A stretch of 64,000 nt of DNA. It comes from Oikopleura dioica. Taxonomy: Eukaryota; Animalia; Chordata. The stretch spans positions 13,268,001 to 13,332,000 of the forward strand of contig OU015568.1 of the NCBI GenBank assembly GCA_907165135.1. Direction: 5' to 3'. The translations under genes and the position numbers were made by a program. The notes under the pieces are model-generated. The model saw only the letters and a list, made by a program, of their open reading frames with translations, was not told where the DNA came from and made no database searches. Shown one piece after another: positions 1-64,000 of this stretch (its first letter is position 1; each line of letters begins with the position of its first letter).

Positions 1-10
1 CTGATAAAAG

Positions 11-169
11 CAAGCTGAAGCCGAGAGGGTATCGCAAGAAGCTATTCAACAAGAAGAAGAAGAGCTTGATTTGGAAGAGGAACTAAGCCCAGAAGAAATT
101 GTACTCCGAATGAATAATGTAAACATAAATGAATTCGGTCGAGACCCAGACAAAGCTTCGGTTCAATAG
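11..169 (+). CDS. Possible last exon of an upstream gene (acidic, Glu-rich)
   Basis: Open frame after TAAAAG reads QAEAERVSQEAIQQEEEELDLEEELSPEEIVLRMNN...SVQ*. No homology recognised. Confidence 0.3.
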   Translation, partial: QAEAERVSQEAIQQEEEELDLEEELSPEEIVLRMNNVNINEFGRDPDKASVQ

Positions 170-221
170 AAACAAGATCAGACTTTGAGCTGATGGTATT
201 TTATGAATTAAATATTGAACC

Positions 222-2022
222 ATGCTAAAAGGTGATGTTGTTTTCTTGGCGCAGTGTCAATGCTTCCGAGCAGAGTCAGAAATCATCAAAAAGCACTCGA
301 ATAAATTGACAAGACTTGTCGAGGAGCACATTGGCGAAGAGTTCATTCCCCTCGAATGTTCCGCAGTTATTCTTGATCATTTGCTCAATTCGTTCTACAG
401 CATTTCGAGATTAAAGTTGGAAACGATAGGTAAATTATTTGATTTAAAAGCTAAGCTAACGATGATTATAGAATGTCTGATGCTTTTGCACGCCGCACAG
501 CGATATGAATGTAGAAAAACACGTGACTGGTGCGTCGAGCAAATCAAGAAAACACTCGTGTCCTCAGATGCGATGGCGTTATTAGTGGCGCTGGACATTG
601 TCGCTAGATATTGTCAGAATCCACCACCTCAACTTGACAACCTTGTAGCCAGCTGTGTCAACTATCTTATCAACAACAACGCGTTTGGACGTATTGAGGG
701 AGTAAAGCAATTCCATCCAAAGATTTTCGCTATGGACGAGTCAGTCCTCACACAATTAGCGGTTGGTGTCGCCGAAAATGGCTCAGGGAAAGGGTCAATT
801 CATGAAGAATTGGAAAGATTAGCCAGAACTTTTATAGAACCCTTCGAAAAGGAGACTCGATCGTCGAATTTTGAAAAATTCTTAATCTTTGGGCGGGAGA
901 GCAACGGTAAACTTGTCATAAAAAGCTTTATAACTAGGGGAAATCACTAATAATTTGACTTTTTTTAGGGCTTAGTAGGGTGGGCTTATAATACATTTTT
1001 AGAAAGCCCAGAAGCTGGGAAACATTTTGACTATAGATACTTGGGGGTGATCTCGTACCCTGAGGGCATTTAGGTACGTCCAAAGTCCCAAAATCTGGCC
1101 AATTCCAGAAATTGGAATTTTTGAGGCAATAACTCGACCTTTCAGAAGGTGCAATCTATCCCAGATTGTAGCCCAGGCTCTGAGGGTCATTTTGAGATAT
1201 AGAAAAGTACTGAGACCCGGGGGTTTCTGAGGAGGTAGAGGCTCTTGAAGTTGGGGCACTCGACAAAAATTGAGTACTTTTTTACAAAAAGTACACCATT
1301 TGTGTCACAAATGCCTCCCAAACACTTTTTATCTATGTTTTTTCGTTAAAAAATATTTAAGGAGTCATTTGGGGCATCCGAGGTCAGATCGGGTCACTCA
1401 TGAGAGTTTTCTAAATTTTTCATAATTTTTGACCTAGAGTGACCTCAGATGACCCCAAATGACTCCTTAAATATTTTTAAACGAAAAAACATAGATAAAA
1501 CGTAGATAAAAAGTGTTTGGGAGGCATTTGTGACAAAAATGGTGTATTTTTTGTAAAAAAGTACTCAATTTTTGTCGAGTGCCCCAACTTCAAGAGCCTC
1601 TACCTCCTCAGAAACCCCCGGGTCTCAGTACTTTTCTATATCTCAAAATGACCCTCAGAGCCTGGGCTACAATCTGGGATAGATAGCACCTTCTGAAAGG
1701 TCGAGTTATTGCCTCAAAAATTCCAATTTCTGGAATTGGCCAGATTTTGGGACTTTGGACGTACCTAAATGCCCTCTGGGTACGAGATCACCCCCAAGTA
1801 TCTATAGTCAAAATGTTTCCCAGCTTCTGGGCTTTCTAAAAATGTATTATAAGCCCACCCTACTAAGCCCTAAAAAAAGTCAAATTATTAGTGATTTCCC
1901 CTATTTATAACCATACTGTGATATTCAGCGAAAGCTCCCGAGGTGCACAATTAAAAGATATCCTTGAGTGTCTAAGGCTTGAAGATAAGCTCAACTCTAC
2001 TCAGATTTCGAAAATCATACAG
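222..2022 (+). CDS. BTB/POZ(-BACK-like) domain protein; a transposon lies in its presumed intron
   Basis: GDVVFLAQCQCFRAESEIIKKHSNKLTRLV matches the BTB N-terminal pattern (DV-h-h...F-x-AH..VLA.S..F..L). The ORF stop at 948-950 lies inside the inserted element. A probable downstream exon at about 1929-2022 reads SRGAQLKDILECLRLEDKL. The splice phase was not resolved. Confidence 0.55.
935..1903. mobile_element. Non-autonomous hAT-type foldback DNA transposon (969 bp)
   Basis: Ends are TAGGGGAAATCAC...GTGATTTCCCCTA. An exact 8-bp TSD TTTATAAC lies at 927-934 and 1904-1911. The inverted arms are about 450 bp with only a few mismatches and a loop of about 50 bp. TAG...CTA ends with an 8-bp TSD are characteristic of hAT. 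Confidence 0.9.
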
Positions 2023-2049
2023 GTAGGATTGTTATCGATTGAATCTCGT

Positions 2050-4098
2050 TAGTAGTGATTTTAAGTTCCAACATTTTCACGAAAACTTCGAACCTCTTCA
2101 ATTTCTATCGCTTGCTATTGCCAAGGTCATTCTGACAAAGCACAATTAAAAATATTATGTTCCTGCTCATTGAAACGAATAAAGACTAAACATCGAATAC
2201 AAACAGGTTACTGACAATTTGAGACATTAACTCACATGGTCAGTAGCAACAAAGTCACGCTTTTTCAGCTGATTCATTTGAATAAGTCGAAGGCCGTCGT
2301 TGGAAACAATCAAATTCATAAGAATAGGTCGTAGTTTTCGTTTGAGCACATTACCAACTCCTTCCCACAAAGTTTTCCCTCCTTGAAAAAATAAACAATT
2401 CAATTCAAATGAAGCAACTTAAAGGTTAACCTTTATGATGAGGAACTCTAGCAGAGCCAAGATAATAGAGAGTGAATAAAGCAGGTGGCGTTTCAAGAGC
2501 AGTCGCATACAGGCCTGGCAGAACACCTTTCTTTCCCGTTCGCAATGAAGTCCCCATCACCCTAAAGTGGCATAAATTAGGATGAATTCGATATTATTGT
2601 TAGCAATTCAGCATAACAAGCTTGTTTTCATTTCTAAATTTTTATCAACAGCGGCGCTGCTCTCGCAGCTGTTTAATCTTATCTAGCGAGACACGATTCC
2701 TCCATAAAAGTAACGAACGACCTCTCCAACAGCATCAAACGAAAACAATAAACATGAAGCTTTTTAACTTTTTCCTCGCTGTCGCCATGGCTCAATCTAC
2801 CCTCTCCCCAAGAGGCAAGATCAAGGATGAAGAGAAAGGCCCCCGACAGTGCGGAAAAGTCAAGCTCGCTGACAACCCTCTCGCCAACGGTTTGACTATC
2901 GAGTGCAAATCTCGAAACGGCAAGGCGAAGAACCCCCATCGAACCAAGCGATGCAAGGGTAAGTCAATTTATTATCTACTCCGAATTTCATTTTACGCTT
3001 TTAGCTCGATGTGTTGATTCTAAGAGAAACAACAACACTCCTAAGAAGTTCTTCTGTGTTGACAACAAGTGGATGAACAAGAAGGGTACCCAGGAGCTCA
3101 ACGTCAACAACCTCGGTTGCAAGTAAATCAATGAAAAGCCCCAAAAATGAGCATGCTGTGGTGCAAAACCCAATATCATCATTTATTCTCTGGCTTACTT
3201 TCTCCCTATTGTCATAAACCAATGGTAATCATTTGACAAGATGTGCGTTTTGACCATCTGATTACGCTGGTTTCACAATCACACATTTCTGTTAATTTGA
3301 AAAATAAATAAAAATCGAAATCAACGATTATGCGACGTACCATTCATCATTAATATTTTCTGAGGGCTTGATCACCAGTGGCTCGCCAATGCTGACGGGT
3401 AGTTGGCCCTTCACCTTCGCAGAGAGTCCAAATGAAGCGATGTGGGTTGGAACAACAACCTTCAATGAATCAATTATGAGAGCGAGTTTTCAAGCACAAA
3501 CCTTTCCTTTGAGAACAGCAGCATCTACCTCTAAGGGCCTGAATACTCCCCATCCACATAATTCTTTGAACGAAGCTTTCGTGATTGGCTTCTTGTCTAA
3601 AATCAACGTTACTACAGAATCTTTGAAGCTCCGGAACATACAGTTCAAAACTTCATACGACAACAATTTGACTACGATAATATTTGCCTTCAGAAAGGCG
3701 AGAATGATTGACTCTGGATTGTTCGGCCGGTCTGTCGTACGCGTCGGAAAGGGAGAGGCACTTTTTAGGAGGAGCTTGTTTGGCATCGCGGAGACTTTGA
3801 GAACGGGAGAGAGGAGCACGGCGCTGAGGTAGAAGTCCTATCGGTTTACTGAACTTGTTGTCAGAATAAACATACAAGAAGCAGCTTACTTTGACCGGAG
3901 AGAAACAAGCGACTCCATCGAACTTGTGTAATCATCGCGCGTTATTTCTGAGAGATCCATGTCCGAGAAATCGTCGATTGTTAAGTCCCGAGTAAGCCTA
4001 AAGTTGGTTTGTGATCCCGAATCGAGCGAGGTTTCTTACTTGTTAACATCATAGCAAAAACTCGCCGGCCGTGGCGAAGACGCCGGTTTCGGCACCAT
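2050..4098 (-). CDS. MAPK8IP1/2: JNK-interacting protein 1/2-like scaffold (N-terminal motif, SH3, PTB); 3' end approximate
   Basis: Spliced translation: KLTRDLTIDDFSDMDLSEIT (JIP1 has [20 protein letters not shown]); SH3 THIASF...LPVSIGEPLVI...DEW|VMGTSLRTGKKGVLPGLYA; PTB start YLGSARVPHHKG and RPILMNLIVSNDGLRLI. The ATG at 4098 follows TTTTAG-a. Confidence 0.75.
2754..3126 (+). CDS. Small secreted Cys-rich basic protein, nested antisense in a JIP intron
   Basis: Signal-peptide-like MKLFNFFLAVAMAQ. A 46-nt GT-AG intron (2959-3004) joins ...KRCK to ARCVDSKRNNNTPKKFFCVDNKWMNKKGTQELNVNNLGCK*. Six Cys in total. Confidence 0.75.
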
Positions 4099-4288
4099 TC
4101 TAAAAGCAATAAATTTAATTTCTTTAATAAAGAATCTTTAAATTTAAATTAAATAGAATTACTGTCATCGAGTAACGAGCAGAAACGCTGAAGAAATCAA
4201 GCAGAAGAGTGTTCACAATGATAGTTGAAATCGCTGAAAACTCAAAATATACAAATTTGTGAAGCTTAGTGAAAAATTCTTTGACGAG

Positions 4289-5924
4289 CTAGGAATTGAA
4301 AGGCAGAGTCTCGGCCTTTTCATAATCACTTGGCGAGCTAGAGTAACTGCTCGGCAATTTCTTGCTTTCGCTTTTCTCTTCATTTTGTGGGAGTGGAATG
4401 ACGATGAGGATCATTGCGGCGAACGATAATCCAATTCCAAGAAGTTGCTGCGTGCTGAACGTGTTCTAAAATAATTTTATTAGTTTACCGGCGCGGCTTT
4501 AAATTGCAAGAGTCAGTACCCCCCAGAGGAATCGGTCGATAACTGCATTAGCGGGAACTGGGAGACTGTAGCCGATGGCGATTAGGAGGGGAAAGGTCAC
4601 CGACACGCCATAATTGACAAGCCAATTGAAGAAGAGTCCACATGTCGACTGAATATAGACGTTATCTTGGATAATTGTTCTTCGTTTCATTATCTCTCAT
4701 CAATTCTCTTACCGAGGCAATAAGAAAAGTCCAAGTTTCTGTGTCCTTTGGAAACTTTTCTATGTCGGTTATAAACACGTAACAGACGGCTGGGAAGGAA
4801 ATAAGCACAGAAAACAGTCCAATTAGTGTCAGGAAAAGGGAGACTTGGCCGCTAGAAATTGTTCCAAGGAGCTTTTTAAAAGTAATTTTGTACGCAGCGG
4901 CACCAAATGCTGCGAAAAGTACTGGAATGAAGAAATTGACCTGATCGGCGAATCCGACACATGTATTTTCTTGAAAAACGTCGATGCAACTAAAATTTCT
5001 TCGGATCTCACCTGTGACCGTTGCATTAGTTCCACTCTCTGCTTCAAGCTCGTCACAATTAGAAGTAAGCGTAAGACACAAAACGCCTCCAAAAGCGAAC
5101 AAGGAAGCTAGTAATTGACGCACATTCGAGGCGACACCCTCATTCTTCACTCCCTGAAAATTTAATTTTTATTCTGCATAAATTCCTCTTTCAAACATTT
5201 CCCTAGGGACCTCAGAGGAAAATTGCCATTTTCGGAAAAGTTCAAACTTTTGATCTTTGACGAAAACAGCATTTATTATTTATCTTTATTCAGAAGTAAA
5301 TTATACTGAAGTAAATAATGAAAGCATCCTCTTTCGCGTACGACAGAATTAATCCGCAAGCAGCCCACTTCTGTACTTACCAGTAATAAAAGAGAAAGAA
5401 GATATACAAACATAATTTCGGATGCCATGATAGCCGAGACGGTGGTATTGCTGAGATTGATAAGGGACCGCGCATAGAGGTAGTTGGTGACGAGATAGAT
5501 AAATGTCAAAGGAAGAACCTTCGTGAGAATAGGCTTCAAAGAACATACTCGCACTCCAGGGCCAAATAACGAGAACGGGGATGAGAGGCCAAATGTCAAC
5601 GGTTGTGACTTGAATTTGTTTTGAAGAACGACTATTGTTGAGTTGATAAGTTTAAATGCTAATTGCGTGCTTTATTACCTGATAATGCGTACCCAGGGAA
5701 ACACAAAATAAGGAAGAGCGTTGAAAACGCTGTGAAAAATACGGGACTGAAGGTGTAGCCAACAAACTTCTTCATTAATTGAGCCGCAGAAACATTTGCG
5801 ACCATGATACTTTCACATAGGTATTGAAAAATATTCGTCGTTGAAATTCTATTTTCTTCCTTGATTTCAAACCTTTCCTAAAAACGAGGACGATACCGAC
5901 AATCAATCGATGACTTCTTCCCAT
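4289..5924 (-). CDS. SLC35F3/4: SLC35F3/F4-like drug/metabolite transporter (putative thiamine transporter family)
   Basis: Exons encode TNYLYARSLINLSNTTVSAIMASEIMFVYLLSLLLL and FNWLVNYGVSVTFPLLIAIGYSLPVPANAVID, which match family motifs. Stop at 4289 after ...ETLPFNS. Confidence 0.8.
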
Positions 5925-7081
5925 TTCTCAATCTTTCTCTCGCTCTTAAAAAATAAGTTCAACCTCACGGGCGGACAAAACACATCCTCAAATCGGTGCA
6001 TATGCTCCAGAGTTGAAAAACGTCCCAAAAGGCTTATCCTACGAATAATTCATCTCGAATGTATAAATAAGTAAAATCCCTGCTTGCCCAGCTGCATTTA
6101 TCGGATTCTATTTTTGGTGTGGGAAGGATTTGTGCGGCTACTGCGCGTCGGTATCGATTAGCAAGGGTACATTATACAAAAAGAGATAGTCAATAATTAC
6201 TTACTCAGCAAAGATTTCGAAGTTATCTTATATGAATCGAAATTAAATATTCTCTCACTAAATAAATAGAAACTCGCTTTATTAGACTTGACACTGAGAC
6301 ATCTATCTAATTGCCTCTGACCATAAAAAGAATTCTCCTTTATAATTTCAACTTGAAAACAAACGTCTCTGTAGAAAAAGTAACAATTTGTAGAGAGGAA
6401 AGGTAACGGCACGAATAGTCTCTGGGGGAAAAGGATTTAATTTGCCGTGGTGGGGAGTTATTGCTCAAACTGTGTCCTGCGCGGCGGCGACATGAAAAGC
6501 CAAACTGACCACTTTTCAATAAATAAACTGTCGAGGGATGCGGGCTGGTATTTCTTATTCAGGTTCAAAAAGAATTCAATACTGTGTTTCTGGGATAAAA
6601 TCAATTTATGCAGACTCGAAATGACAAGTTTCTCGATAATAAAATCTTTTTGATTGTTTATCGGGTAAACAAAGACTGTCTGCATATATTTTGCCTCTGC
6701 CACATTGCATTTTTTGAAAACACACACAAAATGCAAAATTCAGAAGAACACGTCAACTCAAATTAATAGCAGCAAGATTTATTGCACATCGTAAAGGGGT
6801 AAAAATGCTAGAGAGATAGAGGAACGGAAACGTACTGTTTCCGCGGGTTGAATAAATAAAGGTAACAGTGAATAAAAACAGAAAATAGATGATCTCTACG
6901 GGATTTTGGCTTTTTTCTAAATTTGAAACTACAGGTTCTTGTCTAACAGGTTTTTAAGTGTGACCAAAAATTTCCGTAACTTTTGATTGGGTTAATATAA
7001 TTACGATCTGTAACTTGCAGAATGTAGCCGAGTATTGGTTTATTCATTTAAGATAGAGTTGGTGTCAATAACTATTCTGGT

Positions 7082-7152
7082 GGTGGAGTTATGACGTCAT
7101 CAAAATGCATTATAAAAGGGCGCATTCAACTTTGTGACGTCATAACTCCACC
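7082..7152. repeat. 18-bp perfect inverted repeat (hairpin) carrying two CRE palindromes around a TATAAAA
   Basis: GGTGGAGTTATGACGTCA (7082-7099) pairs with TGACGTCATAACTCCACC (7135-7152). Confidence 0.8.
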
Positions 7153-7299
7153 TCCACGGGTGCAAATAACACCAAAAGCTTATTTAACACACTACAGACC
7201 CTCCCTAACAAGGTGCAAAAGAGAGAATCGAAATATCTCGACTCTAACACCTTCAAAAATGCTCCACCAATTTTGGACACACTTAAAAATAACCTGTTT

Positions 7300-8952
7300 C
7301 TACCAGTCAGTGTGGTATTCCCAAGTTCGAGGATTCGGAGGTGAAATGTACACTAATCTCGTTTAAATAACTATGATCCGAAAATATCCTACCTCTTTTG
7401 TTCTTATAAAGCGCAGTGACGACTCCGTAGTAGCCCATTCGAGGAACACCGGCCTTGAAGTCCTGCATAACGCTGATTTTTCTGGCAATATTTTCAAATT
7501 CTTTCTTTGTTTCGTAAATCAATTTTACTTCTGGAACTTGTAGCATCTCAAAATCTGAATCTTCGTTAGCAGAGCCGCTCTAACTTTTTTACCTGAAATT
7601 GAGGCAACGGGGACATTTTCAACTTTTCGTAAGAACTGCTCATCATACTGTCTTCGTTTGATGGAATTTAAATCGAATTGATTCCAATTGAAATCGCCAT
7701 GGAACTCGTGGATTTTCCCCAAGTACTGGTCAAAGAACTGGCCGTTTGAAACACCAACTTTTCCAAACGTCGAAGTTCGTGGTACTTCTGGGTGAATGCA
7801 CTGACGGCCTTTTCGTTGCTCGACATTCCTAACCCAGTCGTCCCAGAATGCAGTTGGCCAGGTTGAAGAGAACTCTTCATCCCAAATCTATAAACTTAGT
7901 TAAAATGAAATTCAAACCATGTAGGTACCTTTTTGGAGAGCATCCAACCGAGACCTCCAAAAAAGTCAGTTCTATAGACAAGAGCTGGATTTTGCTCAAT
8001 TTGATCGTCTTTTCCATTATCATTCCATGTCGAAAGGCAGAAGAGGTTTTCATTGGGGTCATTTAGCAACGGAGAGAATTTTCGGAAGAAATCGATAAAA
8101 TCGTGAGAAACTAGAAGATCATCCTCGACGATGATTGTCCCAAGAGCGTTAGGAAACTTTTTGAAGATATTTGAAAGAGCGAATTTGTAGTGGCGGCTTG
8201 AAACAGACTTGATTAGGGTAAAAAACGAAAACCAAATAGTACCTTAATTTGAAGTAGCCTTGCATGTTTCTTTTTACATCAGGAAAGTCGGACAAATCCG
8301 GCTGATATATTGCACTGATGTGGTCATTTTCACGCGTGTATCTTTCGATGACTTCTTTTGTGCCCGCGTGGCCGCAGTCTTGCGATACAACGATCGGATG
8401 CGATGAAACTTCAAGGTGTTTTCTTGCTGTAAGAATAGAATCAAGTGCTCTATTCACTGTTACACGATTACATGCTTTATCGAGGGTCGATCATTTACCT
8501 CTAGGCTAGAGGCTCTAGCTAACATGATAGCAAAGGAATCAAAGAAAGAGATCCCTTAAATCGTCAAAAAATGATCGGCCCTTCCTATGACGAGGATCGG
8601 GATAAGAACATCATCTTTCTTACTATCCTCTTTGAGATTCGTTCTTGGAGGAGGCCGAGCATGTCTATTAGCTTTTTCTTCAGCAAAAACCTTCAGTTTG
8701 TCATAAATTCCAGACACTTGACCTTTGATAAGACTATTCCGTTCATTTAGTTCTTCAATTTTTGATTCCAGATCCGAGAGAGAACTTTGGAAGAGGCTTG
8801 AGTGGAAGCGATTTCGATCATCAAAAAGTTCTGAATGTTTTCGTTAAGACTAAGACTCATGTAGATGAATTTTTACCAGAAAAGAGTGTAAAATTTGTGA
8901 TAATGGCCACAACAAAAAGGCATCCAAGCCATCGGGCTAGCGAGCGATCCAT
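7300..8952 (-). CDS. MGAT1: Alpha-1,3-mannosyl-glycoprotein 2-beta-N-acetylglucosaminyltransferase (GnT-I, GT13)
   Basis: IVVSQDCGH, IIVEDDLLVS (EDD at about 8119-8127), STWNDNG, YRTDFFGGLGWML, WPTAFWDDWVR, PEVPRTSTFGKVGVSNGQFF. N-terminal TM anchor, C-terminus YHTDW*, GT-AG introns. Confidence 0.9.
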
Positions 8953-9178
8953 CTGCAACTACGTACTCATTCTTAAAAGCGTATTTGGAGACCGAAATTG
9001 AAAAAGTATTCATGACATGTATTTTTCCATTGAACTTGAATTCGGTGTAAGAGATGAAGAAATGATTAGAAAGATAAATAGAGTCCCGCTAAAACTAAAA
9101 ACGGATGGTTAAAAATAAAGGTCGTGTTAATTAAGGGCTGCAACGAGTCGTTTTTGAATTTCGTCGCTCCAATAGAAG

Positions 9179-10111
9179 TTATTCGTCTTTTTTGTTCCCG
9201 GAGTCTTTCGCCTTTAAATGATTTATATTTATTCAACGGAAAATAGTTCGGCAATGAAAATCATTCCTGAAGCTCTTCACAAACTCGATCGTACTCTCGG
9301 GTAAGTCCCTCTGCCTGAGACTTCATGGCTTCAATTTCTTTCTAAATGATAAATTTAGAAGGAGTTTGGAAACTCATTTCTTTACATCTTTTTGGTTCAG
9401 TTCTTTATTGGCTTCTCCGAGTTCTTTTTGGGCAGACGCCAGTTTCTTCTCCATTTCCTTGACCTTATCTTTGAGCTCTTGCTCGACCTCGTCAGCACCT
9501 ATCAACGGAATGAGCAAAATGCACTTATTCCTTGGCCCACCTTTCTCTTCCTTTTCTTTATTCTGGTCAAGAAGAAGCTCCGCGGTTCGAGAGGCAGATT
9601 CCGCCTGAGATTTCGCAGCTGAGGCCTCGGCCTTAGCAGTTGCTTTGTCCTTCAGCAATGACGCCAATCGTTGAATAACAATCCACAGAAAGAGCGAGAA
9701 TCCACTTCAAATTTATCTCATTATCAACCAAATTTAAAATAACTCCACCTGATGTAAAGATTTCGCTGGGAGCGGAATTTCCACATAAGAATATGGTTCA
9801 AAGTGTCTGGATTAACAGTTGCTTCTGCTTTTGCCTGCTCTTCCCGTTCGATGTATTTTTGCATCTCTCGCCAGGCATCGACGCAGAAAAGACCGAGGAT
9901 GGAGGCAAGCATGTAGAAAAGGGTCGATCTACGGCTTCAGTTATCAACAGAAAACGCCAAAAACAAACCCATTGCTGGAGATTTTCTTAGCGATTCCCGA
10001 TTTGAAGAGAGAGCTCCACCACTTTGAAGAAATCGGCCGCAAGCAGAGTAAAAGCGTTATTCCCAGCTCCACATAAAGAATAGCAGCCACAAATTGCCAC
10101 TGAAACGACAT
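9179..10111 (-). CDS. BCAP31: B-cell receptor-associated protein 31/29
   Basis: MSFQWQFVAAILYVELGITLLLCL, DAWREMQKY, FRSQRNLYISGFSLFLWIVIQRL, coiled coil, MKSQAEGLTREYDR. A last exon AKDSGNKKDE* supplies the KKXX ER-retrieval motif via a GA-AG intron (9212-9266). Confidence 0.9.
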
Positions 10112-10266
10112 TCTTGAAAGAAACACAACTTGAAAATTGATTTTAACGAAGTTTATTTTGAACTTTCAGTAATCAGTAGAACCCTCAAAAGTTTCATTTT
10201 CATGCGCTTTGCAGTCCGCGTTTCTCGATTTGAAATTCAAGATATTTTTCATTGACTTTCGTCGAC

Positions 10267-11100
10267 GGCAGCAACCGTTTTGCCCGTTTTTCCGTTCTGC
10301 CCAAATGCCGTTTTGCCCGAAATTCCGTTCTGCCCGTTCAGGGCAAAACGGAAAAATGTGCTGAACGGAATTTTGGGCGAAACGGCATTGGGCAAAACGG
10401 CATTTAGGAGAATGAAAATGAAGATGAATCTCGCTCTTTAGTATCCAGGGGCCATTTTCTCTCGAATGCTTTTCTTGATAGACTTATCTTCCAATGGTCC
10501 TCCAGCAACGGCCACTTTGAGCTGCGAAACCAAATATGCATGTAGATTCTCCCTTTCCCCCTACTCCCAAACCGGAAGTAATTAAGAAAGTTACTTTGAT
10601 TCAAGCAGCTGATAATAATTGGAAGTGATTTAGTTCAAAAATCTATCATCAAAAGACTTTAACGATAGCGGAGAATTAAAATTCTAATTTTTTGTCTTCC
10701 ATATCTTCAGTCTTGAGGATGATCTGGGCCGTGCTTGATCACAATTCCCGGCTCAGGATACCACCAGTTTTTGTTTACTCAAGGATTCACACCGAGACTT
10801 GCTCCAACTTGGGCCCAGGGGCAGCCTCTGCAGGAGTTAACACCGGCGGCGTGGTCCCTTACATCTCCTTCACTCGGCTCGACACCTCCTGCACGTTCTC
10901 ACTCGGCGGGGGTCGGGCCAACCGAATCTTCGCCTTCATCATCAAATTCAAAATAATTTTCTAAATTTCGCTTCGAAAATGACGTTTTGCCCGAAAATTC
11001 GTTCTGCACATTTTTCCGTTTTGCCCTGAACGGGCAGAACGGAATTTCGGGCAAAACGGCATTTGGGCAGAACGGAAAAACGGGCAAAACGGTTGCTGCC
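10267..11100. mobile_element. Non-autonomous long-TIR DNA transposon, MULE-like (834 bp)
   Basis: Ends are GGCAGCAACC...GGTTGCTGCC. TIRs of about 115 bp (10267-10384, 10983-11100) are built from CCGTT(T/C)TGCCC repeats. The 9-bp TSD TTCGTCGAC/TTTGTCGAC has one mismatch. No transposase is visible. Confidence 0.8.
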
Positions 11101-14100
11101 TTTGTCGACAGGCGCCTATCGAATAAATATGCGCTGTGATGATGAGACCGAAGACTATCGATAGAATTGTGCAGCAAAATTTGCGATTTCTGCGCCTTGA
11201 AAAGAGCGACGAGCATTTTCAATGCAACTTGGTTTGACAACATTCGGTGGGGAGGCTCTATCTTTGGCGGTGCTGTGAACTCTCGAAATCTTGAATCAGC
11301 GTATTCAACCTCAGGAATCGGCCTGTCTCTATGCGGCTGAAGACCTGAGGGAACCTGCGATGCGTCGAACATTTCGTCAATTTTCGATAAAAGTGGGGAC
11401 TAAACTGAGAAGGAGTCTGAGCCAATGCAAATTTAAATAAGTGCTTATCTATATTCAACACTATTTTCACCACCCTAAATCCTTCTGTTGGAATCCTGCA
11501 TATTAAAAAGTCACATAATGCGGGCGCGTTTTTCAAACAGAAATTTATTTTTGAAAATATGGAAAGAGCAAACACACAAAATAGGAAGAAATAAGCCAGA
11601 AGACGGTGAGTGGTCGAGTATCGACTCGAGTCACTGTGCGACAGTACGGGCTTTTAGGTTCAATCTGATAGAAGAGCTACCGTGAGCCGTAGGCTGAGCC
11701 CTAAACGCTGGCATTTCCTATTTCAGTGAGAACAGCCAGCGATCGTTGTAGGTCCGGATTCTATCGCGCATCAACGCAGCTTAGAAATGAAAAAAGTGAA
11801 TGAGGCGCTTGATGATTGCTTGATAGAACCCGAGCGCACGAAGAAAGCTCGCTGTAGAATCTCACTGACATTGAAAATGTCCAGGTATTTGTCTTACTGA
11901 AGGAACAATGCATTGGACACAACAGCAAGGACTAATGAGTAAAATAATAAAAGGACAGGAAGGGCGGAGCAACCTTTGGCGCAAGGCAAGGAGTCAATGC
12001 GGATAGACAGAGAGTAATCTTGCTTGAAGAATGAAAAATTTGGGCCCTAAGATATATTTTTTGCTGTTTTTTAGATATATAGACTCGCGCGACCGAGTGA
12101 GAACTTTTTTGAAAGCTTATTAGATTTTAAGCGCGCTGGAAGTAGGAAACAGTTTAATAATAAAATCGAAATAAAAAATCATGAGAAAAAAAAAGAAGGG
12201 AGGATCGCGAAATGGCGTCGAATCAAATGCGCTAGCTTGCCTGTAGCTTGGGAGTACAGAAAACGATGTCTCAGTTTTTGGATTCAGTCGGATTTTCTTT
12301 TTCATTCAGAGAGGAGAGAGGAGTAAATCAGTGGATAGTATAGAACATCTATGTGAAGGAAGTTGCGTTGCGGGTTTTAGAAGAATACTGAATTCACAGA
12401 AATAGTGCCAATTATGAAGTAATATTAAATAAAAAAGGTTGATCAGTGACTCGACTGACGAGAAGAAAAGTTTGCTAGGGTAGTTGCTTTGAAAGATGAA
12501 AGTACTGAAATAGGAAAACTTTGGTGTATATAAATATCAAAGAATAATATGTGGAAAAATGAAGCTAGGAAAAAAGCGATTGTGGGGAATGCCCCCCAGA
12601 AGAACCAAGTTCAATGTTGATTGGTTTTGATCTTGAAGATCACTTTCCAGGGATGTTGCTTTTCTCGGAAAAGCGCAATCTCGTGAAGGGATTGATGCAA
12701 AAATTAGGATCTGGGCAAAGCCGAGCATATATTTTGTTTAAATAGAGTCGTGAAGGAGGTTCTCCGGGCACTGTACTGTACTGTAATTGCGAGGTCCGCT
12801 AGAGAGCAGCAGCAAAACTTTGTTTTTGGAACTTTTTTGAGTAGTGAGTAGGATGAGAAAAGATTTGGGTAATTTTCTAGGCGGGAGGAGGTTCGCTACA
12901 AAACGAGTAGTGCCGCGGAGGAAATGCTAAGATTATAAGGTTATTTTTAGTAAAAATGTTTTCAGACTTGTTTGGTTGATTTTTCGTGAAGAAGAAATTT
13001 TTATGGGGCATTTTTGAAAGGCATATATCGATTCATTATTGTTTCATTTTCATTTTTTTGGATGAGCTGACCGGTCGGGCCCGGTTTTGTTTCGTGTTTT
13101 CTGTGAGTTTGAACTGAGAGTAATTAGAATTTTAAAGGGAAAAATCAATGAAATGTTGTCTTGAAAGCCCTCGGATGGATCATTTTTTGAGCGTCAGGAA
13201 TTTTGAATTCCGCTCGGGAAAGGTGTGTCACGTGGGTGAAGCCACGGCACAACGGAACTTGAAAGTAGCTAATAAGAGCACCTTTAGTTGAAGATAATAC
13301 GTAGTAGGCAAATTATGATTTTTTTGGTTTTTTGTTTTTTGTAGATTTTTTTGTGTTTTCGAAGTTTTTTAGATATTGATAAAATATATTGAAATTTCAG
13401 GAACCACACCAAACTATACACAAAGGCGGTTTGTAACGGCTTGCTTACCGATAAAGCAAGAAAAGGGGAAAAATGAACTTTCACGCGGCTTGGGAACCGG
13501 GTGGTGATGTTGAAGCAATCTGAAGGTAAATGGGAAATTGTAAAGACGAGAAAAATTATGGAAACTGCACCTATATATATTTGTATATTATTAGGCCTGA
13601 ATAAACTCCGAGTGTAGGTTCCAGAGTCTAGGATATACAGCGTAGAGTGATTTTATGCATTTTGTCCAAAAATCTGATAGTCGGAAAAATTAGATTTTTG
13701 GTTGAGGTTGAGACATAAATAGACTATGGGTATTGGCAATGTTTAAATTCTTTTTGGTTTAGCTTGGGCCGCGCATTTGATTCGAAGCTATTTCTCACGG
13801 AGAGCCACTAGTGGCGCTATAAAGACGAATAAAGATGGTTGTTGAAAAGATTAGGTAGTATCAATAATAATATAATAATAATAGTTATAAGATAAAGAAC
13901 TAAATGAATGACTTTAAATGGAGAAAGTATGAGCTCGAGGGGAGGGGAAGTCTGGAGCACATGCTGAACTTTTCAGTATGTCAGGGTACACCTTTAGTTT
14001 GATATCTAGATACTGGTGAAGTTCATGAAGTTGTGCTTTTCGAGGAATCAACAAATTGTCTTCATTAAAGCAGTCTCAACGCCATTAGATAATTTACGGA

Positions 14101-14113
14101 ATTTATAGGATAA

Positions 14114-16449
14114 TTATTTGATGATCCATTCCTTGGTGTCCATATCAAAGAGTTGGTGTCCCCTAGTCGGCGGTGGAAGAAACATGTCTGTTTTGATAAA
14201 TGCGTCTGAATCGAGCCAGCTCGAATTTGAAGAGTCGTTGTTGTTGTCTAGAATGTTTAAACTCAATTTGTTGAGTCCCAGCTCGTCGGGCGAGTGGGGC
14301 TCTTCGGGCGTCTTGATCGGAGGTGGTGGTTGCGGCATTGCGTTCGACATTGCCATGTTCGGGTGGGAATTCATGATGGCAGCATGGTTCTGATAACGGG
14401 GAGAAAGAGATTCTTGGTTCGGGTAGCTTCGTTGTTGCTGGTGCGTTGGTGAGGGTTGCTGAAGTTGCAGTTGTCTAGGTCGTTGATTATTCTGACACGG
14501 GTTTCGGCGACGCATTAAAATCGTTACTCATTAAATTAAAAGACAGTCTGCGTTGGCGAAAACCCTTCCTGAAGATTGTTGAAAACATGGTTTTGGTTGT
14601 CAAAATGATTATTAGCAGCATTGTGGAAGTTGGTGTTTGGTTGGTTGTAACTTTGATGATCTGGTTGTTGCTGTTGGTGATAGTGCTGCGGCCGTGGGGG
14701 CTGCATCGCTGGCGCTTGCTGATGAGGAGCCTGCGGATGATGATGTTGGTGGTGCTGTTGGTGGGGATGAAGATGCTGGGGCTTGAGTGGAGAGAGGTGT
14801 TGTGGAGATGGAGTAGAATGATGATGCAGAGGAGTGGACGGCGAAGCGGGCTGATAGAAGGCGGCCGAGGAGCTGGGCGTAGGCGGAGGAAATGCAAACT
14901 GAGTCTGGTTGGAACTTGGTGGAGAAATACTTAAACAGTCCTATCAAAACACTGTCTGGGCGTCACTTAGTACCTATTGAAGCTTCTGCTAAGTGGCGAG
15001 TGGTAGTTCAAGCCGCTGCTACCGTCGGAGCGTGCGTCACTTGGCGGCGTGCCGATGATAGAACCTTGCGGGTCGAGGATAGGGAAGGAATTGGACGTGT
15101 TGTATTGGTTGAGCTTTTCGTAGATCATCTCTTTTGCGATTTCGACTTGCTCGGACTTGCCGCAAATGACGCATAGGGCATTGGAGTCTGTGTGGCCAGT
15201 GTATTCTTTGTCGATGTAGACATTAGCACCGGATGTCTCCTCTGAAGTCGTGGCTTATGAAAGAAGAAATGAAGTCCAACTTACGAATAATCTTGATATT
15301 CTTGCCCTTCTTTCCAATAACCATTCCGACGGCATTGAGCGGGATAAGGATGTTGTCCTGGATGCGTTTCTTGCTTTGTTTTACAAGTTCGCGCTCGGTT
15401 TCCCGAGAGTTCCAAGTAGTGTCAGGGCTGGATGAGTTCCAAACGCCGATTTTCGTGTCATCATTTGTTTTACTACAGCCATAAAGTAAGCGATATAGTC
15501 TCAGAGCTCAGCAAGGGTACTTACGCGCTGTCAAAATAGTTTCCATTGTGGTCCGGTTTCATCCCACTGTAGCCCGAGTTGTTTCCGATTGTCTCATTGT
15601 AATTATGAGCCGAGCCAGTCGGCTTGTGAATGGGCAAACTTGCTTGCGGTGCTTGCTGCATGTTCCTGTGAAGACCAACTTGCTCAAGGAGATTATCCCG
15701 GCGAGCTAATAGCTCCAGGACTCGCTTCTCCGCGGCTTGAACCTGCAGATCGATTAAGACCAGATTTCTGAAGGCGGAGGCATACCTGCACTGAGTTTCC
15801 GCGAATGATACATTTGCCAGCGTACTGAGCCGGGACGTTTTCCTTGTCTACGTAGACGAAGGCGCCTGTCTTGTCCTTGATGACTTGGATGTTCGAGCCA
15901 CTAAATGTTAAACCAATTAGGGCGATAGCGTTGAGGAATACTCACCCGGATCCGATGACACGGCCGACATCGTCGCTGGTATTCAAAGCTATGGATTTCT
16001 CAGTGGTTTCGCGCTCGCGCAGAAGCTCCTTGATGAGCGATTCGGCATGGTCGAGGTTGTCAACAGTTGGACCTCGGATCACGCAGACCCGCTTCGTCAC
16101 ATCGTGCTCGAATGGTTCTGACTTGATCGACATCCAAACATTGCAAACTTCCTGAAAAGATTGGCTGTTATCGACTTGTCTTAAAAGACTTTTCTTTTTT
16201 TATCGATTATGGATTGAAAGCGCTTTGAAGTTGTGTACTGACCTTGATAAGATGTTTCATTCGTCCATTTTTGCCGATGACAGCGCCGGTGCGCTCAGCA
16301 GGGAGGTAGATTGTGCGGCTTTGCCCCTTAGGATACTCAGGGTTGTGTTTATTAGGTCTGCTGTCATTGCCAGATCCGTTCGAGGCCGAGGAACTGGTCG
16401 ATTCTTTGCGCCAATCTGAGCCCATATCTTGAGGGAACTCCATTGGCAT
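14114..16449 (-). CDS. Multi-KH-domain RNA-binding protein (three GxxG KH motifs, FUBP/KHSRP-like architecture) with a Q/H/P-rich tail
   Basis: ERTGAVIGKNG, DVGRVIGSG|GSNIQVIK and AVGMVIGKKGKNIKII, joined by short GT-AG introns. Low-complexity C-terminus ends DTKEWIIK*. The start is uncertain. Confidence 0.8.
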
Positions 16450-19400
16450 GTAAAAACTTTTCACGTACACCCCAAGTCCAGTCTAAAAATGAAGGATTTG
16501 ATTAGTTTTCGCATTAAAATCGACTAAAATCAGACAAATAAGGTCATTAACAGTACCGAAATGATATTTGAATCAATAAGTCACATAAAGGTAGCATTTT
16601 TCTCTTGTTAAAACTGAATGAACAAAAAATCAAAATACAGAAGACATTCTCTCGGCCTCAGTTAATTGCAAAGGAGCGAGTATGGCAAGTAATAAATTGT
16701 CTGAGATCGATTTCGGACGCCGCCCTATTCCTGGGGGACAATTGTGTCGACTCGGCACACCCATATTCTCCATAAACACAAATCCAAGCTACGTGAGCCG
16801 ATGATTGATAAGTGCTCAAGGGGAATAATTTTTAATTTTAGATTTTGATCGATCATCGCAAAAAGGGCCAAGTGTTCTTTCAGAAACAGTTCTCTCAATC
16901 TCCCTCGACTGGGTAAATTAATGCATTGATAGTGTGTAGTCGCGCTTGGAGCGATTTCTATTTCGAAGATTTGCACACACAATGGAGCTTACACCTGTCC
17001 CGACAGGTTACATGATGCACTATTATCACACGGCTCGGGTCTCACAGACGAAAGACTAGCCCTCTTCTGAAAGCAAGGACGAGAACTAAAGACTGTAGTT
17101 GGACCGGTTTATACCGTTGTTTTAACTTACTGCGCTAGACTCTATCTCCTAAAACTAAGAATTATTCAAGTAAGTTTTCCGTCTAGCAGCCAATCTCACA
17201 GCTTCGTGTGATGACCCTAAGCGAGTGCATTCCGCACTAACACTAGTATCTGACAATACGAGGCCTTCCTCTATTTTAAGCGACGCGCTCTTGGCGAGAA
17301 TCCAACAGCGAGATTGTGACACTACAACTTGTATAGTGCTGGCATTGTACAGCCAAACATATTTTCTCCTCGTTTCAAATAAAAGCGGACTTCGATCAAT
17401 TATTTAGGTCATGATACGAGTTATAGCGAGTTTAGCGAGGCAGGCGCAATTAAAAAGACACTAGCGGAAATGAAGCAATAAATGTAATTATTGAGCACGG
17501 CAGTTTTGAGTGACTCGATCAAAATTGGAGAATATACTTTTTAATGAATTCTCTCTTTTGTTTATCGCGGCGGTATTTATTCAGAATAGGGAAAACGGAA
17601 AATCCCCATCCCAAAAAACGCCGTGCTTATACAAAAAGTGTGTAACTACAAGAGCACTGGAGAATTAAATCCTCAACAAATTCTTAATTTTCGAATTCGA
17701 AAAGCAAAATCGGTAAGGTAATTTCCAATTATTGAAATGGTTTTATTATAACACGGATTTCAAATATAGTTCTGTTTGATTCTGCTTGAATTTCACAAAG
17801 CTTTCGAAATTCAAAGTCTGAAGAGGAACATGTCAGTAAATATCAAATCTCGTAAAAAGTCGATTCTCTTGTAAAAACGCAAAAAATCGCTAAAATTTGG
17901 AAGAACGGAGCTGGATGCTTCTCGAAAACGTGATACGTGTGAAAAAGTAAAGAGCGCAAATTCATAACCCGTGTGAAATCGCACGCAAGTACATGCACTC
18001 AGTTACTGTCTCCGCTACTGTATTTACTGTAACTCGGTTCAGGAAGGTCCGCACGGTAAACCAATTATCACCTACTTAGTGCCATTCTCGCGGGAATATT
18101 CCAAGCCTATTATTCGCAACATTCACGTAATGGATCTATATTATGCATATGGAATTGAATTTGAATACAAATCAACTACAGAGCCTGTAGCGCGGGGGCA
18201 AAATTACACTACAGTGAACTCTTTTGCCCTGTGCAAATTTGGCTTCGGGGTAAATTCAAAATCGAAAACAGATAAGAATACGCTTGATAATGGCTTTTTA
18301 TGGTCATGTGATGATTCATTGATATTCTTCACGATAATACAGTTACGAATAAAACATTGTAAAAGAAAATACTCAATATTCTTCTATTGCTTTTAAATAT
18401 CAAAAATTTAATAAAACAGCGTAATTTAGTAACAAATAATTATATCTTGAAGTCATAAAAAATAACTAAAGAATACTGTGGGCTAATCCAGCAGGCGAAA
18501 TTCTCTTAAAATCGGGCGATAAGAATCTCTGATAAGAATCGCTCTCAGCCGGGTTGAACTGTAGTTCATCAAAGTTGATAAGCGATCTCTTCAATTCACA
18601 AATTAAACTTTTCTTGATACAAAAAAGTGGTTATTTTCAGAATACAAAGGCCGGAGTAGCAGAAGGCGTTTCTCCATCGAATTTCTATTGGCCGGGGCTG
18701 GGCTAGCGTAAGAAATCTTTCCCTCAAGGGAGGGGCGTGCTCTTTTCTTTTTCTGTGAAGGACGGGTCAACCGGGTCTTCAGCTGTTCTTCCGGCTCTTG
18801 CGAATGAGGGTCTTTCTGAAGCAAGGGCCTTGGAAGAGAATGAGGGCCACCTATCGCTGGGCGCCAACCTACGCCCGGTCGCCAATTCCTTTGGTTCGAT
18901 CGACTCCGTCCGAACCTCTTCTCTCTTTCTGTCGCTCTCTGTCCAGCTCGGGCTATTGATGTGGCCCTCTTGGGCTCTCGCACCCTTGCCCCGGTGCGAC
19001 CAGGAACGACCCAAATTTTGTAAATGCCTTTTTTGCCACTTTTGGTGTAACAACTTGCGACTGGAAGACACTATGCCGCGGAGAACAGTCTTCCTTTCAT
19101 CCCTGAATCCATCTTCAAGTTGAACACTATTCTGTATCATAGATACAGTCAGACGAGCACTGCCGAGCGGAGAAATGGAACATGCGAGGGACGGAACGAA
19201 CCACCTAAAATAGAAGACTTGGATCGGCTCCGCTCCGGGTATAGATGGAAAATCTCCGCCACCGGAAATTTGGAAATGTTCCAAACAAACTAGAGCGCAT
19301 CTTTGAAGTGCTCAAAGTGTTAGTCAACTTCTGGGATCGAGTTATAATTACAGGGCTTCAAAGTTCGCAGCTTGCTTCAAGCGGAATAATAAGATAAGCG

Positions 19401-20334
19401 AGCTTCAATTGGAAATTTTCGACAAACGATCGATCCAGTTGAACTAAAATCCACGACAAACAAGTGATATCGTCGAAGAGCCCTCATTTGAACAAGGGAT
19501 GTTTTCGTAAACACGCGTTGGCAATTGAATTTTGAAATTGCAATTTTGAATTGTAGCAATTGACTCCAAACAATGTCGGTTTTTATGCTCGGCTAGCAGC
19601 GGGCCAGGCAATGAGGCACTAATGAAGCCATCGGCCGAAGTTTCATTTTCGCGAAAAAAGAGCACTCACCTGTCTGCTCTCCACTCATGCATACATGACA
19701 TGCACTAATCCAGACATAATAGCGAAAAATAAATCAAATTATAGAAGATCATCAACAGCGCGACTGGAACTTGAAGATTGAAAGGTCAGACTTGTTAGAA
19801 AAGGGATGAGTTTGTTCAACGAGGAATCCCACTATCCCATATCGAGGATATGATATCGTAGCACTAGAAATAATTACTTTAGTGCCATAAATATTTGAAA
19901 GATTAATCTTCAGATTAATTCGATCGACTATTCTGATTTATAAATTATAAATTATAATTTATAATCAATCACCGTCTCACACTGACTTCGGACTCACCCC
20001 CAAATTCGGGGCCCAAGGATGGCAGATAGAAATTGAGGATCTACAGTAGAACTTCTAGTACTAAAATTATGGCCAACGTGAAGCCATGACAGATCATTCT
20101 TGATGATCTACTGGGGAAGAGATGACAGTGTTAAATTCATACCGGGTAATTTCCATCATCGTTGGGATCATAATTTGATGATGATGATGATTCATAACCA
20201 GTCTGAAAAGGTGTTGTCAAGGGCACACTCAGAATCGTTAAAAGAGATTAGTCGCCGTTGTATTTTTATACGTCCTCTCTACCTGAGCAATTTCACTCCG
20301 TAAAGAGAAAGGGTCCTGTCAACACACTGAGAAT

Positions 20335-20694
20335 ATGTCTGTTCGAAAAATTGCATCTAAAGATGAATTCAAAGGGCTCATGAGCGAGGTAAGCTGATAT
20401 AGACAAACTTAATCTATCAGAAAATTTAAGAATGCTCTCGTCATTGTCGACTATTTCGCGACATGGTGCCCTCCATGCCGAATGATCGCCCCCTGGCTCG
20501 AGGAGCAAGCCAAGGCCTTCGACGGAAAAGTCGTCTTCGCCAAGGTCGACGTTGATGAACTTGAGGACGTCGCTGCTGAGCAGAAGATTCAGTGCATGCC
20601 GACCTTCGAGTTCTTCAAGGGAGGCGCCGCTGTTGCCAGAATCGAAGGAGCTGATAAAGCGGGTATTAGCAGCAAAATTCAACAGCTCGCCTAG
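20335..20694 (+). CDS. TXN: Thioredoxin, copy 1 (WCPPC)
   Basis: MSVRKIASKDEFKGLMSE, 42-nt intron (20389-20430), then NALVIVDYFATWCPPCRMIAP...MPTFEFFKGG. Confidence 0.9.
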
Positions 20695-21084
20695 AATCTG
20701 AGACAACATCAACTTTAGAAATTCCATTGAAGAAGATCTTGCTTCTGCGCATGAAACTTATTGAAACTGATCTAATAAATTTTCCATTTCCCTTTATAAA
20801 AAAAATCTCCTCACTTACAACTGAAATGCGGTGATAAACCGCTCATCAGCAATTTAGACATGATGACCGGTGCACTTCTAACAAGTGCCCATTTCTTTGA
20901 GACAAGTGCCGTCAGAATTAACGACAATAGGAGTCGATTTTTTTTCTAGAAGGTGCGAGAGAGCTTCAGGTCTCTCACCTACGCGCATGTTTGCCCAATC
21001 ACTTTGTGCATAAAAGGACGTCACAGCCAAATTTCCCCTCATTTTCCTTTTGTCAAAAGTCGAGATCGCCCGAATTTGAAGAAA

Positions 21085-21495
21085 ATGTCCGTCAGACAAC
21101 TCGAATCCAAGGATGAATTTGTTGCCCTCAAGGGGGAGGTAAGCTTGAAACTCTTGAACGGCCTATTTTTTAATATCAATAGTCTATTGACAATAGATCC
21201 CATAAATCCCCGTTTCTAACAAAAATGCTAGAGCCAACTTATCGTTGTCGACTATTTCGCCACCTGGTGCGGTCCATGCCGAATGATCGCCCCGTGGCTC
21301 GCCGAGCAAGCCAAGGCCTTCGACGGAAAAGTCATCTTCGCCAAGGTCGACGTCGACGAGCTGGAAGACGTCGCCGCCGAGCAAAAGATCCAGGCTATGC
21401 CAACCTTCGAGTTCTTCAAGGGTGGCAACTCCGTCGCCCGCTTCGAAGGTGCCAACAAGGACAAACTCCTCGCCAAGATCAACGAGCTCCTCTAA
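21085..21495 (+). CDS. TXN: Thioredoxin, copy 2 (canonical WCGPC)
   Basis: MSVRQLESKDEFVALKGE, intron, then SQLIVVDYFATWCGPCRMIAP...MPTFEFFKGG. Confidence 0.95.
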
Positions 21496-21844
21496 GCCGG
21501 GAATCATTGTCAATTACAAATCAATCGTTTTCCAGCAGAAGATTCACAAAAAGAAACAAAACCACCTAAACAACCCTAGAAAAAATTCGTCTCAAGGTCA
21601 CCATGACTGACAATAGAGCTGCCTTCTATCTACAGTTTCTTTACTGTGCAATCAATTCATAAAATCAAAGTACAATTAGTTACTATTCTGTTTAATAAAT
21701 AAAATCAAATTGAAAAGATCGTATCGACTTTAAAATTTGCTTATTTGAAATAAGACCATTTTTATCGCCATCATAAAAGAGAAGGCAGGACTTTAGTAGC
21801 TTACCTACTTGCTGAGATAGTTTTAATAACGAATAGAGATCACT

Positions 21845-22349
21845 ATGCTTGTCAGGAAAATAAAAACCTTTGATCAATTTGAAGATTTAACCAGGAAGGT
21901 TTGAGTCGTTTCCAACTGACTCCGGAATACCAAAAGTTTCAGCCAGGTCTTGTGATTGTTCATTACTATGCCAAGCGATGCGAGCCCTGCAAGATCATCC
22001 AACCTTGGTTCGAAGACCAAGCCAGAGCGGCAAAATGGTTCAATGAGGATGTGATCTTCGCGAAACTAGACGCCGTGGAACTCGTAGGAGCTGTTTTAGA
22101 ACTTAATTTATGATGAATTGTATTTGGCCCGTAGTCACTGTAAATAATGAAACAGCATTTTCGAACTGAGCCGCAGAGATCGCTGCTCAGCAACGGGTCG
22201 AGTCACTTCCAACGTTCGAGTTCTTCAAGGGCGGAACTTCCATTGATACTGTCGAAGGAGCCAGCTATGAATCGAAGGCACAATTTCGACTGTTGATTGG
22301 AGAGCATATGCAGAAGAAAAATCGTCAGTTTTTGAATTCTACCCTTTGA
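21845..22349 (+). CDS. Thioredoxin, copy 3 (divergent RCEPC)
   Basis: An 18-codon first exon MLVRKIKTFDQFEDLTRK has the same intron position as copies 1 and 2, followed by VIVHYYAKRCEPCKIIQPW and SLPTFEFFKGG. There is an extra intron with unresolved boundaries at about 22087-22180. Confidence 0.75.
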
Positions 22350-23078
22350 ATAAACAGCAAAACCCTGAAGCATGTAGGCTATTTGGAAAATTAGCGACAA
22401 TAAATTATTCAATAAAACTAAAATCATGGAGGGTCGACGGAAGACAACAAAGCTTAGAAATGAGATTCCATGATTATCAGACATGGATCGTTCCGAGAAT
22501 AGCTGGGTCCGAACCACTATTTTCAGTAGGCCGCACCGAGCCGGTATTCACCAATCAACGGGCTTGAATGCCAACGGCCTCCACCAATATTTGACTCAGA
22601 GTGTCCAACTAATGAGAGATTCCTTCCAAAATCTACCGTTCTAGAGATGATTTTCTTTGTGTTCTTAGGTGAATATTCGACCGAGGTTAATTGGGTTTAT
22701 TCTAGAGATGAGCTTGTTCGATATCGCTAAACAGAATCCCTTCGGAAAACCCGTTGTTTCTGATGCTGCTACCAGGTAAATATTGTGGCTTTCCTCAGGA
22801 CGGATTTTTGGAATTTTTTCCGCATTTTTTTAATTGCTCTTATTCCTCGACGAATTTCGTATTTCGAAATGGTAAGTTCAATCTTTGAAATTTCTTACGT
22901 AACAATCATCAAAGTTTCAACTTTGCCATAGCATTGAAATTAAGCGTTCCTGATCCCAAATACAGGTATCGGATCAAAATCACTTCGAATACAAGTTATA
23001 TAACTAACCCGACAATTTAAGTATGAGCTTTGCCAATTATTAATTGGGTTTAAGCACATAATAAAATATGAATTCAGC

Positions 23079-24129
23079 TGTGAGTTCGGATCCACCGAGT
23101 ACTACTTGAAATGTATGATCGGTGGTGCTCTCTCTTGTGGTCTTACCCACACCGCCGTCGTCCCATTGGATTTGGTCAAGTGCCGAATGCAGGTCGACGC
23201 TGCCAAATACCCATCCCTCGGCAAGGGCCTCAAGGTAATATTTCCTCCTTACTTCCATTTTCAACTGCCTTTCTTCTCTAGGTCACCGTTGCTGAGGGAG
23301 GTGTCAAAGCCCTCGCCCGAGGATGGGCTCCCACCTTCATCGGATACTCCATGCAGGGAACCTGCAAATTCGGTTTCTACGAAATCTTCAAGAACCTCTA
23401 CGGAAACGCCATGGGCGAAGAGAACGCTTTCCTTTACCGAACATCTCTTTACCTCGCTGCTTCCGCTTCTGCCGAGTTCTTTGCCGATATTGCCCTTGCT
23501 CCTATGGAAGCTGTCAAGGTAACCAGCAGCTCAAAGATCATCAGATTTTACCCACCGTTTAGGTCCGAATCCAGACCTCCGACTACGCCTCCACCCTTCG
23601 CGAGTGCTTCCCCAAGATGCGCGCTGAAGAGGGCAACGGAACCTTCATTCGAGGTCTCAAGCCTTTGTGGATGCGACAGATTCCATACACAATGATGAAG
23701 TTCGCCTGCTTCGAAAAGACCGTCGAGGCTCTCTACCAGTACGTTGTCCCCAAGCCACGAGCTCAGTGCTCCAAGTCCGAGCAGCTCATGGTCACCTTCG
23801 CTGCCGGTTACATCGCTGGTGTCTTCTGCGCCATCGTCTCCCACCCCGCCGATTCTGTCGTCTCCGTCATCAACAAGGATCCTTCCAAATCTGCCGGACA
23901 GAGTAAGAATTTCAAACCTTATCCCTTGATTAACGTTTTCCTAGTCCTCAAGGAGATGGGACCCAAGGGTGTCTGGAAGGGACTTGGTGCCCGTATCATC
24001 ATGATCGGTACCCTCACCGCTCTCCAGTGGTTCATCTACGATGGTGTCAAGGTCGCCCTCCGTCTCCCACGACCACCACCACCAACCATGCCCGAGTCGC
24101 TCAAGAAGAAGCTTGGCGTCCAAGAGTAA
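23079..24129 (+). CDS. SLC25A3: Mitochondrial phosphate carrier (first exon upstream not resolved)
   Basis: CEFGSTEYY...SCGLTHTAVVPLDLVKCRMQV, GYSMQGTCKFGFYE, PLWMRQIPYTMMKFACFE, WKGLGARIIMIGTLTALQWFIYD. Confidence 0.97.
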
Positions 24130-24368
24130 ATAGTAAAATTAATTTATTTCCAGTACCAACATGTTCTTTGTTAAACTCCATCACTTCATTTCGCTCCCTT
24201 TACTCCTCCATCCACCCATCCTTAACTTATTGCGCGCGCGAGGCAAAAACTCTAGCGCTAGTTCAAATCCAAGTATTCTCTGTCAACTTTGTTAGTCAAG
24301 TTACTGTCAAAGTTTGTAAAACAAAAACGATAATAAAAATCAGTCAAAATCAAAACAAATAGCCTAGA

Positions 24369-25487
24369 ATGAGTTTTTATTTGGAGCAAACTGTAGCGCT
24401 TGTTCTTCGGGGAAGCAACGCGAAACCGCCAGAGCTAGAAATAACGTCTAATGGAAAGCTTTCGCGCATATCGGAGACAGAGAAGGAGGATATTATGGGA
24501 CGATTTGAGAAGTGGCTTGAGGATTGTGTGAGTTTCCCGCGAGTTCATACGACCAATTCGCCGGTTGTTTTGAGAGATTCTTCTGATGGCCAATTCCTGA
24601 TGCGTGACTTTAACAAGTTCTCCAAACTTTTTGGAAAACGTGAAGGCTCGATAATGACTTTTGATAAATTCGAAGCAGCCTATCTTCAACTTTCAAGCCA
24701 CGTTTCAATTATTTGCAATGGGAAACATCTGAGTTGTCGAGAAGTCTTTTCTGAGCTTCTTAATGTTTCATCCATGACACAGGCGCAGCTGATGTTTTGG
24801 CTATTCCGGGCGAATTACAAACTTGCTGCAAGCACCGCCACTGTCAAAATTAATCAGCATCGGATTCTGAACATTCCAAAAATGATCAAAGCGAATAGAA
24901 AACCTGACGAAGGTGGCATTTCAACTCTGAGAGGGAAAACATCTCTTGGGCAAAAAGGTAGACCTCCAAGAGGATGGTTTGAAGAATCATGGAGTCCAAG
25001 CGAACCTGGACGCAATCAAGGAGACATTTTACGTAGACTGTATCACAGCGGAAGATATTCTCTAGAACTAAAAGATGTTTACGGAAAATGGCGTGACTGG
25101 AAGGAGAAACGGCAGATAAAGCTTGAAGAATTGAGAAAGGCTCACGATATCTCCAAGATCAAACCAGTAAAACAATTCCATTTGTCATGTCTGGAGACGA
25201 AGACGGTGAGTGCCCATCAAGTACCATTTATCCAGTCAGTTATTCCCTCTGAATCTTCTCAAGCAGCTTCTCCAGTTGTTATTTGCAAGCGAGGGACAAA
25301 ACAGAAGCCATGGGCCAACGACAATAAGGTCGAACATGTGATCAACTATTTTACTCCTCATGAACTCGTGCCAAATAGCACTTTCCTTTCAAATAACATT
25401 TGCGCGGTAGTAGAAGGTCGTAACGCTCTTTTCTTTAAATTTTCTGATACAGAGCTGCCCTCGCCCAACGACTTTGTCAAGAAATAA
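24369..25487 (+). CDS. Intronless 372-aa orphan ORF between SLC25A3 and ACC
   Basis: Long open frame with its ATG directly after CCTAG-a (acceptor-like). No recognisable domain. Confidence 0.6.
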   Translation: MSFYLEQTVALVLRGSNAKPPELEITSNGKLSRISETEKEDIMGRFEKWLEDCVSFPRVHTTNSPVVLRDSSDGQFLMRDFNKFSKLFGKREGSIMTFDKFEAAYLQLSSHVSIICNGKHLSCREVFSELLNVSSMTQAQLMFWLFRANYKLAASTATVKINQHRILNIPKMIKANRKPDEGGISTLRGKTSLGQKGRPPRGWFEESWSPSEPGRNQGDILRRLYHSGRYSLELKDVYGKWRDWKEKRQIKLEELRKAHDISKIKPVKQFHLSCLETKTVSAHQVPFIQSVIPSESSQAASPVVICKRGTKQKPWANDNKVEHVINYFTPHELVPNSTFLSNNICAVVEGRNALFFKFSDTELPSPNDFVKK

Positions 25488-25528
25488 TCACTTGATGGAT
25501 CCTGTTAAGTTTACTGAATTCAGATGAA

Positions 25529-28500
25529 ATGCACAGTCGTCGTCGCGAGCAACACACTCCGCAGGAATGTGCCTCTATGGCCGAGTTTGTGTCCCGCCAC
25601 AATGGTAAAAAGATAATCGAGAAAGTACTGATCGCGAATAATGGAATCGCGGCTGTTAAATGCATTCGCTCAATCAGAAGATGGGTAAGATATTGTTGCG
25701 AGATGCGTCGTAAGATTACGTACCTTTTTTATAGTGTTACGAGACGTTCCGCAACGAGAGGACAGTAAAGTTCGTTGTCATGGTTTCCCCTGAAGACCTC
25801 GAAGCGAATGCAGAGTTCATTCGCCTTGCCGATCAATACGTTCCAGTTCCCGGCGGCTCGAATCATAACAATTATGCTAACTGCGACCTTATTGCAGAAA
25901 TCGCCCGCGCTAAAAATGTCCAAGCCGTTTGGGCTGGATGGGGACACGCTTCTGAGAATCCAAAGCTACCTGACTTACTTGCAAAAAGCGGAATAGAATT
26001 CTTAGGCCCTCCAAGTAATGCGATGAGAGCTTTGGGTGATAAAATCAGCTCTGCCATCATTGCACAGAGTGTTGGATTGCCAACGCTAAAGTGGTCTGGA
26101 GAAGGAATAACGTGCGAGAATGGAATAGTGACAGAGAAACACTACAAACAAGCATGCGTGGATACACTTGACAAAGCTGTCGATGAGGCAGATCGAATCG
26201 GCTATCCGCTAATGATCAAGGCTGCCAATGGCGGCGGTGGAAAAGGAATACGAAAGTGTGAGCGAAAAGAAGACTTTCCAACGCTCTATCGCCAAGTAAA
26301 AGCAGAAGTATCTGGAAGCTCGATCTTCCTGATGGAATTCGCAGATGAAGCACGCCATCTCGAAGTTCAACTGCTTTGTGACCAGCTTGGAAATGCGATC
26401 TCATTGTATGGACGCGATTGTTCAATTCAAAGACGTCATCAGAAGATCATTGAAGAGGCACCTCAGACAATAGCGCCAAAGGATCAGTGGAAACATATGG
26501 AAGAAGGTGCAGTGCGACTTGCGAAACTGGTGGGCTACCACTCGACAGGCACAGTTGAGTATTTATATGACCCGAAGAAGGAGCGCTTTTGTTTTCTCGA
26601 GCTAAACCCGAGGCTTCAAGTTGAACATCCATGCACTGAAATGATTTCTGATGTTAATCTGCCGGCCACTCAACTTTGTGTCGGACTTGGAATAAGTCTT
26701 GATGAAATGCCTTTGCTAAGCCCAATTTACGAGACTATCGATGGAAAATTGAACATAACTTCTCAAGAAAATCCAAGAGGCCATGTGATTGCGTGTCGAA
26801 TAACTGCTGAGAATCCAGACGAAGGATTTCGCCCTGGAAGTGGCACAGTCCAGGAGTTAAATTTCCGAAGCTCAAAGAACGTCTGGGGTTACTTTTCTGT
26901 TGTTGCGTCTGGCTCGCTTCACGAATACTGTGATTCGCAATTCGGGCATATTTTTGCATGGGGCGAAACAAGAGCGCAAGCTACGTCGAATCTGGGGATG
27001 GTCTTGCGCGAAATATCAATCAGAGGCGACTTCAGAACTACTGTCGAGTATTTGTCTCATCTGATTGAAAGTGAGACCTTTCGTAACTCGTCATTTTCGA
27101 CTGGCTGGCTTGATCACCTTATTGCTACGCGTGATCGACCGGAAGTCCACGATGAACGAATTTCAGCAATTTGCACCGCGCTTCATATCGCTGACCGGCA
27201 TTGGTCGACTGTAACTGAGCAGTACAAATCAGCTCTAGAAAAGGGACAAATTCTGCCAATTCAAAGTTTGCCTCCGAAAGAACTCCCGCTTAATCTAATC
27301 CTTGGAAACCAACTGATATCCTTGAAGATTTCTCGACCAGCTCAATCGAGCTTCTGCATCGAGCTCAACAATACGCAACTTATTGTGAGCATCTTCCGAC
27401 TTTCCGACTCTGGAATTTTGGTTCAACTCAATGGAGTATCGTACTGTTCTTATTTGCAAGAGACAGCTGAAAACTACCGCGTTACGATCAACAATCAAAC
27501 TGTTGTTTTTGATAAAGAGAAGGACCCAAGTTTGATTACTTCTTCTTCCGCTGGCAAACTCGTGCGATTTCTTGTCGAAGATGGATCTCCAGTTGTGGAA
27601 GGTCAAGATGTCGCAGAGTTAGAAGTCATGAAAATGGTGATGACCGTCAAAGTATCTCTCCCAGGGAAGATCATTCATTCTAAGAAACCAGGCGCGTTCT
27701 TGTCAAACGGAAGCGTCATTGCTCGCCTAGAGCTTGGACCAAACTTACGGGTACCAAAGCCACAAATATACATGCGCGACTTATCTGAGTTTGTCCCTGA
27801 CAATGATTCTGAGTCAACAGCAAGTCTAAGTTCTGGTGAGTCTCATGTTTCTATTCGCCGGAAAACTGGAAGTGACGGCGCTGCAATAATTGCCCGTGAG
27901 ATGAGAAAGAAATCTGGATCAACTGGCAGCATACATTCTACTTCCACTCGAGACAGAAGACATCCACCACATAAGCAACTCGAAAAAGTCATTTCGAATA
28001 TACATGCTGTTCTTGACGGGTATTCTGTTGCCGGAGAAAGGATCGAAAAATGGGTCAAACGACTGTAAGATCGCATTATTTTGTAACGGGCCTTTATTAT
28101 TATTTAGCGTATCCCAGATGTTTGCAATATTTCAAAATAGACGACTGCCCCTTTACGAACTGAGAGAAGTGATGACTCGACTTTCGGGGAGGATACCGGA
28201 TGAATTAGAAGGTCAAATTAATGAGGAGTTGAAAAGATATGGACATCGTCTTGGTTCCATGCTCACAAGATTCCCTTCTATGAGAATTCTGGTACTAACA
28301 CATGTTTTGATCCATTTAACAGTTTTCTTTTAGAAATTTATGAATCTGTACGCCGCCAAAATAACTAATCCAGACGACCGTAACTTTCACTACGTCAGTG
28401 TCAGCCAAATAGAAACATTGTGTCATAAATATGTCGACGATATAAGAGGACTTCAGAAGAGCGTTATAAAAGAAATGCTAAAGAAGTTTACCGATATTGA

Positions 28501-31500
28501 AAAGCACTTCCAGTCAAAGACATTCGAGAAGAGCGTGAAGGAGATACTTATCAAGAATGAGGATCTTGACTTGACCACGAAAATGATTCTGTCTCATCGA
28601 AATCGAATCGAGAAGAGCAAGTTGATACACGAGATCCTCAATGTCCTGCTGAAGCACGACGCGGAAATGATTCTAGGTATTCTCTACTCATTGGTGATAG
28701 ATGACAATCTGAATTTCAGAAATGCAGGAAGAAATTGATGAAGTGGCAACTTTGCGCTCTTGTTCTTGTGCTCTTACCGCCCGTCAAGTACTAATCACAG
28801 GTCATCAACCGAGCTTCCAACGCCGTCACAATCAAATTGAGAGTATATTTCTATCTGCAATTGATAACTCTGCAAATGCCCTTGTTTTCCCTGCCAGGCT
28901 TCAGCAGCTGGTTGTCTCAGAAACAGCTATTTTCGACGTGCTGCCGGAGTTTTTCTATCACAAACTCGAGCTAGTTCGTTTTGCTGCTTTGGAAGTCTAT
29001 GTTCAGAGGTTAGAGCACCTTTTAGTATTTAGAACAGACTCTGTACCCGAACTTTCATTTTAGAGCCTACACCGCCTACATCATCGAATGCGTCGAATCC
29101 ATCGAGATTGGTACGTCCAAAGCCGCGGTCGAATTCCAGTTTTCCCTTCCCTGCAATCACCCATCTCGTCAGTCATCCTTCGCCAACATTCCACCTCCGG
29201 GCATTGCGCAGAATCGCGAATCTTTTCCAGATCTATGCATCGCCGGCTATGAATACGAAAAGAACTTTGAAGAGCTGTCTCGTTTCGGTCGAACTGGATT
29301 GATGGTAGCATATGAAAATCTTGAAGACTTCGAGAATAATATTTACGATGTGCTGACTTGCTTTGGCTACCTAAAGTCAGAAGAATCTGACGAAGAGTCT
29401 GACTCGTCAGAACTCACTGAACATCCATACATGAGTGATGATGACGACCCTTATGGCGCGAAATCCCCACCAGGCCGAGGATATGATCCGCCATCAGACC
29501 AGGTCTTTTTCGTTGGTAAATCGCGTAATCAAGGACCAGCAGTGCACACACTCAATGTCTTCCTCCGCTCGAAGAAAGGAGGCGAAGATGACGAGATGCT
29601 TGAGAAACGTTTCCGCGAGTTTTCACAAAACTATCAAAAAGACTTCAGAAACGCATGCATCCGCCGCATAACTTTCGCAGTTCACAAGAAGAGTCACATG
29701 CCTAAGTTCTTCACATTCCGATCACGAGATGAGTACAAAGAAGATGAAATTTACCGTCATCTTGAGCCGGCCCTCGCTTTCCAACTGGAATTGTCTCGCC
29801 TGAGAAACTTCACTTTGAAGCTTTATCAAACACAGAATCACCGCATGCATCTTTACCATGGAATTGCCAAGAATCAGTGTGGAAAAGAATCGATAGACCA
29901 TCGTTTCTTTGTGCGCGCTATTATTCGCCATTCAGATCTGATCACAGAAGAAGCGAGCTTCAGTTACCTTCGTTCTGAGGGCGAACGGCTTCTCATTGAA
30001 TCTCTCGACGAGCTAGAAGTTGCCATCAAGTCGCATAGCTACAAAACTGACCAGAATCATGTGTTTCTGAACTTCGCGCCATCCGTCAACATGGAGGCCA
30101 ATGAAGTTCTCAATTCGGTCAGTGAGGTTGTTCTCAAATATGGACGGCGGCTATGGGAACTGCGAGTTACACAAGCTGAGCTTAAGATTAATGTCCGCCA
30201 GGAAGAGGAAACAACTTCTTATCGCATCTTCCTGAGCTCAGAAGACGGTTTCCGCCTTGAGACACATCTTTATCGCGAAGTCGTTCAGTCACAAAAGACG
30301 ATCTTTGTTTCAATCGGCCCAGAAGAAGATCCAGGTCCCCTCAATGGACTTTCAACTGACACACCTTACAGTACTAAAGATCTTCTCCAAACTGCTCGCT
30401 ACAAGGCTCAATCAGCTGGCTGTGCATATGCTTACGATTATCCGTCTCTCTTCAAATCTGCATTGAAGAGCTCTTGGGAAGATAGAAAGGTAAAACACCC
30501 CAAAGATCTGTTTACATGCAACGAGCTTATACTCGACAAAAGTGGCAAACTTCATGAGGTAACGCGTGATCCAGCACAGAACACTGTAGGTATGGTTGCC
30601 TGGCGCATGAAGTTTAGCCAGCCAACGATAGAAGGCAAAAGGGAGATCGTCGTTATCTCCAATGACAGTACAGTCCAACAAGGTAGTTTTGGTCCCGCTG
30701 AAGACGCGTTGTTTGCCGCAGCGAGTAAATTGGCTCGCGATGAAGGTATACCGCGAATTTACATAACTGGCAACAATTCTGGCGCCCGGATCGGTCTCAG
30801 CAAAGATATACAGAGCTGCTTCCAGGTTGCGTGGAAAGACAAGGAGGCAGGACTTGTGGAGTATTTTTATCTGTCTTCGACTGATTACAGCAAATTCTCA
30901 AGCCAAGTCATTGCGGAACATGTCAATTACGAAAATGAGTCAAGGTACAAAATTAACGCCATCATCGGATCTGCCGATTGTGGCACAGCAGCTCTAGCTG
31001 GCTCAGGGCTGATTGCGGGCGAAACGAGCAAAGCCTATCGCGAAATCCCAACGATATCACTTGTCACTGGTCGGGCTGTTGGAATCGGAGCTTACTTGGT
31101 CAGACTGGGTCAACGCGTGGTCCAGGTCGAATCGAGCTTCGTGATTTTGACTGGCTTCGTTGCGCTCAATTCTGTTCTTGGGTCCAGTGTCTACTCGTCA
31201 AATCAACAACTCGGTGGGCCTCAGATCATGTCAAAGAACGGAGTATCTCATCTGACTGTTGCCGACGATTATGCAGGCATTAGAACCGTTCTCCATTGGC
31301 TGAGCTACATTCCAGTCAAGGGCAAGCTTCTGAAAGTGCCAAAATTAATTTGTGATGATCCTCCAGAGCGCCAAGTCACCGTTCAAATCAAGGAGAAAAT
31401 ATATGATGCACGCAGGATCCTGGCTGGAGACGACGATCATCTTGGCATTTTAGATCGAGGATCTCTGCTTGAACTCCAGCCAGATTGGGCTAAGACGGTT

Positions 31501-32691
31501 CTTATTGGCAGAGGTAGATTAGGAGGAATCCCAATTGGTGTTATTGCTGCCGAAACAAGACAAGTAACGAGTCTAGTTCCTGCCGATCCAGCTGATCGAA
31601 ACTCTCACGAAAAAGTAATCACTCAAGCGGGCTCCGTGTGGTTTCCAGATTCAGCTTTCAAGACCGCCCAGGCCATCAAAGATATCGACCAAGAAGGCCT
31701 TCCGCTGTTGATTCTAGCGAACTGGCGTGGTTTTCAGGAGGAATGAAGGACATGTACGACCAAGTTTTGAAATTCGGTGCGATGATTGTCGACGCATTAT
31801 CTGAGTTCAAATCAGGACCTGTTCTGATTTACATCCCGCCACTGGGCGAGCTCCGAGGAGGAGCCTGGGCCGTACTCGACAAGTCCATCAATCCATCGAA
31901 AATCGAGCTTTTGCTGATCCAAATAGTCGATCCGGTGTGTTAGAGCCAGAAGGAACCGTGAAGATCAAACTAAAGGACAAGAACCTCCAGGAGCTCATGT
32001 GTCGCTTTGACCAGCAGATGAAAGAGCTTCAGGCGACTCTCAACAGTGGCAATTTGACAACGGAAGAGATCGGCAAAACATCGGAGCTAACGACTTTGAG
32101 GAGCAAATCTCTTCATGACGCGTACCACAATCTTGCGATTCAATTTGCAGACCTTCATGACATGCCACGTAAGTTATCTTCAAACATCGAAAGTTGAGTT
32201 GTGTTTTAGAAGCAGTTGCGAGCAAACGCTGCTTGACAAAAGTTGTGCCACTTGCAGAATGCCGCCATTTCCTTTACAACCGACTTCGGAGAAAGTTACT
32301 TGAGGACAATTGCGTGGATTTGATTCAAGAAAGTGATCCCGATGTGACCCGGGATGAAGCAATAGCCACACTTGAGCGTTACTTCTTCCAGAACCATCTC
32401 AAGAGCGGTATCAAATGGGACGAAGATATCCCCGTTGAAAAGTGGCTAGCTGAGCAGCTTGAGAATAAAAATTCGCACTTGAACATTTTAATTCAACAAA
32501 ATCAACACGATCAATGTCTGAAGCAAGTGCTCAAGTTGTCGGAGAACCAAGAAGTCGACCAAATTGCGGATATGTTCCAGGTAAACATATACTTTTTCAT
32601 CATGTTATAAATCCTTGTTTAGAGTTTACTGGACTCCTTGTCAGATGAAAAGCAGAAACAAGTCCTCTCTATCATCAACGTCAATCGATAG
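25529..32691 (+). CDS. ACACA: Acetyl-CoA carboxylase (BC-BCCP-CT), with two apparent -1 indels
   Basis: [46 protein letters not shown], biotin site [46 protein letters not shown]. The frame breaks at T runs 31731-31734 and 31909-31912. Confidence 0.97.
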
Positions 32692-33036
32692 AATACTCAA
32701 TCAAAGTTCACTTTTTATTATCTGCCATAACTTTCTATCAATGAGATCTACTGTCTATCGCTTTAATATATTATATATTTTTGATTTAACTGCAAATAAG
32801 TACCTATTATGACAGAGCAAAATTCAAGTTTTTGAAGTTACTTTTTGAAACCTTTCGAACATTCGTACTAGAGTTTTGCCTTTTTACGTCAGAATTCACA
32901 ACAATTCCACTTCTGTTTTTCGCACCTTGCAACTTTTCCCTGATGATTCACAACCTACTATTCTTCAAATTCATTAAAAACCATAGTATGCAAACTTTTA
33001 AATCTTCATGTTTAAAAGATCTATTCTCCTCTTAGA

Positions 33037-33480
33037 ATGAGCAATCAAACGCACCCATGCAACTCGATAATCTACCCGGGCGCAACCAACCAGACAAAGA
33101 GAAAATCTTCCCTTTTATGCGAAAAATGCTACTCTTTTTACGTTTTTAACGAATTTATTAATATCAATCTTGGTTAAGATTTTTCTGCGGACATGTCGGG
33201 ACTCTTTCGGGATCCAAAAATTAGTCTTATTATTGACGAAAAGTGGCGGAATGCGGTTTTGCCCATAGACGACCTTGAGATTAATTCGGACTTTATTCCT
33301 AACGAAGGTAATTGAGTATTTTCTCTTCAGAAAGACTTAATTCGTCGTGTAAATAAAATAATGAGTAAGAGCGCGCAGAGTTTACGTAACGTAATTTTCA
33401 GAGGAAAATGAAGAAAGCAAAGAATGTGCAATCGATCTCGAGCGAAAGTGGAACGAACACCTTGATATAGCCACTCGATG
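33037..33480 (+). CDS. Possible small spliced gene between ACC and ACAA2
   Basis: CTTAG-a-ATG start context like neighbouring operon genes. A CEKC motif is present and a putative last exon reads EENEESKECAIDLERKWNEHLDIATR*. Exon structure is unresolved. Confidence 0.3.
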
Positions 33481-33706
33481 ATCAGCTCTAGAACAATGTT
33501 CTGTTTACTTCGCTCATCCTGAATCGAACTGGCTGACAGATAAAATACTGTCCTTGTTGCTCCTCTTGGAATACTGTCCTTGTTGCTCTCTGCTAAAAAC
33601 AGATCATTTTCTGTTCGAATCATTTATCGAACGTCCTTTAGGAAAATTAAGAAGATAACAATATATAAACTAAGCACGTAAAAACTTTCGATTTTTAAAA
33701 TTTAGA

Positions 33707-35030
33707 ATGGCCCTTAAACTGACCAAAGAAGTCTTCATTGTTGGCGCTAAGCGAACCCCCTTCGGTGGATTCGGCGGTGCCCTCAAGGACTTCACTGCCA
33801 ATGACCTCCAGACTCACGCTAATGTTGCTGCCATGGCTCAGGCTGGCGTCGATCCCTCCCTCGTCGACTCCGTGTGCGTCGGAAACGTCATGCAGAGCTC
33901 CAGCGATGCCGCTTACATTGCCCGACATAGTGCTCTCCGCGCTGGTATCGACAAGGCCACCCCTGTTTGACCGTCAATCGACTCTGTGGGTCGGGTTTCG
34001 AATCTATCAACATGATTGCCATGGAAATCGAACTTGGCATGACCCAGATCGGTATTGGAGGTGGTGCTGAATCCATGTCTCAGGCTCCTTACGCCCTCCG
34101 AGGTGCTCGATTCGGCACTCGACTTGGCCAAGATCTCAAGCTTGAGGACACTCTCTGGGCTGGTCTTACTGATCAAAACATCAAGCTTCCCATGGGTATC
34201 ACCGCTGAGAATCTTGCTGTTCAGTATGGCATCACCATGGAAGAAGCTAATGCCCATGCTTACCAGACCCAGCAACGATGGCTCGCTGCCAACGAGGCTG
34301 GTCATTTCAAGGTTTGAATGATTGAAGTATTGGCAATGACTTATATTTAGGCGGAAATGGCCCCAATGGATGTCAAGATCCGCCGAAAGCCCGTCTCGAT
34401 GGATTTTGATGAACATCCCAAGCCACAGACTACCCTCGAGCAGCTCAACAAGCTCAAGCCCGTCTTCAAGAAAGATGGCACTGTGAATGCTGGTAATGCT
34501 TCTGGTGTCTGTGACGGTGCTGCCGCTGTCGTTGTAGCCTCTGCCGAAGCTGTCAAGGCGCACAACCTTACTCCTCTTGCTCGAATCGTTTCCTTTGCTT
34601 CCGCTGGCTGTGAACCTAAAGTCATGGGCATCGGACCTGTCCCTGCTACCAAGCAGGCTCTTGCTGCTGCTGGTCTCACTTTGGATCAGATGGATCTCAT
34701 CGAGGTTAACGAGGCTTTCGCTCCTCAATTCCTCGCTGTCCAGAAGGAACTTGGCCTCGACAACGACAAGACCAACCTTTGTGGTGGTGCTATCGCCATT
34801 GGCCATCCGTAAGTCTCGATATTTATAGCGTTTGTTCATGTTCTGTTTAGTCTTGGTGCCTCCGGTACTCGAATCACTGGTCACTTGGCCCACGCTTTGA
34901 ATCGAACTGGCTCCAAGTACGCTCTCGGGTCCGCCTGCATCGGTGGCGGCCAGGGTATCACCATCATCCTGTAAGACTTTTCAATTCATGCCAGGTTTTT
35001 TAATCATTTTTTAGCGAAAACATGCAATGA
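33707..35030 (+). CDS. ACAA2: Mitochondrial 3-ketoacyl-CoA thiolase, with one apparent -1 indel
   Basis: AKRTPFGGFGG, TVNRLCGSGF (catalytic Cys), GGAESMSQAPY, GTVNAGNASGVCDGAAA, EVNEAFAPQ, GGAIAIGHP, GSACIGGGQG. The frame breaks at T run 33966-33968. Confidence 0.97.
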
Positions 35031-35196
35031 TTTCGTCGGATGCTTATTTATTCTGATCACAAGATCGCAAGTACTCATTCATAAAGTAACACGATTGAGA
35101 AATTTCTCGTTCTCCACATGTTTACTCCACTGATAACTGTTAATGCTAGTTTATAGATTCATAATTTTAAATCTTTCCTTGTTCAGAAATTCGCTC

Positions 35197-35622
35197 ATGA
35201 CCGCCACAGACACTATTGGTAGCCGTAAATCGGGCCGTAGCTGGAAGACCTCTAAGAAGCCCATTCACACGATGACACCAAAGGGAGCTAACTCACAAAA
35301 GAAATGGAAAGCTAAGATGGACGAAAAGCTACGTATGCACCAGATGAAGGTGAGTTCAAGGAGTAATTACCCAATTAACGGGATTAAGATGAGGGAGCGA
35401 GAAATAATTGCTCAAAGGAATGAAGAAAAGGAAGCCGAGCGTATCCGTATCGAAGAGAAGAAACGTCAGCAAGAAGAAAACGAATGGAAACAGGCGAAGT
35501 CTCAGGGTCAAATTGTGACGGACGCAAAGAAGATCAAAAAGCTCGAAGCGAAAGAAATAAAACAAAAGAAACGGGCCGCCCGACGAAAGTCGAAAATGAA
35601 GGGACCATCAAAGTTGAAATAA
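35197..35622 (+). CDS. CCDC86: CCDC86/Cgr1-family nucleolar coiled-coil protein
   Basis: GSRKSGRSWKT, KWKAKMDEK and RIEEKKRQQEENEWK...QIVTDAKKIKKL match the Cgr1 pattern. Confidence 0.75.
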   Translation: MTATDTIGSRKSGRSWKTSKKPIHTMTPKGANSQKKWKAKMDEKLRMHQMKVSSRSNYPINGIKMREREIIAQRNEEKEAERIRIEEKKRQQEENEWKQAKSQGQIVTDAKKIKKLEAKEIKQKKRAARRKSKMKGPSKLK

Positions 35623-35686
35623 ACTCTGACACACTGCTCCCTAAACGCAATCCGTATGAACTTCAAATAATCCATTGAACTTCAGA

Positions 35687-36132
35687 ATGAACCGAATTTT
35701 GGCTGTCCCCACCCGAGTCCTCTCCCGACGAACCCTCGTCTCTTCCCTCGAGACTGGCGGTCATGCTCACGCCCGAAAGCCAGTGGCGCTCTTCTCCGCT
35801 CACCCCGCCTACTTCCGACCACTCGGTAATATTGAACTTCCTTTTCACTGCTAATTCTATTCAGGTTTGGTTCTTATGGCCACGGCTTACATCCCAGCCA
35901 TCTACTTTTACTACGACATCACCTTCAACCAGCGAAAGGCAGAGACCTCCATCCTCGTCGGCCTTTTCGGAGAGGAGGGATTCCGTAAGTATTACCAAAT
36001 CAAGATTTATAACCCACCAAACTTTTAGTCCGAGACTTGAACCTCTGCGTCGTCTTTACCCTCACCGGCATGGTCACCTTCTGGGCCGGCCGAGTGTTGT
36101 TCTTCCACAACCTCAACATCTGGTCCGCCTAA
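35687..36132 (+). CDS. 120-aa protein with a mitochondrial-presequence-like N-terminus and two hydrophobic segments
   Basis: Three exons (35687-35825, 35865-35984, 36029-36132) are joined by 39- and 44-nt GT-AG introns into a phase-consistent 363-nt CDS: MNRILAVPTRVLSRRTLVSS...GLVLMATAYIPAIYFYY...LCVVFTLTGMVTFWAGRVLFFHNLNIWSA*. Confidence 0.7.
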
Positions 36133-36273
36133 GTGCATTCAAATTAATTTCTGTCAGATACACACTTTGAAATCTCCCTCCTTATTTATTGTCAGTAACG
36201 CTTACTAATAGATTATTTGACAGAATACTCGACTCTTTGTGTTCATTTTTTAATAATTCTTTTGTGTATCAGA

Positions 36274-37471
36274 ATGGCTCGAGGGGCGTTGATAATCTTT
36301 GAAGGGGTCGATAGATCGGGCAAGTCGACGCAAATCAAGCGTATTTTCAATCAAATGCTTAATAAAGGTGAAAAAGTGTATCTGACACGTTTTCCTGAGG
36401 TGAGCTACTTCCTTTGATGCATTGGGTTAATAAGAGTTCTAGAGGACAAGCGAAATCGGACAGACCATTAACGGGTACCTGACGAGCTCTAACAACCTTT
36501 CGGACCAAGCTATTCACTTGCTTTTCTCCGCAAACCGATGGGAACATGCTCGTAAGTCTACCTGCGTGAAAAAGGAAAAAAAGTAGGACAAAAATATAGT
36601 GAAATTTCGTTCATTATAATGAAAATATATATTTTTCGGAGATTCTAATTGTAAAAGTGTATTTGCAGTTTTTTTGATAGAAAATGCAGGTTTTTCGTTT
36701 TAGCTCCATTTCCTCGTGCTCTCCTAGATAGGTTTTCTCATCATTCGTCCCACCTTTTTAGGAGGCTGATCTGAGAAATCGTCTCGGTTTTTTCTTCAAA
36801 AACTTTTTTCTGAAAAAAATTTTTTTGATTTATTTATCTGGTATTTAATCCTTTCTTACCTTAAATATACGGCGATCGGACTTGAGTAAGTTCGAAAACT
36901 GATTATTTTTAGTTCTGATGCCCTGATAACAACAGTTTATCTAGAGATTTTGCATAAAAATTTAAGAAAAATTAGAAATCTAATTAGTGAATCTCGGGCG
37001 AAATTAGTTGGAAAATTTAATGCACGTTCAGAGAGCATTTTGAACTACCTGAACAACGGGACATCAGTTTTGGTCGACAGATACGCATTTTCTGGTGTCG
37101 CTTTTACCGCTGCAAAGGGGCTTGATCTCGAGTGGTGCAAAAATCCCGACCGAGGACTTCCAAAACCAGATCTTGTTCTTCAGCTTGACGTTGACGAAGA
37201 AACTGCAAAAAGCAGAGGTGGCTTTGGAGAAGAAAGATATGAAAAAGTGGAGTTTCAGCGAAAAGTTAGAAGCCTATATTCTCGGTTGAAAGAAGAACAC
37301 AGTGATGTAAGTCGTATAAAACTGAGCTGATTGAAATGAGTGCATTAGATTTGGAAGGTGATCGACGCATCTGGAACAGCAGATGAACTGACACCTCAGC
37401 TTCAAAGTTTTGTTGATGAAACTATCAAAAACTGTCAAAATAATGATATCGAAAAATTGTGGATCAATTGA
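36274..37471 (+). CDS. DTYMK: Thymidylate kinase
   Basis: [18 protein letters not shown] (P-loop), [42 protein letters not shown]. Confidence 0.97.
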
Positions 37472-37546
37472 GACTAAACATGTGCAATATTTTACCTGCC
37501 AACATGCAATAGCCAGAATTTACCATTCCTTCTTTCTACAATTATT

Positions 37547-38913
37547 TTGAGCAAGAATGATCCCTTCAGAATGCAAGTTTGTAAAGATGCACCTGCAGTT
37601 AAACTGCTTAAATTAGACACTAAAGAAGCAGTTGCTTCAGTTATGGCAGAAAATTTGACGACAAGGAAAAATAAAAAGCTCAAAATGGTCAATTTAATGA
37701 AGAAACAGTCGCCGCTATCTCCGGAAAAGCTTGACGATACATTCGCAGAGACCGACTATATAATTGACGAAGAGAAAGGTCTTCGTAGAGTTAGACCTTA
37801 TTTCTTCACTCATCATAAGTTCGCGCTGAAGAGATGGCTTGGCATGTCTGTTTTTGATATGATGATGAAAGAGTTCAGTCTTCATATTTCAACGCCTGAA
37901 AAGTTAAATGAAACGGCAGAGCGAGGCTACATGCTTTTAAACATGGAAAAGATCAACGCTTCGGAGCTCAAAGAAAGGATCATCAAAGACGGGGATATGA
38001 TTTCAACGAAGGACCATCGCCACGAGCCTCCAATTAGAATCGAATTGCCAACAGTCATCGCCGATACTGACGAGTTCTACGTCGTGAAAAAACCATCAAG
38101 CGTCCCAATTCATCCTGTAGCACAGTACCGACACAACTCACTGATCTTCTTAATTGCCCGAGAATATAAAGTGAACTACCACGTCATTCACAGACTAGAT
38201 AGACTCACTTCTGGGCTCGTTATTTTTGCCAAAACGAAAGAAGTGGCAAAGCGCGTAAGCAAAGAAATATCTGACAGAGTTGTTCAAAAACAGTATCTGC
38301 TGAGAGTCGTTGGGAAGTTTCCTGAAAAGGCAACGTGCGAAGAGAGCTTGTTTGAAATCTCTGCGAAGAAGGGTATTTACAGAGTAGCAAAGGATGGCGA
38401 TGACGAGAAAAAAGTAAAGACTGCTTTGACAAACTTCGAGCTTGTTGAATTTTTCGAAGATAGCAACGAAAGTCTTGTTCGTGCAATGCCAAAGACTGGT
38501 AGAACACATCAAATTCGCGTTCATACTCAGTATTTGGGCTTCCCGATCATCAACGACCCGGTTTACAATGATCCTCTGTTTGGGAAAGAACGATTTTGGA
38601 ACGACAACAAAGAGAAGATATCACAGAAGATATTGGGGACCAAAAGGTTTTAAGATTGCCGAGGAAAGTGACACGCCTCAGATGGCTTTTGAAAAGGATC
38701 CGCTCTGGTAAGTTGTGGACTGATTTCCTAAATCATGCGCGTTCTAGTGATAAATGCAGGAACACTCCTGCTGATCCCAATCAACACGACCTGATCCTCT
38801 ATCTTCACGCTCAAAAATACTCTGGCCCGAACTGGAGCTTCGAAACACCGCTCCCTTTCTGGGCTGAGCGCGACTTCAAAACTCCTGAATATTACAAGAA
38901 ATACCTTCTGTAG
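37547..38913 (+). CDS. RPUSD2: RluA-family RNA pseudouridine synthase (RPUSD2-like), with one apparent indel; start uncertain
   Basis: VKKPSSVPIHP, HRLDRLTSGL (catalytic Asp), PKTGRTHQIRVH, GFPIINDPVY, DPLCDKC, LYLHAQKY. The frame shifts near 38648-38651. Confidence 0.9.
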
Positions 38914-38989
38914 CAAATATTTTCTAGAACAAAATCCCATCAATTCGAAGTCAGCAATTTGTTTTTAGTTTGAGAATGAGCGTATAAAA

Positions 38990-40650
38990 ATGCCAACAGA
39001 GTTCAAATTGAAATCGTTGGCCCCGGGTCCGCCCTCGGGTACTATTCTGCAACTTCAAGGCAAACTCTCTTCAGGTAACTTTGGTTTTCGAGGTTTATTC
39101 TAGCGTGAATTTAGTTAACCAAGAAACATTATCACATTCAAGCACTTGTTATAAGCGAAACGACTATTATCACAACACATGTATAGAAATGCTAAGGTAA
39201 CTTTTTAACACTCCTCGTTGATTCTACTATTTTTAACTAGAAATGGCTATCACAAAGCATATTCTGAAATGTTCAATCTGATCGAGAAGCGTAAGCTAGA
39301 AATAATCGCAGCTGGGCCTGGAACGCTGATGTCGCTCGCCCCCGTCGTTCACGAAAATAAAGAATACTTGGACACATTCAAGGAGAAGCTCACTGCGGCC
39401 GAAGAGGCCGAGCGGAAGAAGCGAGCAAGTCAAAGTCTACTCAAATATTTCCGAATTGGCGCTCTACTTCAGCGAGCGGAAGCTCACCTGGCTTTCTCAT
39501 CACTTCTTCGATAGGGCACTCGCCATTGCGTCTGAGAGTAAGTGACAGCCTTGATTCTCTTCCTTGATTTCAATTCTAAAGAGTAGACACTTTCACAATC
39601 GTTTTCAGTAACTGTGGATTCTGGTAAAAGCCTTTGCGAAGCAAGCGAGCGGTGTGGTTTGGCCTGTGAGTCTCGCGGTGAAATCGACGCGTCTCGGAGC
39701 CACCTTGAAAAAGCGGTGAGCCTGTCGCACGGACGGGGAACATGGAAGACAGCACAGGGCGACACGTGGAATCAAACATCGTCGTTTCACCTTTCTCGCG
39801 TGCTCAGACTCGTCGCCGAAAAGGACAGCTCAATCGAGAGCCAACTACAGGTGACCTTTTGCGCGCTAAGCTCCGTCATTATCTACCGGTATTATTGTAG
39901 CTACTCGAAAAGTCAGTGCTCGCCGCGGACACTAGCAAATATGAAAAACAATCTCAACTGCCAATTACCACTACGGACACAAGTTATTCCAAGCAAAAAT
40001 GTACCAAAAATCACGTCAAATTCTTGAACGCGGCCTCGAAAACGCCCTTATTATACAGAATGGTAAGAATCAATTCAATTAGATTTCAAATTTATTCAAA
40101 TGGTCATTTAGATGAGTTGATTCAAAAGATCACGGCTGTACTGTCCGACCTGATCCGAGCGAAAGGAGCTGGATTTGGAGATGAAATATTGGAATCGGCC
40201 GAAGCGATACTCAAAAAGGCGGTCGATAAAGTTGAATCCGAGGTAGGTCACCGTAAGTGGGTCTCCTTCACTTCCGTCAGCTGATCAATTTTTTAAAGTC
40301 GATATTTTTGACCACGATATTTTCAATTTTTCGTATAATTCCGCTTCGAGTTTGCCATCCCGTCGAATCCGCTTCTGCAAAATGCAATCAAAGTGGAATA
40401 TTCATAAATTAAATTCGCTTGGCAGATTGATTGAGCTTGCTCAGGCGCGCTTTCAAATTGCAACAAATTTAATTTGCCCAAGCTTGCTCCTTGGGGAAAT
40501 TCTAAATTGCTTATGCAGGTCAATCAAATCCGCCAGCTGATGGGTGAGCCTCCCTCTCATGGGCCATTCTTGCTGTCTTTCGTGACATTTTGATGATGAA
40601 TTATACATTTTCTGAAGGGTCATTTCGTTCATTTAAAATATATTTCTATA
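38990..40650 (+). CDS. TTC29: Tetratricopeptide repeat protein 29-like (ciliary/flagellar); 3' end approximate; one apparent indel
   Basis: GYHKAYSEMFNLIE...LTAAEEAERK, LALYFSERKLTWLSHHFFDRALAIA and EASERCGLACESRGE...GRGTWKT align with TTC29 segments as recalled. The frame shifts near 39421. Confidence 0.65.
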
Positions 40651-41989
40651 ATATTCTTTTTCTGTAAATTCCCAAGAATTGCCAAGATGATCATTTTTCG
40701 TTTCTTTGCGAAATTTCTTCGCGGCTTCGCTTGAGCCCGAAGGAAAGCCGCGGCGCGTCTTTTTAATAATCGTTTCCAGGACTCTGACTCAGATTTTGTG
40801 CACAGGTTGGCACACAGCTCGCAATGATAATTTTCTTTTATTTTAATAATTTAAAATTTAAAATCAGGTGAGTCATCGTAAAACCATCATTTTTACGCAG
40901 AGGCACTGCCCAGCGGGCAAGGGAAAGATCATTCTTATTCAGCGGGATTGGTACGTGACTGACTGTGCCAGAAGAGCGTGGTGTCGAGTGCCTCCTTGGC
41001 AGGCCGTGTCGCGATGTCGTCTTTTTCTTCGTTTCTTTTTTCAATTTTGGTCTCCTTTGGTTGATTTGGTCGACGCCTCCGCCCACGCACTTTCTCCCTT
41101 TGCTCGATTTCGCGACGCAGAGCAGAAAGGCGCCCGTCACTCGCCACACTACTCTCTCAGCGCGTCAGAGACAGCAGCAGCCTTTTTCTTGTTTTATTTT
41201 TCCAGTGAATATTTTGAAAAGTAATCACCACGTGAAGAAATAAACAGCGAACTAGCCAAGCAGCTGATTGGCTGTAACAGTTCGAGAGAGGAAGTCTAGA
41301 GAAACCATCAATGAGTAATGCGATTATTCAGATTATTAATAGAAATATTGAATGAAGCCGGCACTGAACAGAAATCCTAGAAGTGGTTCAGCTTGAGTGA
41401 GACTGTAATTTACAGTTTCCGAAAGCATCAAGAGCTTGAGCCAGTTCTAATTTCTGCCCAAGGCCGAGGCTGACCAATCGACGCCCGGGAAATTCAAAAG
41501 AGAAAATCCGCGCTCGAGGGGTGTGTATTTGTTTCCCGCAGCCGCTAAAATGAAACATTTCATGACGCATTCGAAGAATGAAAAAGCTAATTTGGATAAA
41601 TAATGGTCTTCTTCGCGCGTCGATTATAATGACGATTGGAAAGATTTTCCAGTCAAAAAACGGAACTAGAAGAAAATTTGTTTACGCAGCTAGAAGTGCT
41701 AAATATTGACTCAAAAGCGATGATTCCGGGACGGCAAATATTTTAATAAATTGTTAAATAATTACTCGACTTAGAAAAAAATGAATCAGCTGACGGAAAT
41801 CCCCATAATTATCATTTGGTTGAACAAAATTTGAAATTGCTCCAGATTTTCTCATTTCGTTCGAGAGTTGAGTTGAGTTTTGAAGAAATTTCGAAATTCG
41901 TTATTCGAAATCTCGAAAACGAATTCAACTTGATCATTCGGGCCATCACAGTAACACCACCTAAAAATGATATGTCTACAAATAATCTT

Positions 41990-43092
41990 GCTTAAAATAC
42001 CCGGTTTTGTAACTTTCGAGGTGGTCTTACTGAGCTCATTTGGATGAGCAAAGAAAAGTTGTATTCCTGATTGATTTTAGGGCGGGCAATGCTCCGTGGA
42101 TGCACTTTCGCAAATGTCACTACTTTACAACGCGTACAAAAAGCACCCTCAAGCGACGGAACTCATCCAAAAAGCCTACCATAATTGTGAGGAAGCAAAG
42201 TAAGTAACCGAACAAACCTTTTGCCCTTCTTATCGTTCAACGACGAAATACACGGCGTCGATCATTTAGGGTTCAGTGATTTAAAATTGATCCTAATTAA
42301 AGGCGGCCGGGAGGATAATCTAACTCTGAAATTTGAGGAAGCGGCCGGTGAATTTCTTTTTTGAGACGTTGATACTTTATCCCTTTTAAAATTAAAAATT
42401 ACAGTCACTCGAGGCCGAATTCACTGCGAAGGAATTTCCCCTACAGAAATTACGCAGTTTTTAATTTTTAGCTTATCAAAGAATTTGTAGATAGGGCGTA
42501 CTTGGATAGAATTTCATAAAGCTATTAAAAGGTATTTCATCCGCGAGTGACTGTAAATTATTTTTCAAAAATAAAAGTCGTGCCATCTGCGCATCCTTCT
42601 TTTTCTTATTCGCGCTATACGTTTTGATTAAGCATTGAGAATCGATGGCTACTATCGACAGCGGCCTGTTCAGAAATATATTTTTCTATCGATTGGAGGA
42701 ATTCCTACAGACGGTTCATATTCAAAAGCAAACTCAATGAATAGCTTTATGCCAAAATAAGATCGATAATATTGCCCTGGCTGGGGTCAATGAGGCCGAA
42801 CCTTTTTTAATTCCTCATCTTACCTCCTTTAATTGCCTCTCTTAATAAAGCAATAATGTTGCCGATATGATTGTATTATTCTTGATTCGCAAGATTTATG
42901 AACCAACAATTTAGGAATCGTGAAAGATCGACGCGTGTAGCAGTCGGCACTGTAGTTGGAAACGAGCATCTACTAGAGTACCGCCGTCAACTGTCACTAG
43001 CTACCAAGAACAAAAAGAACGTTCGCATTTTGGTCAACTGGAAGAACCTTGGAGATCTGCAGACTCTGCAGCCTGATAAACAGCAAAACTGA
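41990..43092 (+). CDS. Unresolved multi-exon gene upstream of fumarase
   Basis: Several short open segments are bounded by GT/AG (e.g. 42084-42199 followed by GTAAGT). No homology recognised. Confidence 0.25.
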
Positions 43093-43182
43093 ACTTTCAT
43101 ATTCTATTCTATTTTTCTATTCAATAAATAATCTATATATTTTTTAATAATTATTGTCGTTATTGAATTCGTACGGTTTAGC

Positions 43183-45166
43183 ATGCGTCAGTTCGTTTTG
43201 TCCCGAGTCGTTCGACCAAAAATTCCATCTCGATTCGTAAGTTGTGTTGAATTTTTATAAATGAGATCACGATACAAGCCCGCTTTTCCCTTCTGGTCAG
43301 TGGGTGGTGCTCGAGACACAAGTTCTTTATCTTTTTTATGAAACCCATATTTTACTGAAAATTAACATGGGGCACTTTAAAAGAATCACTTTAGTTGTTA
43401 CTCTTTTTCATTAGAATTAATTTCAATTAGTTATAAAGCGCAGGAATATTATGGTTCCCTTCAGATATTTTTATATAATCGTAAAATAAGTGAAATGATC
43501 ATAACTAGCCGAGCCACACCTAGTAGACATCACAATATCGAGAAAAGAGCACCGATAGAAAATGATTCCGGTCAGAATAAAGATTTATATTCAGTTCTAT
43601 TACCATTGTGATAGATTGACCGTTTTAAAATGAATTCTAGGCGTCTGGCTTCCGAATCGAGACCGACACCATGGGTGAGATGCAGGTGCCAAACGACAAG
43701 CTCTATGGCTGCCAGACCGCGCGATCGATGAAAAACTTCCCCATTGGCGGCGAGGCCGATAAGATGCCCCGACAGATCATCCAAGTAATTGATAATTAAA
43801 TTATTCTAATTGTAACCGCTCCACAAGGCTTTCGGTTACCTCAAGAAGGCCTGCGCCGAAGCAAACCAGAAGTTTGGACTCGATGCCAAGCTCGCCAACG
43901 CGATCAAAGAGGCCGCCGATGAGGTCATTTCTGGCAAGCTTTACGACGAGGGTCACTTTCCTCTTGTCATCTTCCAGACTGGCTCGGGCACCCAGTCGAA
44001 CATGAACACCAACGAGGTCATTTCCAACCGCGCCAATCTCATCCTCGGCGGCGAAGTCGGCACCAAGTCCCCCGTCCACCCCAACGATCACGTCAACAAG
44101 TCCCAGTCCTCGAACTGCACCTATCCTACGGCTATGCACGTCGCCACCGCTCTCGAAATCAACAACGTTCTCCTCCCGGGCCTCAAGAAGCTCCGAGAGG
44201 CCCTCTACGAGAAGCAGAAAGCTTTTGAGCACATTGTCAAAATTGGCCGAACTCATATGATGGACGCTACTCCATTGACTCTCGGACAGGAATTCTCTGG
44301 ATACGTTCAGCAGCTCGATAACGGAATCGCCCGTGTTGAAGCCACCCTCCCACGAGTCTACGAACTTGCCATCGGTGGCACCGCTGTCGGAACTGGTCTC
44401 AACACTCGAATTGGTTTCGCAGAGGCTTGCTGTGAGGAGCTTTCCAACTACACCGGTCTTCCATTTGTCTCCGCTCCCAACAAGTTCGAAGCTCTCGCCA
44501 ACCACGACGCCATGGTTGAGGTTTCCGGCGCTCTCAACGTTGTCGCCTGCTCCATCCACAAGATTGCCAATGATATGCGCCTCGCTTCTGGACCACGATG
44601 TGGTCTTGGCGAGCTCAATCTTCCCGAAAACGAGCCCGGATCCTCCATTATGCCCGGCAAGGTCAACCCAACTCAGGTTGAAGCTATCACTATGGTCTGT
44701 ACGCAGGTCATGGGTAATAATATGGCTGTCACCGCTGGCGGTATGAACGGTCACTTTGAGCTCAACGTCTACAAGGTAAGTTTTTTATCTTATCAACCCA
44801 TTCATAAAACTCAATCAATAGCCAGTCATGGTTTCCAACGTTCTCCGATCTGCCAACCTCATCGGCACTGCCTGCAACGCCTTTGTTGATAACTGCGTTG
44901 TCGGCATCACCGCCAACGAAGCCCGAATCGATCAGCTTCTCAATGAGTCTCTTATGCTCGTAACCGGTGATAACATTTCCAAGCAACCCCTTTTCAACCG
45001 CTTTTCAGCTTTGAACCTCCACGTCGGATACGATAAGGCCGCCGCCATCGCCAAGAATGCGCATAAGAAGGGAACCACGCTCCGAGAGTCTGCCAAAGAA
45101 AACGGCATCACGGACGAACAATTTGACGCTTGGGTTGTCCCAACCGATATGCTCGGACCAAAATAA
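43183..45166 (+). CDS. FH: Fumarate hydratase class II, mitochondrial
   Basis: Presequence exon [18 protein letters not shown] (43183-43236), [38 protein letters not shown], signature [23 protein letters not shown]. Confidence 0.97.
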
Positions 45167-45370
45167 ACTTTTTATTGGGAGAGTGAAACAATTATTTATT
45201 AAGCGCGCCCATTTCTGTATCTTTTTAAGAAATGTGTTCCTCTCGTGAAATTGCTTTTACATGTGTGTGTTTCTACAAGTTCAGATTCAAATAGTTTTGA
45301 AGCATAAAAATGATGCATTATTCGGAAAGCTGATGTTTCGTTGATGAAATTTTTCAGGGTTGGGTTAAGG

Positions 45371-45968
45371 ATGTCTACTGCTGCTCGGCGACGTCTTATG
45401 CGGGATTTTAAAAGACTCCAGGAAGACCCCCCAGCTGGTGTTTCCGGAGCCCCAACAGACAACAATATTCTCCTCTGGAACGCTGTAATATTTGGCCCGG
45501 CAGATACACCGTTTGAGGACGGGACGTTCAAACTAACCATAGAATTTACAGGTACACTTTCAAACTTGGCTCTATCTGAAATCAAATTGTAGAGGAGTAT
45601 CCAAATAAACCGCCCGTCGTGAGATTTACCTCTAAAATGTTCCATCCGAATGTTTACGCGGATGGGTCCATATGCCTTGATATCCTGCAAAACCGCTGGT
45701 CGCCCACATATGATGTGTCTTCTATCTTGGTTGGTTGTGCATGAGTAGTAATGAAGCATATATAACTCCGTATTCGTTCACTTTCATTTCTGTTCAAACA
45801 AGTGTAAATTTGCCTTTTAGACATCCATTCAATCACTTCTCGATGAACCGAACCCCAACTCACCCGCCAATTCCCAAGCCGCTCAACTCTTCCAGGAAAA
45901 TAGACGAGAATATGAAAAGAAAGTGATGCAGGTCGTCGAGCAGAGGCTGGAAGGAGGACGATGAGTAG
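45371..45968 (+). CDS. UBE2A/B: Ubiquitin-conjugating enzyme E2 A/B (Rad6), with one apparent +1 indel near the C-terminus
   Basis: [64 protein letters not shown]. Removing one G at 45944-45946 restores VEQSWKEDDE*. Confidence 0.97.
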
Positions 45969-46460
45969 TCCCGCATCTCATTCCTCACTCCTTAGTTTCT
46001 CTTCAGTGAAGAGCCACATTCTCACTTTTTATGTAGCAATAAATTATTGTGTGAAAAAACCTCTTGATGAAAAACAAAGACTTCACAGCAGTTGAGTGTT
46101 TTTGTTCAGATGATCTTGAATGAATCGGCTGGGATGCACCAGAAGCAGGCTAGTTAGATCCAAGTTAGCAGTGAACATCGAAAGCTTGCAAAATGCGTTG
46201 AAATTTGTTCATGAAACTGGGCATTGTTCTTATGTGGAGGGTTTCAACTATGAAACTTTTGAGATTGTTATATTGAAGTGATCATTTGGAAACCCCGTTA
46301 CTAGATATCCGACGATGTATTTTGCAAATACGGCGCTTGGAGGACCTTTTCGCAGCTCGATAGTAACTCTCAAAGATCAGCAATTCACAGTCTTTACTCG
46401 ACGCCTTCTATAGATCGAAAGTTCAAAATTTCTGAGTTTTCAAAGAATGCCTCAACATCT

Positions 46461-47265
46461 TTGAATCTCCAAAATGACCTGCCAGATTTCGAAGTTGCAG
46501 CTTCTTACCAATACCTGTCGAGACTTCCCAAATCAAAACCGCTTGTAAATGCTGACAGTCTTGTATTGTTTGAGGATAAGCAAATGGATTCTGAACTCAA
46601 GGAAAACGTTCTTGAGGCGATTGTCTGTCAGATGCTTTTCAACTCGTCTCTTAGAGGTTTGATACTACGATTATTTCTAAAAAAATATTTTTAGACAAAC
46701 TTAAATCGGTGACACAAGTTATCGAACGCGCTTCATCAAGTGGAATCAGGTCGTCCGGAGCTCTTAGTCTTGTGTATCAATATGCGAGAGTGGCTGGTAC
46801 CCATGAGAAAAATTATTTACTCGGAGTGAAAGATCAGTTCCTGGAATACGCAGAGCGACTGCAAATCGTTGATGATACGTTTACTTTGATAAGACTGGGT
46901 AATGCTTTAGAAGTTCTGAATTTCGATGATATCAAGTCCTTCTTTCCCTACTTGGAAATTCTTGCGAATATGAAGCCTTCAACTATTCGACCGACAATAA
47001 CAACGACTCTAGCACAGTACACAAGGCCGCAAAAACCTCAGCAAACCAGCAATCCATACGTTTCAGTATCTCCTTCTTTTGCAAACCCTTATCATCGAGA
47101 ATATCAATTTCGAAGCGATTTTCGAAGCCAACTCGAACGCCTGGTCGAGTTTCCATCATATCTTGCTCTGGTTATGCCTTATTTGACGAAGAAGCAGCGA
47201 GATTTACTGCGAAGCAGAGTTAAAAGAACCCATTTACTGAATATCGAACGCGGTTACGATCAGTA
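46461..47265 (+). CDS. Unknown host gene, truncated by the assembly gap
   Basis: Open segments 46461-46694 and 46709-47265 run up to the N block. No homology recognised. Confidence 0.4.
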
Positions 47266-47765
47266 NNNNNNNNNNNNNNNNNNNNNNNNNNNNNNNNNNN
47301 NNNNNNNNNNNNNNNNNNNNNNNNNNNNNNNNNNNNNNNNNNNNNNNNNNNNNNNNNNNNNNNNNNNNNNNNNNNNNNNNNNNNNNNNNNNNNNNNNNNN
47401 NNNNNNNNNNNNNNNNNNNNNNNNNNNNNNNNNNNNNNNNNNNNNNNNNNNNNNNNNNNNNNNNNNNNNNNNNNNNNNNNNNNNNNNNNNNNNNNNNNNN
47501 NNNNNNNNNNNNNNNNNNNNNNNNNNNNNNNNNNNNNNNNNNNNNNNNNNNNNNNNNNNNNNNNNNNNNNNNNNNNNNNNNNNNNNNNNNNNNNNNNNNN
47601 NNNNNNNNNNNNNNNNNNNNNNNNNNNNNNNNNNNNNNNNNNNNNNNNNNNNNNNNNNNNNNNNNNNNNNNNNNNNNNNNNNNNNNNNNNNNNNNNNNNN
47701 NNNNNNNNNNNNNNNNNNNNNNNNNNNNNNNNNNNNNNNNNNNNNNNNNNNNNNNNNNNNNNNNN
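47266..47765. other. Assembly gap (500 N)
   Basis: Run of n characters. Confidence 1.
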
Positions 47766-48570
47766 GACCTGACCAAAAATCTGGGTGCTCAAACATAGCA
47801 AGCCTCGTTGTTGTTGAGATGCTGTTGAGGTGACGCTTAGTGCGCGCCACCCCTGTTTTGCAGTTTTGTCTCTAGAATTGTTGTGCGCGCGGGCGCGGCG
47901 CAAGTCGAAAAGCTCATTCGCGTTAAAAAGCACGCTCGTGCGGCCGATTTTTCGGAGTTCTCCGATGTGACCGACTTAGCGATGCTTTTTATACTTTATT
48001 TAATTCTAGCTCTTTACTCAGTACGGAGCCTAGATAGCGATCAAACCCCGATTATTCATTAATTAGGGAGTTTATTCCTTTCGCGGCAGCATTCATTGCT
48101 ACCAGCGCTTTTTCACGGGGCTCTATAATTCCTTGACCGGTTGAGCCCTCTCGCAAGCCACGGCTTCGCAGAGAAAGTTGTTTTCCCCAGCTTACTGGCG
48201 AATTACAACATTTTACACTTGCCGCTGTTCAGCGAAAAATAAGTGTAGCTCCTACTTGTCCAGCCTGGCGAATAGGTGTTTCGGAACGAGATAGACGGGC
48301 CGGTCGGCCCTTTTTATCCGTTTCCCCCTCGTTGATTTTTATTCGCGAGTTTTCCTCGTCGAAAAATCACTTTTGCGAGAGAGAGAGAGTGTGCTGGCGC
48401 TCGCCTACGCACACGTGCCCGGAGGGGATCATCCAGCCGCCGCGGCGTTTCAGCCACTCAGGAGCCGCGCGTGAGCTCGAGCGGTGACGGTGACTTTTTG
48501 AAAAGCCACTAATTACCTACCTTTTTCAAAAAAGAGAGCAATTTCTTTAGAGAAAAGACCCTTCTTCCGA

Positions 48571-51513
48571 ATGATAGATATACCTCCGGCCCTCAGGGAC
48601 AAGTATGACAGGGATTTTGCAGATCTGCACCCAGGTAGCTGGGATAAAAGACCGGATTATGGGGATCCCCAAAAAGTCCGAATCCCAAGAGGCCAATTAG
48701 ACCCACATACCGACCCAGGTTTCACAAGAGCGGCGTCTTGGGCAGCCAAGAATTCGAAAGTCCTTTCGAAACTCGGTGTGTTTCCAGTGTCGGATTCGGC
48801 TTGGTTGGTCGTGAATTGGGACGTGCTAGATTCGGAAACGAATGCGATTTGGAGCCTGAAACCGGGCAGAGATCCAGCACTACTGTATGCGCTAGCATCA
48901 GACTATTATTTAGTGCGTCTCGAACCTCGGGAGCGAGAAGATCCTCCACAAAACGGGGGGGAGGCTCAGAATGTCAGAACAGACTGGACGGAGCCTGTTC
49001 TCTGCTTCCTGAAGAAGGACATTACGGCGAGAGCCTTGCGGACAGTTCTGTCCAATCTAATCCAATTGGAATTGGGTCCTGAAACCAGGACAACGCTGTC
49101 AGATCTAGTCCTCGAATGCGCAGCACAGAACGTTCACAGGAAGTTCTCTCAGGGCTTGGTATTCTCAGGCTTCGGCGACCAAGAATCGATGATAAGAATT
49201 ATTCTGACCTCGGTGCCCACCTTCGGAAAGAAAAAGTCCTTCATCAAACCAGTCAACGGAGCTTTGAAAGGCCTGAACGGGCTAGAAGGTGATTTTAGAC
49301 AAGCATGGCTGTCATGGCTTCCTAAATCCAGACTAGGACCGTTGTGGTCATACCACAAAATGCTTCTAACATCGGTGCTCACCGATTCTTTCTGGAACTA
49401 CATCACTTGCAAAGTCCTGGAAACTACTCCGGACGAGCTCGAGAAACGAGAGTTGAGACCAGACCCCGAGTGGTGGTTCAATAATTTGGTGGCGTTCGCC
49501 ACAGTAGACTTGCTGGCGATGAGTGAAGAGATCCCGAACTCGCTGAGCCACCCGAAAGACTTCATTGAAGCGATAGTTGCCAACGCTGCGGCAACGGAGA
49601 AGTGGGTGTCGAAAGATACCCTCCAAAAAGCGAAAGTCATCAGAGAAAATCTGACGTTTCCCACAAAGGATCGGGACCGTAAAGGCGAAGGCCTCAGAAT
49701 GCGACTGATTTTGAACAATGCGGTCGCATGTGGGATAGAAAGATTGACAAAATACCTGGAAACAGGACGACTCCTTCCACTGGCGGCCGCTCGGCACCCT
49801 TTTTGGAGGCTCAAAATTAGAGCCCAGCTAGCGAAGAAATTGGCGGAACAGCTAAAATCGCCGGGGAATGGAAAGATGAAGGGCAGACTTGCCTTTAAAA
49901 CCCGCGACTGGAGGCGAGCAATCATGGAGAAAACCAGGACTACATTCGAATTCCCGGTGGATTTCTGCGATTACTCGCTCACGCCTGAAGATAAAGCCGA
50001 TCCGATTTTGTCTCTGTTCAGAGAAGTACTAGAAGGCTTCAAGGAGCGAAAGCTAACGGCGGAAGTGGTGTCCGAGTGGTACAAGGATATTCGCCAGACA
50101 TCCGAACAGACCATCCTGAAACAAAGAAGAACGTTTTGGGAGAAAAACCCACTGGTCAATGATGATTGGGAAACTATCAGAAAGGCCACACCGGACAATC
50201 ACTTTGACTTGGCGCGCTTCTCGTTCGAGCAAGCAGCAAAGAAGAATGCCAAAGGCCCGTTTTCCAAGATGCAACTGACTCCAGATCCTTGGTTCGAAAT
50301 GGTGAAAGATCATGCGTTGAGCAACGCCGACTCAGATCTAGCCTGGCAAATTCCTGACGACTTCTGGGAAGTCGCCGAAGCTGCGGGTAGCAGAGCCTGG
50401 AAAATTAGAGCGGCTAGACTGGCGAAGGCCGGAGCGGTGGGAGTTTTTGCAGCAAAAATATGCAACGAAACGCCGGATATTCCATTAGCGGATCCGCTAC
50501 ATGCAGTGGTAGAATATGCGGCGCAGACGCTCAGACACCCAGCTGAGTATTCACTCAGAGAAGCAATTGAGGTGGTAGCCGACAATTTACGGTATTCGTG
50601 CTCGGAAACGGGCGAGAAACCGTGCGAAGTCTGGAAGAAAATGGAACAAATGGCGACGAGCGTCGATGTAAGAGCGGTCTTCCCGCCTCCAGAGCTGGAG
50701 AACACTCAGAACTCCTTTCTATTGATGCATCGGGTCCCCTCGGCCTCAAAATCAAAGCTTCATTTTCAATGGATCGGAAACGACGCTGAAAGAGCAAAGG
50801 AGTCGATCTTGTGGAAAAAAGAGCATCCATGGAATAAGATTGGGTCAGTCATGACGATCGAGAAAGCGACCGCTATCTTAAACGACCTGGCGGAATTCAG
50901 ACCAACGGAAGCGGCGATGCTACTGAAATCAATGGCTAAATCTAGGCCAGCAGGGGAGGGGATCGTCCTTGTTGCCACGTCTGAACAGGCGCAACAGAAC
51001 TGGGTGGACTTAGCGACGGCTAAGCTACCAAAAGACGAAGAGCCTTCGGCGATCTGGCAGGAAGCGTTCGCTTCGCTAGAGTTTGCAGAACTGTCGTCAG
51101 TTAACAAAGCATCACCAGTGCTTTTGCGGCTAATTGAACACGATGAAAATCGTGGACTCTTCAGATGGCAAAGACTAATCTTCCGGGAGACCGACAATGG
51201 AATGAGATCCATCATTTGGAATACTCACAATCTGGTGGCTCCAGGAAAAGTAAGAATCCTGCGAGACTTTGTCAGCTGGGGAAAGGGACACCTTTCCAAC
51301 CGACACATTAGAAAATCGGAAAAGGAGAGAGAAATCTCTATTCGAGGACTTCGAGAAAACGGACTTCAGACAATGCAGCCTAGGACTAGGCAGAGGAGTT
51401 CTGAACAGACTCGCGTGCACAACGGCAACGTTGGCGAAACCATCATGGCTGGATCTAGTGTCAGTATCAGGTTTGGGCTATCGCCCTACAAAAGGGAAGA
51501 TCAGACCGTTTAA
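48571..51513 (+). CDS. 980-aa intronless orphan protein (element ORF1); true C-terminus may be in the alternate frame ending at 51562
   Basis: Uninterrupted 2.9-kb ORF, Trp-rich and helical-looking. Acceptor TTTCTTTAG at 48550 and AATAAA at 51558. No domain recognised. Confidence 0.8.
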   Translation: MIDIPPALRDKYDRDFADLHPGSWDKRPDYGDPQKVRIPRGQLDPHTDPGFTRAASWAAKNSKVLSKLGVFPVSDSAWLVVNWDVLDSETNAIWSLKPGRDPALLYALASDYYLVRLEPREREDPPQNGGEAQNVRTDWTEPVLCFLKKDITARALRTVLSNLIQLELGPETRTTLSDLVLECAAQNVHRKFSQGLVFSGFGDQESMIRIILTSVPTFGKKKSFIKPVNGALKGLNGLEGDFRQAWLSWLPKSRLGPLWSYHKMLLTSVLTDSFWNYITCKVLETTPDELEKRELRPDPEWWFNNLVAFATVDLLAMSEEIPNSLSHPKDFIEAIVANAAATEKWVSKDTLQKAKVIRENLTFPTKDRDRKGEGLRMRLILNNAVACGIERLTKYLETGRLLPLAAARHPFWRLKIRAQLAKKLAEQLKSPGNGKMKGRLAFKTRDWRRAIMEKTRTTFEFPVDFCDYSLTPEDKADPILSLFREVLEGFKERKLTAEVVSEWYKDIRQTSEQTILKQRRTFWEKNPLVNDDWETIRKATPDNHFDLARFSFEQAAKKNAKGPFSKMQLTPDPWFEMVKDHALSNADSDLAWQIPDDFWEVAEAAGSRAWKIRAARLAKAGAVGVFAAKICNETPDIPLADPLHAVVEYAAQTLRHPAEYSLREAIEVVADNLRYSCSETGEKPCEVWKKMEQMATSVDVRAVFPPPELENTQNSFLLMHRVPSASKSKLHFQWIGNDAERAKESILWKKEHPWNKIGSVMTIEKATAILNDLAEFRPTEAAMLLKSMAKSRPAGEGIVLVATSEQAQQNWVDLATAKLPKDEEPSAIWQEAFASLEFAELSSVNKASPVLLRLIEHDENRGLFRWQRLIFRETDNGMRSIIWNTHNLVAPGKVRILRDFVSWGKGHLSNRHIRKSEKEREISIRGLRENGLQTMQPRTRQRSSEQTRVHNGNVGETIMAGSSVSIRFGLSPYKREDQTV

Positions 51514-52325
51514 CACTGGAAACAAGAACAATTTCGTCAGGAGACCAAATAATACACAATAAATGAGTAGGGAAACCCCGTTTCATCAACAAATCCCCCA
51601 TTCAAGCGTCCGCTATTATAATCTGAAATCAACGAAGACCCACTCACCCTCAGGATCCTGAGATTAGTCATCAAGCCACGCTCAACCAAATGTTACTCAT
51701 CGCGGAGGCGGCACGTGCACCGCGCGCCCAATCAGGTGCGCCGCTCGGCTCAATCGCGCTTCGACTCACTGCCAGCATGAAGTAAATCACCATTTTTCTG
51801 ATCCAAAATGAATTGAAAGAGAAGCTGGCGGCCGTTTTCTTAGAGAAAAAGGTGAGAATAAGAGAAATGTTTCCGGCCCTTAATCTTCTGGTTTCAGAGA
51901 AAGCGAAAAGCCGGAGAATTGTCCGGACAATTTGGGAGCCGAATGGCTAAAATCGAGGCTAGAAGGAGCCAGTCTTCAGTCAGGCGATCGCCTTATACTT
52001 TTTCGGAGTGAACCCGCCCATTCTTCCTTGTTTATACCACTGCTCAAAAATCGCTCGTTTTTTCTGCTGCAAAAGAAGGGGAAACCCGTCCTTTATCTAC
52101 CCTTCTGTGCTGTGCAAATGCGTTTCGGCTGCGATCGCAACCTTTCCTCTTGCTTAAAACCTTCACACCCGTTGTTCTATTCATGCCAGTCCTGGTATTG
52201 TTGATCCTATAGGAAGCTTTTAGTTCTATTATCTGTTCTGTCTCTCTCCTGTAAGAAAATTTCAAGATAATATGTGTAACATGGCTAACCTATTCCCCTC
52301 TTTTCAGATCCGGAATCGGCTTGAG

Positions 52326-55081
52326 ATGTCCGACAAGGACGGGACACGCGAAGCAGAGCGAATGCTCGTCGACCAGCCCATGGACGACCCAGCTGATCTA
52401 CTGGACGAGGCTGACTTCATCGCTGGCTACAACGAGCACAACAGCGGCATCGAGCCCATCGAAACTGCTCCGGAACCGGAGGAATCAGCTTCAGCCCAGG
52501 GAACGCCAGTTCCAATGGAAGTGACGCCAATCGAAGATAGCATCACCATCCACGCGGTCGAAGATGAGGAAAATGATCTTCTAGGTAGGGAATTAGTGGA
52601 GGATGAATTTACCCACCCGTCGGTTTTGTTTTGGCGACTGCTAAAGAAACTGAAATTTACTTCGGCCCAAGTTCTCAGGCGATTTTGGTTAGCATTGAGG
52701 GTGTTCACCCAATTTAGGCTAACTTTTACTGAAAACGGTGCTATTAGAGTCGACAGACTACCGAAAGAATTCCTAATATGGGAACGATTTGCATTCCTGC
52801 TTATCGTGGCCCACGTACAGTTTTTTGAGTTCTATCTGACATTTGAAGGATTTACAATGTTAATCCTTATTTCAGGATCCCCAGGCCCACTGGTGATGGA
52901 TCTTCCGACTAGCGCGGACAACTCAAGAGCGGAAGACATGTCGCAGGACGAAGACGATCTTCTGGCTGAACAGCCAACATCAACTGAGCGGGAAACCGCA
53001 GGAAAGAAGAAAGTCTCGAAACCGCCTACAGCGAATCCGCTCCCAAAGTCGCCACCGGTGGTGATTTCGTCTGACGAAATGGATCATGACCGCCCTGGTC
53101 CTTCGGGTCTCCAGCAACAACAGCAACAGAAACCACAGCGGGCGCCGGAGAAAGTGGCTGAGAAGCCTAAAAAGAAGTACCATCCGAGGAGGATGCAACT
53201 CTGCCCGCCGTCGATGCGCAAAAAGCAGGTGGCGATCCAAATGGCGGCTGGCGAATCGTCAGATACGGACGAAGAGTCTGATAATCGAAAAAGCCGAGCG
53301 GCCGAGTCGGGAAACCGAAAAAGAGCATCAGACGAGGAGGCGAACGCCCACAAAAAGCAAAAGAAGGCGAATCGGCGGAGCCGGCGAATTCTGATCAGAA
53401 TGCCAGTGCCAGCGGTAGTAGCGGCAATAACAACAGCGAGTCAGCGGCAGGCGGCCAAGGTGGTGAAGGTTGGGTCATCCCGAGACGAGACACGGGCCCG
53501 CGATGGCCAACCACTTCGACAGCCACGCCAACTACGACGTCGACGTCTTCACCGACGGCGGATCGAGCTGGAGCTGAAACGAGGCGATCGCCGGGAAGAG
53601 GCCGCCCCCGCTCGATCATTGTGCAGCCACAAGTGAACAATAATCGCCAAGCCGAGGAAAGATACGATCCAGACCTGGCTTGGCATCAGCGTCGCTACCG
53701 TCGGCATTACTGGGATCACAGACACGGCGACATCCAGCGCGCCAATACCATGAAGAGGCTATCACGAGAACTCGTGTCGTTTGCCGATTACGCTGGCCGA
53801 AGGGGGTATGCGAGATACTTCCCAAACAGAACGATGCTAAAGATTGGGGAATCCCATTACTTCGGCCTAACCCCGATCGGGCCTCCTCCGAAGCTCCGCG
53901 AAGGCATCAAGAAAATGTTTATGGCCTTGGTAAACTTGAAGGAGGAAGATATGGGATTACCCTGGCGGGCCCCTCGATTTGACATCTTCCTGGATGAGTT
54001 GAACGAAGTGCAGCGAGCGTACTCAGAGAGACTAACAGCTCTGACGAACGCGTCCCAAGCGGGCTCGGCAACGACTCAAACTCCAGCGCGATCGCGTCAA
54101 CCAGGGGCTGAACAGCCACAACCTTCTACCAACAGACGACGATCGTCGAGCGAAACGGATTCCTTGCCGTCGTATTCAACGGCGATCAGACAAGCCCCGG
54201 CGCGCCGAAGTGTACAGCCACGTCCAGCTTCGCCTTTCAGAATCCGAGTTGAACAAGAAGAGGCGCCAATGGCTGTATCTCCTGTCGCATCTCCCGCTCG
54301 GGATCCGGAGGTCGTCATTACTGGAGTCAACGGAGCTCGAGCGAACGCTCCGGTCGCTGGAACTCGCCCAGATCCGGCTGAGACCTCAGCAAACGCAACG
54401 AACAGTTGGGGCCCGAAAAAAGCACCGAAACCGGAAGAGCTGGTCCCTCCTGAAGATCTGATGGCTGCAATGCCTCCGGGCGATCAGGACCCAGTGCTCA
54501 CTGAGGAGGAGAAGAAGAGAGATGGCTGGTTTTGGCTGATCAGCGACGCCCACTTCAACGTGGCTAGCTTGGGTATGCGACGCTTGTCGCCCAACTACAT
54601 CAACGACTGCGGTGTGCTGGCCCCCAAAGTGACGCCTCTGTTGCGCCGAAGAACGAAGTTCGAGCAGGACCTGCTGGCTCTTGGAGTGACGAAGACCGTA
54701 CACCCGGACAAGCATCGCGCTCGATTGGATGAGTTCATGGTCAAGACCGGCGATGAAAATCGCGTATTGATGCTAGCGACCCAAACTGTCCTCTGCTCAG
54801 ACGACCAGTGGTTCGATGTCATGAGCATGTTGCGCGAATTCGCGTTCAAGGCCTCCCCGGATCGCTTTCCGCTCTTCGAGTTGATGACGGTAGTCGTCAA
54901 CGAAGCCTTCAACCAAGGTGGACCCGCCGTTCGGCGCTTCGCACATCGAGCGGCGGAGCGTATCCTGAAATGGGGACTCGACGAAGCTCGCCACATCAAG
55001 GGGATCCCCGTGACGCTACAAGAAGCTCCTAGCCTTGGGACTTCGTTCGAAGGCGACTACTACGTCAACGCTACGCATTAA
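52326..55081 (+). CDS. Large element ORF2: acidic/disordered N-half plus a folded-looking C-terminal domain
   Basis: The ATG at 52326 follows an acceptor at 52307. Track ORFs 52272..53636 and 53621..55081 join if the A5 run at 53352-53356 is A6 (HKKAKEGESAEP...RSIIVQPQVNNN). Contains an in-frame GT-AG segment at 52585-52875. Confidence 0.65.
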
Positions 55082-55906
55082 TGGACTTACTCAAGTCTCG
55101 TAGGTAATTTCGCCCTCAAGATTTTTTCAGAATAATAATACTTATTCTAGCTTCAATGAAACACACCGGAACGGGAGAGCTCTCTCCAACCTTCACGACA
55201 CCATTGAGAGGACCCTCTCATCTTGACAAAGCGAAGTTCAATGTGACCTTCGCAGTCTGGCCTTGTACATTTCCCCCGAGAAGAAATCAGACGAGCCAGG
55301 TCTCCGTCGTCACGCCCTGGCCAGAGCAGCTTTCCATTTTTTTTTCAGGTAAATAAATAGCTCCTGTAGACGGAAAAATAACGTAAATTTAGTTTTCACG
55401 CGGCCCGAAAGCAGTACTTCCGCTCCCAGAGCAAGCTCCAAGCGATCGCTGTCTACTGCTGCCAAAAATAAGGGGAACCCCTTTTAGAGTACTTTTCTTC
55501 GAGTCATTCTGGCCTTCATATTGAAACTAAATGTTCAAACTCCGCTGTTTTTTCAATCGCTCCTTTTTTCTGCGCCCCTTTTTATACGTGCCTTTTTTCT
55601 CGCCTCTAACCTCCTTTTCCTCCTTGTTTTCATTGCCACGTCTTTCAACTACTCCACCTGCCTGTGCCATCCACATTAGTTCTTCTCTTGCCAAAACTCA
55701 AATCCTAATAAAAAAGGCAAGCCACAGTAAAACCCTTATAAATCCAGAAACTCTTCTGGATAGTGTTTTGGTGTTCCTTAAGCAGGGCTAGAACTAGCAA
55801 GTATGCAGAACTGCAGATAAATCACTATAAATCATGGGCTAATGGCATTATTTTCAGAGAATCGCATCTCGGCACAAGCAAAGTTTTTTGAGCAAAACGG
55901 AATAAT

Positions 55907-56839
55907 ATGCGAGCGATGATCTGCATCTCGTGTGGGAAGGCATACGATCAAGCAAGCAGACTAAAGCTGAGGCTTAAGAAGTGCAAGCACCGATTATGCC
56001 TCCTGTGCCTAGTCGAGAATCCAAATTGGCGAAAAGTGTCAGGCTTAGACTCTAGTGACTCCTCGATCGAGGACGACGACGAGAGACCACGCCGAGTGTT
56101 CAATTGCAGGATGTGCGGGAGCCCGCACCGATTGGACACGGAGGTATTGTTCGGAGAACAGGATGAGCCGGAACCGGCTACTCAACAGGAATCCTCCTCA
56201 AGCATACAAACGCCCTCGATCACGTCACTGACCCCAGTGAGTTCAACAGAGTTCGCAAATTTCCCGGCACCGGGAGAGCGACCGCAGGCCCAGTCAAGCC
56301 CAGTCGAGGGAACAAGCGCCATGGAAAGGCCGACAAATCGAACACAGGCTCAGTCAAGCCCAGCCGAAGGAACGAGCACCATGGAAAGGCCGACAAAGCG
56401 GAAACGCAAGCTTCCTCCGAAACCGAACAAGTCGATCTTTGATGATTTTGACACATTTCCTGAACAGGAATTCAAGGTTGAGATGGTCTTTCACGAACCG
56501 GAAGAGGGAAAAGACGATCCCCCTTATTTCTTCCGCGTTCCGTGTCTCACAAAGCCCGATCCGACGGAAACGTCAGCGGAATCGTTGGTGAGAAATTTGA
56601 TTTGGGCTTTCGTCATGGATGGCAGTTACTCGGACGAGCATATGGAGCCCAGAGAAGTCAAATCAATGTTGAGATGGGCTACCGAAAGAGTGAAGGTTAG
56701 AGATAAAGCCTTACAAAAGGGCCCAAACCCATTCCCGCTTCCGGAATCAGAACTGATTGACATTAGCGCCAGACTAGAACGACAAATCAGTCGGCTGAAT
56801 GACTTCGCCTTGCTAGGAAAGAGGGGGCATGCCACATAA
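55907..56839 (+). CDS. RING-finger (C3HC4-type) protein, element ORF3
   Basis: CISC-x(15)-CKH-RL-CLLC-x(~30, acidic/Ser insert)-CRMC at the N-terminus, then an S/T/P-rich linker and a C-terminal helical region. Confidence 0.75.
   Translation: MRAMICISCGKAYDQASRLKLRLKKCKHRLCLLCLVENPNWRKVSGLDSSDSSIEDDDERPRRVFNCRMCGSPHRLDTEVLFGEQDEPEPATQQESSSSIQTPSITSLTPVSSTEFANFPAPGERPQAQSSPVEGTSAMERPTNRTQAQSSPAEGTSTMERPTKRKRKLPPKPNKSIFDDFDTFPEQEFKVEMVFHEPEEGKDDPPYFFRVPCLTKPDPTETSAESLVRNLIWAFVMDGSYSDEHMEPREVKSMLRWATERVKVRDKALQKGPNPFPLPESELIDISARLERQISRLNDFALLGKRGHAT
56285..56404 (+). repeat. 60-bp imperfect tandem duplication within the RING ORF
   Basis: QAQSSPVEGTSAMERPTNRT / QAQSSPAEGTSTMERPTKRK, period exactly 60 nt. 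Confidence 0.85.
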
Positions 56840-57267
56840 AGGCCGTCCCTATAGAAAAGGGTTTAAAAGCTGAACAGCCTCCGGGAAAAATCCACGATCG
56901 TGGCCCAAAAGAGTGATTTTGAGCAAAATCAAACGTAACGGTGGGTGGAAAACTTTTTGTCCTTGCTTTTGTTGTTGCATCCTTGTGTTTCGTTGGAAGT
57001 TTCCGACTTACGGTAGAATAGAATAGAGTAGAATAGCTAGACGGAAATGAAGGGCGGCCCAAGCGGTCTCATACCAGAAACGGTATTATTCCAGGGCTCC
57101 CCGGAAATCCATAGAAATAGCGGCGCTCGCCGTTTAGTGGTAATATAAAATTAAAAAGTCGAAATTGACTCGAAACCTAACGGATGAACAATAAACAATT
57201 ATTCAACTGTCTGCCAATATATCCACCGACAGGTCGTACTGTGACGAATTATTCTTGTTTTTAGACA

Positions 57268-58511
57268 ATGGCTCGGAGAGTTAAAAAACAACTCATGACT
57301 GGCTCTAGTGGGCTCCCGGAGTTCGCTGGGGAGATAGTTCCATGCGCTAAAAGAAGAAGACTGTCGTAGAGGGAGATATTCCTGCCGAGGAAGACAGAGA
57401 ATCCCAGGAAGAAACGGCCGATCGGCCGGAGCCAGCAGCGGAAGTGGCACCCAACTCTGGGGAACCCCAGACTGAGATCATGGAGGAGAACGACCTCAAG
57501 ACAAAATATAACCATGCAGTGAGAGTACTCAATTCTTTCCTGATCCATCAGCCACCAAAGCCTCACGCGGGGATCTCAGCGGCAAAAAATGTTGCAAAAC
57601 TGGCGGAACTCGCGCAGAAGATGGACAACTTCCTGAGCGGAGAGAACCTGTCGATCGACTTGGTTCAGCGAATGCAGATCCGTCTTGCCGAAGCGATAGG
57701 AGAAGCTATTTCTAGGGAAGCCGGCCTCATTTTTCGCTACATCTCCGTGTCCACGGATTTCTATAAACATAAAAAGACAGCCCTTGAGATTCTGTCTTTT
57801 CGCTTCTCGCCAGAGGATCAGATCATCAAGGAGCTTAAAGAAGGGGTGACCCTTCTGGAAAATATTGCGGGTGCAGGTGGTGAAAACCACGCGATTATCC
57901 CGCTCAGGGAAATTTACGCTTCTCACGCGATGGAAGCCCATCGTCTAATTTGGGCTGAGATCTTGGCAGACCTTGCGACATCCTCAGAAGTGGACCCTAG
58001 AAAACTAGCGGCCAAAAGTAAGAAGGTAATCTTTCTACTGTCGCAAATATTCGGAAACGAATTTACCTTGATTGCGCACCTACAGGACTGGCTAAGCGCA
58101 ATCGACTCGCCTAGGGAAGTACGGGAAACCCCGGTAGATGATTTGGTGAAAACCTTGAGGGATATTTTGTTTCCTCGAAAGAGCGAGTTCATGCCCGCAT
58201 CAGGTAAATACGACGCCTGGGGTCTGGACCAAATCGACCAGAAAACATATGTGCCGAAAGGCAATAGCGCGATCGCGACAAGATTGGAAACGATGCTCGT
58301 CCAAAAGAGGAAGGAAACCCCGCGGAAGAGGAGGAGGAGCATGAAGGCGAGATTGAAGAGCTCCGGAGGACGATGCTCAAACGAGCGGGAAACGCTGCGA
58401 GCTCGAGCTGGGCGGAAAAGAACCTGGATTTTAAAGTCTCGTCGTCCATGGAGGATTATTTCTGAGCTGAAAAGTTCTGTGTTTGATCAGGCCGTCTGTA
58501 CAGTTCTGTAA
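57268..58511 (+). CDS. Element ORF4, in the gag position upstream of pol
   Basis: ATG at 57268 after TTTTTAG. It joins track ORF 57444..58511 if the A4 run at 57349-57352 is A5. Predicted helical; the gag assignment is positional only. Confidence 0.6.
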
Positions 58512-58570
58512 TATACGTTCTCGGATCATACGTTCTCGCATCAAAACAGCCTAACCTCTTCCCATTTAGA

Positions 58571-61065
58571 ATGAACTGGAATCGGCACTCGGTGGCAAGA
58601 GACATGAACGAACGTCAAAAGAAAGGGCAATTCGGCCCACTAAAAACATGGGAAGATATGTACCTACCGCGGCGACCGCCGGACGTCAGGGAGTCTCCTG
58701 GAATGACTCTGAGTTTCCGAAAGACGTGACACCGCCAAGAACTTGGCATGAATGGCAAATTCAGGCCCAGAGGATGTTTGACCTAGCTATAAAAGCGTCG
58801 AACGACGCCTTTCGACCGACCTGGGACTTAATCTTCTTTAGAGAAGAAAGGGATTTTTATGCAGGCAGTTTTAAGGATTTCATCCAGTTCTGGCTGATAA
58901 TCCTAGAGGAATTAGAACCCCCGGATAGATCTAGGGCTTATGCTATTCTGCAGAAAGGAGTAGATGTATTTGAGAATTTCAAAATGATCCCACTGGCAGA
59001 GCCGGTTAAATTTCGATCTAGCACGAATTTTGCGATGATTCACAGCGATCATGAGTCCCACAGGACCATTTTCATTAAGGGAAACCTAAGTAGAAGGGCT
59101 CTAGGAGGCCTTAATGACTCTGACAAGTATGATTCGGAGGACTGGCCGGCACACCGAAAGGTGAAACATCCGATCCATGTGGGGAAAAAGACATAACCAA
59201 CCACTGAGAGTGCGAAATTCGGGTAATGTCACATCCTTTCACGAAGATATAGTGGAAACGCTTACCAAATGGTGCTCGACCGGAGCCCTGACACCCTTAG
59301 CTCAAAAAGCAGAGGATCCTCTGTGCACGTCGGCCATTATCCTGGTTCCGAAAGGGCCAAAATGGCGCGTGTGTTACGATGGTTCGCCCCTAACTCTGAT
59401 GGAGTTAAAAAGCGTCAAATGTATCCTGGATGATGTGAGAGAGGTAATGGCGACAATTCGAAAAGGAGATCTCCTACTTAAACTCGATGATAAATCGGCG
59501 TTTCACCATCTGCTCTTGGACCCCATGTCGAGCCGAATGGCGACTATGCACTGGGGGGGCCTTAGGTTTGCTTACAGAGCGGCGGCATTTGGCATTCCCC
59601 GCATCCCAAGCGAGTATCAGCTTATAAACGGATCGCCGATTAATTTCTTAAGAAAAAGAGGACACATCATCCTCCTGTACTTAGACGATCGTCTCATCAT
59701 CGAACGGCCGGATTCCGAAAGGGAAAGGAAAGCGATCCTCGATGGGTCAATGGCGCCGCGAACAGCTTTTGCGATCTGTGCTCTAGCTTGTGCTCTGGGT
59801 ACGTTCCTGCACAGGGAAAAGTCCACTTTTGTTCCTTCACACGAAATCGAGTTTCTGGGTTTCGAATTCAATACACTTGAGGAGACAATCGGGATCCCGA
59901 GCGGGAAATGGAAGAAATTCCGAGACGAAATTAGAGCGATCCTCGGAAGTAGCCATACTCATTTAAAATCTCTGGAACGCATCAGAGGCAAGTGTGTGCA
60001 TTTCATGTACGTGGAAAGGCGCATGCGCCTTTTCATAAGAATACAAAATGAAGCAATCAAAAAATCACTGGAAACGGGAAACCCGATCATCCCACTTCAC
60101 GCGGAACTCCGAGCGGAGCTGACCAGATGGCTGAAGATGGGGGAAACGCCGAGGAAAGCAAAATGGCTAGAAACGGGAGTGGTCCACCTGAGGAAAGAAA
60201 TTTTCAGAGAAGAGGACCTTAAAAACCGGCTATTGGTTTACACGGATGCGTCAGGCGGCGCCGGCGGCTTGTGCATCGAAAATCTAGGCGAAAAAGAGCC
60301 TTTCTACTGGCCGAAAGGCTTTGAAACAGAAGACATCTTCATGAAAGAAGCCTACGCTATCCTCATTATGCTTAAAAGGAAAGGAAGCCGCCTTAGAAAT
60401 AAGCGAATCCTGATCAAGTGTGATAATCAGGTCGTCTGCAGTGCGCTCTACCACGGCTCAAAAGTGGGTAGGCTGAACAGCCTAATCTACGAAATCTATG
60501 AAGTAGCGGAGGAGTGGAACATTGATCTAAGGGTAGACTACGTGAACACGTTGGAGCAACTGGCTGATGAGCCGTCGCGAACTTTCGACTTTAACGAGAG
60601 TGAAATCACGAATGAGGCGTTCAAAGAAATTTGTAGCTTCTGGAAAAAGACCCCAACGGTTGATGCGTTCGCAACAAGAGAGAATGCAAGAGCGGAGAGA
60701 TACATCTCGAGATATTCTGATGACCAGGCGTTCGCCCGAGACTTTTCCGGTTTACGAAATGGCGCGCAAAAGAGGTCATTTATGCTTTTCCCCCGAGGAA
60801 GATTGCGACCCTGGCTTTCAGGTACCTAGAGGATTACGCGATGAGAAACTCGTGGGCACTGGTGGTGCTGTGCTACGAAAGAGAGCCGCTAGCCCTAGCG
60901 CTGGCGCGTAGGAAAGGCCTAAAAGTTCGCAAGTTGGAGACAACAGTAGCGGTGATCTCGCCAACGCCCAAACGATCGGAAGAGCTGGGATACTTCAAGC
61001 CTCTGAAAGCGGAGGCGTCGACTTGGGTAATAATAAATGAAGCTGGGGCTACCCGAAAAGGCTGA
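58571..61065 (+). CDS. DIRS-type pol: reverse transcriptase, RNase H and N6-adenine methyltransferase (three apparent indels)
   Basis: AGSFKDFIQFW (DIRS-like N-terminus), KWRVCYDG, KLDDKSAFHHL, FGIP, YLDD (59678-59689), IEFLGFEF; RNase H VYTDASG, KEAYAI, KCDNQV, QLADEPSR; MTase VDAFATRENA and, after the T run at 60743-60746, WRAKEVIYAFPPR (60781). Confidence 0.92.
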
Positions 61066-61198
61066 AAACTCACGTTGACTTCGACTGCTCAGTTAGTTTA
61101 TTATTATAAGCTGTCTTATCGTTTTCTAACACTACAAGAAGCACTTGAGTCCGAGTTTCAGATCCTTAATCATTTCTATTCAGAAACGAAATTCGGAT

Positions 61199-62542
61199 AT
61201 GAGTGACTACGACTCGGAAGATGAGAACTTCAAAATAGTAGCTCCAATGGCGTTGAATAAACCGACAAAGGCGAACGCCTCGGCCGCAGCACTGCGAGAA
61301 AAATTCGACCTCTCATCAAGCAAGCAGCCTGTCGACAAAGGGACTGCATGCAGAATCATCGAGGAGAACCTGACGCACCCAATTCTGGGCCCGTTGCTGA
61401 AGGAGAAGAAAAGGACGGCTAATGAAATCGAGCAAATGAAGCCAATTCTACAGCACCTTCAGACAAAAGCGTCAGAGGCTCGAACCCTGCACCTTCTATA
61501 CAACGAAGCGCTGATGAACAAGGAGAAGGGCACAACGCCGAGCGGCGATAAAGGGAAAGATGAGGAGTTGTTCCTTAAAACTCACTCGAGAGAGAAACTC
61601 GTCAAAGAAGTGCGAGACACAAAAGCGGCTTACGACGAGTATGCTTCGACCAAGCAGTTGCTCGACGATCGCGTTAAGAAATTAACAAAGGAAATCAAAG
61701 AAGCTGCAGAACTGCACAAGGTGAAAACCGCTGTCAAAGAAGGCGACCGCTATTATTTGATCCAGAGAAGAACCTCAGGGATCAAGATGTCGGTAAACCG
61801 GAGTCTCGAGGAGGTGGGACAGGAGTTCTACTCCAAGTTTGCTTCGGTGAAAGCCCTGGTAAACTTGGACAAGCGAGACGTCACCCCAATTGTAAACGAA
61901 CTGTTCCGAGTCACTCCACTAGAACTAGTGGATGATCGCATCGTTCTCATGAGAATTCAAGAAAAACTGAACGATGAGATGTTGACTAGGGTCGAGTTCG
62001 CCAGACTATGTTATACCCTGTTCACCCAAGAGTGCCAGGACGAGTTCGACAAGAACTTCCACCAGCTCTGCAACAACCCCAAGTTGCATGCAAAGATCCA
62101 GCTGCCTCTGGACTACAAGCTTCGTGAAGACGAAGAATATGACACCAACACCCATGCTAACCAGAAGCGAGAGCGGGCGGTTAGACATAGGATTAAGTTC
62201 GGGACGGCGACAGCCGAAGAAAAAAGATGGTACCTTAACACTAAGAAAAACAAAGCCATCAACGAGGCAGAGTTGAAAAAGGCGGTGCAGAACAGCAACC
62301 AACGGAAGAGAGGCGGGAAACCGCAACAGAACAATAGGGGCAATCAGAGTGGAGGAAACTCCAACGATGGGAACGGTAACGGGGGCGGAAACGGAGGAAA
62401 CCGAAACCGCAACAACAATAAGAAGGATAACAAGGCTCAGGGAGGAAACTCCAACAACTCTAACAACCAGCCCCCGAACAAAAAGCAAAAGCAGAATGAG
62501 CCAAGGGGACCCCCTAAGCAAGAGCCGAAAAAGGAACCATAG
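61199..62542 (+). CDS. Element ORF6: coiled-coil protein with a basic N/G/Q-rich low-complexity tail
   Basis: 447-aa open frame from MSDYDSED, with an acceptor at 61183. The tail reads QNSNQRKRGGKPQQNNRGNQSGGNSNDGNGNGGGNGGNRNRNNNKK. Confidence 0.8.
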   Translation: MSDYDSEDENFKIVAPMALNKPTKANASAAALREKFDLSSSKQPVDKGTACRIIEENLTHPILGPLLKEKKRTANEIEQMKPILQHLQTKASEARTLHLLYNEALMNKEKGTTPSGDKGKDEELFLKTHSREKLVKEVRDTKAAYDEYASTKQLLDDRVKKLTKEIKEAAELHKVKTAVKEGDRYYLIQRRTSGIKMSVNRSLEEVGQEFYSKFASVKALVNLDKRDVTPIVNELFRVTPLELVDDRIVLMRIQEKLNDEMLTRVEFARLCYTLFTQECQDEFDKNFHQLCNNPKLHAKIQLPLDYKLREDEEYDTNTHANQKRERAVRHRIKFGTATAEEKRWYLNTKKNKAINEAELKKAVQNSNQRKRGGKPQQNNRGNQSGGNSNDGNGNGGGNGGNRNRNNNKKDNKAQGGNSNNSNNQPPNKKQKQNEPRGPPKQEPKKEP

Positions 62543-62896
62543 GTGACTTCGCACAAAGTGTTGCCACTTCTCCTTGTCTTTCTCACGGAAATAAACCGCG
62601 GGCGATCGCCCAACTAGTGCTACACCGGCGAGGACCCTCGCAAAACCTCAGCAGATTATACGGCCACGTAAAGGCTTTTACTGTCCCCGAAATATACCCA
62701 GGGCTTGGTTGGGAACCCAATCAAGAAGGGATTCATTTATTTATTCTCATGTAATCTTTCCTGTAAATAGAATATATCTGGGAGTAATCCCAAGTTATGT
62801 ATTGTTGCCAACAGAGTCTAACGCAACCACTATTCAGAAAACTGTTTCGCTGCAAGCACAACGCGCGCAAGACGAGCGCGAATAATTCGGCGTTAG

Positions 62897-64000
62897 CCAG
62901 CCAAAAGAGAGCCGGACGGCAAGGACGAATGGCCGCCAAAGCGCCCGCCTGACCCAAACCCAATCCGAGTTCCCCCAAAATCACTGGGCTCAGTGAGGAA
63001 GTCTCGGAGGATAGTTGGAGAGGATCCGCTCGATCAGCCCCCTCTGGAAAGCGTTCTACCAAAACGAGCAACACCGGCGAAGCGAAAGCCCCCACCGGCT
63101 ACCGAAACCGCTGGAATCGGGCCTGTTCAGGCCGAAGCTCCAAAGGCGATTGCCTCTGAGAAAGCGAAGCCGAGAAGAAAGAAACCCAAGCCCAAAAGGC
63201 CAAAAGTTCTACCAGTCCCAGCGGAGGATGAAAAAGATTGGTTCGAAGAAGTTCAAGGCGAAGGCCTCGATCTCGTGGACGAAGATGAAGCTTACTGCTC
63301 AGAGTCAGTCTGGACAGACGCTCATATCAGAGTTGCAGTGGCAAGCATGGTGGAGCTAAACAGAGGGAAAACCTTTGACGAAATCACATCAGCCCTTCTG
63401 GATTGGATTGACAAGAATGTTTGTCCACCCAACAGACCAAATAGATACCAGCACTGGTACCAAGTGATACGGGCCGCTCTCGAAAGAGAAAGCAACGCCA
63501 GACTTCCAGGCTCATGCTCGAACGAGATTGTAAGATGGGCCAAAGCGAGGGCCAAATCTCTCGCGGGAAAGAAGCTCTATGAGCCATCACAAGCCGAAAG
63601 GTTTCGCATGTGCGATATGATCGCGCTATGGTCGCATATGCTGGCATCAAGGAAGCCAGTGAGAGTAGAAGCAGCCCTCTATAGCGGTATATGCTTCTTT
63701 ACCGGGGCCCGCGCGATCGAGGTTGGTAAACTCTTTATCGAGGATATCTACGAATCGATCCAAGGAAATGCCTTGGTGTTGCCAATAAGGGAAAGCAAGA
63801 CGAACGTCTTCAAAAACATTCCGGAAAGATTAACAATGTTTTTCGACGACCGTTGCCCCCTGGACTTCAAAGCCCTTTTCTACGAAATCCTGGGCGTCCG
63901 AGAGGAAGGAAAACTCTTCCAACACTGCAGAAACCGCAGAATACTCTGCTACCATTATAGCAAGGCCTCGAAAGAGCTGGGCTGGGCCAGAGTTCCATCG
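62897..64000 (+). CDS. Tyrosine recombinase (3' partial; absent from the ORF track because it runs off the window)
   Basis: Frame 2 is open from 62897 to 64000: GICFFTGAR (Arg 63710), LPIRESKT (Lys 63797), ...KASKELGWARVPS, ending just before the expected H-x-x-R box. The start codon is unclear (an ATG at 62929 is one base out of frame). Confidence 0.88.

Follow-up and report, generated by a model that had tools for sequence, protein, structure and literature searches.

The right end of the analysed window, a stretch of 64,000 nucleotides from the PAR chromosome of Oikopleura dioica OKI2018_I69 (record OU015568.1), is one copy of a retrotransposon of ~18 kb with seven conserved genes. Among the described elements of its class found in a literature search, none is larger or contains more genes. 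The arrangement is best explained, with good confidence, as a single seven-gene mobile unit including ORF1-3, which runs from a left terminal repeat (A1) to a B1-A2-B2 block. The compact three-gene layout of PAT-like and DIRS elements (~4-8 kb) was not found, as the sister copy on chr1 measures 18,326 bp and contains seven genes. O. dioica features the smallest known genome of any free-living animal, and this genome carries DIRS-order members that measure 14.7 and 18.3 kb. With these, the known coding capacity of the class rises about threefold, and orphan protein families which travel with a reverse transcriptase are added, among them a 980-aa and a RING-like family.

Gene content and state of the window copy

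Seven co-oriented reading frames, much longer than expected by chance, occupy the plus strand from 48571 to 64000 and include pol as well as the tyrosine recombinase (YR) (Table 1). The first-pass annotation had described this array, and all of its members are present. The genes do not overlap and are separated by spacers of 62-825 nt (60-800 nt in the first-pass annotation). The GC content of the region amounts to ~0.50 versus ~0.40 in the surroundings. A search with Rfam revealed no RNA families in the region, and window bases 1-47265 hold no further fragment of the family.

Table 1. Features of the element copy in the window (window coordinates).
Feature	Position	Strand	Remark
500-N scaffold gap	47266..47765	.	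neighbour, outside the element; left host junction of the window copy unassembled
A1, left terminal repeat (245 bp)	47766..48010	+	87% identical to chr1 A repeat
5' leader, A1 to ORF1	48011..48570	+	contains two short blocks that are conserved in chr1
ORF1, 980-aa orphan	48571..51541	+	single frame change vs chr1, at the very C-terminus
ORF2, ~900-aa low-complexity protein	52272..55081	+	broken by one frameshift in the window copy
ORF3, 310-aa RING-like (C3HC4)	55907..56839	+	metal ligands conserved vs chr1
ORF4, 355 aa, Gag position, directly upstream of pol	57444..58511	+	one frame change vs chr1
pol, RT / RNase H / Dam-like MT, ~820 codons	58574..61041	+	three frame changes
ORF6, 465-aa coiled-coil protein with disordered N/G-rich basic tail, between pol and YR	61199..62542	+	
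Tyrosine recombinase (YR), N-terminal ~55% of gene	62897..64000	+	open past the window end

Scaffold gaps in the assembly were set to an arbitrary 500 bp (PMC8008620), and the first base after the gap, 47766, is exactly the first base of A1. The conserved blocks of the 5' leader share 77-82% identity with the chr1 copy (blastn). Six frame changes (three in pol and one each in the ORF1 tip, ORF2 and ORF4) render the window copy, as assembled, unable to encode all of its proteins. These may be assembly errors. Homopolymer runs of at least five occur in three of the six frame-change zones versus a background of 18%. The B1-A2-B2 block of this copy should follow ~1.9 kb past the window end, beyond base 64000. 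An annotated 1272-aa gene model extends across the right end of this copy. In public gene models, the ORFs of the element are fused via invented introns and labelled as host genes.

Sister copy, termini and selective constraint

A strongly diverged copy on chr1 possesses the full set of seven genes in unchanged order and is collinear with all nine ORF pieces of the window, at 34-85% amino-acid identity; the co-occurrence of the ORFs, proposed earlier as a check, is observed there for the whole array. This copy is flanked by unrelated host genes which differ on each side. Its termini are split direct repeats of the type A1 ... B1-A2 ... B2, with A1 and A2 identical at 245 of 245 positions and B1 and B2 identical across 46 nt. 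B1 adjoins A2, and B2 is located at the 3' end, ~170 nt from A2. Neither end region features inverted repeats, the direct 245-bp repeat being the sole match in a both-strand blastn comparison of the left with the right end. The termini whose definition had been recommended could be established in full for the chr1 copy, whereas the window copy shows A1 only. Split repeats were further seen in a second family of the same genome (L012) and partly in L001. Target-site duplications were examined in the chr1 copy and in L012, the window copy being bounded by the gap on the left and extending outside the window on the right, and neither of the two shows one.

Comparison of the window copy with the chr1 copy reveals saturation at synonymous sites (pS 0.77-0.86), whereas pN ranges from 0.12 to 0.43 for every gene, ORF1-3 included. 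All seven genes are therefore under purifying selection, which for the accessory genes has lasted long enough for synonymous saturation. The earlier proposal that large YR retroelements equipped with accessory genes form a lineage not described before gains support from the collinear copy and from this constraint. Segmental duplication of host genes was rejected as an explanation, since the flanks differ, the terminal repeats are identical and dS is saturated.

The architecture recurs in further families. L012 comprises 14,695 bp with A/B repeats, and L001, from an ocean metagenome, has a pair of B repeats and reaches at least 21.5 kb; L010, L011 and L013 are likewise built in this manner. Judged by these sequences, the families have the core ORF4-pol-ORF6-YR in common, and the upstream genes vary from family to family.

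Core genes and class assignment

The pol frame of the window contains no in-frame stop and matches RVT_1 (Pfam, E = 2.8e-8). Within the pol family, RVT_1 was detected in 15 of 16 members, RT_RNaseH in 13 and Dam in six. The Dam-like MT yields no Pfam match in the window pol pieces alone and was identified via relatives, for which the best E-value of PF05869 is 2.7e-8 and the D..A..N and PP columns are invariant; the alignment of window pol with its relative P0037 extends through the Dam region of the latter. Compared with PDB, the pol profile matches Ty3 and other reverse transcriptases with E-values down to 1.5e-32, the best matches being Ty3 and the RT of an 'enzymatic polyprotein'; the enzyme is thus of the type known from LTR retroelements. 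The recombinase was also identified via homologous relatives, the window protein itself giving no Pfam match: 13 of 15 family members match PF00589 (best E = 3.9e-12), the residues of the pattern R..K..HxxR..W..Y are nearly invariant in the family, and the profile matches PDB integrase, XerA and Cre. The part of YR inside the window contains only the first Arg and the Lys of this catalytic pattern. No ORF of the element matches rve/integrase. An LTR element was rejected on the basis of the B repeats and the absence of both target-site duplication and integrase.

Two less characterized genes complete the core. A conserved C-terminal motif of ORF4 recurs in L010, L012 and L013, in each case immediately 5' of pol. 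No capsid signature was detected in ORF4, for which searches of Pfam, PDB and PHROG gave no significant match, nor does it contain a zinc knuckle, the CCHC pattern being absent from every ORF of the element. The extra gene between pol and YR, already recorded in the first-pass annotation, is ORF6, whose homologue in L013 takes the same place (E = 8e-33); in L010, a homologue is perhaps present between pol and YR (hhalign probability 56%). Searches of Pfam, PDB and PHROG returned nothing significant for ORF6, and its AF2 model (pLDDT 62.8) found only generic coiled-coil matches in PDB with Foldseek (best E = 0.26).

Its domains and the type of its repeats place the element among the PAT-like members of the DIRS order and not among the DIRS1-like ones, since it features split direct repeats, lacks inverted repeats and contains an MT domain. 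The original designation as DIRS-type holds for the order, with the correction that the element is PAT-like instead of DIRS1-like. PAT-like elements include Pat1, Toc3 and Kangaroo (PMC4157794), and the Oikopleura element shares with them an RT/RH/MT pol and a co-oriented tyrosine recombinase as well as A1...B1A2...B2 split direct repeats without target-site duplication. The Gag-position ORF lacks a zinc finger, as in Toc3, and thus the Toc3 or Kangaroo type fits better than Pat1. In contrast to PAT-like elements, the Oikopleura element is about three times longer (18.3 kb), has seven non-overlapping genes instead of three, adds a conserved gene between pol and YR, contains a 9-kb upstream accessory module and keeps ~170 nt between A2 and B2; known relatives accommodate three genes in ~5 kb, as opposed to seven in ~18 kb. 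DIRS1-like elements share the retroelement order, the pol domain set (RT, RH, Dam-like MT) and the YR, but are bounded by inverted terminal repeats and possess an internal complementary region, whereas the termini of the Oikopleura element are direct. Ngaro and VIPER differ from the Oikopleura element by having no MT domain; an additional ORF is found in some Ngaro elements. DIRS1-like elements range from 3,974 to 6,283 bp, and the DIRS-type sequences previously reported from O. dioica (OdDIRS1) amount to four sequences in two families (PMC3266345).

Accessory module, alternative explanations and expression

The upstream genes ORF1-3 probably constitute a family-specific accessory module. ORF1 has no significant match in Pfam, PDB or PHROG, and the searched protein collection contains two proteins of its type, that of the window and P0046 of chr1. 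The AF2 model from this two-sequence alignment is unusable (mean pLDDT 33.5). No similarity was found by hhalign to the large first ORFs of L010 and L012, and L006 has a region like the ORF1 C-terminus upstream of pol. The ~900-aa protein described earlier as ORF2 is indeed a single ORF of 911 aa in chr1, but falls into two frames in the window copy; Pfam, PDB and PHROG searches assigned it to no family. ORF3, noted earlier as a RING protein, is RING-like and shows the full C3HC4 pattern with eight of eight metal ligands conserved in chr1 despite an overall identity of 34%, while its Pfam RING matches are below threshold in both copies. It also holds a tandem duplication of 2 x 60 nt. That ORF1-3 are part of the mobile unit, left unproven by the initial single copy, is now supported by the low pN of every gene against saturated pS and by their position inside one split-repeat pair at the unlinked chr1 locus.

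A PAT-like element of ordinary size (ORF4-pol-ORF6-YR, ~8-9 kb), situated beside host or passenger genes ORF1-3, is an improbable alternative. It would agree with the Y-linked copy, which holds only part of ORF4 together with pol, ORF6 and YR, with ORF1-3 being the fastest-evolving genes (pN 0.26-0.43), and with more distant families, in which no ORF1-3 homologues were detected. Nevertheless, the Y-linked copy is degenerate, with an LTR retrotransposon directly next to it, whereas in both full copies ORF1 is preceded by A1, which in chr1 is identical to A2; moreover, ORF1-3 keep their order at two unlinked loci with differing host flanks, and other families too have 7-10 kb of co-oriented ORFs from A1 to pol. 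The insertion of an unrelated second element with ORF1-3 into the 5' portion of an element of the PAT-like kind could be suspected from the spacers of 640-825 nt among ORF1-4, the core genes being packed closer. Such a nested composite is highly improbable, as the window copy shows neither another set of terminal repeats nor a further transposase or RT, GC3 is homogeneous across the seven genes and the arrangement is kept in a chr1 copy saturated at synonymous sites. Against the preferred reading as one seven-gene mobile unit stand the location of the window copy's right end outside the window, the six frame changes of this copy, the absence of ORF1-3 from the Y-linked copy and of detectable ORF1-3 homologues from more distant families, and the lack of a capsid signature in ORF4.

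The first-pass annotation had also considered an endogenous or 'complex' retro-transcribing virus. Such an agent would form a particle, pass through an extracellular phase and use its accessory genes for virion or regulatory functions. The appeal of this reading lies in the multi-gene, co-oriented and non-overlapping genome, in near-identical relatives assembled from several ocean metagenome samples and in the env-bearing retroelements known from O. dioica (PMC5240408). It is nonetheless unsupported and quite improbable because searches of Pfam, PDB profiles and PHROGs yielded neither a capsid, a protease or an integrase nor an envelope-like protein. Besides, there is just one weak hydrophobic segment, the metagenome contigs run into flanking DNA past B2 with no circle junction at their ends, and integration by a tyrosine recombinase along with split direct repeats are transposon hallmarks. 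Complex retroviruses, caulimoviruses and the O. dioica Tor elements with env offer an analogy only, in that accessory genes were added onto a gag-pol core; the Oikopleura element differs from these multi-ORF reverse-transcribing agents by lacking protease, DDE integrase, LTRs with target-site duplication and an envelope gene, and by integrating with a tyrosine recombinase.

For the seven-gene mobile unit, established DIRS and PAT biology suggests that a full-length RNA would be reverse-transcribed, that the internal B1-A2 junction would serve as the template for rebuilding joined ends and that the recombinase would then insert the DNA, with no target-site duplication being made. ORF4 and ORF6 might conceivably act as particle or nucleic-acid-binding proteins. 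O. dioica has operons whose polycistronic RNA is resolved by spliced-leader trans-splicing (PMC6883708). Expression of the non-overlapping genes may resemble that of a host operon, given that the host trans-splices polycistronic RNA and that acceptor-like motifs precede most gene starts: for 8 of 13 gene starts, the 60 nt before them contain TT[TC]AG, compared with 26% of spacer windows (a post hoc statistic). Trans-splicing could enable retroelements with many genes because each gene of a polycistronic RNA becomes translatable, which suggests a testable link between the operon and trans-splicing biology of the host and the gene number of a retroelement. Tentatively, and with some doubt, larvaceans and perhaps other marine plankton could host a clade of YR retroelements with operon-like genomes of 15-24 kb and seven to ~20 genes, which spliced-leader trans-splicing may have enabled. 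Its core (Gag-like, pol, ORF6, YR) would be conserved and its accessory modules exchangeable, and the RING-type putative ubiquitin ligase might target host factors. Relatives of more than 21 kb are present in ocean metagenomes, whereas the DIRS order has been described as consisting of small three-gene elements.

A seven-gene element, its copies and its termini

From position 48571 to its end, the window carries on the + strand a row of long, co-oriented and non-overlapping reading frames, seven in number and separated by spacers of 62-825 nt (see table), which agrees with the gene arrangement and the spacers of 60-800 nt described in the first-pass annotation. The GC content amounts to ~0.50 in the element region vs ~0.40 elsewhere in the window. 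In the public gene models at this locus (L007), ORFs are fused through introns to products of 799, 552 and 1272 aa and are treated as ordinary host genes, with ORF1 alone being called unaltered.

Genes of the element, host genes and related families. Identity is given for genes as amino-acid identity, window vs chr1 copy, and for families as identity of pol to the window.
Feature	Position	Strand	Description	Identity	Frame changes (window copy)
ORF1	from 48571	+	980-aa protein	64%	one, at C-terminal tip
ORF2		+	~900-aa protein	42-49%	one
ORF3		+	310-aa protein	34%	zero
ORF4		+	355-aa protein	72%	one
pol		+	between ORF4 and ORF6	70-85%	three
ORF6		+	465-aa protein	64%	zero
YR (tyrosine recombinase)		+	open frame running past window end	69%	zero (visible part)
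Host genes left of element	24369-31746, 37547-38653, 44002-44889		acetyl-CoA carboxylase, pseudouridine synthase, fumarase-type lyase
L012	2110-16804 (OU015568.1, about 7,996,215-8,010,909)		second O. dioica family, PAR	35%
L001-L004			ocean metagenome contigs, near-identical across four samples	39%
L010			metagenome	40%
L011			metagenome; >10 kb co-oriented ORFs upstream of pol	34%
L013			metagenome	61%
L006			metagenome; ORF1-like C-terminal region upstream of pol	69%

The proposal that ORFs 1-3 belong to the same unit was borne out by a second copy on chr1 (OU015566.1, loci L005 and L008), which features a collinear counterpart for every window ORF, all seven in the same order within one terminus pair. 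This copy lies between the host genes dynamin and an RNase T family member, both different from those in the window. Synonymous sites are saturated between both copies (pS 0.77-0.86), whereas the main pol piece has a pN of 0.12, with values of 0.18-0.26 in ORF4, YR, ORF6 and ORF1 and of 0.36-0.43 in ORF2 and ORF3. Thus, all seven genes were retained as coding through a long divergence. A third copy, located in the Y-specific region (L009), contains just a portion of ORF4, after which come pol and YR, both fragmented, with ORF6 between them and a B-like repeat behind YR. Directly upstream, the minus strand (L009 265-3686) carries two ORFs of an LTR retrotransposon, one for a gag with a zinc knuckle and one for protease-RT-RNase H. 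We read this copy as truncated rather than as the basic form of the element. Short inverted and tandem repeats abound in the Y-specific region around it.

The termini, which the first-pass annotation had left to be defined, were obtained from the chr1 copy. A 245-bp A segment upstream of ORF1 recurs downstream of the YR gene (245/245), and a 46-nt segment, B1, adjoins this second A copy and recurs as B2 at the 3' end. The resulting order, A1 ... B1-A2 ... B2, matches split direct repeats as defined previously (PMC4157794), and linking the two element ends, 3' to 5', would restore the internal B1-A2 junction. The element measures 18,326 bp, and neither a target-site duplication nor inverted repeats were seen at its ends and flanks. 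A1 of the window copy (47766-48010) shares 87% identity with the chr1 A repeat (L008 9188-9432), compared to just 66-74% nucleotide identity for coding stretches; the B repeats of the chr1 and Y copies likewise share 87% identity. By these comparisons, constraint at the nucleotide level is strongest in the termini, and the conservation of A above any coding stretch would fit a cis-acting role.

Frame changes of the window copy were counted against the chr1 proteins and continuous relatives. In-frame stops were absent from all window-copy genes, and the chr1 pol features one frame change. Homopolymers of at least 5 occur in 3/6 of the frame-change zones of the window vs 18% of background zones, and some of these changes may therefore be Nanopore consensus errors.

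Polymerase, recombinase and accessory proteins

The assignment of pol as a reverse transcriptase/RNase H/methyltransferase gene and of YR as a tyrosine recombinase was substantiated mainly at the family level. In Pfam, the largest pol piece of the window matches RVT_1 (E = 2.8e-8). The nearest relatives are continuous marine metagenome proteins of 817-841 aa (~60% identity) and O. dioica proteins, and the 16 aligned relatives feature RVT_1 in 15, RT_RNaseH in 13 and a phage-type Dam methyltransferase family in six cases (best E = 2.7e-8). Moreover, the alignment of window pol with the relative P0037 spans RT and RNase H and reaches into the Dam region of the latter. A Pfam search of the window YR frame itself gave no match, and the frame has just 27 relatives among 1.84 billion representatives. 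Phage_integrase was detected in 13/15 aligned family members (best E = 3.9e-12), solved structures matched by the family profile include integrase, XerA and Cre, and there is hardly any variation at the R, K, HxxR, W and Y positions. These domain and structure matches, together with the conserved residues, indicate that both genes are genuine.

Regarding the accessory proteins, ORF3 shows complete C3HC4 spacing with 8/8 ligands retained in the chr1 protein despite 34% overall identity; its RING match in Pfam lies below threshold. ORF3 also contains a 2 x 60-nt tandem duplication (56270-56389, 82% identity) encoding a repeated Ser/Pro/Glu-rich stretch which is missing in the chr1 protein. For ORF6, a long helical hairpin plus a helical domain is predicted. 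Behind these comes a basic, N/G-rich tail, predicted to be disordered, which is kept in three copies and from which we infer a nucleic-acid-binding role; a fold search with the predicted structure found no match. A C-terminal motif of ORF4 is conserved across families, always immediately before pol, and searches of ORF1 and ORF2 detected neither family nor fold. The earlier comparison with a complex retro-transcribing virus was not sustained: nothing similar to an envelope or membrane protein was found among the element ORFs, which include a single weak hydrophobic segment (in ORF2), and neither a capsid match nor a zinc knuckle was found in ORF4.

Related families and classification

The loci compared hold related retrotransposon copies, found either in the O. 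dioica genome itself or in metagenomes, and none of them is a named virus. In L012, the second O. dioica family of this architecture (14,695 bp), the A repeats measure 275 nt and share 99% identity, and the B repeats measure 45 nt and share 100%. Six ORFs precede an ORF4-like gene, and both pol and YR are split into several pieces. In the ocean contigs L001-L004, co-oriented ORFs extend over >21 kb and include pol, four small ORFs, YR and further ORFs; a B-type repeat pair is located close to the end. In L010, a 1339-aa first ORF is followed by an ORF4-like ORF, pol, a 418-aa ORF weakly resembling the ORF6 family (hhalign probability 56%), YR and a 312-aa ORF. In L013, an ORF4-like gene and an uninterrupted pol are followed by three small ORFs, an ORF clearly homologous to ORF6 (E = 8e-33) and finally YR. 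Thus, the conserved core is ORF4-pol-(extra ORFs)-ORF6-YR. The upstream module varies from family to family; no similarity was found between ORF1 and the large first ORFs of L010 and L012. In L006, an internal tandem duplication of ~3.4 kb (1709-6582) doubles ORFs of 110 and 186 aa as well as an ORF1-like C-terminal piece.

The DIRS-type elements of O. dioica were reportedly first named in a 2004 study, which lay outside our literature search; within that search, no description of the full structure, the termini or the accessory genes of the Oikopleura elements was found. The presence of DIRS-type sequences in this species is already known, with OdDIRS1 and four sequences in two families (PMC3266345). 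The DIRS-type label given at first holds for the RT/RH/MT and YR gene set. Nevertheless, the element differs from DIRS1-like elements, which measure 3,974-6,283 bp (PMC3266345), by having no inverted repeats, and from Ngaro/VIPER by its methyltransferase domain, so that neither assignment held. The methyltransferase domain, split direct repeats and same-orientation YR instead make it PAT-like by a structure-based scheme (PMC4157794), a placement based on structural features; it is nearer to Toc3 (Gag without zinc finger) than to Pat1.

Proposed replication, expression and chromosomal setting

The element was observed to combine the gene set of the DIRS order with split direct repeats. Following published models for such elements (PMC7192593; annealing of A and B repeats summarised in PMC6681497), a full-length transcript would be reverse-transcribed, the internal B1-A2 junction would serve as template for the joined ends, and the product would be integrated by the recombinase without duplication. 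The arrangement raises the new question of how a eukaryotic host would translate seven separate genes. Operons of O. dioica are resolved by spliced-leader trans-splicing (PMC6883708). The acceptor-like motif TT[TC]AG occurs at most 60 nt upstream of 8/13 gene starts in the window and chr1 copies, vs 12% of all windows and 26% of spacer windows (P about 0.007 vs spacers, a post hoc statistic as the motif was picked after viewing the sequences). This excess would be in line with trans-spliced, operon-like expression and offers a lead.

On its left, the element borders on a run of exactly 500 N (47266-47765); the element start of the first-pass annotation thus marks where a scaffold gap ends. In the OKI2018_I69 assembly of O. 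dioica (GCA_907165135.1), the window belongs to the PAR chromosome (OU015568.1), from about base 13,268,001. This assembly was built from Nanopore reads with Canu, polished with Racon and Pilon and scaffolded by Hi-C, with 500-bp gaps of arbitrary size (PMC8008620), and presumably nothing but this scaffolding links the element contig to the window sequence on its left. The contig right of the gap opens at exactly the first base of A1. A break at this very boundary would be in keeping with an insertion that is heterozygous (polymorphic) or with a repeat-induced break. The host genes on the left feature very long exons, with biotin carboxylase, BT, biotinyl, central and carboxyl-transferase domains in the acetyl-CoA carboxylase. 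Still further left, the tract 12001-16000 shows a strong GC skew (+0.34, +0.21), with GC falling to 0.37 and then climbing to 0.48; unlike the remaining window, it may represent a strand-biased repeat or a G-rich tract.
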